A DNA stretch of 42,188 bases from a virus (lineage: Duplodnaviria; Caudoviricetes). The notes beneath the pieces were generated by a model. That model was not told the origin of the DNA. It did not search any database and saw nothing but the letters and a program-made list of their open reading frames with translations. The stretch spans positions 1 through 42,188 of the IMG/VR virus record IMGVR_UViG_3300012943_000016. The stretch is one strand, 5' to 3'. Shown here piece after piece: positions 1-42,188 of the stretch. Each line of letters begins with the position of its first letter. Positions within the stretch are counted from its first letter, which is position 1. The position numbers and the translations under genes were made by a program.

Positions 1-123
1 CGTCTTCGGATGCGATATCTATCGTGGCTGTATCTGGCATATGGTTACGGGATATGTTGTTCGAGTCCGCGCGCTCCCGTGTCGGCGCTCGTCTCGGCTT
101 CACCCGTCTCCGTGAGGGTGATC
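1..123. repeat. Terminal direct repeat (left copy), circular-contig overlap
   Basis: 1..123 is identical to 42066..42188. It spans the stop of ORF 45..434 and the start of the scaffold gene, so joining the ends restores a continuous operon. Confidence 0.95.
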
Positions 124-434
124 ACGCTAAAGGATTTGAATCGCTGCCACCCGGCTACGAAGCCGGCGGCAAACTTGCCCTGTGCCACCATGTCGGCCGG
201 CGGCGCGAAGGCGGCGTCCCGCATCTGCTGCTGGCCCGCGTTGTACATGATCACGTCGAGTTTCCGCATCAGCGGTGAGGCGAGCATCGCCCGCAGTTCC
301 GCCTGGTCGCTCTTCGTCAATGGCTCCGGCGGCTGCCAGCGCGCGGGCATCCGCAACGCCGCGATGATGGGCACCATGTCCGCCGGGATCTGCGCCCGCT
401 CTTCGCGGCCGAAAAATTTGCGCAGCCACTTCAC
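45..434 (-). CDS. Small head-morphogenesis-region protein between portal and scaffold
   Basis: 129-aa ORF with start overlapping the portal stop (431-434). Position is typical of podoviruses. Confidence 0.7.
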   Translation of the reverse strand: MKWLRKFFGREERAQIPADMVPIIAALRMPARWQPPEPLTKSDQAELRAMLASPLMRKLDVIMYNAGQQQMRDAAFAPPADMVAQGKFAAGFVAGWQRFKSFSVITLTETGEAETSADTGARGLEQHIP

Positions 435-2338
435 GCCGCACCTCCGATGTCGATCACGTCACCACCGCCGCCTTGCGGCTGGCCCATGCCCGGTGCCTGC
501 ATCTGCGCCTGTTGCTGCTTCGCCTGATCCACTTGATCCGCGAGCCCGGAGAGTTCTTGGAAAAGCGGCGCGCTCTGCTGCATCGCCTGCTGAAACCCCT
601 GCGGGTTTTTCTTCTTCATCGCCTGCATGTGCTGCTGGCCATGCTGCGCGAGCAGTCGCATCTGTTCAGGTGAGAGCGGTTCGCGCAGTTGTGTCCGCCG
701 CTGGATGAAGCCGGTGAGACTCTGCACATGCGCCGCGTCGTCATCGCTCGGCCGCACTTCCGCCGGGAAGCCGAGCAGCATGATGCTGATTTCCTCCGCC
801 TGATCCTCCATCTGCATCGCCGCCTGCGTGCCCGCGTTCAGCAGCAGCCGCTTCACCAGCCGCGGGTCGTCCGATTCGAGCACCGATTTATCCAGCTCCC
901 GCTGGTCGATGTTCGGATTACCGGTAAACATCTGCTTCCGCGCGATCGCCCGCTGCATCACGAACTGCCGGTTGATGTTGTCCCCGCTCCCACTCGGCTC
1001 GATCAGGTATTTATTGTTGAGCGCCGCGCCTGGCAGAGTGCCCAGTTCCCCGTCGAAGAAAAACTCCAGCTGCTCCTTCATGTACTGGATGAAGAGGCCC
1101 CACGTGAGGCGGAATCCATAGCCCAGCTCGCGGCGAAACACCCGCGCACGCAGGTCCATCGTCTGGTTCGCCATCCCGCCCACCATGTTCATCTCTGTCG
1201 CCGTGCGTGGCTTTTGTCCGGGCGCGTTCTGCGCCGCTCCGAAGTCCGGCGCCGCGATCGATTGCTCCGCCGTCATCCGTGTCATCTGCATCTGCACGCC
1301 GATGTCCATGGGCATCGCGGGGAACTGTACCGCCGTGACCTCGTAGGGTACGACCTCGCCCGGCACCATGCGGATATTCTGCGTGCCCGGCGGCAATCCG
1401 CTCTTCGCCGAAAACATCGGCGTGCACGTTAGCGTCTGGAAATCCTTTTGAGTGTTCCAGTCCTTGCACAGCGCCGCCTCGAACGGTGCCAGTCGCTCCG
1501 CCACGCCGCGGCCGGCATAGTAGCCCTTGTCCTTGATCTCTGAATTCAGCTCGAAAAACGGCGGCACATTCTCCGCGAACACCCCCTGATTGTACGGCAG
1601 GCCGAAATCTTCCCGCAGCTTATCCTTCGGCCGCGTCGGACTGTAGGTTCTCACCCACCACTGGCCCGCCTCATTCCGGTAAAAAACTTCCCACACCACG
1701 ATTTCCTCATCCGTCTTGCCGCAGGTCAGCCCCTCGCGACTCAACTTCTCCTCTTCGCTCCGCAGCGACTCCTCGCCCTTGCCGCAGATCGTCGCCACGA
1801 AAGCCTTGTCCTGGTTGAGTTCCTTGCGCCGCTTGTACGCCGCCTTCGAAAAATGCTGCACGTGCACGATCCAGTCGGCCTCCGCCAGCTTCTCCGTGCC
1901 GGCCGGCACGATCACGTAGAGAGGATGGATCGCGTCATACGCGACACGCCGCTTCTCCACATCCCAATAGACTTTCACCACGCACTTCGCGTGCAGCAGC
2001 ATCGTGTCGATCGCCGAAAAAATCTCGTCTTCGAAATTCGTCTTCTGCTTCACCTGGTAGTCAAACCACGCCGCCGCCGCGCTCTGGAACTGCGCCTGCC
2101 CCGCTGAGAGCGCCGCAAACGTCGCCAGCACATCCGTCGCGAACACCTGCTGCACATAGACCGGTTTGAGCTTTTCAAGCTGCATATCCACGAGCGGGAA
2201 ATGCATATCCGACGCATTCGGAAACGGCTTCACCCGCCGGCGCAGGCCGTCGTGGCGCATCTGATACCAAGTCGCCTGCCGCTCCTCCCACGTTTTACGT
2301 GCCGTGAGTGCGCCGAGGATTTCAGAGTGTTTGACCAT
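431..2338 (-). CDS. Portal protein (P22-like podovirus type)
   Basis: 635 aa directly after TerL, with a 'KPRTATE' motif and a Q-rich C-terminal coiled tail typical of podovirus portals. Confidence 0.9.
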   Translation of the reverse strand: MVKHSEILGALTARKTWEERQATWYQMRHDGLRRRVKPFPNASDMHFPLVDMQLEKLKPVYVQQVFATDVLATFAALSAGQAQFQSAAAAWFDYQVKQKTNFEDEIFSAIDTMLLHAKCVVKVYWDVEKRRVAYDAIHPLYVIVPAGTEKLAEADWIVHVQHFSKAAYKRRKELNQDKAFVATICGKGEESLRSEEEKLSREGLTCGKTDEEIVVWEVFYRNEAGQWWVRTYSPTRPKDKLREDFGLPYNQGVFAENVPPFFELNSEIKDKGYYAGRGVAERLAPFEAALCKDWNTQKDFQTLTCTPMFSAKSGLPPGTQNIRMVPGEVVPYEVTAVQFPAMPMDIGVQMQMTRMTAEQSIAAPDFGAAQNAPGQKPRTATEMNMVGGMANQTMDLRARVFRRELGYGFRLTWGLFIQYMKEQLEFFFDGELGTLPGAALNNKYLIEPSGSGDNINRQFVMQRAIARKQMFTGNPNIDQRELDKSVLESDDPRLVKRLLLNAGTQAAMQMEDQAEEISIMLLGFPAEVRPSDDDAAHVQSLTGFIQRRTQLREPLSPEQMRLLAQHGQQHMQAMKKKNPQGFQQAMQQSAPLFQELSGLADQVDQAKQQQAQMQAPGMGQPQGGGGDVIDIGGAA

Positions 2339-2350
2339 GGTTCAAAAAGT

Positions 2351-3748
2351 TCAGTCGCAGTAAGCCCCCGCCACCTGCCCGCGCCCCTCTTGTCGGGCCG
2401 CCTGCTCGAGCAATCCCATCTCGGGATCGGTCCATTGCATCAGCTTCACCGCTTTGAAATCCGGGTAGTCATAAGCCACGCCCACGATCGCATCCGCCCG
2501 GTCAGGACTCTTCGTGTTCGTGCGGCTCTTCGGCATCAACTGCAGCTTCCCATCCGGCCGGCCAAACACCTTCACACCGTCCCGCTCCACGTGCACTTCC
2601 TCCTTGTTGAGCAGTTGCTTTTTCAGGATCTCGTCGGCCGGGATGATCAGTTCGCCGCGCTTCAATTTGTCGTTGAGCTGCCACCACTGCTCCGCCGCGA
2701 GGTTGAAATAATGCGGATCGCGCGCCGGAGCATTATTCCCGACCGCCTGTATCTCCACGCCCATCTGCCGGAGCGCGACCAAGTAGCCGTGCCCCACGCC
2801 ATCCTCGTCTCCAAAAAGTTTATACCCCTCTCGGGTCAGCTCCTGCGCGTGTTTGAAAAACCGCATCGTGTTCCGTTCGCTGCTCGGATCGTTCGCCCAC
2901 AAGTCGCGCAGCGCGCACCGGTTCCCGTCTCGCACCGCGATCACGTTTTCATCGCCGCCCCCCTTTGCGAAATCGCAAAACGCCTGTTTGGTCCCCGCGC
3001 GGAAAACCGGCGGCCGGAGCATAGCGTTCTCGTAGTTCACGAACCCGATCACCCGTCCGTCGTTGTTTCCATCGCCGAACTCGCCCGCGATCATCGAGCG
3101 ATAGACGTCCGAATCCTCGCCGTACTGGATCCGCATCGCCTCGATGAATTCCGGCGTGATGTGCGGGCAGTCCGCCGTCGTGATCGCGAAAGACGCGAAG
3201 CGCCCGCTCTTGAACGAGTCGTAGAAGCGTCCGAGCAATCCTCCGGGCGACGAAATATAAAGCAGGTGCGTCGGCTGACACCGGTCGATCGCGATGAAGA
3301 TTTCATCCGCCACCGTCTTCGCCTCGTCCACGATGATCATCAGCGGCCGGCCCGGATACGCGTGGAACCCCTCGAACCGCCCGCCCGCATCAGTAGCGAA
3401 ACCAACGATACGCCCGCCCTCCGGCGTCTCGATCGAGGTTTCATTCCACTTCCAGCCCGCGAATTTTCCGCTGTGCGTTTTGAGCGCCGCAAACATCTGG
3501 TCGCGCACCTGGCGAAACGTCGCACTCGTCAGCACGACCGTTGCACCGGGGAATTCGTGGAGCATGCACAGCGCCAGCACGACGATGCACACCGAGGTCT
3601 TACCCGCGCCGTTCGGCGTGCGCGCCGTCGTCGGCCGTCCGCTCCACACGCTCATCATCAGCCGCGCCTGCCAGCCATAGAGCGTCATCGCGAGCGCGGC
3701 TATGGCGAAGCTCACCGGATTCACCTTTTGCGACATGTCGACCGTCAT
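2351..3748 (-). CDS. terL: Terminase large subunit
   Basis: Walker A TPNGAGKT, Walker B LMIIVDEA, and RNase H-like nuclease motifs DFAKGGGDENV and SPDRADA. Confidence 0.95.
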   Translation of the reverse strand: MTVDMSQKVNPVSFAIAALAMTLYGWQARLMMSVWSGRPTTARTPNGAGKTSVCIVVLALCMLHEFPGATVVLTSATFRQVRDQMFAALKTHSGKFAGWKWNETSIETPEGGRIVGFATDAGGRFEGFHAYPGRPLMIIVDEAKTVADEIFIAIDRCQPTHLLYISSPGGLLGRFYDSFKSGRFASFAITTADCPHITPEFIEAMRIQYGEDSDVYRSMIAGEFGDGNNDGRVIGFVNYENAMLRPPVFRAGTKQAFCDFAKGGGDENVIAVRDGNRCALRDLWANDPSSERNTMRFFKHAQELTREGYKLFGDEDGVGHGYLVALRQMGVEIQAVGNNAPARDPHYFNLAAEQWWQLNDKLKRGELIIPADEILKKQLLNKEEVHVERDGVKVFGRPDGKLQLMPKSRTNTKSPDRADAIVGVAYDYPDFKAVKLMQWTDPEMGLLEQAARQEGRGQVAGAYCD

Positions 3749-4317
3749 CAGCCGGCCCTCCGCTCGCCGCCGTTAAACTCCTGCTGCAATTGGATGATCT
3801 GCGCCCGCTGCTCCGGCGTGATCGTGTGGTGGTGGTTCACATCGCCCTCGATCTTAAGCACCAACTTGCCGAGCAGTGTGCCCAGCAGCGTGTCCGTTTG
3901 GTTCGCGAGCGTCATGAGCTCTCGCTCGCGTTTCCAGTCGCGGAGCGGTTTGGCCCGCAACTCCTCGATCTCCGCCTGCAAATCCGCGCTGCGTTGCCAA
4001 ACCCGTTTGATCAGCTGATCCGCATTGCCCGCAACTCGCGCCACCGCCTTCGCGAGAAACGCCGCGACTCCCGGCACCTTCATGATCTTCGAAGCATGCG
4101 CCTCCGGGTCGGCATAGCCGGCGGTCTTTCCCGCCGCGACCGCCGATCCAGTTTTCAAATACGCGACGCAAAATTCCAGCTGCTTGCGCGAAAGGACGGC
4201 CGCGCCCTGAGGCAAATCGGCGAGGCCCACCGCCTCGAACATTTCCTTCGCGCCCGGCAGCGTCAGCTGCTCCGCCTTATCGGCGTCGGAGGGCGGAAAA
4301 AGGAGAGGCGCGCTCAT
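3748..4317 (-). CDS. terS: Terminase small subunit
   Basis: N-terminal HTH signature LSRKQLEFCVAYLKTGSAVAAGKTAGY, abutting terL. Start placed at ATG 4317 (uncertain). Confidence 0.85.
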   Translation of the reverse strand: MSAPLLFPPSDADKAEQLTLPGAKEMFEAVGLADLPQGAAVLSRKQLEFCVAYLKTGSAVAAGKTAGYADPEAHASKIMKVPGVAAFLAKAVARVAGNADQLIKRVWQRSADLQAEIEELRAKPLRDWKRERELMTLANQTDTLLGTLLGKLVLKIEGDVNHHHTITPEQRAQIIQLQQEFNGGERRAG

Positions 4318-4362
4318 GCGAAATATCCACACGCGCGCGCCTCCGCGAACCAATCCAGAAAC

Positions 4363-4393
4363 CGGGTTAGTTCGGTGAACTAACCCGAACTAA
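4363..4393. promoter_or_regulatory. Perfect 11-bp inverted repeat plus a third GAACTAA copy upstream of terS
   Basis: CGGGTTAGTTC-ggt-GAACTAACCCG (4363-4387), with GAACTAA again at 4387-4393, in the early/late intergenic gap. Confidence 0.55.
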
Positions 4394-4400
4394 GTGTCAT

Positions 4401-4721
4401 TTAGTGCAAATTCGCGGGCAGGTAGTTGGCCAGCACGCACGCCACCTTGCGCCCGGCGCGTGTCGGCGAAATCGTCAGTCCGAACGGTCCGCGCGCAGCC
4501 GTGAAGCTCACGCGCTCGCCGTCATCCAGGCACTCGATGGTCACGCGAAACCCGGAAGCCTTGGCCCGCGGCATCACGCAATGCGACGTATCCGGCAACA
4601 CGGGATCGGCGAACGCACGCGCGAGCCGCTTGCATTCCTTCGCCGCGCGCTGGTTCGCGCGTTTCCGCAAATGCCGCCGCAGGTTCTCGCTGCGATGTAG
4701 TGACTTCCGCCTTACCATCAT
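4401..4721 (-). CDS. Basic hypothetical protein, last gene of the early operon
   Basis: 106-aa ORF with ATGA overlap with the upstream cassette gene at 4718-4721. Confidence 0.7.
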   Translation of the reverse strand: MMVRRKSLHRSENLRRHLRKRANQRAAKECKRLARAFADPVLPDTSHCVMPRAKASGFRVTIECLDDGERVSFTAARGPFGLTISPTRAGRKVACVLANYLPANLH

Positions 4722-5014
4722 TTTTCGATGTTGGTTATCCTATGGTTCGGCAAAAGTCTTTTCAGGATGCCGATGGCGTATTTCCCGAGAGCTGCGCGGA
4801 AGAAAGAGCCCTCGCAGTCCACGATGTACTCCCGGCCTTTGCGGGTCCACGGCGTGCCGTCCATCGCGACTTTGAAGATGATGCCCACCCGACGGAAGAG
4901 CACGATGTAGTATGACCGGAACTCTGGCACCTCTTCGATGCGGCAGCGCCACAGGCCGAACAAAGCCTCACAGCGCAACGCCTCTACGGGGTCTGTTTTG
5001 TTATCAGTGTCCAT
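4718..5014 (-). CDS. Cassette 1 hypothetical protein
   Basis: MDTDNKTDPVEALRCEALFG...LPNHRITNIEK. ATG 5014 lies in the attC1 loop. Confidence 0.7.
   Translation of the reverse strand: MDTDNKTDPVEALRCEALFGLWRCRIEEVPEFRSYYIVLFRRVGIIFKVAMDGTPWTRKGREYIVDCEGSFFRAALGKYAIGILKRLLPNHRITNIEK
4729..4751 (+). other. Left array boundary: attC right-arm half-site or attI-like site
   Basis: GTTGGTTA-tcctatg-GTTCGGC mimics the L'-spacer-R' arm of the attCs but has no complete left arm; only a degenerate GCCTTAC at 4709-4715. Confidence 0.55.
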
Positions 5015-5046
5015 GGTTCGGCGTGGCTGAAGATTGGGCGTTCGCC
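4955..5046 (+). other. attC-like site 1
   Basis: GCCGAAC...tcacagcgcaacgcc / ggcgtggctga...GTTCGCC (92 bp). Confidence 0.85.
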
Positions 5047-5627
5047 CAATTCGCCGTGAAGTAATCGGCCACGGTGTCCGCGAGAGCGGGCGGGATCTCT
5101 GCGCGGAGTTCGGGGCGCATCCCCGACTTTGCCATTTTCCCGCGTGGCAGCACGGGCATGAGAAGCGGCACGTCACCCCACAGCGCGTAGCTTTCGCACC
5201 GCACCGAGCCGGCGACGTGGCGCGCCGCGAAATTCGAGCACTCGACCAGCCGGCGCGGCCGGTCGCAGAGCGCTACGGACCAGGTGAGCAGGTCGAGCGC
5301 CCATTGCGCCGGCTGTTTGTCGCCGCGCAGCCACGGCAGCCAGGCGCGCGCGTATTCTTCGCACGGCGGCGACATCACCACCGCGTCAAATCTATTGATC
5401 CATTCGCGGTCGAGCGTGAGCACGTCGGCTTGCACGAACTCATGCGGGTAGCCGAGTGCGGCGATGTCCACGCCGACGCAGCGCCAGCCACGCGCCGCGA
5501 ATGATTTCGACCACCCGCCGACGCCGCAGAAGAGGTCCAAAACGGAGGGCGAACCAGACGCCACAGCACAATGCCGGGCGCTGTCACGTCCGTCCGCGAT
5601 GTCGATGCTTGGAGCAGCGCCCGTCAT
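5004..5627 (-). CDS. Cassette 2: short DNA cytosine-C5 methyltransferase-like protein
   Basis: Motif I VLDLFCGVGG, VGVDI, catalytic SPPC and a C-terminal RAEIPP. Much shorter than canonical Dcm; start uncertain. Confidence 0.8.
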   Translation of the reverse strand: MTGAAPSIDIADGRDSARHCAVASGSPSVLDLFCGVGGWSKSFAARGWRCVGVDIAALGYPHEFVQADVLTLDREWINRFDAVVMSPPCEEYARAWLPWLRGDKQPAQWALDLLTWSVALCDRPRRLVECSNFAARHVAGSVRCESYALWGDVPLLMPVLPRGKMAKSGMRPELRAEIPPALADTVADYFTANWANAQSSATPNHGH

Positions 5628-5648
5628 GGCTGAGCTTTTCCGTTAGGG
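5548..5648 (+). other. attC-like site 2
   Basis: GGCGAAC...cacagcacaatgccgggcgctg / cagcgcccgtcatggctga...GTTAGGG (101 bp). Confidence 0.85.
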
Positions 5649-5954
5649 CAGGCGTGACCAGTAGGCTTGGAGTTGTGCGCGGCATTCGTAGTAGGAATGA
5701 GCGCGACCGCTCGCCGCCTCGCCAGAGAAGCCGTCGGCCATCTCGTCATTGGCGGTTTCCTCAGCGTATTCTTCGAGCCCTTTAAGGATCGAGGAGATCG
5801 TCACGATTTCGAGCGGGGTGCTCTCGTCGAAGTGTTTCTTCTCGGCGTCCACGTCTGCCGCCGTCGCGTAGTTCCCCAGAAGCCCTAACCATGCGTCCAC
5901 AGCCAACGCCGGGGGCTGTCCGGCTGGCGATTGAGTTTCGGTTTTCGTATCCAT
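5643..5954 (-). CDS. Cassette 3 hypothetical protein
   Basis: 103 aa. Starts in the attC3 loop and stops at the TAA inside the attC2 core. Confidence 0.75.
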   Translation of the reverse strand: MDTKTETQSPAGQPPALAVDAWLGLLGNYATAADVDAEKKHFDESTPLEIVTISSILKGLEEYAEETANDEMADGFSGEAASGRAHSYYECRAQLQAYWSRLP

Positions 5955-6014
5955 AAAGTGCTGTCTTGATGTTATTGGTTTTCGCCCGGCGTCGGCTGAT
6001 CCGCGGCGTTCGGC
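5883..6014 (+). other. attC-like site 3
   Basis: CCCTAAC...cagccaacgccggg / cccggcgtcggctga...GTTCGGC (132 bp). Confidence 0.88.
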
Positions 6015-6292
6015 GAAGGCAGGTAGCGCACGAAGTCGAAGTCATACCACGACCAATCTACACCGGTTGCCGGTTCGATCTTCGACAGCCGGAAGACGGC
6101 GGTTTTCCCGCTCATCATCGCGACGTTGATTTCAACGCCTACGCGATCCGGGCAGCCGTGGTTATACCAGAACGTGGCGCACCCATGGGTGCGGATTGGT
6201 CGGGGGATCGGTTCGGCTTGCGCACGGTTACGCCGAACCACCCGTAGAGCCAACGCGGACAGGCGTGCTTTGGTTTTCGCGAGGGTCTTCAC
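5972..6292 (-). CDS. Cassette 4 hypothetical protein
   Basis: 106 aa. GTG start in the attC4 loop, stop in the attC3 loop, tail SPNAADQPTPGENQ. Confidence 0.65.
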   Translation of the reverse strand: MKTLAKTKARLSALALRVVRRNRAQAEPIPRPIRTHGCATFWYNHGCPDRVGVEINVAMMSGKTAVFRLSKIEPATGVDWSWYDFDFVRYLPSPNAADQPTPGENQ

Positions 6293-6337
6293 GTGTTCGA
6301 GGGCTTAGAGCCGCGTGGCTCACTTGGGACGTTAGCC
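6232..6337 (+). other. attC-like site 4
   Basis: GCCGAAC...gagccaacgcgg / ccgcgtggctca...GTTAGCC (106 bp). Confidence 0.88.
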
Positions 6338-6571
6338 TTGGAGCTGGATTTGAACGTCCATGCTAAACGGCGGCTCGGCACCCATCACGAGATGCGGGCC
6401 GAATATCTGCATCAGTTCCCACATTTGGATGGTACACCATCCATCGGCATCTTCGTTGGGCGGTCCTGATTCGATTCCGATCCGCTCGCGGTCCTGCATG
6501 AAAATCTCGCGCCCTTTGGTATTAAGTTGCACGCGCACGTAGTTGTTCAGATTCCAGATTTGAAAGTTCAT
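6332..6571 (-). CDS. Cassette 5 phage-type hypothetical protein
   Basis: MNFQIWNLNNYVRVQLNTKG...QMWELMQIFG; stop TAA lies within the attC4 core. Confidence 0.75.
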   Translation of the reverse strand: MNFQIWNLNNYVRVQLNTKGREIFMQDRERIGIESGPPNEDADGWCTIQMWELMQIFGPHLVMGAEPPFSMDVQIQLQG

Positions 6572-6589
6572 ATTTTCGGTTAAAAGAAT

Positions 6590-6657
6590 GGCTAACCAGC
6601 GATTACACACAACCTCCGGAGCTTCGCTCCTTCGGTGTGTGACCCGCGATGTTAGCC
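6590..6657 (+). other. attC-like site 5
   Basis: GGCTAAC...acacacaacc / ggtgtgtga...GTTAGCC (68 bp), with an inner ggagc-ttc-gctcc hairpin. Confidence 0.9.
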
Positions 6658-6995
6658 GGACGCCGAAGCTCCGAAAGTAGGTAGTCGCCCACTTCAGGAA
6701 GCTGGTCGCTGTTGAGTTCGATGCTTTTGCGTGAGCGTGGCATCCAATCGAAGCGCATCGCGTTTCCGTTTGCGTCGAACCACTCTACCCATCCTCCGGG
6801 TAGCTGTTTCCACCACGCCTTCACACCCCATGCCCTCCATGAGAGATCGCCGTCCTCGCGGCGCGTGAGATACCAGCCTTTGCGGCGTGGGGTTGTTTCT
6901 TTGTCTTTCCAGAGGCTAACCATCGCACCACAGCCAACGCCCTTGTCCGGGGCTTCGGCGGTATCTGTATCCACTTTATTGTTACTTGAGGTCAT
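6603..6995 (-). CDS. Cassette 6 Trp-rich hypothetical protein
   Basis: 130 aa with P..KGWYLTR...W...W. Start in the attC6 loop, stop in attC5. Confidence 0.75.
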   Translation of the reverse strand: MTSSNNKVDTDTAEAPDKGVGCGAMVSLWKDKETTPRRKGWYLTRREDGDLSWRAWGVKAWWKQLPGGWVEWFDANGNAMRFDWMPRSRKSIELNSDQLPEVGDYLLSELRRPANIAGHTPKERSSGGCV

Positions 6996-7036
6996 AGAGT
7001 TGTTCTCAGGGCGTCGGCTGATTGCGGTCGTTCGGC
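6914..7036 (+). other. attC-like site 6
   Basis: GGCTAAC...cagccaacgccct / agggcgtcggctga...GTTCGGC (123 bp). Confidence 0.88.
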
Positions 7037-7324
7037 TTCATCCTCAGCGTCGAGATCAGGAAGCGACTCCAACGACACTGCGCATTCGTCGGCAAATCGG
7101 TTGATCGCGTATCCGTGGGAGCGACTGGCAAGCACATGCGACCCGTCAAAGTCGGTCTCTCCCGTGGCAGTGCAGCAGATCGGCTGGCCCGACTGCGTAT
7201 GCGTCCAGACGGTCGCGCCGTTTTCGAAAGAAACCGCCGAACCAGAGCTGCCAGACCCAACGCCCTTGCTTTTCAGTTCTTCGACAGCAGCCGTCCGACG
7301 CTCCACATCAGTTGTATTTTCCAT
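6992..7324 (-). CDS. Cassette 7 hypothetical protein
   Basis: MENTTDVERR... starts in the attC7 loop; its TGA overlaps the next ATG (6992-6995). Confidence 0.7.
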   Translation of the reverse strand: MENTTDVERRTAAVEELKSKGVGSGSSGSAVSFENGATVWTHTQSGQPICCTATGETDFDGSHVLASRSHGYAINRFADECAVSLESLPDLDAEDEAERPQSADALRTTL

Positions 7325-7371
7325 AGTATTACAGCCCGCGCGGCGGGCGTTGGTCATCAGCGTTGTTCGCT
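7236..7371 (+). other. attC-like site 7
   Basis: GCCGAAC...gacccaacgccc / gggcgttggtca...GTTCGCT (136 bp). Confidence 0.85.
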
Positions 7372-7676
7372 AAGGAAAAAGCCGCGCGCACGCACTCGGG
7401 ACATAGTTGCGCCGTCCGGCTTTCGTAGTCCGGCGGCTCGCCGACCTGAATCAGAGCATCCACCTCTTTTTTGCACTCATCGCATGTCATGCGTGTCCAG
7501 CTTCGATTCCCGATGATGCGTTCGATGTCATCCTCGGTCGCGGTTTCCACGTTGATACGATCTAGTTCTTTGGCGATTTTGCCTTTCGAGTCGTCCCACT
7601 TTTGGAACGGCGTATATGTCTGCCGCCAGTGCGCGGGCACTCTGCGGATGATTTCTCTTTTGGTCGTGAGGTTCAT
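7329..7676 (-). CDS. Cassette 8 zinc-finger-like protein
   Basis: CDEC...CPEC motifs; stop in the attC7 loop. Confidence 0.75.
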   Translation of the reverse strand: MNLTTKREIIRRVPAHWRQTYTPFQKWDDSKGKIAKELDRINVETATEDDIERIIGNRSWTRMTCDECKKEVDALIQVGEPPDYESRTAQLCPECVRAAFSLANNADDQRPPRGL

Positions 7677-7683
7677 GATCGGA

Positions 7684-7803
7684 AGCGAACCATCCACTAG
7701 AGCCAACGGCCCTAGCTTCAGGCGGATTGTTGATTAGGGCGTGCGGTCGATTTTCTGGCTAGGTATCCCGCTCTCGGGGCCGTTGCTCACTGGGGCGTTC
7801 GAC
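7684..7803 (+). other. attC-like site 8
   Basis: AGCGAAC...gagccaacggccc / gggccgttgctca...GTTCGAC (120 bp). Confidence 0.88.
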
Positions 7804-8144
7804 CTACTCGGCGCGGTGACTCCGAGCGCGACGAGCGCAGCGTATGCTTTGCCGCGATACTTTCCGCGCTGGAATCGGTGCAGGGCGATCCACGGAGTAT
7901 CTTGCCCTTCGTGGCGGTTGTGCTCCGCGTGGATTGCGCGAGCCACCTTGTCTTGCATTTTCTCAAATGCTTTAGGCGAGCACTGGCCGTCCCCGAATAC
8001 TTCGCACGCGCGGCACGGCGTTGCCTGCTTCCTGAGTTCGGCATGGAGTTCGGACGCAAGCACGCTGCATTTTGTCAGCGCCTTGGATGCGCCTGCTGCC
8101 TCGATGGCATGGCAGAGCGCGAGAGCTTTCTTAGATGTTGTCAT
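7734..8144 (-). CDS. Cassette 9 hypothetical protein
   Basis: 136 aa; tail RSNAPVSNGPESG is encoded by the attC8 right arm. Confidence 0.75.
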   Translation of the reverse strand: MTTSKKALALCHAIEAAGASKALTKCSVLASELHAELRKQATPCRACEVFGDGQCSPKAFEKMQDKVARAIHAEHNRHEGQDTPWIALHRFQRGKYRGKAYAALVALGVTAPSRSNAPVSNGPESGIPSQKIDRTP

Positions 8145-8167
8145 GTTTTCGTGAGGTTAAAAGAGAG

Positions 8168-8225
8168 GTCGAACCAAGCCATCACAGCCAACGCCTAGCG
8201 GCGTGGCTGACTGGCGATGTTCGAC
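8168..8225 (+). other. attC-like site 9 (classic ~59-base element)
   Basis: GTCGAAC-caagccatcacagccaacgcc-tagc-ggcgtggctgactggcgat-GTTCGAC (58 bp). Confidence 0.92.
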
Positions 8226-8413
8226 GCGGCGGCCTTCGCCAGTTCTGCGATCTCCCGTGCGAGCGATCGCCTTTGCTTCTTCGTCTCGCACAGGTCGATT
8301 GCCTCGAGCCAGTAGTGCTCAGATAGCCGAGCGCGGGCGAAGAGCTGTGCGAGCGCCGCTTTCGAACCAGCGACCACACCCAACGCGGATGACGTGTCGT
8401 TTTGATTACTCAT
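8195..8413 (-). CDS. Cassette 10 hypothetical protein
   Basis: MSNQNDTSSALGVVAGSK...ASNIASQPRR. Start in the attC10 loop, TAG at the attC9 apex. Confidence 0.7.
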   Translation of the reverse strand: MSNQNDTSSALGVVAGSKAALAQLFARARLSEHYWLEAIDLCETKKQRRSLAREIAELAKAAASNIASQPRR

Positions 8414-8449
8414 GGCTGTTTTCGCGTGGGTGATTCGCGGTCGTTGGCC
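8361..8449 (+). other. attC-like site 10
   Basis: TTCGAAC...cacccaacgcg / cgcgtgggtga...GTTGGCC (89 bp). Confidence 0.85.
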
Positions 8450-8745
8450 GAACAAGATTTCCGCCGTGAAGTCCGCTCCTTCCAAATCCTCACAGCCTCA
8501 GTCCAAAAGATACTCTGCCATACTCCATCTACTCGGCTGTGCATCCGATCTAGTTCCTTTATCAAGCGAAGGCGCAAGCGTCGCAGATCAGCGGCTGGCA
8601 ATACGGCTTCTTCGCCTGCAAGCTCACGTTTTATCGCTGCAAGAGAAAGCCGAGACCTCCGAACGGAAAACGAAAAGGGCTTAGTGAAATTTCGTGCTGC
8701 GCACGCTTCGATTATAGCGGGGACTTCAGTTGTTTTGGTTTTCAT
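8410..8745 (-). CDS. Cassette 11 hypothetical protein (visibly lower GC)
   Basis: 111 aa; TGA overlaps the next ATG (8410-8413) inside attC10. Confidence 0.65.
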   Translation of the reverse strand: MKTKTTEVPAIIEACAARNFTKPFSFSVRRSRLSLAAIKRELAGEEAVLPAADLRRLRLRLIKELDRMHSRVDGVWQSIFWTEAVRIWKERTSRRKSCSANDRESPTRKQP

Positions 8746-8755
8746 AAGAAAAGAG

Positions 8756-8859
8756 GGCTAACCAGTTCGATAGTGGGAACACATTTTAAGCGGCCAACGG
8801 GCGCGAGGGGCAGCAACGGGCGGGCTCAGGAGCTGTGTCCCACATCTCCATTGCTCGGC
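8756..8859 (+). other. attC-like site 11 with altered core (GCT instead of GTT)
   Basis: GGCTAAC...gtgggaacaca / tgtgtcccaca-8 nt-GCTCGGC (104 bp). Confidence 0.7.
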
Positions 8860-9059
8860 AAGTGGAGGTGGGTGAGGCCGTGGCGCTCGATGTATGCTGC
8901 GTGTATGTAGCCCTGATCCCATGCGGCTGCTTTGGCTGCGTCGCTTGGGTAGGGATTTGGTGTGCGAAAACTGCCGCGCCTCTGGGTCATATAGCCCGCT
9001 TGATATGCGTCTCGGTAGATATCCCCGGAAGCCGAGCCCGCCGCCTTTAGTGTATCCAT
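8826..9059 (-). CDS. Rmf/CrpP-fold-like small protein
   Basis: AYQAGY...PNPY...AWDQGY resembles the ribosome modulation factor pattern GYQAG...CPY...W.GGW. Confidence 0.55.
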   Translation of the reverse strand: MDTLKAAGSASGDIYRDAYQAGYMTQRRGSFRTPNPYPSDAAKAAAWDQGYIHAAYIERHGLTHLHLPSNGDVGHSS

Positions 9060-9091
9060 ATTTTTAGACCCCGGAAAATTAATTGCTCCAC

Positions 9092-9391
9092 TCACAGCAT
9101 TTTCTCGATCGCGCGTTCCGTTTTCTTCATCCCCTCGGCGATGTCCGAGATGGTCCAGCCGGCCTTCTTGCGTAGTATCGCCGCCACTACGCGGCGCTTC
9201 CTCGCGGTGTCCCGCTCCTTGCTCCGGCCCTGCAGTGTCCGCACGCCGATTCCCGCCTGGCGGCATGCCTCCGCCAGTTCCGGATCCACTTCCGCTGCCG
9301 GCACCAGGCCGCGCAGACCATTCGCCGCCTCCAGCTCGTTCATGCGTTTTCGCATCCGCGCAAACTCCATCTTCATCTCGTCGGTACTCAC
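9092..9391 (-). CDS. DnaA C-terminal-like helix-turn-helix protein
   Basis: LQGRSKERDTARKRRVVAAILRKKAGWTISDIAEGM matches the DnaA domain IV pattern; directly after the initiator. Confidence 0.7.
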   Translation of the reverse strand: MSTDEMKMEFARMRKRMNELEAANGLRGLVPAAEVDPELAEACRQAGIGVRTLQGRSKERDTARKRRVVAAILRKKAGWTISDIAEGMKKTERAIEKML

Positions 9392-10299
9392 CGTGCACCG
9401 CCCTTCGCCATCTGCTCCCGGATGAATTTGCGATCAATCGCCGCGTGCGCTTTCCACGCGAGCGGCCCCGGCTCCTGTCCCGCTGCGTATTTCCAAGCAG
9501 GGAAATTTTCATCCATCCACGCCTGCCAGCCCTCCGGCTCGTCCCTCCCCGTGGCTCGCTCCTGCCGCTCCTCCGTACGCACCGGAGCTTTCGGCAGCCA
9601 AGCCTCCGCGAAAAACCGCAGTTCCAGCTCCGCCTTCTCGCCGCGTTCCTTGCGCACGTACGCCAGCGCCTCACGCCGCTGCTGCGCGAGGTCCACGAGA
9701 GGGAACCGCCGTTGCAGCTCCTCAAAATCCGACTCATCCAAAATTTTATTGTGTCGTGTCGTCGTCGTCGCCTCCGGCAACGCACCGAACGCCGGAGCCC
9801 CCGGCGCCGGAGAACTAGAACCACGACCACTACTCTCTTCTTCTCTTCTCTTCTCTTCTCTGGTCCCGATTTCCGGCGGTTTCTGTCCGCCATCTGTCCG
9901 GCTTTTGTCCGGACACATGGCGGACAAACGTCCGGCCCTTGTCTGCTCCGCCTCCGCGATTCGTGAGGCCCGTTTCCGCTCCATTTCCAACGCCCGCACT
10001 TTCGCAGACTCGCCATTATGCCGGTCAAATTTCGGAAACCTCACGCCCTCCGCTGTGCACTCGATCCAGCCCACATCCTCCATCGCCGCAGTGAATCCAC
10101 GCCGGCCCAGCTTCTCGTCGATCACCTTGGCCGTCACATGCGGCAGGAACCCGTCCGCCGCGTGCTCATCCGCCCAGCTCCACAGCGTTTGCAGCCGCCC
10201 CACGACACCGTAGCGGTCGAGTTTTGTCCGCGCGGCGATGCCTATCACCGCAGGATCGTCGGCGAGGTTCATCCGCATTTTAATCCAGTCGTTGGCCAT
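9388..10299 (-). CDS. Phage replication initiator / replisome organizer
   Basis: MANDWIKMRMNLADDPAV...VVGRLQTLWSWADEH N-terminus typical of phage initiators, with a low-complexity linker carrying iterons. Confidence 0.8.
   Translation of the reverse strand: MANDWIKMRMNLADDPAVIGIAARTKLDRYGVVGRLQTLWSWADEHAADGFLPHVTAKVIDEKLGRRGFTAAMEDVGWIECTAEGVRFPKFDRHNGESAKVRALEMERKRASRIAEAEQTRAGRLSAMCPDKSRTDGGQKPPEIGTREEKRREEESSGRGSSSPAPGAPAFGALPEATTTTRHNKILDESDFEELQRRFPLVDLAQQRREALAYVRKERGEKAELELRFFAEAWLPKAPVRTEERQERATGRDEPEGWQAWMDENFPAWKYAAGQEPGPLAWKAHAAIDRKFIREQMAKGGAR
9833..9935. repeat. Putative replication origin (iterons inside the initiator gene)
   Basis: Clustered TGTCCG/CGGACA repeats (9884-9935) next to a (TCTCT/TCT)n pyrimidine tract, like lambdoid origins inside O-type genes. 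Confidence 0.6.
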
Positions 10300-10302
10300 G
10301 TT

Positions 10303-11298
10303 TTACCGGGTCCCTTCGATGTGCGCTTCCAGTTCCTTCACACGCATCGCGAGCTGTTGCTTCTCCGCTTCGAGCTGCGCGACGAGCCCCATCAACATAT
10401 CCTCGCGGTCTATCCCGAATTCCTCCCCCAGCATGAACGGCAGCACCGAGCACTCGAATCCGCACGCCTGTCTGTGCCCGCCGCCGCCGTATTTTTTGGC
10501 GATCACAGAGAAGTCGACGTCCGGCTTTCCCGGCACCCCATAGAGCGAGACCTTCCAGCGATCCTGTTTCCCATTCCAGCAAAAGCCCAGGCACCCATCA
10601 TGCTCCGGCGTCAGCGCCGCCGTGAACAGCAGCGAATTAAACCGCGCCGCGTTGCACGCGATGAAAGTCATCCCTTCCCACCGAATCGTAAACCCCTGCG
10701 CGAGGATGATCGACTTGTTTTCCCGCTCGCGCGCCTCGTGCAACACCCGCCCCGCGTGGAGCAGGTTGTTCACATAAGCCACCGCCAGCGGAGACTCGTC
10801 GTTCGGCACGAGCAGCTGACGCCAGTCAAGCGCCTCTTCGCTCCGCAGCCCATGCTGGAAACGCACCGCATTCGGGTCGCGATGGTCCCACACGTCGTAC
10901 TCACCCGCGAGCCGCACAGCGAGCGGTTCGCTCACCCGCCGCTCGTAGAAATCCTCCTTCGTCGGCGTCGGGTCGAGCGGCATGTGCCCGAAAAACCACT
11001 GCCACGCCAGCCGGCACGCCGCCACTCCATCGATCCGCCAGCCTTGGATGGCCGGCCCAAACTCATCCATCGCGCTCTTATGGTGGTCGATCCAGACCAG
11101 CCGCCCGTCCTGCATCAGCTCTTTGATGCTGATATCGATCATGTAAATCGCCGTCACCCCGGCCGCGACGACCGGCACCGGGTCCCCATAGTTCCAGCCG
11201 AGGTAGTCGGCCGCATCTCCGAAATACAGCCGGGCGATTTCCCGGGAAAATAGACCGTCGAAGTCCGCGCTGTGATAGATGATGAGGATGGTTTTCAT
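10303..11298 (-). CDS. DHH/DHHA1 phosphoesterase
   Basis: YHSADFDG, IDIS, WIDHHKS and KYGGGGHRQACGF motifs. Confidence 0.9.
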   Translation of the reverse strand: MKTILIIYHSADFDGLFSREIARLYFGDAADYLGWNYGDPVPVVAAGVTAIYMIDISIKELMQDGRLVWIDHHKSAMDEFGPAIQGWRIDGVAACRLAWQWFFGHMPLDPTPTKEDFYERRVSEPLAVRLAGEYDVWDHRDPNAVRFQHGLRSEEALDWRQLLVPNDESPLAVAYVNNLLHAGRVLHEARERENKSIILAQGFTIRWEGMTFIACNAARFNSLLFTAALTPEHDGCLGFCWNGKQDRWKVSLYGVPGKPDVDFSVIAKKYGGGGHRQACGFECSVLPFMLGEEFGIDREDMLMGLVAQLEAEKQQLAMRVKELEAHIEGTR

Positions 11299-11570
11299 GA
11301 GTTCGATTCTCCCTGTATTTGTATTTTGATGACGCCGCGCTCGATCGCCAGCCGGGTCGCGTCCGCCGCGTTTCGCGCGCCGATTTTCCTGAAAAGATGG
11401 GTCCGCTGGTTATCCACCGTCTTCGCGGAACTCCCGCGCAGCCCGGCGATTTCCTTGTTGGTTTTCCCGAGCGCTATGTGCGCCCACACCGCCGCCTCCG
11501 CCTCGGTGACCGAGGTTTTGCGGATTTCGGCGATCGCCGCCTTTCTCTCGTCGAGCGTCATGAATTTCAT
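11295..11570 (-). CDS. Stand-alone LuxR-type HTH regulator
   Basis: TEAEAAVWAHIALGKTNKEIAGLRGSSAKTVDNQRTHLFRKIG. Confidence 0.9.
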   Translation of the reverse strand: MKFMTLDERKAAIAEIRKTSVTEAEAAVWAHIALGKTNKEIAGLRGSSAKTVDNQRTHLFRKIGARNAADATRLAIERGVIKIQIQGESNS

Positions 11571-11776
11571 GCCGCCACCCCCGCGTCCGCGCCAAGCCGC
11601 AACAAGTCCACCCGCATCGCCAGCTCCGTGTTGCCCGCCACGAAGTAGCGCCCGATGAAACCCGCGCCCTCAATCTCGAGCTCGTTTCTCTCCGCGTTCA
11701 GCACGCGCACGCGGATCCCCTCGCCCGCCAGCGTGCCGTTCAGCCACTCGATAAATTCTGGCGCCACGCGGATCAT
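11567..11776 (-). CDS. Hypothetical protein
   Basis: MIRVAPEFIEW..., with ATGA overlaps at both ends. Confidence 0.6.
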   Translation of the reverse strand: MIRVAPEFIEWLNGTLAGEGIRVRVLNAERNELEIEGAGFIGRYFVAGNTELAMRVDLLRLGADAGVAA

Positions 11777-12111
11777 AACGGTGCCTCCTCCGTGGCCGGC
11801 TTGATTGCCGACCGGTTCGGCACCTCGCAGCCGATCACGCGCACCTCGCGCGCGATCCATTTCGTGCGGCCCAGCTGCTCGATCTCGCGTTGCGTCATCT
11901 CACCGGTCACCACGATGCCCCGGCCGGGTAGCAGCAGCGGCTCCACGCGTAGCATCAGCGGCCCGCTGTCGATGAAGCACGCCACCTGCACCTCGTGCCC
12001 GCGCGAGTCCTTTGTGTGCAGGTCGAAGCAAAGCCGCTGCGCACCGCCCGGCGCGGTCCGCGAAATCGGGTCGGCAGTCAGCCACCCCGTGAGTGTGAGT
12101 GTGTTGATCAT
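11773..12111 (-). CDS. ssb: Single-stranded DNA-binding (SSB/PriB-like OB-fold) protein
   Basis: MINTLTLTGWLTADP...GRGIVVTGEM matches the SSB pattern; short, without a long acidic tail. Confidence 0.75.
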   Translation of the reverse strand: MINTLTLTGWLTADPISRTAPGGAQRLCFDLHTKDSRGHEVQVACFIDSGPLMLRVEPLLLPGRGIVVTGEMTQREIEQLGRTKWIAREVRVIGCEVPNRSAIKPATEEAPL

Positions 12112-12524
12112 ACGTCGGCAAACATCTGCACCTGGTGATCCTGCACGCGCACCCCGCTGGGCACCGCGTTTGCAGGCGTGAAAAAGGGAGCAGGGGCCGC
12201 GAGCGGATGCACGGCGGTGCCTGACGCCGCCGGCGAATCCATCTCCCGCAACCCCTGCATAAATTCAGCTATCGGCCCGCCTGCGCGGTCGAAGCGCTCC
12301 CGCGCCGCCGCCACGCCCCACGCGCGAAACAGTCCCGCCGCCGGCATCGTCACCAGGTGGCACGCGCGCAGCCATTGCAGCGCCTCCAGTACCTCCGGTG
12401 TGCTCTGCCGCTCGCACGCAGCCGCGATCCCGAGCGCCGACTGCTCGCCGCCACGCAGCAGCGTATCCAGTACCGCCAGGCGCGCGCCGGTCAGCTTGGC
12501 CATCACATCGTCCCACGTCTTCAT
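12108..12524 (-). CDS. Winged-helix-like DNA-binding protein
   Basis: LTGARLAVLDTLLRGGEQSALGIAAAC...VLEALQWLRACHLV; ATGA overlaps. Confidence 0.6.
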   Translation of the reverse strand: MKTWDDVMAKLTGARLAVLDTLLRGGEQSALGIAAACERQSTPEVLEALQWLRACHLVTMPAAGLFRAWGVAAARERFDRAGGPIAEFMQGLREMDSPAASGTAVHPLAAPAPFFTPANAVPSGVRVQDHQVQMFADV

Positions 12525-12835
12525 GCCGCCACCACGCCTTCCAGCTTCCGCCGCGGCCCCTTCGGCCCCCTGCGAAACTTGAGCCCCAGTTGCATGCTCC
12601 AACTCAGCACGGTCCCGTAGGGCAGTTTCCTTTCCTCGCTCACCTCTTTCGGCGTGCGGCCACCCAGCAACAGAGCTTCCGCGTGCGCGCGGACCTCGCG
12701 CGAGTGCCACACCTTCACGCTCTCGCGGCGTTTCCGCAGCGGCGGCTCCGGCAGGCAGGGTTGGCGCAGCAGGGCCGGCGCGAACCGCTCGAAAAGCCCG
12801 TCGATCCGCTCCATCGTCTCGGTAATCGAGTCCAT
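12521..12835 (-). CDS. HTH-like hypothetical protein
   Basis: AEALLLGGRTPKEVSEERKLPYGTVLSW. Confidence 0.6.
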   Translation of the reverse strand: MDSITETMERIDGLFERFAPALLRQPCLPEPPLRKRRESVKVWHSREVRAHAEALLLGGRTPKEVSEERKLPYGTVLSWSMQLGLKFRRGPKGPRRKLEGVVAA

Positions 12836-12837
12836 GG

Positions 12838-13089
12838 TCAGCTCGCGCTCCTCCGCGTTCTGCGCGCCGCATTTCCCGGCGCGGCCATCGGCACCTGGTC
12901 GATCAAGTCCGCCACCTGCGGCGGAGCGTCATGCATCCCGCATACCTGGTGCTCCATCGTCCGCGGCCACCTGTAGTCGCCCACCGGCGGCAGCGCCGTG
13001 CAGCATTTCACGGTCACGTCATCGAGCCGCACCGGCCGCGCGCCGTTCGTCACGTCCCGCCAGTGGATGCACGTCTTGCAAGTATTCAT
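12838..13089 (-). CDS. Small Cys-rich metal-binding phage protein
   Basis: CKTCIHW...CC...PP...WPRT...CGMH. Confidence 0.65.
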   Translation of the reverse strand: MNTCKTCIHWRDVTNGARPVRLDDVTVKCCTALPPVGDYRWPRTMEHQVCGMHDAPPQVADLIDQVPMAAPGNAARRTRRSAS

Positions 13090-13125
13090 GAAGTGGAGAC
13101 AGAAAAGAAAACCGGGAAAATATTT

Positions 13126-13227
13126 TCGCCCCTGCACCGGCCGCGTTCGCCGGACGGTTGAGAAGTCAGCCGGAGCGGAAGCCGTGGCCTTTCGGCGCGT
13201 GCCACCACCCGGCCGGTGCCAGGGCGA
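13126..13227 (-). ncRNA. Candidate structured RNA element (unassigned)
   Basis: Intergenic. Long closing stem (tcgccc...caccggccg / cggccggtg...gggcga) enclosing a GAAA-tetraloop hairpin and a cggctga-cttc-tcaaccg hairpin, followed by a U-rich tract on the - strand. Confidence 0.4.
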
Positions 13228-13233
13228 GAGTGT

Positions 13234-14088
13234 TTAGAGGCCGATACTCTCCACGCTGCCGAGCAGCACGGGCAGGCCGGTGTCCTTGGCGATCGCGTCG
13301 CGCACGTCCTTAAACGCGAGTTCCACGAGGCGGTGCGGGCGGTCCAGCAGGTAGGTGAATTGTACCGCGCGGTTCACCAGCTTGGTGCGCAAGCGCGCTT
13401 TGATCGCGTACCGTGTGCCACCGATGAAAGGCTGCAACGCCAGCTCCATCTCGGTCGGCACCTCCATCGCGCCGCCCGGCCCGGCCTGCTGCTGTAGATT
13501 CTCCACGTACTGGAGCTGCACCTGGCCGTTGCTGAGTCGCGTCGCGCTGTTAAACGTCACGTCGTTTTTCATCACGAGCGATTGCGCAATCTGGAGCATA
13601 TCGATTCCCGAGGGCTTTTGGATCTCGCCGAGCATGTCTTCGACAAACTCCGCGAAAGCCTGTTGCCCCATCGGTTTCTCGTTATTCTCGATCCAGCGCT
13701 TCCACTCCGGCGTCTGCGCCATCGCGTAGTTCACGCGATGCTCGCCCCATGCCGGACGCTGCTCGCTTGCCGGCGCGTCTGCTCCGAGATCCTCGCTGCC
13801 CTCATGCCCGTCGATCACCGCGGCAAACGCGCCGCCGCTCAGGCTCGCGCGACCGTACAATGCCGTGCCTGGCTGCCGGTGGTTCTTCACGTAGCGGATG
13901 AACGACTCGCCGTCATCCACGGCCACCTTCGCGCGCTTGCGACGCGGACGATCGGCGTGCTTTTCGAGCGAGGTGATGGTCTTGTCGGGAAAGATCAGGA
14001 CCGAGGTCCAAAGATCGCGCGTATCGACGCGATCGTGTTGCTGTGCCGCGCGGACGATGTCCGCCACTGCTCCTGCTTCTGTGCTCAT
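13234..14088 (-). CDS. yfdQ: YfdQ / DUF2303 family protein
   Basis: SLEKHADRPRRKRA...SFIRYV...AVIDGH...WGEHR...TPEWKRW...QQAFAEFVED. Confidence 0.85.
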   Translation of the reverse strand: MSTEAGAVADIVRAAQQHDRVDTRDLWTSVLIFPDKTITSLEKHADRPRRKRAKVAVDDGESFIRYVKNHRQPGTALYGRASLSGGAFAAVIDGHEGSEDLGADAPASEQRPAWGEHRVNYAMAQTPEWKRWIENNEKPMGQQAFAEFVEDMLGEIQKPSGIDMLQIAQSLVMKNDVTFNSATRLSNGQVQLQYVENLQQQAGPGGAMEVPTEMELALQPFIGGTRYAIKARLRTKLVNRAVQFTYLLDRPHRLVELAFKDVRDAIAKDTGLPVLLGSVESIGL

Positions 14089-14129
14089 GAATTCGGTGCG
14101 TGTTTTGTGGGTTGGGCTGCCGGGAAAAG

Positions 14130-14534
14130 TTACGAATTGCTGACCTGCTTCACGGGCTGCACCGGCTCCGCCGGCACTTCCACCACGGAGGGCATTTCGA
14201 GCTGCTTCGGGTCGTTGCGCATCAAGCGGCCGTCATCGTCCGCGAAGTAGATGGTCACTCCCCCGTCAGTCTTCGGCAGCTTGATCGAGACCTCGTCATC
14301 GATCGCGAGGATCTCCACGTTGCCCTTCGAGTTCGGCGAGACCTTCACCTTCCACGTCATCGTCCCCGGCTTGCGGGTGCGGCGCACGTGGGCGACGAGT
14401 TCACGCATATTCGCGTCGAGGTCGGCGAGCGATACGCCCTTGCGCATTGTCTGGAGCGTGGCGAGGAAGCCGCCCTCCGGCAGCTGATTGGCCGGTTTCG
14501 CGCCCGTCGGATTGTCCTGTGTTGGATAAGGCAT
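14130..14534 (-). CDS. YfdP-like protein (usual partner of YfdQ)
   Basis: FLATLQTMRKG...KPGTMTWKVKVSP...IYFADDDGRLMRNDPKQLEM, adjacent to yfdQ. Confidence 0.75.
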   Translation of the reverse strand: MPYPTQDNPTGAKPANQLPEGGFLATLQTMRKGVSLADLDANMRELVAHVRRTRKPGTMTWKVKVSPNSKGNVEILAIDDEVSIKLPKTDGGVTIYFADDDGRLMRNDPKQLEMPSVVEVPAEPVQPVKQVSNS

Positions 14535-14560
14535 GATTCGGATGGTTTTGGGGTTAAAAT

Positions 14561-14887
14561 TCACTTCACGCTCGTTACGTTGCCGACCTTCACGAGGTCC
14601 GCGCCTGGCACGAACACCAGTGCCTCCGAACACACGGCCATGCCCTTCTTGCGGGCGCAGGTATTGATGATCAGGCCGCCGGCCGCGCGCATCGCCCGCG
14701 TCGTCTTCGTCCAGCCCGTATTCGGGTCGATGATATGCTGGATCGTCACCCACGCGTTCGCATCGCCCTCGATCTTGAGGGCCACGCGCACCTTCGGTTT
14801 TTCCGGAGTGGCTACCGGCGCCGGCGTCCGCGCGCTGTACCCACGCGGGGAATACGCCCGGCCCTGAGAGGAGAAATTACCGGGCAT
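14561..14887 (-). CDS. Phage-type hypothetical protein
   Basis: GWTKTTRAM...GGLII...SEALVFVPG. Confidence 0.65.
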   Translation of the reverse strand: MPGNFSSQGRAYSPRGYSARTPAPVATPEKPKVRVALKIEGDANAWVTIQHIIDPNTGWTKTTRAMRAAGGLIINTCARKKGMAVCSEALVFVPGADLVKVGNVTSVK

Positions 14888-15266
14888 ATTTCGCCGCCTC
14901 CCCGTGCTGAGATTGAGTCGTCGCACGCTCTTCGGCTGCTTTGGCAGCTTCGGCTCGGGCCACGCGCGCCTTTTTGCCGGCAGCTTCGCGTTCCCGATAG
15001 GCCTCGGCCGTCAGCACCTCGCGTCGCGACACCGCGAGCCCGGCGGGCCTTACCTCCGCGCCGCGCTCCACGAGCACATAATCATAGCCATACTCGCCGC
15101 CAGCGCGCGCGACGCACAAATACTCCTCTTTGACCGGTTTCAGCAGCTCGTTCGAAAACAGATCCAGCAACTGCATGAGAAGCTCACTCTTCACAGAGTC
15201 AGCGACGATATATTCCTGCCCATTAATGGACAGCACCCGACGTGTTTTTAATGATGTTTCAGGCAT
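14877..15266 (-). CDS. Hypothetical protein
   Basis: 129-aa ORF within the operon. Confidence 0.6.
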   Translation of the reverse strand: MPETSLKTRRVLSINGQEYIVADSVKSELLMQLLDLFSNELLKPVKEEYLCVARAGGEYGYDYVLVERGAEVRPAGLAVSRREVLTAEAYREREAAGKKARVARAEAAKAAEERATTQSQHGEAAKYAR

Positions 15267-15278
15267 AACAAAAAATTT

Positions 15279-15854
15279 TCAGCGGCACACCGCTTCCACG
15301 CGGCCGATCAAGTTCCGGTTCGAGACTAGCCGCAGATCCTGCCGGCCATTCGCGTCCCCCTTGGTCACCCACCACCGCCCCTCGCGGCGGATCGCCCGGT
15401 GCATGACCGGGTACCCGTGCCAGTAACTGTGGAACACGATCACATCGCCCGCGCTCAACTGCTCCGCGCGGACCGGCACCACGATTGCCCATGTGCCCGG
15501 CGGGAAGTCCGGGCACATGGAGCGGCCCGTCACGCGCATCAGCGTCCACGCGGCCCGATCTGCCGGGCGGTCCACAGCCGCGGTCACAACATCCGCCGCC
15601 TGCACCCGCGCCCCGCAGAAAAAGAAAAGCACCAGCCCGATCCCCAGCAACCCCGCCTGCCGCATCCGGGCCACACCGCCCAGCCCGCGCTCCTTGATCA
15701 TCGCCACGATCTCCGGCTTGATGAAGCGCCGCTGACGCTTGCTCGTCCCCTGGTCGATGAACGGGAGGTCTCCGTCCGCGCACCGTTGGTTGATCGTGCG
15801 CTTGCTCACGCCGATCGCCTTCGCCAGCCGCGCCGGCGTCCAGCAACGCTTCAT
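15279..15854 (-). CDS. Fusion: excisionase-like HTH + transmembrane helix + S26 (SipW/Sec11-type) signal peptidase
   Basis: WTPARLAKAIGVSKRTINQRCADGDLP (HTH), GLLGIGLVLFFFC (TM), TGRSMCP, GDVIVF, VMHR and TKGDAN..D (S26). GGAG precedes ATG 15854. Confidence 0.75.
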   Translation of the reverse strand: MKRCWTPARLAKAIGVSKRTINQRCADGDLPFIDQGTSKRQRRFIKPEIVAMIKERGLGGVARMRQAGLLGIGLVLFFFCGARVQAADVVTAAVDRPADRAAWTLMRVTGRSMCPDFPPGTWAIVVPVRAEQLSAGDVIVFHSYWHGYPVMHRAIRREGRWWVTKGDANGRQDLRLVSNRNLIGRVEAVCR

Positions 15855-15988
15855 CGCTCCACGCTCCGGCGCGACCTCTCGCGAGTGCTCCGCCGCCACC
15901 GCGTCGGCCGGGTTTTGAAAATGCCGGATGTGCAACATCCCGTCGTCTCCGCGAACAAGCGCGGCCCGTGGTAGTGAAGTTTCCATGA

Positions 15989-16153
15989 CTAAAAAATCCC
16001 CCGGCCCGCGCGCTTGGCCTGCGCCGCGAGAGCGAACCGCTTCATGCGCCGATGCCCGCGCACCTCGTCCACGACCACCGAGACGACCGCCATGCATAGG
16101 CCTGCGCCACCGCCCATGATCATCGCCCGCGCCAGTTCCGCCGCGTAGCTCAT
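15989..16153 (-). CDS. Small membrane peptide (54 aa)
   Basis: MSYAAELARAMIMGGGAGLCMAVVSVVVDEVR..., ATGA overlap with the upstream ORF; translated by hand. Confidence 0.45.
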   Translation of the reverse strand: MSYAAELARAMIMGGGAGLCMAVVSVVVDEVRGHRRMKRFALAAQAKRAGRGIF

Positions 16154-16353
16154 TGCGCCCCCTCCGGCTTCGCCTGCGCGAAGTTCACTGCAAGCACCTC
16201 GCCCGTTTGGGCTGACGCCGCCTCAAGCTCGGTCCACCGTTCCTCGGCAAAGTCGATTGACCGCTCGAAATGCGCCAGCTGTTGGGCTTGGCTGGCTGGC
16301 CACATTTTCCGCAAGACCCGTATCGTGCGGCGAAGCTCATTTGCTGCGTTCAT
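16150..16353 (-). CDS. First gene of the early lytic operon (cro position), function unknown
   Basis: 67 aa, divergent from the repressor; no clear HTH. Confidence 0.55.
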   Translation of the reverse strand: MNAANELRRTIRVLRKMWPASQAQQLAHFERSIDFAEERWTELEAASAQTGEVLAVNFAQAKPEGAQ

Positions 16354-16420
16354 ATCATCAGTGATGACTTCAAATCATCACGCAGCAAGTTTAATTTTGC
16401 ATTTTTATCATCACTGCTGT
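16354..16420. promoter_or_regulatory. Lysis-lysogeny switch with three operator-like repeats
   Basis: AT-rich gap with the palindrome TCATCA-G-TGATGA (16355-16367) and ATCATCA at 16374-16380 and 16407-16413. Confidence 0.7.
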
Positions 16421-16433
16421 TTTCTCTCCGGCC

Positions 16434-17000
16434 ATGCCTCGTACACTCTTCGGACAGACCCTCGGCGCGCTGATTGCCCAACATCACGGTTCGGGTCGTG
16501 AATTCGCCCGCCTGTGCGATGTTGATAGCGCCACGATCAGCCGTCTCATCGCTGGCGAGACGCGATGCTCCCTCGAAAATCTCCGCGTCTTCTGCGAGAA
16601 AATCAGCCCGCAGGCGCTCCAGCGTTACGAGCTGCTCCTCGCCCACCTCCACGACGAAGCAGAGGCGTCCGGCCTTGACGTATCCAGATTACTATTACGC
16701 CACGTTGAGGGCGTTAATCTCTCCGAACTGGAGCTTTCCCCCGAGATGAATGGCCAGCTTGGCGTCATCGCGCGCGCCGCTGGTGATATTCCCGAAGTCG
16801 CCGAAAGCGTAGAAGCCCTCTCCGGGCTCATTTGCCGTTATCGCGCCATGCAGGCCGATCAAACCCGATACCCACTCACCGAAGTTCCCGCGCTACAAGT
16901 GGCCGAGGCCGCTACGGATAAGAGCGTGAAGACGATGATCGCCGCACGAGAAAAGAAGGTAAAACCTCCTCGTCCCAAGTCTGCCAAAAACGCTTCCTGA
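16434..17000 (+). CDS. XRE-family HTH repressor (CI-like)
   Basis: FGQTLGALI...SGREFARLCDVDSATISRLIAGETRCSLENL, divergent orientation; no S24 peptidase domain visible. Confidence 0.8.
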   Translation: MPRTLFGQTLGALIAQHHGSGREFARLCDVDSATISRLIAGETRCSLENLRVFCEKISPQALQRYELLLAHLHDEAEASGLDVSRLLLRHVEGVNLSELELSPEMNGQLGVIARAAGDIPEVAESVEALSGLICRYRAMQADQTRYPLTEVPALQVAEAATDKSVKTMIAAREKKVKPPRPKSAKNAS

Positions 17001-17181
17001 CCTCCTCCGGCATCGCCTCATCAGCGGTCCGCAACGCGCGGGTGTGATCGTCGCGCTGACCCGGTTTGCGGCGCAGTTCCCACAACTCTTTGAATCGCGC
17101 AAACGCGTGATCATCGATCGCCTCCAGAGCCAGCTCCAACGCCAACGGCCGTAAATAAAGCGGGATATTTCTTATTCTCAT
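16912..17181 (-). CDS. Hypothetical protein
   Basis: 89 aa, convergent with and overlapping the repressor 3' end. Confidence 0.4.
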   Translation of the reverse strand: MRIRNIPLYLRPLALELALEAIDDHAFARFKELWELRRKPGQRDDHTRALRTADEAMPEEVRKRFWQTWDEEVLPSFLVRRSSSSRSYP

Positions 17182-17317
17182 AGTCTAAGGGTTAACGTTT
17201 CACATCGGAGCCGATGAGGCCTCGCGTCACCGTTTGCGTTACAAAAGGTGCGCTAAGTGGGCATTGCCGCAAATCCGCCCTAGAAGCGGGAGACACTCCG
17301 GCCGATGTTACCCACGC

Positions 17318-17527
17318 ATGCCCAAGAAGAAGGCTGATAAGAAGACCCAGCGCGCGACCGGCTTTACCGTCCGATGGAGCGAATCCGAACGCCGCGATAT
17401 CCAGACCGCGGCCAATGGCTGTGTCTTGCGGCCCACGGATATTATCCGCATCGGCACCATGCGCCTCTGCGCTGAATACCGGGAAAAAGGGGAAATTACG
17501 CTTAAGGCCACGCCAGCTGAATCCTAG
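17318..17527 (+). CDS. Ribbon-helix-helix DNA-binding protein
   Basis: TGFTVRWSESERRDIQTAANGCVLRPTDIIR follows a beta-helix-helix pattern. Confidence 0.7.
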   Translation: MPKKKADKKTQRATGFTVRWSESERRDIQTAANGCVLRPTDIIRIGTMRLCAEYREKGEITLKATPAES

Positions 17528-17793
17528 CGGCTAGCGAAAAGGCGGGCGACCGTCATCAGGACAACGGCACCGAGCGCTATAACGAGAAGCGCACTGCGCG
17601 AAGTCTTTCTTCGCACAACCCAAACCATCACCACCGGCACCATTGCCATGGCTACCTGGCTTACGGTCGCCCCCAGCAGCTGAAGCCAAAATATTTCAGA
17701 AAACAGGCGCGGCCGCCCCCAATATGCGAAATTTACCGTCATTCCGACTGCGGAAACGCCAATCAGGATCGTCCAAAACCTAAGTTTAGTCAT
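17524..17793 (-). CDS. Small multi-pass membrane protein (moron-like)
   Basis: Three hydrophobic segments; translationally coupled downstream of the integrase. Confidence 0.65.
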   Translation of the reverse strand: MTKLRFWTILIGVSAVGMTVNFAYWGRPRLFSEIFWLQLLGATVSQVAMAMVPVVMVWVVRRKTSRSALLVIALGAVVLMTVARLFASR

Positions 17794-17990
17794 GGCCCTT
17801 TTACTCGTTCGAGGCTCGTCCCTCGAATCTGCCACGTCTCGCCGGTCCGCTTGTTCATTTTTATTGGGTAACCTCTGGTGGTAATAATTACGAACTCGTC
17901 CCGCGAATACACGCCTGCAAAAAAACCGCCGGTCACTCCAAAGACCAGTGCAGCGACAATTGAGTAAATCAGCAACCTGCGTTCCTTCAT
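17790..17990 (-). CDS. Small single-pass membrane protein
   Basis: LLIYSIVAALVFGVTGGFFAG followed by IKMNKRTGETWQI. Confidence 0.65.
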   Translation of the reverse strand: MKERRLLIYSIVAALVFGVTGGFFAGVYSRDEFVIITTRGYPIKMNKRTGETWQIRGTSLERVKGP

Positions 17991-18006
17991 AAGCTGGAGA
18001 AATCAG

Positions 18007-19128
18007 CTAAGACCGGATCACCCCCGGCCTCAATCCCCAAAACACCTTCGCCGCCTTCTCGTCCACGAGCCGGTGATAATGGCGGAAGATGATGTCCGGG
18101 CTGTTGCCCGCCTCGCGCGCCACCGCGCCCTCGTCCGGCTTTATGGCGAGGCGCATCGAGATGAAGGTGTGCCGCGGAGTATCCTGCCCCCAGGTCACGC
18201 CCGCCGCCTTGGCGATGCGCACGCGCCAGTACCGGTGCACATCGTATAGAGCGGCCGGATACGCCTTCAACCACGCGATCGCATTTGGGGAGAGCGGCAC
18301 GGTGCGGTTGGCCCGTCCCCGCGTCTTGCCGCCCTCCACGCGCACACACGGTTCACCCGCCAGCTCCACGCGGCAATGTGCGAGTTCGCTCGGCCTCACT
18401 CCCGCGAAAAGCAGCAGCACCAGGCCAGCCACCGCCTCCGGCGCCCGGCGTGCGGTTTCGTCGAGGATCGCGCGCGCTTCCCCTGCCCACCAAATCGCCG
18501 GCCGCGCCCGTTCCACATGCGGCCTCCGCAGGCGACTCACCGGGTTTTCCCGCAGCCACCCCTTCGATTCGAGCCACCCGCAAAAACTCGACGCGGCGTT
18601 CAGGTCGTTGCGTCGTGTCGCGGCGGATACGCCCTTGCGCATCAGCAGCAATTCCGCCGCCTCCCGATTGATCTCCGCCACATCGGTCACCGCCGCCATT
18701 TCCAGCCACGCCCCCACGCGCAAGCGCAAATTCTGTATCGCCCGCATAGCCCGGTTTTCAGCCTGCTTCACCTTGAGGAATTCCGCGAGCGCCGCGCGCG
18801 CATCGCGTGCCGCAACCGTGCTCGTCCCGAGCTGCTGCACATAGAAACGAGCGATATCCACCATCGAGTCCCGCAGATTGGCCACAGACAGGACTTCGCG
18901 GGCGGCAAAATAGTCAGCCCGCGCGCGATGATCGAATTCCACGCCCGATGTGCCCGAAACCACCAGCTGCCGGTTGATCTCGTTGAGGTGCTTTTCTGCC
19001 TCGTCCCTTTCCACAAAGTGGCGGCGCACCCGGCGTGCGCGCCCGCGTCGATCCTTCTTTGACGGGTCGGAGTAAACGACCTGCCACATCGGTTTCGGTT
19101 TGGTCACGGAGTAGAGTTTTGCGAGCAC
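18007..19128 (-). CDS. int: Phage tyrosine integrase
   Basis: Arm-binding N-terminus, SAM-like domain, and catalytic GVRPSEL, GKTR, PRHTF, AGNS and RHY motifs; adjacent to attP. Confidence 0.92.
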   Translation of the reverse strand: MLAKLYSVTKPKPMWQVVYSDPSKKDRRGRARRVRRHFVERDEAEKHLNEINRQLVVSGTSGVEFDHRARADYFAAREVLSVANLRDSMVDIARFYVQQLGTSTVAARDARAALAEFLKVKQAENRAMRAIQNLRLRVGAWLEMAAVTDVAEINREAAELLLMRKGVSAATRRNDLNAASSFCGWLESKGWLRENPVSRLRRPHVERARPAIWWAGEARAILDETARRAPEAVAGLVLLLFAGVRPSELAHCRVELAGEPCVRVEGGKTRGRANRTVPLSPNAIAWLKAYPAALYDVHRYWRVRIAKAAGVTWGQDTPRHTFISMRLAIKPDEGAVAREAGNSPDIIFRHYHRLVDEKAAKVFWGLRPGVIRS

Positions 19129-19145
19129 GCCCAGAGCCCCCCGGT

Positions 19146-19367
19146 TTTGACCTCCACAGGCAAGGGTTTTGGGTCAAATGTGGGTCAAATTTCACGCCGT
19201 CTCCTCTGGAAACCACAGGTCTCCGAAGCCGTAGATGTGGGTTCGATTCCCGCCGCTCGCACCAGAAAAAACAGGTGGTTTTCAGAGGTAAATCCGGGAA
19301 ATTCACGGAATTGATCAAATGGGCGACTTGGGATGGATGAGAGGCCCGCGCGGTCAAATATTTGACC
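19146..19367. other. attP region with arm-type repeats
   Basis: TGGGTCAAAT tandem (19170-19179 and 19181-19190), TTTGACC (19146-19152), GATCAAAT (19313-19320) and the palindrome GGTCAAATATTTGACC (19352-19367) flank the tRNA core. Confidence 0.8.
19218..19264 (+). tRNA. 3' half of tRNA-Arg(CCG): attP core, not a complete tRNA
   Basis: ggt-CTCCGAA-gccgt-agat-GTGGG-TTCGATT-CCCGC-cgctcgc-A-CCA. The D-arm and 5' acceptor strand are absent. Confidence 0.85.
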
Positions 19368-19376
19368 TGTTGTCGT

Positions 19377-22300
19377 TCACCTCCGCGCCGGCCTCAAACT
19401 ATCCCTTTCAGCCCGTTCCGCGCGCTCACGCATCTCCTCTTCGGAGCGCTTTTCCCAAGCGTCGAAAAGTCCCTGCACGTGCTGATAGCGCGGCCGGGCT
19501 TGGAAGTTCTTCAGCGCCGCCGCTCCGCCGCGTTCGCTCGGGAAGATCGTCCGTTCGCGTCCGCGCATGCCGTTCATGCGGTCGTAGTAGATGAATGCCC
19601 GCTTGAGTTGCTCGCGGTCAAACGGGCTCAGCTCCTCCACGAACTCCTTCCTGAGTCCGTCCTTCTTTTTGAGCGTCGCGAGCGGATCCTGCGCGCGCAC
19701 GCTCGCCGCGAATCGTTCCGCCGTGTAGCCGTAGTCCAGCGCGCGCTGATAAAACCGCATCGCCGCCGGCACATCGCCCTGATAGATCGCCTTGCGGAAA
19801 TTCCTCAGCACCTGCTGATCCGGCGCATCGTAACTCGTGTCCCGTTTCGAGCCCGTTTTTTCCTCCATAAAGTCCGCCGCCTTGTCGCGAATTTCATAAT
19901 ACGACCATGCCTCCGGGTCGCGCTGGCGCACCTGCAGGATGAGCTGCTTTGACCAGTCGCCAAAATCCTTCGGCGCGTAGTAGTCTTTATTAACCGCGCG
20001 TTCGATCAGATCGGCGGTGAAATCGTCCGTCACCATGCTCAGGATCGAGCGGCGCATATCGTATTCGGGGATCGTGCGCGGGTCCGTCACATCGGGAAAC
20101 ATCCGCTTCTTCGTCGCCAGTGCCGCCGGCACTTGGGCGAGCGGTCCCGCCTGCCCGACGACGTTGTTGATCAAGTCAGGCGCGAGCTGCTTCCGCCACG
20201 AATCAAACGCCGTGGCAAAGTCCGTCTGCCCCTTCATCCATGCGACCGTTCCGCGCATCGCTTCCGGCCCGCTGAACCACTTGAGCACGTCCATGAAGGC
20301 CGTCGGCGCGTACGCGACCTGCACCTTGCCGTCATCGTCGCGTCCGAGGATGATGTGGAACCGCCGCTTGTCCGCTTCGCTCAGTTCGTCTTCCAGTTTG
20401 TCGCGATCTCCCGAATTATTCCAAAGCGCGACGGCGATATATGGCAGCGAAAGCCGCAGCGCGAAGCCCGCCGCCGCCCGCGCCGTAAACGTCGTCGCCG
20501 CTTTCGCACCTTTCGCCACTGCCGCGCCCTTCGTCGTCTCGCCCTGCTTCACCATGTCGCGCAGATTGCGGAATAAGTTGGCGTGGTATTTGAAATTCAC
20601 CTCCAGCCACGAGTAAAACGGGATGAATTTTTCGCGCAGCGTCTGCCCCGTCACCGATGTGTCCGAGTAGTCGCCAAACGTCGCCTTGCTGATCGCTCCC
20701 GCCTTGCGCACGTCCGCATCGTTCGCGCCTTTTGCGCTCTCCGTCATCGCGTCGATTTCCTTCCAGTATGCGCCCGCATACACCGGCCGCGCGCCGTTCC
20801 TCAGCCGTGAGAGGTCCGCTTTGAATTTCGAGTAGCGTGTGATCGCTTCGCGGAGCGCACTGGCCTCCACGCTGGAAAGGTCACCCAAGCCCAGCGGCGC
20901 GAGGATCGGCTGCAACAGCACACTGGAAGCGCGTTTGCGCACCTGCCGCCAGGCCGCTTCCGCCTTCGTCTGGAATTCCTTGAAGTTCGGCAATCCCGCG
21001 ATCGCGTGCATCTCCTGCGCGGTGATCGCGTTCAGCACGCCTTCCTTGAGCGCCGCCCGCAGGTCGTCGCCGGCGTTCCCGCCGCGCCAGAATTCGCGCA
21101 GCTCCTTCGCCGCCGGTGCGAGATATTTGAATACCTCTGGATCGGCCGAAAAAATCTTTTCGAGGTCGGCCGTGATATTGCCGAATTCGTAGCGGATATG
21201 GTTTTGCGGCATGAACAGTTTCCACCGTTTCCACGCCCCGATCGCGAATTTCATCGCCGCATCCCACGCCTTGTCCGAGTGCGTTTCGCGCTGCGCGATT
21301 CCCCTCAGCGCCTCGGCCACGCGCGCAGGCACGATCCACGTTTCGCGCGCTCCCATTTCCATCGCTTCCTTCAAGTCCTCGGGCAGCAACCGCACACCCT
21401 TCAAGCCCAGCTGCTCAAACTGCGATTGCAGGTCCGCGCTCGTCAGTGCCACCCCCAGCCGCCGCGCGAGCTTGTCGCGGTCGATGCTGACCGTGGGGAA
21501 CGCGTCGCGGCTGTCCGTCCCATAGAGCACGTATCCTTTCGGCGCATACTCTTCATGAAATGCCTGCTCCCAGCTCACCGGCGCGCCGCGTTCGCGCGCG
21601 AGTTTTTTCGCGCGCGCCTCGACTTCCTTTTTCACGTCATAGTGCCGGAAATAATCCTGCACGATGTCCGCCTTTTCATTGTGCGCGCCCACCTGCACGA
21701 GATGGTAGTACATCGCGCGCACGTAGTCCGTTTCGATGGCCTTGCTGCTGCCCACCGGGTCGATCAGGTAGCCCCGGAAATCCGCTTCGGTACCCGGCCG
21801 CACACGCTCCGGTGCCAGTTCGCGCTGCTCCGTTTTTCCGCCACGTGTCGTTTCCAGCGTGATATGCGGGAAATAGTAGGGATTTTCCAGATGGTCCGCC
21901 GCCATCAGGTCACGTTTTTTCAAGTCCTCGCTCACGCGTTTCACCAGCGCCATATGCTGCTCGAGTGCGTGCGCGATCAGGTCGCGGTGAGCGCTTGTTT
22001 CCATCGCCACGGAGAGCCGCTTCAGTTCCGCCGCGATCTCCGCCTGGTTGATGTCTGACGGCAGCCGGATCGGATTCCCTTCGGAGTCCTTCAAATTCTG
22101 CTGGCGCCAGTTGAGATCGAGCATGACGACCAACTGCTGGAAAAGCACATATGGGCTGCTTTCGACCTGCGCGCTCAGCGATTCGATGGTTGCCAGTTGC
22201 GATTTCGAGAGGTCTCGCCCGTCAGCCTTCGCGCGCCGCCGCTGCTCCTGCAGGTTCGTCAGCCGCTTGTATGCCGCCGCGTCAAATTCCCCCGCGCGGA

Positions 22301-25300
22301 TCAACGGCTTTGTGATACGTGCCACATCCTCCTCGGACCGTTTTTGCACGTAGTCGTTGATGTTTTTGAGCTGCCGATAGCCCTCCTTCACGCGGTTGTA
22401 GAACGCCGCGCCATGCTGGCGGATGAACCCATCGGCTGCGTTCCACTTCGCTGCCGCGAACGTCGGCAGTTCCGGCACCGCACCGCGAAATCCCGCGAGC
22501 ACGTTCCGCACCTTGTCCCAAGTTTTGAATACAGCGGACGGCGTTGCGCTGCTGTGCCCATACACCTCGGCCGCCTTGCCCGGCCGCACCGGCAGCGGCT
22601 CGTCTTTCGGCAGAAACGGGGAGTCCTCATTGTCATCTGGCTGCGCCGCTTCGGCTGTTTCCGGTGGCTGCTCAGGCGGCGCAGGAGGCTTTCCCGGCCG
22701 GGACTCGTTTTCCACAACGTCGCTTGTTTGTTTATTCGCTTCCCAGCCGGGAAATTCCTTGTCGAGCGTCGCCCGCGTTTGCGCGGCCCGCTTCTCCTGC
22801 CACTGCGCGTCGATGTCGCCCTGCAGCGAATCCTTCGCGCGCATCTTCTCCGCTTGCTCGGTGGCGTGCGCGAGCAGTTCCATCAGCGCCACCTTGCGAT
22901 TCACCGGCGGGAGCGCTTCCACTTTCGGCGCCTTCGCGATCACTTCGGCCGCGTCGAGCTCCTCCGGTTTTGGCAGCCACTCCGGGTCCTCCACACGCTG
23001 CTCTGCCGTTTTCTCTGTCGGTGCTGGTTTCTCCAGCGCGCTGGCCGGCTTCACCTTCGCCGCCACCTCCTCGTCGCTCATGGGTGCGGTGGCGCGCGGC
23101 TCGTTTTTCAGCGCGGCGATTTTTTCCGTCAACGCCCTGCCGCGCGCCTCGATCTCGACGGCGTCCTCCTGTGAATTCCCCTCGCGGAGCGCCTTCAATT
23201 CCGCCTCCGCCGCCCCGATTTCCGCGTCGACGTCGCGGAGCGGCAGAGCATCGCCGTCCGGAGCCATTGTCTTTTTCTTTCGAGCAAACTCCACACTCGC
23301 GGCTCCGCCGCCGCGCGAGGGGTTAGGGTTTCTCCAAGGATCGTTTAAAGTAGGACGGCGCCATGTGGCCAACACCTTGGGCCCACGAATAAGCACCTCT
23401 CCCGATAGTTCACCAGAGTGCTTCTCACCTTGATCGCCGCCGATAAGTGCAAGAGTGAAACCGGCTGACGAATATTTCGCATAACGCTCCATGTCGCGCC
23501 AATCCCTAAAAGCTGACGTTCCATCGAGTTCTTCAGAGGTTGGATTCGATTCACCATCTACATCTTCCCAAACAAACGAGTTGGGAAGTACGTCGCCGAC
23601 ATTCACCTCCCCATCAATTAACCTCCAGCCGACCGCCTCATAGTCTTCCGACTCTAGGAATTTCCGCTTCACCGCTTCTGAAGGACCGCTCTGCGGGGAG
23701 CCACTGGACTGTTGAGCGGCCCCGTCACCGGATGCCATGCCGGGTTTCTGGCCACCGTCTTTCCCGCCGTCAATATTTCGCGCGAACTCCACCTGCCGCG
23801 CATACGCGGTGCTCGCCTCGCTCGCCACCCTGGCGTCCGCGCCGCCCAACCAAAACCGGCGGAAGGCGTTTTCAAAAAGCTCGCTGTCCGTGTCGAATCC
23901 TCGCGAGCGCGCGAGTGATTCCCACACCTTGCGCACGAGTTCGCGGAGTTCATACGCCAGGCGGCGGATGAGTGAGTGCCCCGCCTTCTCCGCATCCGCG
24001 ATCCGGCCGTTTGCCCACGCCTCATTCAGCCGCGCGATTCGTTCCGCAAACCATTCCTTCACGCCCCACTCCGATTTGTCGTCGATGCCGTCGAGTTCGC
24101 TGCGCACGTTGCCCGCGTCGTCGTACAGTGGTCCCGTTTTGCCGAGCAGCTCGCGCTGGCGCAGTTCGCGGAGCAGCGCCTTCGTGTCATTGCTGAGACT
24201 GTCCCAATACACGTGCGCCACCTCGTGCGAGGTCAGCGCCGCCACCTTCTCGCGCGATTCGAAGGCCTCGGCAGCGAGCGCGATCAGTCCGCGCCGACCC
24301 TCGCTCCGCGTCACCGCCGCGCGCACGTTCTCCGGTACCGGCCCCAGCCGCTTGCCGTCCTGCGCCGCATATTTCTTCAAGAGATCCTCCACCAATCCCG
24401 CCTCGATGTCGTATTCACTCATCAACTCCGGGCTGCTCCGGCGCAACGCCGCGAGCGTGCGCTCCTGCGCCGCTTTATCGATCGCCTTGCTCGGCGCGCG
24501 TGTAGACTGCGCGAAATCACTCGCGGCTCCACCGCCGCGCGAGGGATTAGGGTTGACGCGGTCGGACGGCTGTGCTTCCTCAGGGTTCGACGGACGGATG
24601 GCAACATCCCTCAGCTCTGCTGATTTGGAGTCCGTCGCCTGTCTTGATTCCGCAATGCCGCCGGTAGCAGCGCTCTCACCGGCGGCATTGTCATTTTCAA
24701 GTTTCCGTAAGGCCAGTTTGTTCGCTTCGATACGCGCGCGCGCTCTCTCTTTCGAAGTAGCTCTTACACCTGGATCAACAAGGAGCTTTTCGTCGCTCGC
24801 GATTGTCGCGATAAGCTTATGCCTGTCTCGTGCGAGAATCTGCTCGCGCGTTGGCGGCGTGGATGGAGGCGCGGTCACCGGCTTCGGTTTAGGATTTGGG
24901 TTCTGGTCCCACCAAATATCGGAAACGCGCTGCTCAAAGGCGTCGATCAATTCTGGCTCCAGCGCTTTCCAGTCTTTTTTCAGATCCCTCCATCCCGACC
25001 GGCGAATATCGATATCGTAAATCCTTGGGGCGTTTGATGAAACCTGATCGTGGTTAGATATGCGGATGCGATCCAAAAACGACGCACCATTGTCTAACGT
25101 CACTCGCACCACAGGATAGTATGATTTGGACACGCGAGACCAATCATCAATGCCGCCGCCCGGTACTACTGAAACAATCAACGGTGGTTCGGTCTCGCCG
25201 CGATAAACACGACTTCTCGGGTCATCGACGCCCTGAAATCTGCGCGTTTCTTCAGGCAGGCTTAAGGCATCCACTTTATCAGGAACGCTCTGCGGGGGGG

Positions 25301-28091
25301 CAGGATCGATCAAGCGGGCTCGCTGCACTTTGATCACTTTACCGGGAATCGAAAAATCCTTCCGTCCATCTGGGAATTCGTCGTCAATCTCCAGCTGCTC
25401 CGGCTTCACATCGACAGCGACAACCACATCACCATAACCCGTTCCCGTTTTAGCGGTGGTTAAATAAACTCGCGGCTCCGCTGCGGATCGAAGTGTTTTG
25501 CCCTGTACGATCCGATCGCCGCCCGAACGCGTAGTGCCGTGAAACAGGGTAACGGTCCCGTCTGGATTGAGTGGCAAACCGGTTATTTGATCGAGACCGC
25601 TCTGCGGATTGCCACTGGACTGTTGAGCGGCCCCGTCACCGGATGCCATGCCGCTTTCCTGCCCGCCCGCCTTCTTCGGGTCAAGCCGTGCGAAATCCAC
25701 CTCCGCCCGGCCCGGCTCGCTCGCCCACACCGGTTTTCCGCGCAGCGCGATGCCTGCCCATTTGATCACATCGTCCGGCGTGCGGATCATCGCAAACCCG
25801 CGCTCGCGCAGCGCTTCCGCCATGCGATCGAGCGAATCCTTTTTCGTCGAAAAATACCGCGCCACCTCCGGCCCTTTCACCTCCTGTTTCAGCAGCTGCA
25901 GTTCGCGCCCCAGCGCCGCATCGGTCGCCGGTAGTTTCAGTTCCGCCAGCACGTCGCGCAGGTTCTCGCGCTGCGGCTGGTCGCCCATCAACACGCGCCG
26001 GTCCATCTCTTTGCCCGCCGCCTTGTCGCCGGCCTGCGCGCGCTCGCCTAGCTGGTCATCGGTCAACCGCCCGTAATCCGGCTTCCCATCCGCGCCGATG
26101 CCCGCGGCCTCGGCCGCTTTGAACAGCTGCTTCTGCTCCGCGAGCTTCGCTTTTTGCGCCGTCTCCGCCGCCGCCTGCTGCTGCGTCCGCGCCTGACTTT
26201 CCAATTCCCGCCGCGCGTCCTCGGCACCCTTGAGCCGCTCGAAATTCGTCTGCAGCGCCGTCACCGCCCGCTTCGCCACTTCCCGCTGTTCCTGCGCGAG
26301 CCCCAGCGAATTATCCTCGGCATAAAACCTCGCCGCCTCCAGCGCGCCCTGCACCTGCGCGAAGCTCGCTTTTGGATTGTTAAAAATCTTCCCGGCCTCC
26401 GTGATCGTCTCGTCAAAGCGCGCGCGTTTCTGCGCCGCTTCTTTCTGCCGCGCCTCGCGCTCGAGGATTTCCCGCGCCTGCGCCTGCTCGCGCGCCGCCG
26501 TCGCCGCCTTGTCCTTCGCCAGCATGTCCGCCACCAGCCCGCCGCCCGTGCGCGCCTGCACCACCTCCGCCGGGTTTTTCAACGCGACGGTGTTTTCTTG
26601 CGCCTTGCGCGCGGTCATTTCCTGCGCTGCCGCCTGGGCGGTCGAGGGCGTCACCATCGCCGCCTTCACCTCGCGGCCCTGCGGCGTCTGCTCCACCACG
26701 CTGCCCAGCGGTTCGCCCGCCGCCGCCCGCGTCTCCACATCCGCCTTGCTCGCCGGCCCCAGCCCGAGGATTTCGTTTTCCCGGCCCGCCGCGCTCGCCC
26801 GTGCGATCGTTTCCGCATCGATCTGCTTGGGATCGAAGTGGAACACCCCGCGCGGCGTCTCCACGCGTTGGATACCTTCCGGCAAAGCGAGTTCCGCCGT
26901 CCCGTTGGGGAACATCTGCGCGCGCTGCCGGCCTTCCACCAGGGCGCGTTGCTGCGCTTTCAGCGTCTCCGCCGCTTCCGGCACGTTCTCGCCCGTATCG
27001 CGCGACATGCGCCGCATCCCTTCGCCACCCAGCGTCGTTCCACCGGCGACCAGCCCGCCGGTGAGTCCGCCGACCAGCGTCGATTGCCCCACGCCTTCAG
27101 TCGTCGCCCGCTTCGGGTCGTAGAGTTTTTGCGCGACGACATTTTGCAGCACTTGCTGCGCGCCTTCCGTGCCGCCCTCGCTCGCGAAAGATTCCGCCGC
27201 CTTCTTCACGATCTGCGCGGCGAGCGCCTGCTTTGTAAGTTTTCCAGCTTTGTACGCGTCGAGCACGCCGCCCATCGCGAGCTTGTCGGCACCGTACTCC
27301 AACGCGGCCGAGGGCAGATTGGCCGTTCCCGCGATCAATGCCGTCATGTCATCGGCACCGCTGGCCTTCGCATCTTGGTAACCTTGATCGAAGATTTGCC
27401 CGCCCGCCGCCGGCAGGCCCAAGCCGGTCAGGTAGGCCGGGATCGATGCGACCATTTGCGCCACACCGCCGATCACGCCGCCAGTCGTGCTGCGCTCGAA
27501 GTCCTTATCGACTGGATACACGTCGCGAACCGCCTCGCGAAACTCCGCAACATTATCGGCCTGTTTCCCCAGTCTTGAGGCGGTGAGTCGTTTTTGTTCG
27601 TCCGCTTTGACGGTGGCACGCGCGGGCACGAGCTCCGCATCTATCTCCGCGAGGCGGCGGGCACGCTGCGGAGTCATCTGCGCGCGATGCTCCATCTCCA
27701 GCTGCGCGCGCGGGCTCTGCATGACATTGCGCTCTTGGTCAGCATCGCGAAACACCGTCGGATTGAGCAGCGCCGCTCTCTCCGCATTGAGGTCCGCCAC
27801 GCGTGATTGCGGCCCGTAGCCACCCTTCTTCATCGCATCGGCCTCAATACCTTGCCCCATGCGAAGGAGGCCCTCCGCCGCGCCTCCCACGCCTTGATCC
27901 AGCGCGCCACGCGCCACGCTGTGGCCCGCATCCTTCCAGTCGTTCTGCGTATTCCCCCGCTGCGGGTCGGTCAGCTCCAGCAGGTCATCCAGCGCGTCAC
28001 GCTTCGGCGCGCTGCCCGCCGACGCGCCCTCTCGTTTTTTGTTCGGGTCGGTCAGGGCCAGCAATTCATCGAGGGCGTCCATGCGTTTCAA
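19377..28091 (-). CDS. Giant polyvalent / internal virion protein (ART-like domains, HExxH metallopeptidase, LPD38-like C-terminus)
   Basis: 2904 aa at the end of the ejection-protein cluster. TSHEVAH...KEWFAE zincin, TLFHGT...VYLT...YG ART-like, and helical C-terminus with ATFGDY...FIPFYSW. Confidence 0.8.
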   Translation of the reverse strand: MKRMDALDELLALTDPNKKREGASAGSAPKRDALDDLLELTDPQRGNTQNDWKDAGHSVARGALDQGVGGAAEGLLRMGQGIEADAMKKGGYGPQSRVADLNAERAALLNPTVFRDADQERNVMQSPRAQLEMEHRAQMTPQRARRLAEIDAELVPARATVKADEQKRLTASRLGKQADNVAEFREAVRDVYPVDKDFERSTTGGVIGGVAQMVASIPAYLTGLGLPAAGGQIFDQGYQDAKASGADDMTALIAGTANLPSAALEYGADKLAMGGVLDAYKAGKLTKQALAAQIVKKAAESFASEGGTEGAQQVLQNVVAQKLYDPKRATTEGVGQSTLVGGLTGGLVAGGTTLGGEGMRRMSRDTGENVPEAAETLKAQQRALVEGRQRAQMFPNGTAELALPEGIQRVETPRGVFHFDPKQIDAETIARASAAGRENEILGLGPASKADVETRAAAGEPLGSVVEQTPQGREVKAAMVTPSTAQAAAQEMTARKAQENTVALKNPAEVVQARTGGGLVADMLAKDKAATAAREQAQAREILEREARQKEAAQKRARFDETITEAGKIFNNPKASFAQVQGALEAARFYAEDNSLGLAQEQREVAKRAVTALQTNFERLKGAEDARRELESQARTQQQAAAETAQKAKLAEQKQLFKAAEAAGIGADGKPDYGRLTDDQLGERAQAGDKAAGKEMDRRVLMGDQPQRENLRDVLAELKLPATDAALGRELQLLKQEVKGPEVARYFSTKKDSLDRMAEALRERGFAMIRTPDDVIKWAGIALRGKPVWASEPGRAEVDFARLDPKKAGGQESGMASGDGAAQQSSGNPQSGLDQITGLPLNPDGTVTLFHGTTRSGGDRIVQGKTLRSAAEPRVYLTTAKTGTGYGDVVVAVDVKPEQLEIDDEFPDGRKDFSIPGKVIKVQRARLIDPAPPQSVPDKVDALSLPEETRRFQGVDDPRSRVYRGETEPPLIVSVVPGGGIDDWSRVSKSYYPVVRVTLDNGASFLDRIRISNHDQVSSNAPRIYDIDIRRSGWRDLKKDWKALEPELIDAFEQRVSDIWWDQNPNPKPKPVTAPPSTPPTREQILARDRHKLIATIASDEKLLVDPGVRATSKERARARIEANKLALRKLENDNAAGESAATGGIAESRQATDSKSAELRDVAIRPSNPEEAQPSDRVNPNPSRGGGAASDFAQSTRAPSKAIDKAAQERTLAALRRSSPELMSEYDIEAGLVEDLLKKYAAQDGKRLGPVPENVRAAVTRSEGRRGLIALAAEAFESREKVAALTSHEVAHVYWDSLSNDTKALLRELRQRELLGKTGPLYDDAGNVRSELDGIDDKSEWGVKEWFAERIARLNEAWANGRIADAEKAGHSLIRRLAYELRELVRKVWESLARSRGFDTDSELFENAFRRFWLGGADARVASEASTAYARQVEFARNIDGGKDGGQKPGMASGDGAAQQSSGSPQSGPSEAVKRKFLESEDYEAVGWRLIDGEVNVGDVLPNSFVWEDVDGESNPTSEELDGTSAFRDWRDMERYAKYSSAGFTLALIGGDQGEKHSGELSGEVLIRGPKVLATWRRPTLNDPWRNPNPSRGGGAASVEFARKKKTMAPDGDALPLRDVDAEIGAAEAELKALREGNSQEDAVEIEARGRALTEKIAALKNEPRATAPMSDEEVAAKVKPASALEKPAPTEKTAEQRVEDPEWLPKPEELDAAEVIAKAPKVEALPPVNRKVALMELLAHATEQAEKMRAKDSLQGDIDAQWQEKRAAQTRATLDKEFPGWEANKQTSDVVENESRPGKPPAPPEQPPETAEAAQPDDNEDSPFLPKDEPLPVRPGKAAEVYGHSSATPSAVFKTWDKVRNVLAGFRGAVPELPTFAAAKWNAADGFIRQHGAAFYNRVKEGYRQLKNINDYVQKRSEEDVARITKPLIRAGEFDAAAYKRLTNLQEQRRRAKADGRDLSKSQLATIESLSAQVESSPYVLFQQLVVMLDLNWRQQNLKDSEGNPIRLPSDINQAEIAAELKRLSVAMETSAHRDLIAHALEQHMALVKRVSEDLKKRDLMAADHLENPYYFPHITLETTRGGKTEQRELAPERVRPGTEADFRGYLIDPVGSSKAIETDYVRAMYYHLVQVGAHNEKADIVQDYFRHYDVKKEVEARAKKLARERGAPVSWEQAFHEEYAPKGYVLYGTDSRDAFPTVSIDRDKLARRLGVALTSADLQSQFEQLGLKGVRLLPEDLKEAMEMGARETWIVPARVAEALRGIAQRETHSDKAWDAAMKFAIGAWKRWKLFMPQNHIRYEFGNITADLEKIFSADPEVFKYLAPAAKELREFWRGGNAGDDLRAALKEGVLNAITAQEMHAIAGLPNFKEFQTKAEAAWRQVRKRASSVLLQPILAPLGLGDLSSVEASALREAITRYSKFKADLSRLRNGARPVYAGAYWKEIDAMTESAKGANDADVRKAGAISKATFGDYSDTSVTGQTLREKFIPFYSWLEVNFKYHANLFRNLRDMVKQGETTKGAAVAKGAKAATTFTARAAAGFALRLSLPYIAVALWNNSGDRDKLEDELSEADKRRFHIILGRDDDGKVQVAYAPTAFMDVLKWFSGPEAMRGTVAWMKGQTDFATAFDSWRKQLAPDLINNVVGQAGPLAQVPAALATKKRMFPDVTDPRTIPEYDMRRSILSMVTDDFTADLIERAVNKDYYAPKDFGDWSKQLILQVRQRDPEAWSYYEIRDKAADFMEEKTGSKRDTSYDAPDQQVLRNFRKAIYQGDVPAAMRFYQRALDYGYTAERFAASVRAQDPLATLKKKDGLRKEFVEELSPFDREQLKRAFIYYDRMNGMRGRERTIFPSERGGAAALKNFQARPRYQHVQGLFDAWEKRSEEEMRERAERAERDSLRPARR
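23294..23330. repeat. Repeat B copy 1 (NPNPSRGGGAAS)
   Basis: 35/37 nt identical to 24518-24554. Confidence 0.9.
23684..23742. repeat. Repeat A copy 1 (GMASGDGAAQQSSGxPQSG)
   Basis: 56/59 nt identical to 25595-25653. Confidence 0.9.
24518..24554. repeat. Repeat B copy 2
   Basis: Direct repeat of 23294-23330. Confidence 0.9.
25595..25653. repeat. Repeat A copy 2
   Basis: Direct repeat of 23684-23742. Confidence 0.9.
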
Positions 28092-28834
28092 AGTCCGTAG
28101 GTTTTTTTCATGCGCTCGGCTTCCGCGCTCGCCTGCTCGCGCGTCATCAGCCCCTTCGCCACTTTATCCTGGAGCTCCAGCGCCTTGAGCCGCACCAGTC
28201 GTTGCGTCTGCTCGGACGCCACATCCCGGCGCGAGCTGAGATTCAAGAAACCGGTGCGGTTGTCGCCGCCCGCCATCTGCGCATTCTGTTCGGCCAGCTG
28301 CGTCTCCGCGTCGCCGATCTCGCCCGCGTAGGGCGATTGGTAGGCCGGCTCCTTCGGCGCGTTCATCTTCGCGAGGTCGCCGGGTGGCACATCGAAACTC
28401 ACTTCCCCCTGGCTGGGATCGTCCGGATCGACCGGCCGCTTCACCCGCGCCATCGGCGGCTTCTGCCCCGCGACGAATCGGTTGAAGCCCGAGATGCTGC
28501 GGCCGATGTTATCCATCGCGTTTTCATCCCCGCGCGCCTTGAGCAGCGCCGCCTGCCGTTCCCGCTCCGCCGCGATTGTTTTATCCAGTGTCGCCGCCCG
28601 CGAATTCACGTCCTTGTCCGAGAGTTCGCGCCGCAGCCCGCGATCGAGGTCCGCCTGCTCCGCGTCCCGTTGCAGCTTCTCGGCCTGGAGCGTTTTCTGT
28701 GCGGCGAGCACCTCCGCGTGCCGCTTCGATTCCAGCTCCATGCGCGCCGCCTCCGCCTCGCGCTGCTTCTTCGCTTGCTGCCATTGCTGGCCCAGTGCCA
28801 GCCCTTGCGTGAATCCGTCGCCGATGCCTGCCAT
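28088..28834 (-). CDS. Putative internal virion / ejection protein
   Basis: MAGIGDGFTQGLALGQQ followed by coiled coil; positional. Confidence 0.65.
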   Translation of the reverse strand: MAGIGDGFTQGLALGQQWQQAKKQREAEAARMELESKRHAEVLAAQKTLQAEKLQRDAEQADLDRGLRRELSDKDVNSRAATLDKTIAAERERQAALLKARGDENAMDNIGRSISGFNRFVAGQKPPMARVKRPVDPDDPSQGEVSFDVPPGDLAKMNAPKEPAYQSPYAGEIGDAETQLAEQNAQMAGGDNRTGFLNLSSRRDVASEQTQRLVRLKALELQDKVAKGLMTREQASAEAERMKKTYGL

Positions 28835-28864
28835 ATAAAAATCTCCTTTGAAGTTGTTTTCTGG

Positions 28865-30127
28865 TTACATGAGCATGCCGGCCGCCGCGCCCGTGGCGCT
28901 GCCCGCCAGTTGCATCCACTGGTTGTTTTGCTGCTGCTGCAGGTCGCGGCTTTGCTGGTAGAGCTGGCTCTGCTGCCCGTAGATTTGTCCGGCCGCGGTC
29001 GAGGGATTCGCCACTCCCGTCGCGCCGGTATAGTTCACCTGCCCCTGCCCGACCGCGCCGTTCTGCGCCGCCTGTAGCGAGCCAAATTGATTCGTCACCG
29101 GCTGCCCGAGGATAAAGGACGACGCGTTCGCCAGCTTCTGCTGGTCCTTCCCGTAGTTTTCCGCGCGCGTCGCGCGATCCTCCGCCGTCTGTTGCGAGCG
29201 CAGCCCGGCCGCCGTCTGGAGCGTCCCGAGCGAGTTTTGGTAAGCCTGCTGGTTCTGTGCTACGTCGGCGGATACAAGCCCCGCGAGCTGGCCAAACCGC
29301 TGCGTCTGCTGGTCGCGCATCGCCGAGTTCTGGCCGAAGGCTTGATTCTGGATACCCAGCAGCGCCTGCGTCCGCGCCGCTTTCCGCGCGTCGCCGGCAG
29401 CGCCCACTTCCATCGCTTCGGAAAACGCCGCCGCATCGCCCAAAATATTTCCCCGGCTCGCCATGCCCGCCCGCGCCTGCTGTTCCACCGCCGATCGCTC
29501 TGAGTCGGAGAGCTGCGATCCCAGCTCATAGTCCGCCATCGCCGAGTTCAGGCTCTTGTTCAGCGCCTCCGTCGTCGGGTCGGAAACTTCTTTCGAGGCC
29601 AGATCGTAGATCTGCCCGAACCGCTCATCATTGCCCGGCGTTTGCAGCGCGTCCGCCGTGTCCGCATAGCGGCTCAGCGATTGGTCCGCCCCGACCGCCT
29701 GTGTCGGCGCTTCAAGGTCGCCCATGACTTTGCTCGTGAGGCTCTGCCGCGCCTTGTACGCCTCCGGGTCCGTCGCCTCGATCTCGCGCGCGGTCTGGCG
29801 CGCCGTCTGTTCGCCGCGCGTCATCAATTTGCCCGTCTCCGGGTCGGTCACCATCTCCTGCCGCAGATCGAGCTGGCCGCGCTGCAACCGTTCGTTGGTG
29901 TCGACCGCGAGGTCCGCCGCTTGTTGCGCGTACGCGCTGTCGCCTAATCCGCTAAAATCGGCCGTCACCCATTCGCCGGTGCGCGGGTCCTGGTAATCCA
30001 CTGTCTTGCCCAGCCGGGCAGCCGCATCGACGCGATTACGCATCGGCAGCGTTTCAAAATCGGCATAAACCGCTTCGCGGTTGGCACCCGCATAATCAGG
30101 TGCGGGCGACGCTTCGGGTGAACTCAT
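28865..30127 (-). CDS. Putative DNA-ejection protein
   Basis: A/Q/G-rich, MSSP..PAPDY start, RAGMASRGN motif and a Gly/Ala C-terminus. Confidence 0.7.
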   Translation of the reverse strand: MSSPEASPAPDYAGANREAVYADFETLPMRNRVDAAARLGKTVDYQDPRTGEWVTADFSGLGDSAYAQQAADLAVDTNERLQRGQLDLRQEMVTDPETGKLMTRGEQTARQTAREIEATDPEAYKARQSLTSKVMGDLEAPTQAVGADQSLSRYADTADALQTPGNDERFGQIYDLASKEVSDPTTEALNKSLNSAMADYELGSQLSDSERSAVEQQARAGMASRGNILGDAAAFSEAMEVGAAGDARKAARTQALLGIQNQAFGQNSAMRDQQTQRFGQLAGLVSADVAQNQQAYQNSLGTLQTAAGLRSQQTAEDRATRAENYGKDQQKLANASSFILGQPVTNQFGSLQAAQNGAVGQGQVNYTGATGVANPSTAAGQIYGQQSQLYQQSRDLQQQQNNQWMQLAGSATGAAAGMLM

Positions 30128-30548
30128 GTTCGGGGATGTTTTCCGTGAATAATCTTTCCACGACGTTCCACGGCAGCATCCGGAGCTGGCCATCCCGAGA
30201 GTAAACGTGGCCGGCAAATACTTCGCGTCGTCCGAAGCGTTGCGCGGCCTGGGCGAGCAGCAGCCCGATACCTCGGGGATGCAAGCTCACGATATGTTGT
30301 ACCCAAATTATTTTCCCATCCTCGCCTTCGCGGTGCGCCCACCGGTCCGCCTCCGCCTCCGCCGTCGTGCCCACGCACCGCGCGAGCGCGACCGCCACGA
30401 TCCGCCCGTCTTTGCGCAACACCCCGCACCCACCCACCCGCGTGTGCCAGTCGATCAGGCTGGTCAGCACCTGCCGCGATGCCGTCCGCATCGCCGGCAA
30501 CCGGCGCTTCAGGAACGCCGCGATCTGGAGTGTGGTCGGCGCGTTCAT
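30096..30548 (-). CDS. GNAT-like virion assembly protein
   Basis: 150 aa with GVLRKDGRIVAVALAR...IIWVQHIV, at the position of T7 gp13-like genes. Confidence 0.5.
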   Translation of the reverse strand: MNAPTTLQIAAFLKRRLPAMRTASRQVLTSLIDWHTRVGGCGVLRKDGRIVAVALARCVGTTAEAEADRWAHREGEDGKIIWVQHIVSLHPRGIGLLLAQAAQRFGRREVFAGHVYSRDGQLRMLPWNVVERLFTENIPEHEFTRSVART

Positions 30549-30549
30549 G

Positions 30550-31032
30550 TTATTTTTTCGCCGCCGCTGCCTTCGCCATAAGCATGTTCAGCGATTGTCC
30601 GCCCAGCTTGCCACCGCCGCCCGGCTCGATGCTTCCAAATGGCGCATATTCCGGATCGAGCGCCCGCGCCGCCTGCTGGGAAAAAATCGTCGTCGGTTCA
30701 CCCACCGGAGCCGTCGGCGTCGCCAGCCGGCCTGCTTCCTTCTGTTTGCGGTAGAGCGCCAGTTGCGCGGCGCGCTCCGCGTCCTTTTGCGCCTGCCCTT
30801 CCTGCGCGGCCAGCGCGGCCGCGTCGGCCTCCTCCGCCCGCTGCTTCACCAGCCGCTCGCCATCGGCATCCTGCCGCGCCTTCGTCGCCGCCGCCTGTTG
30901 CGCAGCCGTCAGCCCGGCCTGCTCGGCCGCCGCCGCCGCGCGGGCCTTGTCGTTCTGGTCGTCCACGTAGTTCGCGATTCGATACGTCGGGTCCGGGTTC
31001 CACGTGGCTTTGAAAAAGTCTTTGAATTTCAT
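30550..31032 (-). CDS. Ala-rich putative virion protein
   Basis: 160-aa ORF tightly packed in the late operon. Confidence 0.6.
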   Translation of the reverse strand: MKFKDFFKATWNPDPTYRIANYVDDQNDKARAAAAAEQAGLTAAQQAAATKARQDADGERLVKQRAEEADAAALAAQEGQAQKDAERAAQLALYRKQKEAGRLATPTAPVGEPTTIFSQQAARALDPEYAPFGSIEPGGGGKLGGQSLNMLMAKAAAAKK

Positions 31033-31035
31033 GGG

Positions 31036-32658
31036 TTAAATGAGCACGGGCGTGTCCAGCCACGCCGCCATTTTGAATTTGCGCAGCCCGATCTGCCCGG
31101 AGCCGCTGTGGATGATGATCTGCGCCTCCCGAAACCGCGATTGATTGCGGATGTGCCACGACGCCCGCCGCGTGTACTGCGAGGAGAATGTGAATGGCAG
31201 CGGCAACGGAAACGTCAGGAACGTGCTCCCGTTGAAGCCCGCTTCGATCACCCGCGCGCTCTCCAGTGCGATCTCGGGAAATGTCTGTTCATCGTCCCCC
31301 ACGAAAAGCACCGCGATCGAGGTCGAGCTCGATCGGTGGAACTCCGCTTCCAACCAGAACGGCATTTTCTGCGCCTCGTGCTGGCCAAACCACATCGCCC
31401 GCGATTGCACCCACGACTCGATTTCCTCCGCACCGCCGGTCGCGTCGTCGTCCTCGTAGCTGTCGTCCAGCCGGGTGATGTAGCCGTCCGGGTACGCCCA
31501 AAGCGTTTCCTGCTTTCCCGCGAACCGCGTCACACACGCGTAGCCCCACACCGGCAGCGCGCTTTCGGGCGACCATTCCCACTCGCCCACCCATTCTTTC
31601 GTCAGCGTGTTATACGCGAGCACCCGGTTTGCCTCCGTCGCCCCGTCGATCGGGATCGCGAGCAACAGCAGGTTGCGCCACAGCGTGCTGCTCGCACCGC
31701 GTTCGTTATCCACCGCCGTCCAGTTGATCCGCTCGATCGTCCGGTTGACCGGTGCCGAAATTGTATTCGCCGGGGAAATACTGTCCCTCGTCACCAGTCC
31801 CGAGAGGCTCACCAGTCCGTACCGGCTCAGAAAATACACGTCCTGTCCGATCATGATCGCCGTCGCGCCGGCCACGCAGCCGGCCACGTCGGTCAGCTTC
31901 GTCACCGGCCAGTCCACCGCGTTTTGCGCGCTCGTATCCACGCTCCAGCATGACCCCTCGTTCAGCACGATCAGGTCCGCCTGCTGACCGCTGATCATCT
32001 TCCGCGTCGGATCGCCATTGCCGGAGCCCACGATGATGTTTTCCAGCGAGTTCCAGTCGCCGCCCGTGTCGCTCAGGTGCGCCGAGAGGTACTTCGAGAC
32101 GAAAATTTTATTCGTGTTCGCCTGGCACGCGAACACCCGAAACCGGTGCGTCGTCAGCAGGCCAAACACAGGCATGTCCGACCCGTCGCTAAATTTCGTC
32201 ACCGTCCCATCGCTCCACGCCGCGCCGTTCCAGTACGCCCACATCAGATTCGCCGTGTTCGCGACGAAAACCCGGTCGATCAATTGCGTCATCGCCTTGC
32301 GCCCCGTCGCCGGCAGCCCGCCCGCCGCCACAGTCACCGGTGTCTGCGGCGCCGTGTCGCTGATGATTTCCCACAGGTCCGTTCCCGCCGGGAAAATCAC
32401 CGACTCCCGCGACGGCGTATCGAAGTACACCAGGCCGGCCAGCGCCGCCCCGGTGGTCGGGAGCGTGTCCGAGACCAGCCGCCGGCCCGGCCGTGTATTC
32501 AAGACTCCATTCGTCTCCATCCAGCAATTCACCGCGCGCGTCAGCGAGCCCGGCGTCAGATCGGCGGGATTTGCCGTATTATTCAGCCGGAAAAACCCGC
32601 CCTCCTCTTCCTTTTGGGGCGTGTCATCCAAACCGTCGTTGTAGAGAGGCAGCGTCAT
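31036..32658 (-). CDS. Tail nozzle / packaged-DNA stabilisation protein (P22 gp10/T7 gp12-like)
   Basis: 540 aa, beta-rich; TRPG, VAGCVAG, VYFLSRYG and VLAYN...EW motifs. Confidence 0.75.
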   Translation of the reverse strand: MTLPLYNDGLDDTPQKEEEGGFFRLNNTANPADLTPGSLTRAVNCWMETNGVLNTRPGRRLVSDTLPTTGAALAGLVYFDTPSRESVIFPAGTDLWEIISDTAPQTPVTVAAGGLPATGRKAMTQLIDRVFVANTANLMWAYWNGAAWSDGTVTKFSDGSDMPVFGLLTTHRFRVFACQANTNKIFVSKYLSAHLSDTGGDWNSLENIIVGSGNGDPTRKMISGQQADLIVLNEGSCWSVDTSAQNAVDWPVTKLTDVAGCVAGATAIMIGQDVYFLSRYGLVSLSGLVTRDSISPANTISAPVNRTIERINWTAVDNERGASSTLWRNLLLLAIPIDGATEANRVLAYNTLTKEWVGEWEWSPESALPVWGYACVTRFAGKQETLWAYPDGYITRLDDSYEDDDATGGAEEIESWVQSRAMWFGQHEAQKMPFWLEAEFHRSSSTSIAVLFVGDDEQTFPEIALESARVIEAGFNGSTFLTFPLPLPFTFSSQYTRRASWHIRNQSRFREAQIIIHSGSGQIGLRKFKMAAWLDTPVLI

Positions 32659-33323
32659 TTGCCCACGAGCCAGTCAACATCCGATGAGTACCCGCCCGGT
32701 TCGGTAAACGGTACGAAACGCACCGTCTGCGCCGTCTGGATCGTTTCGAGGCGCACCATCTGTTGCAGGTGCGCCTGCGCTTCTTGATATAATTCCGCCG
32801 CCTTTGTGTGCTGACGCTGCCAGCGGTACAGATCGCCCAGCGTAAACGCGATCAGGCATTGGTCGACGCCGGGGATTAGCGGCTTGTCCGTGTCCGCCGC
32901 GAGTTCCGCGCACTTGCGCTTGCAAAGGAAAAGCAACTCCTGCTCCTCGCTGAGCGGGCGATGCAGGCGGATGCGCACCGCGCCCGCGTCCGAGCGAGCC
33001 ACCGGCGAAAATGCATAGGTCGGCCCGCTGTTGCCGAAGCCCGCCGGGTCGATGCCGATTTGGGTGATCTGGCTGCTCGGCAGGAGTTCGCGGTTCCCGC
33101 CGATCCGCACGGCTTTCACCAACTCCACCTCCACCGGCAGTTCCACTTCCTCGGTGGCTGCCGGCACCGGCGCGATGACCTCGTGGTGCGCCTGTTTCCA
33201 GTCAGCGAAGTCCCAGATCATCTTCCAACGCGCCTGCGCGAATTTCTTCGCCTGCGCGATCGTCTGCGTTTCCGGCATGCCGAGGGTCTCGGCGCAAAAA
33301 TTGGCGATTTCGGCGAGTGTCAT
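32655..33323 (-). CDS. Head-tail adaptor / tail tubular protein A-like
   Basis: MTLAEI...W...DW...LP...LAADTDKPLIP; TAATG overlap with the tailspike stop. Confidence 0.7.
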   Translation of the reverse strand: MTLAEIANFCAETLGMPETQTIAQAKKFAQARWKMIWDFADWKQAHHEVIAPVPAATEEVELPVEVELVKAVRIGGNRELLPSSQITQIGIDPAGFGNSGPTYAFSPVARSDAGAVRIRLHRPLSEEQELLFLCKRKCAELAADTDKPLIPGVDQCLIAFTLGDLYRWQRQHTKAAELYQEAQAHLQQMVRLETIQTAQTVRFVPFTEPGGYSSDVDWLVGK

Positions 33324-35635
33324 TAGGAGAAAAGTCCCGATTTTAAGAACGCGGCCTTGGCCTTTGTGGCGACGTAGCGCCATGTCACGACGCCGTCGCT
33401 CACCGCACCGGATGTGTGCGTGGGCGCGGTCGCGCCGCTCGTACCGTTGCTTTCGGCGCGATAGATTTTTCCGGCGTTCGCCACGTACCATCCTGAAAAG
33501 TACGCGGTCGACGTCGTCCAGTCGCCGCGCACCGCGTGGCCGGCTGTGAGGCATATCCAGCCGGAGGCCATGCCAGCGGTTCCCGAACGGCAAAGCACGC
33601 GTTCGCCAGCCTTCCACACGCCTTCGTTTGGCGCGAAATCCGCGTCCCAACTCTCGAATTGCTGCGGCTGCACCACACGGACCCTCTCCACCTCGAGTAC
33701 ATCCGCCAGCCACTGGATGAGCAATTGAGGCGTGCCCGTTCGCGGCCGATCCGCCGGCAGCTTTACCGTGATCAGCGAGGTGGAAACTTGGCCAGTCTCC
33801 ATCCCCCGCGTATTCAAAAATCCCCCATAGATATTGATGTCCGTGTTCCCAGCCGTGCGGTAGATGATATTCGCATAGCCTCCCGAGGTGAGCAATCGCC
33901 CCTCGATCGCCACACCGATCGTGTCGCAGAGTTGGTCGGGGATATTGAGCAACGTCGAGAACACCGGCGCGCTCTTGATGACATAGCGTCCCGAGTGCGC
34001 GGATACAGTCCAGGGATTATCCGTGACGTCCCCGATCACCGAAAAATTCGTGTAGTCGAAAAGCGAATCGTCCGCCACATCGCGGAATAGCACGCCCGGC
34101 TTGCGCGCATTTTCCATCGGCCAGAACGGGCTGTTACCGATCACTTTTCCGTGATTTGGGAAAAGATAGTTAACTGGCGGCTGATCAACCGTGAGGCCCG
34201 CGAGCGATGCGCTCATGTTGAGCTGATTACCCGCAAACACCCAGCCGCGGATGCGGTCCGAGGTGTAGTGGACGAGCGGCGTCGTCGCCACGCCGGAGTT
34301 GTCGAATCGGTTATCGCGTGTCACGCCGCCAAGCCCATCCGCCCAGTAGATGTGGCACGCGGCCGCCGTGTAGGTTTCGAAATAGTTGTCCTTGATCAGG
34401 TCGAAATTCGAATCGAGATGGAGCCCGCCGTAGCGCAGATTTCCGAGCACGTCGTTGTGGGCAAATAGCACCTGCGAGCCCCACGTTCCATCTCCCGATT
34501 TCACCCGGTGCAGATGCCGCGCGTTGAGAGTGAATCGATTGTGCTTAACCGAGCACAGGTCGCAGCCCTCTTGGAAGATCGCCACGCCGTAGCCCTGAAA
34601 GCGGCAATGCTCGATGGTCGCATCCACCAGCTTCGCCCATGCGATTGCCTGCCCATAACCCTGCAACGTCGCGAGCACCGGCAACGTGGCCGAGTTTGAG
34701 CTGGCATCGTCACCGCTCACATGCGGCCCGTTAAAATTCACATCCTTGATCCGCACCGCGAGCACCGCACGCTGCGGCGAGAACACGGTTGCGAAATCGC
34801 CGGATTGATTCAGGCGGATGCCGTTTTTCGCCGTGATGCTGAAATTTTCCAGGAGCATCGACGAGGTCACATCGCCGCCGCTGTCGAGGGGCGCCAGGTA
34901 TTCAAAAACCCAATCCGTATGTGTGGCGTGGATAATCACGCCCGTGCGGCTCTGCCCGATCAGGCGCGTATTCGCGCCAAGCGTGATCTTGGCGGATACC
35001 TTGTAGGTACCATTTGGCAGAAACACCGTGCCCGCGCCGGCCGCGGTGATGGCCGCTTGCAGCGCAGCCGTGTCGTCGGCAGTGTCATCGCCCACCGCCG
35101 CATATCCCTGCTTCACATCCAGTGGCAGATACGGTTTCGCCGTGATGCTCGCAAACGTGTGCCCGTGATCTCCCGCCGCCACCGTGCCCGCCGCCGTGCC
35201 CACATCCTTCGTCGCTGCATTGCCCAGCCCGATCGCCGCGCGCGCGGCGGTCTTTGCCGTCGCATCGCCGGCAAAAGCGCCCGTCCACCCGCGCTCATTG
35301 GAGAGTCGCGCATCATTGCCTTCACAAGCCGTGCCCGCCGTCGTGCCGAGCGCCACTCCCGCGGGGATGGCCAGCGCCGTGCGAGCCGCCTCCTGCGTCA
35401 CCCCATCCCCCAGCACACCATTCCATTTCCGCGCGTTACTCAGCCGCGAATCGATCGCCTGCACCACGCGGTTCGCGGTCGTCGCGCCGTCGCCGGCCAG
35501 CTGCACCGCGCCGGGCGCGGCCGTGGTGGCATCGGGCACGCTGGCCGAAGCCACCGTTTCCGCGTTATACGTCGCGGCCGGGATCGTATCGGTCGGCCCG
35601 TGCGTCGGCCGGTTCAGTGTGACGGTGGCTGGCAT
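33323..35635 (-). CDS. Tailspike with right-handed beta-helix (pectate-lyase-like) and C-terminal carbohydrate-binding-like module
   Basis: DVKQGYAAVGDDTADDTAALQAAI...VFLPNGTY, parallel beta-helix repeats, and WTTSTAY...GTSGATAPTH...DGVVTW. Confidence 0.85.
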   Translation of the reverse strand: MPATVTLNRPTHGPTDTIPAATYNAETVASASVPDATTAAPGAVQLAGDGATTANRVVQAIDSRLSNARKWNGVLGDGVTQEAARTALAIPAGVALGTTAGTACEGNDARLSNERGWTGAFAGDATAKTAARAAIGLGNAATKDVGTAAGTVAAGDHGHTFASITAKPYLPLDVKQGYAAVGDDTADDTAALQAAITAAGAGTVFLPNGTYKVSAKITLGANTRLIGQSRTGVIIHATHTDWVFEYLAPLDSGGDVTSSMLLENFSITAKNGIRLNQSGDFATVFSPQRAVLAVRIKDVNFNGPHVSGDDASSNSATLPVLATLQGYGQAIAWAKLVDATIEHCRFQGYGVAIFQEGCDLCSVKHNRFTLNARHLHRVKSGDGTWGSQVLFAHNDVLGNLRYGGLHLDSNFDLIKDNYFETYTAAACHIYWADGLGGVTRDNRFDNSGVATTPLVHYTSDRIRGWVFAGNQLNMSASLAGLTVDQPPVNYLFPNHGKVIGNSPFWPMENARKPGVLFRDVADDSLFDYTNFSVIGDVTDNPWTVSAHSGRYVIKSAPVFSTLLNIPDQLCDTIGVAIEGRLLTSGGYANIIYRTAGNTDINIYGGFLNTRGMETGQVSTSLITVKLPADRPRTGTPQLLIQWLADVLEVERVRVVQPQQFESWDADFAPNEGVWKAGERVLCRSGTAGMASGWICLTAGHAVRGDWTTSTAYFSGWYVANAGKIYRAESNGTSGATAPTHTSGAVSDGVVTWRYVATKAKAAFLKSGLFS

Positions 35636-35641
35636 GGCAGG

Positions 35642-35923
35642 TTATCCTTCGTTGTCGGGCATCGCCCAGGCTTCTTTGATTTTCTTCGCTGAGTAGGTGG
35701 ATTTGCCGAGCTTGCCCGCATCCTCGAGCGCGCGGTACCCCTTGAGCACTTCGGAGGCTTGGTGCTCGGTCTGGTTGATGCGTGGCGTCGAGATCCGCGA
35801 GGGTACCCTGCGCCGCTTCAAGACCACGCCGCCCTGCACGATCTCGTCGCGCAGCTGCGTCACGGCCATATACACATCGACCGTCAGCCCGGCCTCCGCG
35901 TTCTCAAATTCGTAGATCGGCAT
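35642..35923 (-). CDS. FmdB-like protein lacking zinc-ribbon cysteines
   Basis: MPIYEFEN...LKRRRVPS; no CxxC. Confidence 0.55.
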   Translation of the reverse strand: MPIYEFENAEAGLTVDVYMAVTQLRDEIVQGGVVLKRRRVPSRISTPRINQTEHQASEVLKGYRALEDAGKLGKSTYSAKKIKEAWAMPDNEG

Positions 35924-35930
35924 CGGAGTA

Positions 35931-36200
35931 TTAATAATCGCTGCCGCCGTCGGCATCCTCGGCCGCTTCGCGCACGGATTCATCCGTGCTCATCGCCGTC
36001 ATTTCAGGCAGCGGCTGCCCGTTGATCGCGGTCGGCTCGATAAAGGCCTTTCCGCCTTCGGAGCGCGTCACCTTGCCGCGCACCGTGAATTCGACCTCGT
36101 CGCCTGGCATCGGCTCCGCGCCGTCGATTGCGAGCAGCGCCGCCGGCACCGCTTGTTCGTGGGAAGCGCCGGGCATCGGCGCGGCTTCATTGGAAATCAT
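35931..36200 (-). CDS. Acidic hypothetical protein
   Basis: 89 aa, PGDEVEFTVRGKVTR...INGQP. Confidence 0.65.
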   Translation of the reverse strand: MISNEAAPMPGASHEQAVPAALLAIDGAEPMPGDEVEFTVRGKVTRSEGGKAFIEPTAINGQPLPEMTAMSTDESVREAAEDADGGSDY

Positions 36201-36211
36201 GGCGTTGTGTA

Positions 36212-36529
36212 TTATTGGGAGTGATACGATTCAAAAAATGGGCGCGGCTCCGGCGGAAATGTCTTCACGCCGCTCACCACGTCATAGCGAAACTGTCCCA
36301 CCCACGCGTAAAACGGGGACCGCATGACCATCTCGGCCCGCAGCCCCTTCACTTCGGTTTGCAGGTCGCTCACCGCGCGCTCGAGGTTCTTGGCATAGAC
36401 GACGCTCGTCGCGCTCGCGATCGCGAGCGTCGTGCAAAGCGTCACCAATTGCCCAAGCGGCAATTTCACGTAACGGCCGGTGCTGGCATCGGCCGCATAC
36501 GGTGGGCGGGAGTCAGTTTCGCGGGACAT
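36212..36529 (-). CDS. Single-TM coiled-coil membrane protein (lysis cluster)
   Basis: LGQLVTLCTTLAIASATSVV followed by a coiled coil. Confidence 0.6.
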   Translation of the reverse strand: MSRETDSRPPYAADASTGRYVKLPLGQLVTLCTTLAIASATSVVYAKNLERAVSDLQTEVKGLRAEMVMRSPFYAWVGQFRYDVVSGVKTFPPEPRPFFESYHSQ

Positions 36530-36556
36530 TGTTTTCGGGCTTCTGCGTGTTGGCGA

Positions 36557-36742
36557 TTAGCCCACCTGCCACTCAGGGCCGGCGAACTGGCCGTCGGCGC
36601 GCGCCTTCAGCGAATTGTATTTGGCCAGCAAAGCCGCCTGCTGCTCAGCGGAGATTTCCCCGTTGGCCTTCAGTTCGCTGAGCTTGGGGAGCAGTTCCTC
36701 GACGAGGGTCAGGGCTGCGTTGAGGATGACGACGGTGTTCAT
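36557..36742 (-). CDS. Small protein coupled to the lipoprotein gene
   Basis: 61 aa, ATGA overlap. Confidence 0.65.
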   Translation of the reverse strand: MNTVVILNAALTLVEELLPKLSELKANGEISAEQQAALLAKYNSLKARADGQFAGPEWQVG

Positions 36743-37140
36743 GACGTGGGTAGTTCAGGTTGATTCGCGGCGAGGTAGTTGGTGGCTTCGAGCAGAGCCG
36801 CGCGGAGCACGGCGAGAGAGGCTTGCAGCTTGTCCCTATTTTCCGCCGTCGGCGCGGAGGCGTACGCCTCGCGCAGCGCCACCGCCGAGCCGATCCAGAC
36901 CGGCGCGCCGGCGCGGATTTTATCCGCCGCCTTCTTGATCTGCGGTTTCGAGGCGAGCGCCGCGCGGTTCGTGTATTCAAATTTCACGAACGTATGCAGC
37001 ACATCGTAGCCGGTGGTGATCGCGGTATCGGCGCGGTAAAGGATTTCGTCCTGGTTGTAAGCGCCCGGAGCGAGTGTGCCGCAGGCGGTAAAAGCGGTCA
37101 TCAAGACGACCGCGCATAGCAGACTGATCAGTTTTTTCAT
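36739..37140 (-). CDS. Lipoprotein (possible spanin-like lysis protein)
   Basis: MKKLISLLCAVVLMTAFTA-C lipobox with a helical mature part. Confidence 0.7.
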   Translation of the reverse strand: MKKLISLLCAVVLMTAFTACGTLAPGAYNQDEILYRADTAITTGYDVLHTFVKFEYTNRAALASKPQIKKAADKIRAGAPVWIGSAVALREAYASAPTAENRDKLQASLAVLRAALLEATNYLAANQPELPTS

Positions 37141-37163
37141 GGGTTGTTTATGGGTGGGAAAAA

Positions 37164-37415
37164 TTAAGCCTCGTCCGCGATTTCCTCGACGTCCTCCTCC
37201 GGAGGCACCGGCGATTGCTTGAGGTACAGCGCCGCGCTGACCACCATCGAGACGACGGTAAAGTGCCAGAGCGACGGCCAGCCCTCGACGAAGTTAAACT
37301 TGGTTGGCTCGACGACCATCGCGGTCACGGCATTCGCGCCGCCGCCGATGATCGCCGCGCTGAGCCCGCGCAGCCAAAGCCGCCAGTTCGTGATTTTCCG
37401 GAGATGCTTCGTCAT
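37164..37415 (-). CDS. Holin-like two-TM protein
   Basis: Two hydrophobic segments, LYLKQSPVP, acidic tail. Confidence 0.55.
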   Translation of the reverse strand: MTKHLRKITNWRLWLRGLSAAIIGGGANAVTAMVVEPTKFNFVEGWPSLWHFTVVSMVVSAALYLKQSPVPPEEDVEEIADEA

Positions 37416-39769
37416 GGAAGCTCCTCCACTTTCCAATCCGTGACCGATGCATCATCTCCCCCGAAGCAGAGTCCGACTCGCGTGCAGCTGTCTGTATTCG
37501 TCCAGGATGCGACGAGCGCGCCGTTGATATACGCTTTATAGTCGTTCGCCGCGCCCTTGGTCAGCTTGATCGTAAAGGGTACCGTCAGCGAGTTCAGCGA
37601 TCCTGAGTAGCGGCTCGTGCCCGCGGCGGTATAGCCGCTGGCGTAGCTCTGCACTTGCACCGAATTGAAGACGCTCGCGAACTGGATCACTTGGCAGGCA
37701 TCGCTGCGGCCCCACGTAGACACGCCCGCCATCAAGCGGACGAAATTCGGTTGATAGCTCGTCGTGTTGTTTTGGACACTGATCACCGTGCACGACACCT
37801 GGTAGCTCGCGGAGCGGCCGATATCGATGCAGGTCGGCGTATCGTTCCCGCCCATGATTCGGCCGTCAGTCGTTCGATAGGCCCCCAGAATCGAGTTTTG
37901 TCCGGCATACGACTCGCCGCCAACCGGCGTCGTCGGCCATCCACGCGTCTCGAAAACGTGACCCGTATCATTGAAGGGCGCCGGCACGTCGTAGCCCTCA
38001 TGTGCGTTGCCGAGGTAGCGATTCACGCCGCTCGGATTGATCGCGCTCTCCAGCATGAGGATGCCCGGAGGCGGTGGCACTGTTGGATCAAGCGCCAGCT
38101 TGTAGCTCACCAAGTGGAGGCGATTATCCTCATAAAAAAACGCGAGATGGTCCCTCTTTCCATCCGTAGTCCACGTCGGCGCGCCGCCGGGAAAGTCGAA
38201 GTAGGATTCCGGGAACGTGATCGCGTGGGCACCCGCCGTCAGGCTCAGCCGGTAAAGCCCGCCCTCGCGCCCATTCTGGATCGCAAAATCCGCGTCCCCG
38301 GTGGCGATCACCTTCAGATGGGGTTGCGCGTCCAAGTCCCACAGCACTGTGCCAGTCGTGGTCGCGCTCTCCTGCAGGTTGGTGATCTTCGCCGCATTCG
38401 AGGCGATTGGATTGGCCGAGTAGATCGCGGGCGTCAGGTACGCGCCGGGCGTCGTGCCCGTTTCATGCGCTGGCGCCGTCGGTGTCGTTATGCCATTCTC
38501 AAATTGGAGCGCGATCTGGCGGGCAAACGCGATCGCGCCCGTATCCGTAATGTGGAGATGGTCGGACTGGATGTAGCCTCCGGCATCGCGGTCGCGGAAA
38601 ACCGCTTCGGAATCCACCAGCATGTCGTAGAGCTGCGGATTGCTTCGGATGAAAAGGTTCACGTCCCGCTTGCGCGCGCTCCATGTCAGATTTGTAACGT
38701 CAAACCGCTCATCACGATAGAGCGTCACCGCGCACACCTTGAATCCATCCGTCCTCGCCATCGCCCACAGCGCCGTGAGGCGCGAGGCGATCGTCGGCGC
38801 ATCCAGCGTCATGATGTCGTTCGTGCCGATCCAGATAAAAAGCCACGATTCTGTAATTCCCGCGTCACTACCGCCGTTGGCCGCCGGCCGGTGCGGTTTC
38901 ACATAAGTGTCGTAACGGTTATAAATGGAGTTGGTTGTTTCAGACGGGTTCGACGGATTGCCGATCACCGCTCCCGACACCGCCGACCGGTAAAAATTCC
39001 CCTTTCCGACGAAGGGCGCGTACGTCGCGAGATGAGGAAACCAGTACGCCGTGCCCGGATCGACGAGCGTATAGCCGCTCAGGCTGTCGCCCTCGCACAC
39101 AAAATTGGTCGTGGCCGTTGACCAACCCGACGTGATGCCGGCGTCACCAGCCGCCCCATCGGCCGCAGCGGTTATCCGGCCCTTCGCATCGACGGTGATA
39201 TTCGCTGCCGTGTAGCTGCCGGGCGTGACCGCAGTGTTTGCCAGCGTCGTTGCGACCGCGCCCGCCGATGTCGTGACGTCGCCAGTCAGCGCCGGCATCA
39301 GCGCGGCCGCCAGCGTGCCAGTGGTGATGTCGCTCGCGGCATGCGTGTGGCTGGCTGGTGCGAACGTGGAGGGTTTTCCGGTGACATTCGCCCAGCTTAC
39401 CGCGTCCGCCTCCTCCGCAAAATCGACACGCCCATCATCGTCCAAGTCGTAAGTGGCCTTGAACATGTCCCCGCCTCCGCCGCCTCCACCGGGCCAGGCA
39501 CTGCCATTCCACAGCGGCAACCCGCCGCTCTCCGTGATCTTATCCAGCGAGGTAAGATTGGCGTGTGTGTAGAGCCCGTCATCCGTCAGCGATAGGAGCG
39601 AACTCGCCGCGAGATTCTTGAAGGTAGATCGGAGCATGGCCGCCGTGATCGGCTGCCCACTCGCGAGATTCGTATCGATCTCGGTATAAAGATCGGTGCG
39701 CGTCTTTGCCGTCTGCGCGGTCAGCGCGAGCGGCATCAGCAGTGAAAGGAAAAGGAAGAAACGTTTCAT
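37412..39769 (-). CDS. Signal-peptide-bearing fibre-like protein with SGNH/GDSL hydrolase domain
   Basis: MKRFFLFLSLLMPLALTA-Q signal peptide, fibre repeats (WANVTGKPSTFAPASHTH; TPGSYTAANITVDAKGRITAA), and SGNH blocks GDSLS, SG, GTND and DHLH. Confidence 0.8.
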   Translation of the reverse strand: MKRFFLFLSLLMPLALTAQTAKTRTDLYTEIDTNLASGQPITAAMLRSTFKNLAASSLLSLTDDGLYTHANLTSLDKITESGGLPLWNGSAWPGGGGGGGDMFKATYDLDDDGRVDFAEEADAVSWANVTGKPSTFAPASHTHAASDITTGTLAAALMPALTGDVTTSAGAVATTLANTAVTPGSYTAANITVDAKGRITAAADGAAGDAGITSGWSTATTNFVCEGDSLSGYTLVDPGTAYWFPHLATYAPFVGKGNFYRSAVSGAVIGNPSNPSETTNSIYNRYDTYVKPHRPAANGGSDAGITESWLFIWIGTNDIMTLDAPTIASRLTALWAMARTDGFKVCAVTLYRDERFDVTNLTWSARKRDVNLFIRSNPQLYDMLVDSEAVFRDRDAGGYIQSDHLHITDTGAIAFARQIALQFENGITTPTAPAHETGTTPGAYLTPAIYSANPIASNAAKITNLQESATTTGTVLWDLDAQPHLKVIATGDADFAIQNGREGGLYRLSLTAGAHAITFPESYFDFPGGAPTWTTDGKRDHLAFFYEDNRLHLVSYKLALDPTVPPPPGILMLESAINPSGVNRYLGNAHEGYDVPAPFNDTGHVFETRGWPTTPVGGESYAGQNSILGAYRTTDGRIMGGNDTPTCIDIGRSASYQVSCTVISVQNNTTSYQPNFVRLMAGVSTWGRSDACQVIQFASVFNSVQVQSYASGYTAAGTSRYSGSLNSLTVPFTIKLTKGAANDYKAYINGALVASWTNTDSCTRVGLCFGGDDASVTDWKVEELP

Positions 39770-39978
39770 GGCGTGGTCTTGAAGTCGGACGGTGTAAAAT
39801 CGGGCGCGGCGAAATCGCCGCCGGCTGGCGAGCTCGTGGCGAAATCTTCTTCGGCAAAATCGGCGGAGGAAAAATCCCCGGCAGTTTCCCCCGGCACGAT
39901 CACATGCCGCACGACGGCACGCGCCTGGCCGATCACGAAGCGCTCGACAGTTCTGGGGCTTTGGGCGGAAGTCGGCAT
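39766..39978 (-). CDS. Small protein with periodic DF repeats
   Basis: GDFSSADFAEEDF...GDFAAPDFTPSDF; ATGA-coupled to the next gene. Confidence 0.65.
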   Translation of the reverse strand: MPTSAQSPRTVERFVIGQARAVVRHVIVPGETAGDFSSADFAEEDFATSSPAGGDFAAPDFTPSDFKTTP

Positions 39979-39989
39979 GGGTTCGGGTT

Positions 39990-40020
39990 AAAAGGTCCGG
40001 GGCGGCAGCCACCCCGGACC
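39990..40020 (-). terminator. Rho-independent terminator after the major capsid gene
   Basis: Minus strand GGTCCGGGGTGG-ctg-CCGCCCCGGACC-TTTT. Confidence 0.75.
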
Positions 40021-40059
40021 ATTGCACATCCTCACTACAAATCCGGCTATGTATCCGGA

Positions 40060-41067
40060 TTATGCGTACTGCGATTTCGTGCGCAGTGCGATGCCCCACG
40101 CCGGATTTAGGACGATGTTCGCCCAGTAGGCTTTCCAGCCCACGATGATCTTCTGATTCAGCGGGTCGCTCTTGTCGGGCTTGTCGTTCACGATGATCGT
40201 GGGTTTGCGCATCGAGGCACCCATCTTCTTCATGTTCACCGCGCCGAACGCGCCCTTGCCCAAAACGAAATTCGTGTAGATCAGGCCGGTGGTGTTCGTG
40301 CCCGCGCCGCTGAAGGTGCCCGCGTAGGTGCCCTCCGTCTCGTCCTCTTGGAAAGGCACGGTGCCTTCCACAAATTTGCAGCCCTGCCACTCGCCGATCT
40401 CACCTTTGAAGACCTTCGAGGCGTTGTTGTGCTTCACCACCTCGCGCCACTCGGTGCTGTTGAGGATGTCTCGGCTGGTCTGCGGGCACACGTAGGTCAC
40501 GTACCAGCCATCGATCTTCGGCGCGCGCGCGAGTTTCAGCTGCGTCATTGAGTCGAGCACGTCCACCGGCTTCAGGATCGAAGCCGCGAGCGAACCGGCC
40601 GCGAGCGCCGCAAAGTTCGCCATGCCATTCGTGTACCGCTTGCTCAAACCGGTGGTCGAATGGCACAGCGGATTGCGCAGGCGTGTTTCCACATCGAGCG
40701 CGAACTCCTCACCCATGAGGTCGATCGCGTTTTTCATGTAGTCGAACAGGCCGATATTGTCGGCGATGTCCGTCGTTTCCGATGTCTGGCCGATCTGGAT
40801 CAGCGTGCACGTGATCGGCGTGTAAGAGATGCCGCGGCGGGCCGTCGGCGCGACACCCTCCGTCAGCGTGGCCGGTGCGCCGGTGGCGGCTAGATTGGCG
40901 GTTTCCGGCCGGAAGAAGGTCACCTGGTTGGCACCGGATTTTGGCGCGAGCTCGGAGAGCTGCGCGTATTCCACAAGGCGCGTTTCTTGCACGGCTTTAT
41001 CGAGCAACTTCTTTTCGAAGTGCGGCTGGAGCGTATTGGCTACGTATGTACTGTCGATGACTGGCAT
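40060..41067 (-). CDS. Major capsid protein (N4-gp56-like)
   Basis: TLTEGVAP, FKGEIGEWQGCKFVE and SDPLNQKIIVGWK motifs. Confidence 0.92.
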   Translation of the reverse strand: MPVIDSTYVANTLQPHFEKKLLDKAVQETRLVEYAQLSELAPKSGANQVTFFRPETANLAATGAPATLTEGVAPTARRGISYTPITCTLIQIGQTSETTDIADNIGLFDYMKNAIDLMGEEFALDVETRLRNPLCHSTTGLSKRYTNGMANFAALAAGSLAASILKPVDVLDSMTQLKLARAPKIDGWYVTYVCPQTSRDILNSTEWREVVKHNNASKVFKGEIGEWQGCKFVEGTVPFQEDETEGTYAGTFSGAGTNTTGLIYTNFVLGKGAFGAVNMKKMGASMRKPTIIVNDKPDKSDPLNQKIIVGWKAYWANIVLNPAWGIALRTKSQYA

Positions 41068-41106
41068 GGTGGTTGTGCGGCTTTAACCGGCCGCGCGGTG
41101 TATTGG

Positions 41107-42105
41107 CTAATTGGATTCACCGCGGTCGGCCTTCATCGCCTGCTGGCGCACGAAGTCCTCCGCAGCATCGCCGCTGAGTTCGCCTATCCCCTTTCCGGGG
41201 CCGGGCGCTCCGGAGGGCGGCGGTGCCCCTCGAAGTCCTGTGAGTTTGGTCAGGCGATCGATTTCGGCTTTCGCCTTCGTCAGTTCGCCCTGCAGCGCAT
41301 CCGCTTTCCCCGCTCGCGCTGTGAGCAGTGCCACCTCATGCGCCACCTTGATCCCGTCCGGGTGAGCCTTGAAAAAGCGCCCGTAGTGAGGATGTCGGAT
41401 GTAGTCCATCGTCTGCTTGCCGACCGGGTCTGCCGGATCGTTCAGCGTCGGATGGGCCTGCACGAGTTCGGCCACGTTCTTGTTCCACTCGCCTTTCCAC
41501 TGCGGATCCTGAGTATGGTCGCCGGCCGCTTTCGCGGCGGCGGGTCGCTGCTGCTGCGCTTTCGCGCGCGCCTCAGAGGCCTTCTCGCGAGCCATCTGCG
41601 CCATCGCAGTGTTGCCCTCGTCCTCATACTGCTTCGCGGCCGCTTCGTACGCCTCCGCGCTCGGGCCTTGCGGCTCCGCTGGCGCGGCGGGTTGCTGGGT
41701 CTGCGTGCGTTGTTTTTGGTACTCCGCGCGCTCCTGCTCGAACTTGGCGACCTGCTGGCGGTGCGCCTCCTTTTCGTCCTGAAACTTTTTCCAGTTGGTC
41801 TCGTAGCGCGCCTTTTCCTTCTGCTTCTTCGTATAGTCGCTTTCAGGTTTGGCGGGCTTGTCGGCCTTCGGTTTCGCTTCAGGTTTCTCGGTGGCGGCAC
41901 TCCGGGTATCCGTCTCGCCCGTGTCACTCTCCGCATCCTCGCGGCCCTTGTCGGCGGGCTGGCCGTTGTCTGGCGAGGCTTCGGTATCGTTTTCGGGCGT
42001 GTCAGTATCCGCGACCGCCTGCGGCGGCTCCCCGGCATCGGCGCGGAGGGCTGCACTGCGAACGTCGTCTTCGGATGCGATATCTATCGTGGCTGTATCT
42101 GGCAT
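41107..42105 (-). CDS. Capsid scaffolding protein
   Basis: Acidic, low-complexity N-terminus plus coiled coil, immediately upstream of the major capsid gene. Confidence 0.75.
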   Translation of the reverse strand: MPDTATIDIASEDDVRSAALRADAGEPPQAVADTDTPENDTEASPDNGQPADKGREDAESDTGETDTRSAATEKPEAKPKADKPAKPESDYTKKQKEKARYETNWKKFQDEKEAHRQQVAKFEQERAEYQKQRTQTQQPAAPAEPQGPSAEAYEAAAKQYEDEGNTAMAQMAREKASEARAKAQQQRPAAAKAAGDHTQDPQWKGEWNKNVAELVQAHPTLNDPADPVGKQTMDYIRHPHYGRFFKAHPDGIKVAHEVALLTARAGKADALQGELTKAKAEIDRLTKLTGLRGAPPPSGAPGPGKGIGELSGDAAEDFVRQQAMKADRGESN

Positions 42106-42188
42106 ATGGTTACGGGATATGTTGTTCGAGTCCGCGCGCTCCCGTGTCGGCGCTCGTCTCGGCTTCACCCGTCTCCGTGAGGGTGATC
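42066..42188. repeat. Terminal direct repeat (right copy)
   Basis: Identical to 1..123. Confidence 0.95.

Follow-up and report, generated by a model that had tools for sequence, protein, structure and literature searches.

A phage-borne array of eleven integron-type cassettes with reversed genes, likely reshuffled by a host integron integrase

Described integrons and arrays closest to the locus

In integron models, the choice of attC strand points the cassette genes away from attI for expression from Pc. In 2020, Nivina and colleagues reportedly engineered attC sites within coding sequence that were open in frame and still recombined; these coding attCs are synthetic, whereas the ones described below are natural and extend across a whole array. 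Translation signals at att sites are also known from class 1 integrons, in which the available text of two papers (PMC8876359, PMC11511950) describes ORF-11 coupling at attI1 and small ORFs in attC. There, as would be the case here, the expression of the next cassette is tied to translation across the att site and stops overlap attC, but class 1 integrons use the top strand, short helper ORFs and Pc, whereas here the genes are on the bottom strand and have their own ends within the site. A gene that faces attI, as in our array, results from inverted insertion of a cassette by top-strand recombination, as set out in the available text of Nivina et al. 2016 (PMC5027507). In that case, the gene is inverted along with its attC and becomes silent, whereas here attC polarity is normal and only the gene is reversed within its cassette.

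Among phages, the nearest systems are the CALINs and integrons of Qi et al. 2023 (PMC9892861), whose available text reports features also found here, namely a cluster of attC sites, a genome without intI and an orphan DNA methyltransferase cassette. That text makes no mention of reversed genes, and its phage TJE1 is canonical, unlike our array. In its phage H101, the bottom strands tested lie on the coding strand, which amounts to reversed polarity that the text does not remark upon, but the genes of H101 neither start nor stop in attC sites. The CALIN table of the same paper lists 2-4 sites, against 11 in our array, which also has an attI-like site and signs of recent exchange. We found no description of a reversed, read-through attC layout in the literature, apart from the unremarked polarity of H101, though the figures or annotations of PMC9892861 may already depict the genes of H101 as reversed. 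The sedentary chromosomal integrons of Verrucomicrobiota (Opitutaceae and relatives) share with our locus the attC type, the intI-attI-array geometry and the crossover signature. They differ in that their genes are canonical (80 of the 89 called) and start after the upstream right box (68/77), and in that intI lies 614-857 bp from attI in three bacterial contigs, as opposed to 35-119 bp in eight distinct phage loci.

A cassette array of reversed genes in a complete temperate phage

The window, 42,188 nt long, is the complete genome of a temperate soil phage (IMGVR_UViG_3300012943_000016). It contains one attI-like site and 11 attC sites of the Verrucomicrobiota type, and the 11 small genes between them are integron-type cassettes facing the opposite way from bacterial ones (cf. 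Table 1). Each unit spans one G↓TT crossover to the next, with attC at the 5' end of the gene, so that the coding strand of the cassette genes is the bottom strand of attC, not the top strand with attC at the 3' end as in a canonical cassette. With several attC sites close together and no intI nearby, the array answers to the definition of a CALIN (at least two such sites). We consider it likely that the region is a phage-borne array of cassettes with reversed genes, which is likely shuffled by the integron integrase of the host and likely read as part of the phage early operon.

Table 1 Positions and main properties of the array features in the window
Feature	Position	Strand	Remarks
g0, platform gene	4401-4721	-	106 aa, no known family; start about 24 nt from attI crossover
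attI-like site	4733-4751	+	crossover G↓TT at 4745/4746; right box complements attC1 left box 7/7
Cassette 1	4746-5040	+	gene 4718-5014 (-), starts in attC1, stops just beyond attI, ATGA overlap with g0
attC1	4955-5046	top, +	stop 5004, start 5014
Cassette 2	5041-5642	+	gene 5004-5627 (-), DNA methyltransferase-like, PHROG 363 E 1.1e-14
attC2	5548-5648	top, +	start 5627, right-box stop 5643
Cassette 3	5643-6008	+	gene 5643-5954 (-)
attC3	5883-6014	top, +	stop 5972, start 5954
Cassette 4	6009-6331	+	gene 5972-6292 (-), GTG start
attC4	6232-6337	top, +	start 6292, right-box stop 6332
Cassette 5	6332-6651	+	gene 6332-6571 (-), start outside attC; PHROG 5792 E 1.8e-6
attC5	6590-6657	top, +	stop 6603
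Cassette 6	6652-7030	+	gene 6603-6995 (-)
attC6	6914-7036	top, +	ATGA overlap 6992/6995
Cassette 7	7031-7365	+	gene 6992-7324 (-), the only one entering its neighbour off the usual frame
attC7	7236-7371	top, +	stop 7329, start 7324
Cassette 8	7366-7797	+	gene 7329-7676 (-), start outside attC
attC8	7684-7803	top, +	stop 7734
Cassette 9	7798-8219	+	gene 7734-8144 (-), start outside attC; mosaic of two cassette families
attC9	8168-8225	top, +	stop 8195
Cassette 10	8220-8443	+	gene 8195-8413 (-)
attC10	8361-8449	top, +	ATGA overlap 8410/8413
Cassette 11	8444-8853	+	gene 8410-8745 (-), start outside attC, atypical codon use; homologue P0004
attC11	8756-8859	top, +	right box G↓CT; stop 8826
Backbone gene	8826-9059	-	Rmf/CrpP-fold-like, below cut-off; reads into attC11; Pfam RMF E 1.4e-5, NCBIfam NF041887 E 9.8e-4

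Since a generic hairpin scanner recovered only 2 of the 11 attC sites, a trained model was used instead. Trained only on other loci, it detected eight sites at default thresholds and none in five shuffled windows, and 10 with relaxed thresholds, in the same orientation as in canonical bacterial arrays; an Rfam scan of positions 4000-10000 gave one match, at chance level. The sites differ widely in length and sequence. Their left boxes end in AAC and their right boxes start with GTT, complementary to each other in the circular cassette, except that the right box of attC11 now reads GCT; this site was picked out by visual inspection, and a breakpoint at 8853 in a different sequencing run supports it. 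Left boxes pair with the right box of the previous site at 75 of 77 nt, which is the signature of circular cassettes. At the variable box positions, the left box matches the previous right box in 42 of 44 cases, as opposed to 25/44 for the site's own right box, and none of 200,000 permutations reached 42. When the bottom strands were folded, 10 of the 11 circular forms gave a hairpin with paired boxes, while site 11 failed to do so in its lowest-energy structure. The attI-like site has the right geometry and a position kept in five other phages, two of which have the L box known from attI sites of phages; its own L box is degenerate and departs from the phage consensus.

No match to IntI (TIGR02249) was found in the complete phage genome, and accordingly no intI adjoins the attI-like site. 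The phage integrase at 18007-19128 matches only generic tyrosine recombinase models. IntI was likewise absent from four of five related records tested, two of them being at least 95% complete. Where it occurs in related phages, IntI scores 282 bits (cut-off 265) and lies downstream of reversed genes, in the same direction. The place that intI takes at attI in those phages is here occupied by g0, which has 102 homologues and adjoins the same site in five other loci (L034, L089, L045, L240 and L241); a fold search gave neither an Atlas nor a PDB match for it (model pLDDT 83, pTM 0.39). In another virus, Rctr41k, an IntI-like gene lies behind co-directional small genes, and the trained model found no attC there.

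The claim of the sequence-only reading that the cassette genes run antisense to canonical polarity was borne out by a codon model, by the co-travelling attC sites and by the survey of phage attC arrays that it had proposed; the attI-like site, the signs of mobility and the relatives with IntI are additions to that reading. With training sequence taken from outside the array, the codon model preferred the minus-strand ORF for 10 of the 11 cassette bodies, cassettes 7 and 9 being near zero and cassette 11 the exception. A canonical plus-strand gene in cassette 11 was considered and set aside, as the minus frame has both a homologue and a variant start in its favour, and this cassette is the least certain of the 11. 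In the survey, which was seeded with one motif, covers one attC type and includes related sites that are not independent, 47 of 80 viral cassettes were antisense and none canonical (33 uncalled), as against 9 antisense and 80 canonical among 138 cassettes from genome contigs (49 uncalled); by sign alone, 6 of 66 viral cassettes leaned canonical. Counted by contig, 22 of 25 viral contigs were mostly antisense and none mostly canonical, while 19 of 25 genome contigs were mostly canonical and one was mostly antisense. Box complementarity alone does not fix the polarity because its pattern is symmetric; polarity is fixed because a gene and its right-hand attC travel together, and its assignment rests on this co-travel and on the intI-attI geometry.

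Stops, starts and reading frames in the attC sites

Every attC had been said to contain the stop of the upstream gene. All 11 stops indeed lie inside the sites, but those at 5643 and 6332 are right-box TAA codons that form part of the same cassette as the gene they end, not of its neighbour, and that at 8826 ends the backbone gene, the first gene upstream of the array in the direction of transcription, rather than a cassette gene. All seven starts assigned to attC sites (cf. Table 1) fall within them and both reported ATGA overlaps are real; a third, at 4718/4721, lies beside the attI-like site. The description of the recombination sites as protein-coding held in that the sites are, by sequence, translated through, including the peptides ALAVDAWLG, VGCGAMVS and SPNAADQPTPG predicted from them, but ORFs cover 79% of attC bases (888/1129), not all.

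Cassette genes either leave their own cassette into the neighbour's attC, the AAC of the box being read as a codon, or end at the box TAA. Entry occurs in one shared frame in 8 of 9 genes here and in 29 of 31 elsewhere. Long attC loops contain a leader together with an A-rich start. At the seven loop-start sites, the first entry-frame stop lies -11, -4, +17, -4, +10, +4 and -4 nt from the start, while each of the other two frames shows comparable closeness in only one of the seven. When the 11 cassettes were joined in silico in all 110 ordered pairs, 106 genes stopped at or in the neighbour's attC. Across viral attC sites, an entry-frame stop is present inside the bottom strand of 109 of 115, compared with 54 and 75 in the other frames and 42 on the top strand. 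The bias is mirrored in bacterial sites, with 137 of 156 on the top strand and 105 of 156 on the bottom. An in-frame ATG in the bottom-strand loop was found in 67 of 96 viral and 33 of 103 bacterial long sites. Of the 29 loop-start sites surveyed, 19 have a stop-to-start gap of -8 to +4 nt in the entry frame, compared with 6 and 14 in the other frames. Because one control frame is thus close in 14 of 29 and ordinary operon junctions elsewhere in the phage are equally tight, tight spacing is not special to attC.

Each attC had further been proposed to be a portable coupling module. The stop and start geometry is built into the mobile unit, but not in each case, since four sites have their start outside and 5 of the 11 real junctions leave 31-80 nt between genes. 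The cassettes might instead be real, mobile and reversed, with stops and starts placed in attC merely by operon compaction, the loop being the sole free space, and with no selected coupling. These wide junctions, the short attCs with starts outside and the tight ordinary junctions of the phage agree with compaction, as does the location of the stop at attC in most canonical cassettes (according to the available text of PMC11511950). So does the absence of attC-coded leaders from non-cassette homologues; in one leader, three amino-acid changes stand against one silent change, and judged by their sequences the attC-coded peptides look like tolerated add-ons. We nevertheless regard compaction alone as unlikely, given that close spacing of stop and start is specific to the entry frame at all seven loop-start sites, including those whose present neighbour makes no use of it (attC2, attC4), and that the stop bias changes strand between phage and bacterial sites.

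Folding of the coding-strand RNA left start codons from 0.0 to 0.69 unpaired, a mixed result not counted as support. Only 4 of 19 backbone starts of this phage have a Shine-Dalgarno motif, and the lack of such motifs at cassette starts therefore says little. A sigma-70 scan of the plus strand upstream of the array gave no match (one in the whole region, with 1.3 expected), and a promoter and terminator scan of the region showed no excess over chance.

In the mechanism that we propose for reversed, integrase-shuffled cassettes, IntI would be supplied in trans by a Verrucomicrobiota host and would perform the recombination, while transcription would run from the replication genes towards attI, such that a cassette added at attI would join the far end of the array. 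Nearly any cassette order would end cleanly owing to the fixed frame and the stop in the neighbour's loop. Ribosomes crossing the stem may help to open the hairpin, and they may re-initiate at the loop start in the seven sites built that way. The reversed layout likely lets the host enzyme reshuffle cassettes without breaking the phage gene row.

Exchange of cassettes and their possible origin

Nine of the 11 cassettes recur in other phages or sequencing runs, some of them identical, next to other neighbours and with breakpoints at the G↓TT crossover, i.e., as units that move with these boundaries. The run comparisons (X series) are based on contigs, and runs guessed to be RNA are probably DNA. 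Cassette 2 is also present in locus L227 with its ATG retained, 78 of 109 differences in the gene falling at third codon positions. Cassette 3 is shared with phage L033 (86% protein identity), homology stopping at both crossovers, and the start of cassette 4 corresponds to an ATG in related sites of L014 and L067. Identical stretches were found for cassette 5 (6349-6653, run X11, with a different right neighbour), cassette 6 (6650-7015, X3 and X6) and cassette 7 (7029-7246, X3 and X6, behind another attC arm). Positions 7618-7799 of cassette 8 occur in X11 with two differences. Cassette 9 is complete in X13 (four differences), with other neighbours at both crossovers, and also occurs in L078 and L053. 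Cassette 10 is represented by identical stretches in X2, X3 and X12 and by one with six differences in X11, again with other neighbours at the crossovers. In run X1, the first bases of cassette 11 are found behind a bacterial-type attI as well as behind another attC, and in X2 another attC arm precedes the same 8853 junction. Identical cassettes with different neighbours appear in different studies. No homologue was found for the protein of cassette 1 or for the body of cassette 4.

Exchange by phage homologous recombination, with the integron-derived sites now acting as short repeats and no IntI involved, would suit a genome without IntI and those mosaic breakpoints that are located within genes or at the left box. 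We hold this to be very unlikely, since breakpoints are mostly no more than a few bases away from G↓TT, the pairing of left and right boxes follows cassette ends, the sites are diverse in sequence and length, and relatives retain IntI adjoining attI. That the array was captured as part of a host integron, with true genes on the plus strand or decayed and the minus ORFs as mere shadows, is suggested by long plus-strand frames in several cassettes, the attC type of the host group and the bacterial-type attI before cassette 11, but it is largely refuted by the methyltransferase and other family matches on the minus strand, the lack of a Pfam match in the four longest plus frames tested, the third-position bias in the minus frame and the occurrence of minus-strand homologues as ordinary genes.

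The same attC module is also joined to gene bodies that are unrelated to each other, the break lying precisely at the left box: a site about 91% identical to attC3 sits on a different gene body in L028, and a variant of attC6 on another body has its breakpoint at 6914. Non-cassette versions exist for three of the cassette genes. Homologues of cassette 2 occur in L229 and L230 without a detected attC; of the homologues of cassette 6, one has the attC leader (82%) and two lack it (62-63%); and cassette 8 has 44% homologues with no attC detected nearby, no relative of its protein being found in viral contigs. To these observations is added the occurrence of cassette 11 behind a bacterial-type attI. 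We tentatively suggest, as a possibility rather than the expected outcome, that phages act as cassette factories, in which an ordinary phage gene acquires an attC-plus-start module at its 5' end through left-box exchange. The resulting cassette, frame-locked and self-coupling, would enter a phage-only pool traded via IntI and sometimes reach host integrons. If true, cassette birth would be visible along this route, with the mRNA-like strand being the one that recombines, which would not fit a cDNA origin of cassettes.

A whole group of phages uses the same attC sites with the genes reversed, against the expectation from strand choice. If IntI acts here, these phages tap the gene-shuffling enzyme of their host for accessory genes, including a methyltransferase of the anti-restriction type. 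The array makes testable both the first making of cassettes and whether translation through attC overcomes the polar effect, and naturally translated attC sites are possible scarless, order-independent parts for synthetic operons.

Recombination sites and phage setting

Eleven attC-type sites (attC1-attC11) were located in the window, and the left box of each was compared with the right box of the preceding site, with 75 of 77 bases proving complementary. Agreement at the four variable box positions was 42/44 with the previous right box versus 25/44 with the site's own right box, and a score of 42 was reached in 0 of 200,000 permutations. A left box complementary to the previous right box is what remains when cassettes enter as circles at G|TT, and the observed pairing is thus the signature of such insertion. 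An attC model trained solely on other loci detected 8 of the 11 sites (10 with relaxed thresholds) and none in 5 shuffles. At its far end, the array closes with G|CT instead of G|TT, and a close relative in sequencing run X2 carries a different attC in front of the same junction. The window's attC motif led mostly to arrays in Verrucomicrobiota and Opitutaceae contigs (among 137 of about 700 stretches), which points to this host group.

The window is a complete virus record of 42,188 bases with direct terminal repeats, nearly all of its genes lie on the minus strand, and its best-matching sequencing sample is a soil metagenome. The ordinary phage integrase indicates that the phage is probably temperate. 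No integron integrase (IntI) was found in the complete record; among five related records tested, one contained IntI. In eight distinct viral loci, intI lay 35-119 bp from attI, the attI right box scoring 7/7 against the next left box, and in three bacterial contigs the spacing was 614-857 bp (distances counted from the first aligned residue). The window and five other phages (L034, L089, L045, L240, L241) carry g0 beside an attI-like site in place of intI. The g0 family, basic 106-aa proteins with 102 homologues, gave neither a family nor a fold match; in the six phages the gene starts some 24 nt away from the crossover of the attI-like site, the position held by intI in the others.

Coordinates of features in the window and in comparison loci
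Feature	Sequence	Position (strand)	Remark
Terminase genes	window	2351-4353	one flank of cassette region
g0	window	4401-4721 (-)	
First crossover	window	4745	
attC-type sites	window	4955-8859	
attC-plus-leader modules	window	5883-6014, 6914-7036	
attC-plus-leader module	L028	1265-1396	
Cassette 9	window	7798-8219	gene 9 is a mosaic
Cassette 11	window	8444-8853	
Array end	window	8853	
Backbone gene	window	8826-9059 (-)	directly upstream of array; Rmf/CrpP-like fold match, below cut-off
Replication initiation gene	window	9388-10299	other flank of cassette region
Phage integrase	window	18007-19128	
2904-aa ORF	window	19377-28091 (-)	sole match virion RNA polymerase family, weak (E 4.5e-4)
Methyltransferase-intI fusion	L085	4176-5078	
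Row of 14 attC sites	L164	242-5417	
Row of small genes with IntI-like gene	L231	2317-5678	
H101 region	L233	888-1555	

Polarity and exchange of the cassettes

Box pairing alone is unable to fix the direction of the cassettes, because it is symmetric. The polarity was fixed by the following observations: (i) cassette 3 is common to phage L033, and cassette 9 to run X13, the common stretch in each case beginning at the left crossover, including the right-hand attC and having different neighbours on both sides; (ii) in related phages, intI is on the minus strand adjoining attI, and the attCs are oriented as in the window; and (iii) bacterial arrays scored in the window's attC orientation have canonical genes.

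The sequence-only reading had placed all cassette genes on the minus strand, and this was borne out: minus-strand ORFs span 94-100% of each cassette body, the codon test favoured them in 10 of 11 cassettes, and seven (2, 3, 5, 6, 8, 9, 11) have independent support. The cassette 2 gene matches a methyltransferase, with 78 of 109 differences at third codon positions, and the cassette 3 gene has a homologue at 86%; family scans and the loci collected here gave no protein homologue for cassettes 1, 4, 7 and 10. Gene 9 is a mosaic whose ends match one cassette family and whose residues 44-123 match another, present as a separate cassette in L053 (comparison loci L078, L053). L085 has a fusion in which the N-terminus of the methyltransferase cassette gene is joined to a shortened intI.

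A tally of ORF orientation in phage attC arrays, as had been proposed, was made for one attC type with sites related to each other: the 80 viral cassettes comprised 47 antisense and 33 uncalled ones and not a single canonical one, and of 138 genome-contig cassettes, 80 were canonical, 9 antisense and 49 uncalled. By contig, 22/25 viral ones were mostly antisense and 19/25 genomic ones mostly canonical. Seven of the nine antisense genome-contig cassettes came from L164, which has a phage-like row of small genes; this Opitutaceae genome bin, with its reversed genes, probably holds a prophage.

Cassette pieces were compared with eight sequencing runs, of which X1 may be the source sample itself and X3, X6 and X7 may belong together, so that about four further studies are represented. 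For cassettes 3, 5, 6, 7, 8, 9, 10 and 11, near-identical pieces broke off at the crossovers or no more than a few bases away, and the loose ends, where visible, were arms of different attCs or the starts of different cassettes; cassette 2 is common to L227. Run X1 also shows the start of cassette 11 preceded by a 30-base end that matches an attI motif; among 241 loci, the 11 with this motif were all bacterial. As the overlap spans only 30 bases, it is no more than a hint that cassettes may be exchanged with a host integron. A cassette 11 variant with a shorter start region stands in X1 behind a bacterial-type attI and behind another attC. The same attC-plus-leader module was also seen on unrelated gene bodies, with homology stopping at the left box (window, L028 and run X12).

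Stops, starts and the entry frame

All 11 stops and 7 starts that had been assigned to the attCs were located there. The claim that the recombination sites are protein-coding stood for the 79% of attC bases within ORFs (93% of the array) and failed for the remainder. The coded peptides look like passengers, since two gene 6 homologues start at the left-box position without the leader and an unrelated gene in L033 receives the same C-terminal tail from attC3; a third gene 6 homologue keeps the leader, and its C-terminal similarity is lost immediately beyond the crossover.

Two window genes end at the right-box TAA, and 8 of the 9 others enter the neighbour with the AAC of the box in frame (the entry frame). 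Among 45 antisense cassettes of other phages, 31 read through, and in the remaining 14 the stop falls within the box (9) or ahead of it (5); 29 of the 31 read-through genes use the AAC frame, as do 17 of 21 bacterial genes running into their own attC. A bottom-strand entry-frame stop lies within 109 of 115 viral sites, whereas bacterial attC sites show the stop bias on the top strand. In silico reshuffling left 106 of 110 cassette pairs terminating at or in the neighbour's attC, and all 4 failing pairs include cassette 7.

Stop-to-start gaps at the 11 junctions were -11, 15, 17, 39, 31, -4, 4, 57, 50, -4 and 80 nt, and -4 nt at the attI-like site. The proposal that each attC is a translational-coupling module may hold for the seven sites with their own start: relative to that start, the entry-frame stop is positioned at -11 to +17 nt (in three cases as a -4 overlap), close to the loop start even where the present neighbour ends earlier. 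As a general rule it was counted against, because five junctions are loose, a control frame gave close gaps in 14/29 sites (p = 0.011 when the two controls are pooled) and backbone junctions of the phage are equally tight.

Relation to known phage systems

The literature searched (available parts of PMC9892861, PMC5027507, PMC11511950, PMC8876359, 10.1101/2022.02.06.479319, 10.1101/2024.07.02.601719 and 10.1101/2022.09.11.507474, with most subscription papers outside its scope) did not describe phage cassettes with reversed genes. Phage TJE1 (PMC9892861) is canonical, unlike the array in the window. In H101 (NC_029094, L233), the coding strand carries the attC bottom strand, which means that reversed polarity as in the window exists in a phage CALIN (attC cluster without nearby intI) that is already published, but its genes and attC sites do not overlap; these sites were tested by Qi et al. 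2023 (PMC9892861), whose available text has no mention of this polarity. Virus Rctr41k (KX853513, L231) has a row of small co-directional genes whose final member overlaps an IntI-like gene; our trained attC model found no attC there.

The array is real, mobile and reversed, a CALIN by definition and neither a canonical nor a complete integron. Its cassettes are reversed, have a fixed frame and are exchanged at the crossovers; host IntI would act as the recombining enzyme, operon transcription would run towards attI, and translation may re-initiate in the attC loop.

What the first reader, a model, noticed from the sequence alone, without database searches (positions are those of the whole stretch)
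4745..8859. Phage-borne integron-like array: 11 attC-delimited cassettes form the variable part of the early operon
Seen: between the replication genes and terS are 11 imperfect inverted repeats of 58-136 bp (starts 4955, 5548, 5883, 6232, 6590, 6914, 7236, 7684, 8168, 8361, 8756). Each runs NNNNAAC - spacer - stem with extra unpaired bases in the left arm - variable loop - stem - 7-9 nt - GTTNNNN (GCT in the last), with exactly one small ORF per unit. Established: this is attC architecture and size range, and integrons are rarely reported in phages. Inference: the region equivalent to lambda nin is built from recombinable cassettes. Several carry phage-type genes rather than typical bacterial cassette cargo, which suggests a phage-specific cassette pool.
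Basis: partly seen in the sequence, partly recalled or inferred. Interest (0 to 1): 0.95.

Follow-up and report, generated by a model that had tools for sequence, protein, structure and literature searches.

The report
Phage integron array with reversed cassettes
This complete phage genome keeps eleven small genes as integron-type cassettes that face the opposite way to bacterial ones and turn up in other samples beside other neighbours, cut at the same recombination point; having no integron integrase of its own, it likely borrows one from its host or from another phage to swap them.

Summary
Confirmed and extended. The array has ten good attC sites and one degenerate one. Each left core matches the right core of the previous site (42 of 44 variable bases, p 4e-6), the mark of cassettes inserted as circles. 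(1) The genes lie on the attC bottom strand: 88 bottom vs 3 top in other phage arrays, against 4 vs 85 in chromosomal integrons of the likely host family. Seven of 11 genes start inside the attC loop, and read-through genes cross the crossover in one frame (58 of 59). (2) Bases 4722-4751 are an attI-like docking site tied to a conserved 106-aa gene that stands where related phages have an intact intI. Identical cassettes occur with other neighbours in four other data sources, cut at G|TT, and two otherwise identical phages differ by one 601-bp cassette at this site type. This genome has no IntI. Phage CALINs are published (Qi 2023); eight literature searches found no report of the reversed layout. 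This scan noted the reversed layout before in many other genomes; the link between the 106-aa gene and attI was not among the notes I saw. Recombination itself is untested.

The parts
4401..4721 (-). ORF106: conserved 106-aa protein of no known family, in the position that intI has in related phage arrays; its ATG overlaps the stop of the first cassette gene (ATGA)
   Evidence: 102 homologs; 13 viral loci, arrays upstream in 10 of 10 with enough flank; model = long basic helix + 3-strand/1-helix domain, no fold match
4722..4751 (+). attI-like docking site; crossover G4745|T4746
   Evidence: same motif and GTT core upstream of ORF106 homologs in 12 of 12 loci with sequence; 23 nt from ATG to core in 8 loci and here; one 601-bp cassette inserted at this site type in L415 vs L413
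4955..5046 (+). attC 1 (top strand +)
4718..5014 (-). cassette 1 gene (cassette 4746-5040), 98 aa, starts in attC loop, reads through attI
5548..5648 (+). attC 2
5004..5627 (-). cassette 2 gene (5041-5642), 207 aa, DNA methyltransferase-like
   Evidence: phrog_363 E 1e-14; 80% to a cassette gene in L180
5883..6014 (+). attC 3
   Evidence: 91% copy with other cargo in L127
5643..5954 (-). cassette 3 gene (5643-6008), 103 aa, stop in the core
   Evidence: whole cassette 87% identical in L132, ends at both cores
6232..6337 (+). attC 4
5972..6292 (-). cassette 4 gene (6009-6331), 106 aa, weak coding score
6590..6657 (+). attC 5
   Evidence: 97% copy with other cargo in L127
6332..6571 (-). cassette 5 gene (6332-6651), 79 aa, stop in the core
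   Evidence: phrog_5792; identical piece ending at 6653 with another neighbour in run X11
6914..7036 (+). attC 6
6603..6995 (-). cassette 6 gene (6652-7030), 130 aa
   Evidence: identical piece from 6650 in X6, 6658-7032 in X5
7236..7371 (+). attC 7
6992..7324 (-). cassette 7 gene (7031-7365), 110 aa
   Evidence: identical piece from 7029 behind a different attC arm in X5/X6
7684..7803 (+). attC 8
7329..7676 (-). cassette 8 gene (7366-7797), 115 aa
   Evidence: piece ending at 7799 in X11
8168..8225 (+). attC 9 (58 bp)
7734..8144 (-). cassette 9 gene (7798-8219), 136 aa
   Evidence: whole cassette 7797-8223 with 4 differences inside a 5,372-bp contig of X13, both flanks different
8361..8449 (+). 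attC 10
8195..8413 (-). cassette 10 gene (8220-8443), 72 aa
   Evidence: near-identical pieces behind three different attC arms in X2, X5/X6 and X11
8756..8859 (+). degenerate attC 11 ending in a GCT core; the bases after G8853 belong to the resident phage DNA
   Evidence: run X2 has another attC arm before 8853 and identical DNA after it
8410..8745 (-). cassette 11 gene (8444-8853), 111 aa, weak coding score
   Evidence: in X1 a second contig has an attI-like end before 8443
8826..9062 (-). resident 78-codon ORF that reads into site 11; weak RMF match below cut-off
3748..4317 (-). terminase small subunit (context)
9388..10299 (-). replication initiation protein (context)

Best explanation
The region is a phage integron array without its own integrase: an attI-like site (4722-4751) heads eleven attC cassettes whose genes lie on the strand opposite to that of bacterial cassettes, and an IntI supplied in trans by the host or a co-infecting phage likely inserts, removes and reorders them at G|TT. 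Shown: site anatomy, core matching, strand of the genes, no IntI in this complete genome, and cassette movement with breakpoints at the cores in relatives. Inferred: (a) reversal lets the phage's leftward early transcript (replication genes towards terS) read every cassette without a Pc promoter, so the newest cassette is the last of the array on that transcript; (b) the attC loop supplies the stop of the incoming gene and often the start of its own gene, and a shared reading frame across the crossover keeps any new order translatable and often translationally coupled; (c) ORF106 and its attI travel as one module that replaces the intI-attI platform of related phages; (d) the cargo is accessory early genes, with DNA methyltransferases the commonest known class, probably against host restriction; (e) the host is probably Verrucomicrobiota (Opitutaceae).
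For: Core matching: 42/44 to the previous site vs 25/44 to the own site, p 4e-6; 457/484 vs 248/484 in 121 units of 25 other viral loci. Polarity, three lines: bulge side; shared and duplicated cassettes carry the attC on their right; the model trained on these sites hits the strand facing away from intI in phage and chromosomal integrons. Gene strand: phage 88 bottom / 3 top / 30 uncalled of 121; cellular and metagenome loci 0/22/5 of 27; ORF106-linked arrays 23/1/9 of 33; host-family chromosomes 4/85/31 of 120. A relative (portal and capsid 57% identical) has an IntI over the TIGR02249 cut-off (282 vs 265 bits) with the catalytic residues invariant, and a perfect duplicate of its first cassette. 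Mobility. Frame: 58/59, 20/20, 8/9 here; all 21 phage attI sites next to intI give a stop in that frame within 54 nt. Supply in trans: IntI over cut-off in 65 of 151 genomes of the likely host family, and one chromosomal array holds two phage-type reversed cassettes. IntI1 recombined 5 of 6 phage attC sites tested by Qi 2023.
Against: No recombination was tested. The core-matching test is symmetric and does not itself give polarity. Site 11 is degenerate. The attI call rests on motif and position and on insertions in relatives, not on an empty site in this phage. Not every shared piece ends at a crossover: cassette 2 shares only the gene body with L180, L127 has attC 3 and 5 with other genes, and several loose ends lie at left arms or inside genes (only 21 of 39 and 19 of 37 loose ends were shown). 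Gene strand came from my own amino-acid score, trained on this genome, and a quarter of units were uncalled. Host top-strand genes that run into their own attC also favour one frame (15 of 20), so part of the frame bias may follow from site sequence. Phage IntIs are not an exclusive clade: chromosomal Opitutaceae-type IntIs nest among them. The host is weakly assigned: capsid matches of 35% and 28% in 2 of 401 genomes. No transcript data.
Confidence: 0.86

Rival explanations
1. The array is a fossil taken over as a block from an IntI-bearing phage; in IntI-less phages cassettes change only by homologous recombination between the similar attC repeats.
For: No IntI here; last site degenerate; the sites share sequence; some shared pieces end at attC left arms or pair an attC with another gene.
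Against: Identical cassettes are joined to dissimilar attC arms exactly at the core, which homologous exchange would not favour; L415 vs L413 differ by one cassette placed at the attI core, and the 98%-complete record lacks IntI.
Confidence: 0.06
2. A phage protein takes part in or performs the reaction: ORF106 as an attI- or hairpin-binding cofactor or directionality factor, or the phage's own tyrosine integrase (18007-19128) as the recombinase.
For: ORF106 is tied to attI at a fixed 23 nt and to arrays in otherwise unrelated phages. Only 1 of 13 such records has an IntI, with a stop in it. ORF106 was not found in 23 IntI or array records. It is small and basic.
Against: The 23-nt spacing is explained by ATGA coupling alone. 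ORF106 has no recombinase motif and no known family. The phage integrase does not match TIGR02249. Complete array-bearing phages exist without ORF106 and without an intact IntI (G119, G005). Most records are incomplete, and one search had no positive control. As a cofactor this reading is compatible with the best explanation.
Confidence: 0.06
3. The repeats are RNA hairpins (terminators or processing sites) or gene-boundary linkers, not recombination sites.
For: They are hairpins between co-oriented genes of one operon.
Against: Core matching to the previous site; same sequence family as chromosomal attC next to intI; no excess of terminator-like sites (10 vs 12.2 in shuffles); no Rfam match beyond E 0.22.
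Confidence: 0.02

Closest known systems
Phage-borne CALINs and integrons (Qi et al. 2023, Front Microbiol, PMC9892861; read: main text parts 1-4 of 7, supplement 1 part 1 of 2)
   Same: attC clusters without intI in phage genomes; methyltransferase cargo; sites recombined by IntI1
   Different: They found 17 CALINs in 10,705 phages, with 2-4 sites in the 14 listed in Table S1, and describe them as typical arrays; their complete integrons are captured host or class 1 pieces. The one TJE1 site I located has genes on the top strand. Here there are 11 sites, reversed genes, protein-coding attC arms, an attI-like site and shown cassette traffic.
Sedentary chromosomal integrons of Opitutaceae / Verrucomicrobiota (intI, attI, attC; TIGR02249)
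   Same: same attC sequence family (172 hits of the phage-trained model in 20 regions); same intI-attI-attC geometry in IntI-bearing phages; related IntIs
   Different: genes on the top strand in 85 of 89 called units; in phages intI is co-oriented with the cassette genes and usually lies 29-68 nt from the attI core
Inverted-integrase ('reverse') integrons, e.g. of Spirochaetota (passages seen in 10.1101/2025.02.12.637893 and 10.1101/2022.02.06.479319)
   Same: intI and cassette genes end up co-oriented
   Different: there intI and attC are on the same strand; here attC keeps the normal polarity and the genes are turned
Synthetic protein-coding attC sites (Nivina et al. 2020, Sci Adv, PMC7439510; passages seen)
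   Same: attC sites can encode peptide and still recombine
   Different: engineered; here natural attC arms encode gene ends in a common frame

Membership tests
Complete integron | intI (integron integrase) beside the array | tested here: not met
   0 of 1 with TIGR02249 in the complete genome; no hit with a profile of 46 related IntIs. Met in the relative L132.
Complete integron | attI site at the head of the array | tested here: inconclusive
   conserved motif and core in 12 relatives, one-cassette insertion there in L415; its left box differs from the attI next to phage intI; function untested
Complete integron | Pc promoter driving top-strand cassette genes | tested here: not met
   genes are on the bottom strand; no sigma-70-like site near attI (weak test for this host)
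attC cassette / CALIN | R''-L''-loop-L'-R' hairpin with extrahelical bases on the bottom strand | tested here: met
   10 of 11 sites; site 11 degenerate
attC cassette / CALIN | cassette ends complementary as in a circular intermediate | tested here: met
   42/44 bases, 9 of 11 exact, p 4e-6
attC cassette / CALIN | unit moves with breakpoints at G|TT | tested here: met
attC cassette / CALIN | cluster of attC without intI | tested here: met
attC cassette / CALIN | hit by the IntegronFinder attC model | not testable with these tools
   model not available; my own model built from these sites finds chromosomal attC next to intI on the expected strand
attC cassette / CALIN | ORF on the attC top strand (usual, not absolute) | tested here: not met
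   8 bottom, 0 top, 2 uncalled here; 88 vs 3 in other phages
attC cassette / CALIN | bottom-strand recombination by IntI | not testable with these tools
   needs an assay
Inverted-integrase (reverse) integron | [quoted passage not shown] | tested here: not met
   in the IntI-bearing relatives with reversed genes the attC top strand faces away from intI

The most novel reading that the evidence does not exclude
Phages run their own cassette economy: reversed, frame-registered cassettes whose attC sites are coding sequence, traded between unrelated phages. This genome shows a stripped platform in which a small dedicated phage protein (ORF106) beside attI recruits or steers a borrowed host IntI, a new accessory factor of integron recombination.
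Probability: 0.28. Interest if true: 0.93.

Novelty: new variant of a known kind. Interest (0 to 1): 0.8.

Why it matters
Integrons are viewed as bacterial devices that also stock anti-phage genes. Here phages use the same chemistry for their own accessory genes, with the genes turned to fit a phage operon. That gives a site-specific route to phage mosaicism and a possible store of counter-defence genes such as methyltransferases. The same attC found with different genes, and genes starting inside attC, offer a handle on the open question of how cassettes are created. Natural coding attC sites with a shared frame are a ready design for in-frame gene shuffling.

Tried and rejected
Rfam: one chance-level hit. 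First viral pattern scan: 120 stretches, nearly all chance; my right-arm pattern confirmed 3, of which 2 led to arrays directly; a stricter scan gave 28. Terminase as a single query found no loci. Replication-protein relatives (17 loci) gave no attC hits with R1 or, for 13 of them, with R2. No blastn match of the array in 50,697 GenBank phage records. ORF106: no Pfam, PHROG or NCBIfam family; no usable Atlas hit; no fold match for the whole model or the C-terminal domain (best Z 4.3 and 3.8), which excludes no fold; not found in 101 host-family genomes. No RNA holder listed. No joint that skips exactly one cassette was seen in 8 laid runs; X6 and X7 look like one data set filed twice and X1 may be the source. 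No tRNA gene. A scanner hit at 34661-34794 was not supported by the models. I first doubted that 4745 was an attI because it lacks the left box seen next to phage intI; the ORF106 loci changed that. One search used a wrong end for site 11, corrected. An earlier count gave 593 bp for the L415 insert; the coordinates give 601 bp. Left out before counts: L191 (duplicate of L180), L184, L198, L201, L210, L223, L229 (duplicates), L415 (same phage as L413), units with gaps under 60 or over 1,100 bp, and the 22 weakest of 172 host hits. Literature: 8 searches found no report of the reversed layout; subscription journals, bioRxiv supplements and Qi's Dryad annotation files could not be seen and may bear on this.
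Full report
Setting. The window is a whole 42,188-bp virus record with direct terminal repeats, rated complete. It has head, terminase, replication and integrase genes. The early and packaging genes in this part all run on the minus strand. The array lies between the replication initiator (9388-10299) and terS (3748-4317). There is no integron integrase; the phage integrase at 18007-19128 does not match TIGR02249.

The observation. Ten fold as attC-like hairpins. The last, 8756-8859, ends in GCT, folds poorly and is missed by both models. The strongest internal test is core matching. A cassette that was once a circle has a left core complementary to the core at its own start, which in an array is the right core of the previous site. 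This holds for 42 of 44 variable bases (9 of 11 exact), against 25 of 44 for the site's own core; p = 4e-6 in a million permutations. The test does not give polarity.

Polarity. The unpaired bases lie on the left arm as read on the plus strand, as in the aadA7 site printed in Qi 2023 Table S3. Shared and duplicated cassettes carry the attC to their right. A model trained on these sites hits the strand facing away from intI in phage and chromosomal integrons. So plus is the top strand and all eleven ORFs are on the bottom strand. Seven predicted starts lie inside the attC loop; two genes stop in the TAA of the next core and nine read into the next site, eight of them in the frame that reads the core AAC as Asn.

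Other phages. A pattern scan gave three arrays (L127, L132, L133). L132 is a relative (portal 57%, capsid 57%, terL 35%). Its array ends at an attI-like core followed by a 324-aa IntI over the family cut-off, with the catalytic residues invariant across 46 relatives. L127 has only an N-terminal stub. An IntI profile then gave 80 viral, 80 genome and 80 metagenome loci. With an amino-acid coding score of my own, 121 units in 25 viral loci gave 88 bottom, 3 top and 30 uncalled; 27 units in 12 cellular or metagenome loci gave 0, 22 and 5. The matched control, 20 chromosomal regions from the likely host family, gave 4 bottom, 85 top and 31 uncalled of 120 units in 15 loci. Two of those four are phage-type cassettes inside one 5.8-Mb chromosome. 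Read-through genes use one frame in 58 of 59 cases; that frame's stop overlaps the next start as ATGA in 18 of 87 sites, against 9 of 88 and 4 of 87 for the other frames. Host genes that run into their own attC also favour one frame (15 of 20), so the bias is not wholly a phage trait. In 21 phage intI loci the first cassette's core matches the attI core 7/7 in 19 and 6/7 in 2. In a FastTree tree of 111 IntIs, those with reversed cassettes fall in two phage-rich clades, but chromosomal IntIs with normal cassettes nest in one of them.

Mobility. Cassette 3 is 87% identical in L132 from core to core with other neighbours. L132 holds a perfect copy of an internal cassette in first position, ending at both cores. 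Public contigs from four sources other than the probable source sample hold identical or near-identical cassettes of this array joined to other DNA at the cores: cassette 10 behind three different attC arms, cassette 9 whole (7797-8223, 4 differences) in a 5.4-kb contig, cassette 7 from 7029, cassette 6 from 6650, cassette 5 to 6653, cassette 8 to 7799. Run X2 has another attC arm before 8853 with identical resident DNA after it, so the GCT core marks the fixed old end. Other loose ends lie at attC left arms or inside genes, and not all rows were shown. Cassette 2 shares only its gene body with L180, and L127 has attC 3 and 5 with other genes: gene and attC are also re-paired, by a route not shown here.

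The platform. Downstream of the array on the transcript, where relatives have intI, this phage has a 106-aa ORF (4401-4721) with 102 homologs. All 12 viral loci with upstream sequence show the same short motif and GTT core; the ATG is 23 nt from the core in the 8 loci where my script placed it and in this window. All 10 loci with enough flank (9 distinct phages) have an array there, with 23 bottom, 1 top and 9 uncalled units. One of the 13 records has an IntI, with a stop in it; 5 of the 13 are at least 90% complete. L413 and L415 are 100% identical over the fetched stretch except for one 601-bp cassette at this core. So 4722-4751 is an attI-like site of a type that still takes cassettes without an IntI in cis. 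The 23-nt spacing makes the first cassette's stop overlap the ORF106 start, which may be all it means. ORF106 is predicted as a long basic helix plus a three-strand, one-helix domain with no match.

Mechanism. Shown: anatomy, polarity, lack of IntI, and movement at G|TT in relatives. From established integron biology (PMC8946536, passages seen): IntI cuts the folded bottom strand and resolves by replication, which fits the duplicated cassette. Inferred: a borrowed IntI acts here, since 65 of 151 genomes of the family of a record titled Opitutus carry one and named relatives of the L132 IntI are Opitutaceae; the host assignment itself is weak. Also inferred: reversal places cassettes under the phage early transcript, and the shared frame keeps shuffled orders translatable. 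Cargo: 17 of 88 phage cassette proteins have a PHROG match, 9 of them DNA methyltransferases; here 2 of 11.

Known and new. Phage attC clusters and their recombination by IntI1 are published (Qi 2023), and a 2026 review passage cites only that work (PMC13492144). Eight searches found no account of reversed cassettes, coding attC arms or phage-adapted platforms. This scan's notes hold the same reading for many other genomes (257 notes matched my words); I had reached it before looking. They are unchecked AI notes and add no support. No note matched ORF106 or this stretch by sequence. Verdict: a real integrase-less attC array that works like an integron but is not a complete integron; a new variant of a known kind; interest 0.8.

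Noticed in passing
L236:8995-11944, L197:2218-5125, L409 (GenBank KX853513, Virus Rctr41k) 4680-9434: A second phage layout: an IntI-like gene with no upstream attI, followed by weak attC-like hits downstream on the same strand as the genes; these IntIs form their own viral clade. KX853513 annotates the gene as xerD.
   Followed up: partly
L202, L206-L208, L212-L214, L216, L220-L222, L224, L231: A third all-viral IntI clade with a compact attI-like end just before intI, but almost no hits of my attC model; probably another attC type.
   Followed up: partly
L446:6589-7390 (G043:C1): Two phage-type reversed cassettes inside a normal chromosomal integron of the likely host family.
   Followed up: yes
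L127:1265-1396 and 2706-2773: Near-identical copies of attC 3 (91%) and attC 5 (97%) in front of unrelated genes; bears on how cassettes are made.
   Followed up: partly
L127, minus strand from 963: N-terminal stub of an IntI next to attI in a complete 70-kb phage.
   Followed up: partly
L169:3316-9975 vs window: In this relative the array and intI lie upstream of ssb and the replication gene, and the place before terS has no array; in L421 the array is before terS as here.
   Followed up: yes
window 8826-9062 (-): 78-codon ORF with a weak ribosome modulation factor match (PF04957, E 1.5e-5, below cut-off); it reads into site 11 in the same frame as cassette genes and may be an old cassette that lost its attC.
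   Followed up: no
window 19130-19360: Non-coding stretch beside the integrase that looks like a tRNA 3' fragment (possible attP; impression from the translated ORF list); no whole tRNA found.
   Followed up: partly
window 19377-28091 (-): A 2,904-aa protein among the virion genes, not examined.
   Followed up: no
L204:120-527 and 12892-13374: Further attC sites away from the intI-linked array, one pair on the other strand, also with bottom-strand genes.
   Followed up: no

Follow-up and report, generated by a model that had tools for sequence, protein, structure and literature searches.

Clusters of attC sites without a nearby integron integrase gene (CALINs) have already been published from phage genomes (Qi et al. 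2023, PMC9892861). As described in the text of that report, they resemble the locus analysed here in carrying small attC-bounded genes in a phage, no nearby intI and a DNA methyltransferase among the cargo, whereas its Table S1 gives them 2-4 sites against our 11; the arrangements described in its text are of typical orientation or with divergent sites, and inverted or hairpin-overlapping genes are not among them. Classical integrons and the chromosomal integrons of the host family (L240-L253) share with our locus the attC anatomy, the G|TT crossover and the pairing of each cassette's own cores, and the host-family arrays also belong to the same attC sequence family. Unlike classical integrons, our locus has bottom-strand genes, no intI, no Pc-like promoter that we could find, and a first extra base of T rather than G on the bottom strand, a T that is common in host-family sites. 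In the inverted integrase of the Treponema type (Cury et al., 10.1101/030866), as in the related IntI-bearing phage arrays discussed below, intI and cassette genes are co-directed. However, the Treponema intI is turned relative to its attC sites, whereas the phage arrays keep the usual intI/attC geometry and the genes alone are turned. An array might be founded in a genome without intI by off-target insertion at attG sites (Loot et al., 10.1101/2022.09.11.507474), although the consensus there is GWT, in contrast to a right core of GCT and an attI-like left junction here. A literature search found no paper on the inverted gene layout.

The window analysed here, 42,188 nucleotides long, is a temperate phage of Opitutaceae-like kind that lacks IntI. 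It very probably carries eleven integron-type cassettes that have the + strand as attC top strand, genes likely opposite to it, and an IntI likely supplied from outside (Table 1).

Table 1. Features of the cassette array and its phage surroundings (window positions)
Feature	Position	Strand	Details
Left flank	3748..4721	-	terminase small subunit 3748-4353; unknown gene 4401-4721; no intI
Left junction	4729..4751	+	worn, attI-like; G|TT at 4745; no attC arm leftward
Cassette 1	4746..5040	+	attC1 4955-5046; gene 4718-5014 (-), function unknown; pairing 7/7
Cassette 2	5041..5642	+	attC2 5548-5648; gene 5004-5627 (-), DNA methyltransferase, phrog_363 E 1e-14
Cassette 3	5643..6008	+	attC3 5883-6014; gene 5643-5954 (-), stop is TAA of own core
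Cassette 4	6009..6331	+	attC4 6232-6337; gene 5972-6292 (-); small strand margin
Cassette 5	6332..6651	+	attC5 6590-6657; gene 6332-6571 (-), stop is core TAA; phrog_5792 E 1e-6
Cassette 6	6652..7030	+	attC6 6914-7036; gene 6603-6995 (-)
Cassette 7	7031..7365	+	attC7 7236-7371; gene 6992-7324 (-)
Cassette 8	7366..7797	+	attC8 7684-7803; gene 7329-7676 (-), two CxxC motifs
Cassette 9	7798..8219	+	attC9 8168-8225 (58 nt); gene 7734-8144 (-)
Cassette 10	8220..8443	+	attC10 8361-8449; gene 8195-8413 (-)
Cassette 11	8444..8853	+	attC11 8756-8859, ends G|CT; gene 8410-8745 (-), marginal strand call
Right flank, possible relic twelfth cassette	8853..9059	-	gene 8826-9059, weak Rmf/CrpP-fold match, ends inside attC11
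Right flank	9092..10299	-	small gene 9092-9391 (adjoins terS in relatives); replication initiator 9388-10299
Phage tyrosine integrase	18007..19128	-	phrog_1 E 3e-16

Anatomy and pairing of the attC sites

The attC palindrome is described as about 57-142 nt long, with boxes R'' RYYYAAC and R' GTTRRRY (PMC2727003); the eleven sites here are of attC type and measure 58-136 nt, with AAC in all eleven and GTT in ten, the last having GCT. The twelve cores of G|TT type and eleven R'' boxes lie where the initial annotation had placed them, the last core being G|CT (8853). It had also claimed that each R'' complements the R' at the start of its own cassette, and this proved correct: pairing is 7/7 nt in nine of the eleven cassettes and 6/7 in cassettes 10 and 11, against a perfect R'/R'' complement in only two of the eleven linear hairpins. 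Counting only the four variable positions of each core, own-cassette pairs agree at 42 of 44 and the linear hairpins at 25 (null mean 27.6), and none of 200,000 shuffled pairings reached 42 (p ~5e-6). The complementarity ends at position 7, position 8 matching in 4/11. Circularisation in silico, as the annotation had proposed, gives a better bottom-strand fold than the linear form in nine sites and an equal one in two; for site 11, the bottom strand is predicted to fold into something other than the expected hairpin. Own-core pairing is an ordinary trait of cassette arrays; other phage arrays show it in 44 of their 50 bodies. Compared column by column, the eleven hairpins agree at just 36%. 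A covariance model of the sites held zero base pairs and was left unused. Of 19 matches to a 17-letter attC pattern, none coincided with a detected attC; L033 was likewise due to chance.

The hairpins sit between small genes, as terminators would, yet that they are terminators or chance inverted repeats is hardly credible: the permutation result argues against it, terminator-like sites are not in excess (4 versus 5.6 in shuffles), genes run through the hairpin arms, and the precise G|TT breakpoints in other contigs described below refute it. The annotation had likewise argued against generic hairpins or terminators.

The left junction was scored with a profile of 16 junctions adjoining phage intI genes, 12 of which score 14.8-21 when left out. 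It ranks second among the 952 GTT sites of the window at 7.3 bits, below typical junctions, with one unrelated site scoring higher. The sole hairpin candidate to the left of 4745 (4479-4659) is weak (9.0), lies within a gene and was rejected. In the right flank, the cores at 8853 and 9031 pair 7/7 with no hairpin; the chance of such pairing is ~0.05.

Pfam gave no family for 10 of the 11 cassette proteins and matched the methyltransferase only below cut-off. Atlas searches with cassettes 6 and 8 returned viral clusters only, none of them named.

Polarity of the sites

The annotation correctly took + for the attC top strand but wrongly derived this from core pairing. Both cores flanking a body pair equally well when read on either strand; pairing is thus strand-symmetric, cannot identify the top strand, and was rejected as a marker. 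The + strand is the top strand on other evidence, namely extra bases, homologs with a changed left hairpin, and the position of intI in related arrays. In attC sites, two or three extrahelical bases are expected, on the R''-L'' arm (PMC2727003). With + strand scoring, 9 of 11 sites have net 5' extra bases there, sites 3 and 6 lacking them; with - strand scoring the count is 8/11. Visual inspection and the majority of alignments put an A first among the extra bases of the + strand, which is T on the bottom strand, where G is the conserved base. Host-family sites next to true intI genes have this A as well (46 of 69), so the G rule is not strict.

An 80% homolog of cassette 2 (L130/L131) has the same cores, a right hairpin of equal length (101 nt) and a different left hairpin. 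The right end of the array is closed by a full hairpin and the left end has none. Host sites of the same attC family that adjoin intI show + polarity and forward genes. Together with the extra bases on the 5' arm of the + strand, these findings make it extremely unlikely that the - strand is the top strand and the cassettes are of the ordinary forward type, even though the core pairing is symmetric and two genes stop on a core TAA, as is frequent in forward cassettes. Energetically, too, the strands cannot be told apart, the bottom one folding better at 7/11 sites and the top one at 4.

Gene orientation

In classical cassettes the gene lies on the attC top strand and ends before or in R''. Here the minus strand scores best in 12 of 12 bodies, and the genes overlap the hairpins; the annotation had remarked neither on bottom-strand genes nor on the phage context or the missing IntI. 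The strand call is narrow in cassettes 1, 4, 7 and 11, and homologs back the minus-strand genes of cassettes 2, 5 and 6. All cassette genes are therefore likely on the opposite, phage-transcribed strand. Seven of the eleven genes have their proposed start within their own hairpin; eight end in the neighbour's hairpin, one runs through the left junction, and two end on a core TAA. Hairpin loops may double as translation joints, and with genes ending in a neighbour's hairpin, the arrival of a new neighbour would alter the last 8-21 codons of the protein. Transcription would come from the phage early operon toward the terminase, so that the logic of a bacterial integron would be reversed and a Pc promoter would be unnecessary. 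A Pc scan of 4300-9400, which may misfit the host, found one sigma-70-like match (1.7 expected) and none at the left end.

Cassette movement

The mobility postulated in the initial annotation is borne out by other contigs, in which near-identical cassettes, among the matches listed, break at G|TT at no fewer than 7 of the 12 junctions. An X10 contig begins at 5642 after a different attC arm, and an X10 contig is identical over 6349-6653 and has a different cassette thereafter. X5 contigs span 6650-7036 with different neighbours, and an X5 contig is identical over 7029-7246, with another attC arm before it and divergence 4 nt past R''. The start of cassette 10 (8218/8219) is preceded by three different attC arms (X5, X10, X11). 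Cassette 11 has another left context at 8443 in X1, where it also occurs behind a host-type attI. Cassettes 2, 5, 6 and 10 move as a body together with its right hairpin, and the crossover falls at G|TT with the cassette consisting of body plus downstream attC. A search for relatives of cassette 8 matched only cassette 8 itself. Among the matches listed, which are contigs and can show presence but not absence, there was no circle junction, no clean single-cassette deletion and no RNA holder.

Complete hairpins recur with unrelated bodies. The attC1 hairpin is found again with other bodies or neighbours, that of attC4 carries another body in X12, and that of attC6 is ~86% identical in L053 and L071, where the bodies differ. 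One identical body has an altered right side, and a relative of cassette 6 (P0001) retains the hairpin-coded leader and diverges directly past the core. Recurring hairpins and the altered right side are left unexplained by simple bottom-strand exchange. At least 33 distinct loose ends are seen among the matches listed; 12 coincide with a G|TT core and 6 with an R'' box, and the other 15 are mainly short matches within genes or hairpins.

Old attC hairpins might instead serve as 60-130 nt islands of homology at which phage homologous recombination swaps genes with no IntI. The recurrence of whole hairpins, loop included, with unrelated bodies fits this, as do L032 and L086, which have two neighbouring hairpin types in common with differing bodies between them, and the lack of IntI in the window. 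Yet among the matches listed most informative breakpoints coincide with the G|TT core and have an unlike arm directly to its left, rather than lying within shared hairpins, the eleven hairpins have little in common by column, and related arrays retain intact intI and junction; we consider this explanation unlikely.

A single capture of a piece of host chromosomal integron, frozen afterwards, is very unlikely. The attC family is common to host arrays, the left junction is worn and the right core is GCT, all in keeping with such a capture, but host arrays are mostly forward (48/58 bodies) against 12/12 reverse here, and the cassette genes have free, hairpin-free relatives of phage-like kind. Moreover, an X11 contig with a near-identical phage flank (identical over 8853-9154) bears a different cassette, with a different attC arm, at 8853.

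Source of the integrase

A TIGR02249 search of the complete 42-kb record gave no match and no intI lies beside the array, which is thus a CALIN by definition, an attC cluster with nearby intI absent. The window's own integrase was rejected as cassette recombinase; it has weak XerC/D matches only and none to TIGR02249. Lacking an integron enzyme, this phage likely borrows one from its host or a related phage, and the cassette row was likely assembled by an integron integrase from outside this genome. Circles would open at G|TT and insert at the left junction (4745) or between cassettes, presumably through recombination of the folded bottom strand. The host chromosomal IntI is, on balance, the most likely enzyme; it could almost as well be a phage-type IntI brought by an ancestral phage or by one sharing the same host. 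The absent IntI, the weak attI match at the left junction and the GCT last core count against this reading of the array as a whole.

Searches of annotated phages, and of viral contigs with the terminase as lone query, gave no match, and none of 12 loci with relatives of the replication initiator showed an array. An empty state is seen in L138/L154 and L144, where terS adjoins the 9092-9391 homolog. Prophage L154 (terminase 60%) has an intI of phage type, the junction and a methyltransferase cassette. Of the viral loci nearest the L131 IntI, 19/22 have scored arrays, with 46 of 50 bodies inverted and the junction conserved. Six of ten phage-array IntIs tested exceed the TIGR02249 cut-off, and phage genes flank them. 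IntI above cut-off occurs in 55 of 121 host-family genomes, whose arrays belong to the same attC family and have 7 of 58 bodies scoring reverse.

Tentatively, these phage arrays may be mirror-image integrons, in which phage IntIs and a shared attI shuffle inverted cassettes in early operons, arrays without IntI plug into host integrons, and crossover at R'' swaps hairpins. Cassette hairpins would then be portable translation joints, host chromosomal integrons would store and pass on the same cassettes as IntI-less phage arrays, and R'' crossover would exchange hairpins and N-terminal leaders between genes with core pairing kept.

Mosaicism of small accessory genes in phages is usually attributed to homologous or illegitimate recombination. 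The array offers a site-specific route to it between the replication and packaging genes. Cassettes may thereby pass between phage arrays, with their stock of methyltransferases, and host integrons, with their stock of defence genes. It also bears on the origin of cassettes, as two cassette genes have hairpin-free relatives and one has a half-hairpin relative.

For a quick IntI tree we added proteins from an IntI profile search, which came without genomic context and served the tree only. L092 was left out of the comparisons (same length and sites as the window), as duplicates we treated L160 (of L161) and L138 (of L154), and L197 and L201, with identical IntIs, were each counted. The inverted arrays do not form one clade: 20 of 23 fall in a branch with SH-aLRT 94, and 3 lie outside it.

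Polarity of the attC sites and direction of the genes

Start R' and end R'' boxes of the same cassette are perfect complements in nine of the 11 cassettes and match at 6 of 7 positions in the other two, while the linear hairpins are perfect in only 2 of 11. This observation of the initial annotation is real. It held in a permutation test, with matches at 42 of the 44 variable positions (p ~5e-6, 200,000 permutations), and in circularisation in silico, where the bottom strand folds better than in the linear form at nine of 11 sites and equally well at two. Own-core pairing is, however, an ordinary property of cassettes, and the further claim that it fixes the top strand fails: two cores flanking a body pair alike on either strand, and thus the assignment of a hairpin to a body cannot come from pairing.

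That the + strand is the attC top strand is instead borne out by the extra bases, homologs, closing hairpin and host arrays. On the + strand, extra bases occur on the 5' arm at 9/11 sites (8/11 under another scoring), the arm to which PMC2727003 assigns them. The leader encoded by the right hairpin is retained in a homolog of the protein of cassette 6, whose sequence diverges immediately past the left core; in the methyltransferase cassette of the related loci L130 and L131, the cores are identical and the right hairpin is also 101 nt long, but the left hairpin is different. The right end of the array is closed by a full hairpin and the left end has none, and sites of the same attC family beside host intI genes have the polarity seen in the window. 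Fold energies alone are neutral on the attC strand (7 vs 4).

The genes probably read against this polarity. An amino-acid strand score, for which 11 other genes of the window served as training set, favours the - strand in all 12 bodies, with a narrow margin for cassettes 1, 4, 7 and 11, and homologs back this reading for cassettes 2, 5 and 6. With starts chosen by us, seven of 11 genes begin inside their own hairpin; eight end in the neighbour's hairpin, one runs through the left junction and two stop on the TAA of a core, stop-to-start gaps within the array being -11 to 57 nt. The window carries a phage attC array of an inverted type. A metagenome pattern scan gave scorable arrays in 19 of 97 loci (eight forward, six inverted, five uncalled). 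No publication on gene-inverted phage arrays was found by title or abstract opening, subscription journals being mostly outside the search; PMC9892861, 10.1101/030866, 10.1101/2022.02.06.479319 and PMC8618304 were also consulted. The analysis contributes breakpoints resolved to the base, a sample of a phage IntI group and a host control that shares the attC family.

The phage and its probable host

The window is a complete viral record of 42,188 bases with direct terminal repeats at its ends, whose - strand encodes terminase subunits, a replication initiator, a capsid protein and a phage tyrosine integrase. Named relatives of the terminase come from Geminisphaera (61%), one Opitutaceae MAG and one Verrucomicrobiales MAG, so the host phylum is likely Verrucomicrobiota. 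The array is placed between terS and the replication gene. In the relatives L138/L154 (duplicates of one locus) and L144, terS directly adjoins a homolog of 9092-9391; in L141 and L156, attC sites occupy the same place.

Further features of the window
Feature	Position	Strand	Remark
Protein of 2904 residues	19377-28091	-	weak match to virion RNA polymerase (phrog_2206, E 4.5e-4)
Amidase-like gene, pectate-lyase-like tail spike, GDSL-like tail protein	31036-40390	-	
Top attI-like profile score	37146		8.3 bits; distant from any attC; probably a chance match
Cassette 11 in run X1	8443-8692		behind host-type attI-like flank; right side differs after 8692
Possible relic twelfth cassette	8853-9059		cores 8853 and 9031 pair 7/7, C replacing T; no hairpin
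Gene in the possible relic	8826-9059		weak Rmf/CrpP-fold match; end inside attC11

Mainly inverted arrays in phages with IntI and mainly forward arrays in hosts

In a phage sharing the methyltransferase cassette, an IntI above the cut-off of the integron integrase model TIGR02249 heads the array, between helicase and primase. With this IntI, 47 viral loci were retrieved. Arrays were scored in 19 of the 22 closest (L161-L182); of their 50 bodies, 44 have 7/7 pairing and 46 are inverted, with two forward and two unclear; in the other 24 viral loci, arrays were scored in seven and 22 of 24 bodies are inverted. The cut-off was passed by six of 10 IntIs tested, and most of the 15 IntI loci scanned are flanked by phage genes, the scan covering 62 of 101 listed proteins. 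A quick tree places 20 of 23 IntIs of inverted arrays in one branch (SH-aLRT 94) and three outside. The intI start in the phage loci coincides with a conserved junction, against whose profile window position 4745 ranks 2 of 952, scoring below typical members. The Geminisphaera prophage L154 likewise carries such an intI and junction, as well as a methyltransferase-like cassette whose cores pair 9/9.

Several smaller observations were made in the loci examined. In L161-L182, the start codons of intI lie inside or slightly past the attI-like junction, Mu-like phages carry several of the arrays, and methyltransferase genes lie in or close to five scanned arrays. L154 (reverse coordinates 13944-17290) carries, between ssb and a DHH gene, an integron integrase of its own together with a junction and inverted cassettes. 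The methyltransferase is a complete cassette in L130/L131, retains only the R''-L'' half of the hairpin in L132 and has no hairpin in L133, forms that could possibly be stages of cassette gain or loss. Beside the inverted array of L086, tandem 6- and 12-nt repeats (1270-1500) encode a Gly-Asp/Ser-rich stretch.

Host integrons served as control. Of 121 genomes of the probable host family, which we take to be Opitutaceae, 55 have an IntI above the cut-off, and the 58 bodies of 14 host-type loci are forward in 48 cases, reverse in seven and unclear in three. The first extra base is A in 46/69 host sites, as in the window, and G in 56/73 sites of phage IntI loci. The loops have a T content of 0.22 in hosts, compared with 0.33 in the phage loci and 0.32 in the window. 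The seven reverse-scoring bodies lie in L244, L248 and L252, and some may be stored phage-type cassettes.

Breakpoints and mobility

Contigs of five sequencing runs (X1, which may be the source of the record, and X5, X10, X11 and X12) were matched to the array region. The matches listed contain 33 distinct loose ends, 12 at a G|TT core, six at an R'' box and 15 elsewhere. Among these matches, at least seven of 12 junctions have a different neighbour (5040, 5642, 6651, 7030, 8219, 8443, 8853), the start of cassette 10 is found behind three different attC arms, and the right hairpin moves along with cassettes 5, 6 and 10; no circle junction occurs among the matches listed in contigs of the five runs. 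The last core of the array, G|CT at 8853, lies outside the GWT consensus (10.1101/2022.09.11.507474), yet its neighbour has changed.

Two observations do not fit simple bottom-strand exchange: entire hairpins recur beside unrelated bodies, and a contig with an identical cassette 7 body departs from the array 4 nt past R''. A top-strand crossover at R'' would exchange hairpins yet preserve core pairing; alternatives are homologous recombination and cassette genesis with stock hairpins.

Cassette 11 has a second context. In X1, its first 250 nt are also found after a flank ending in AATAACACT, which equals the junction of the host-type locus L251 at 17 of 20 letters, as compared by eye. The depths of the two contexts in X1, 11.6 and 7.9, sum roughly to the shared depth of 17.8-18.5.
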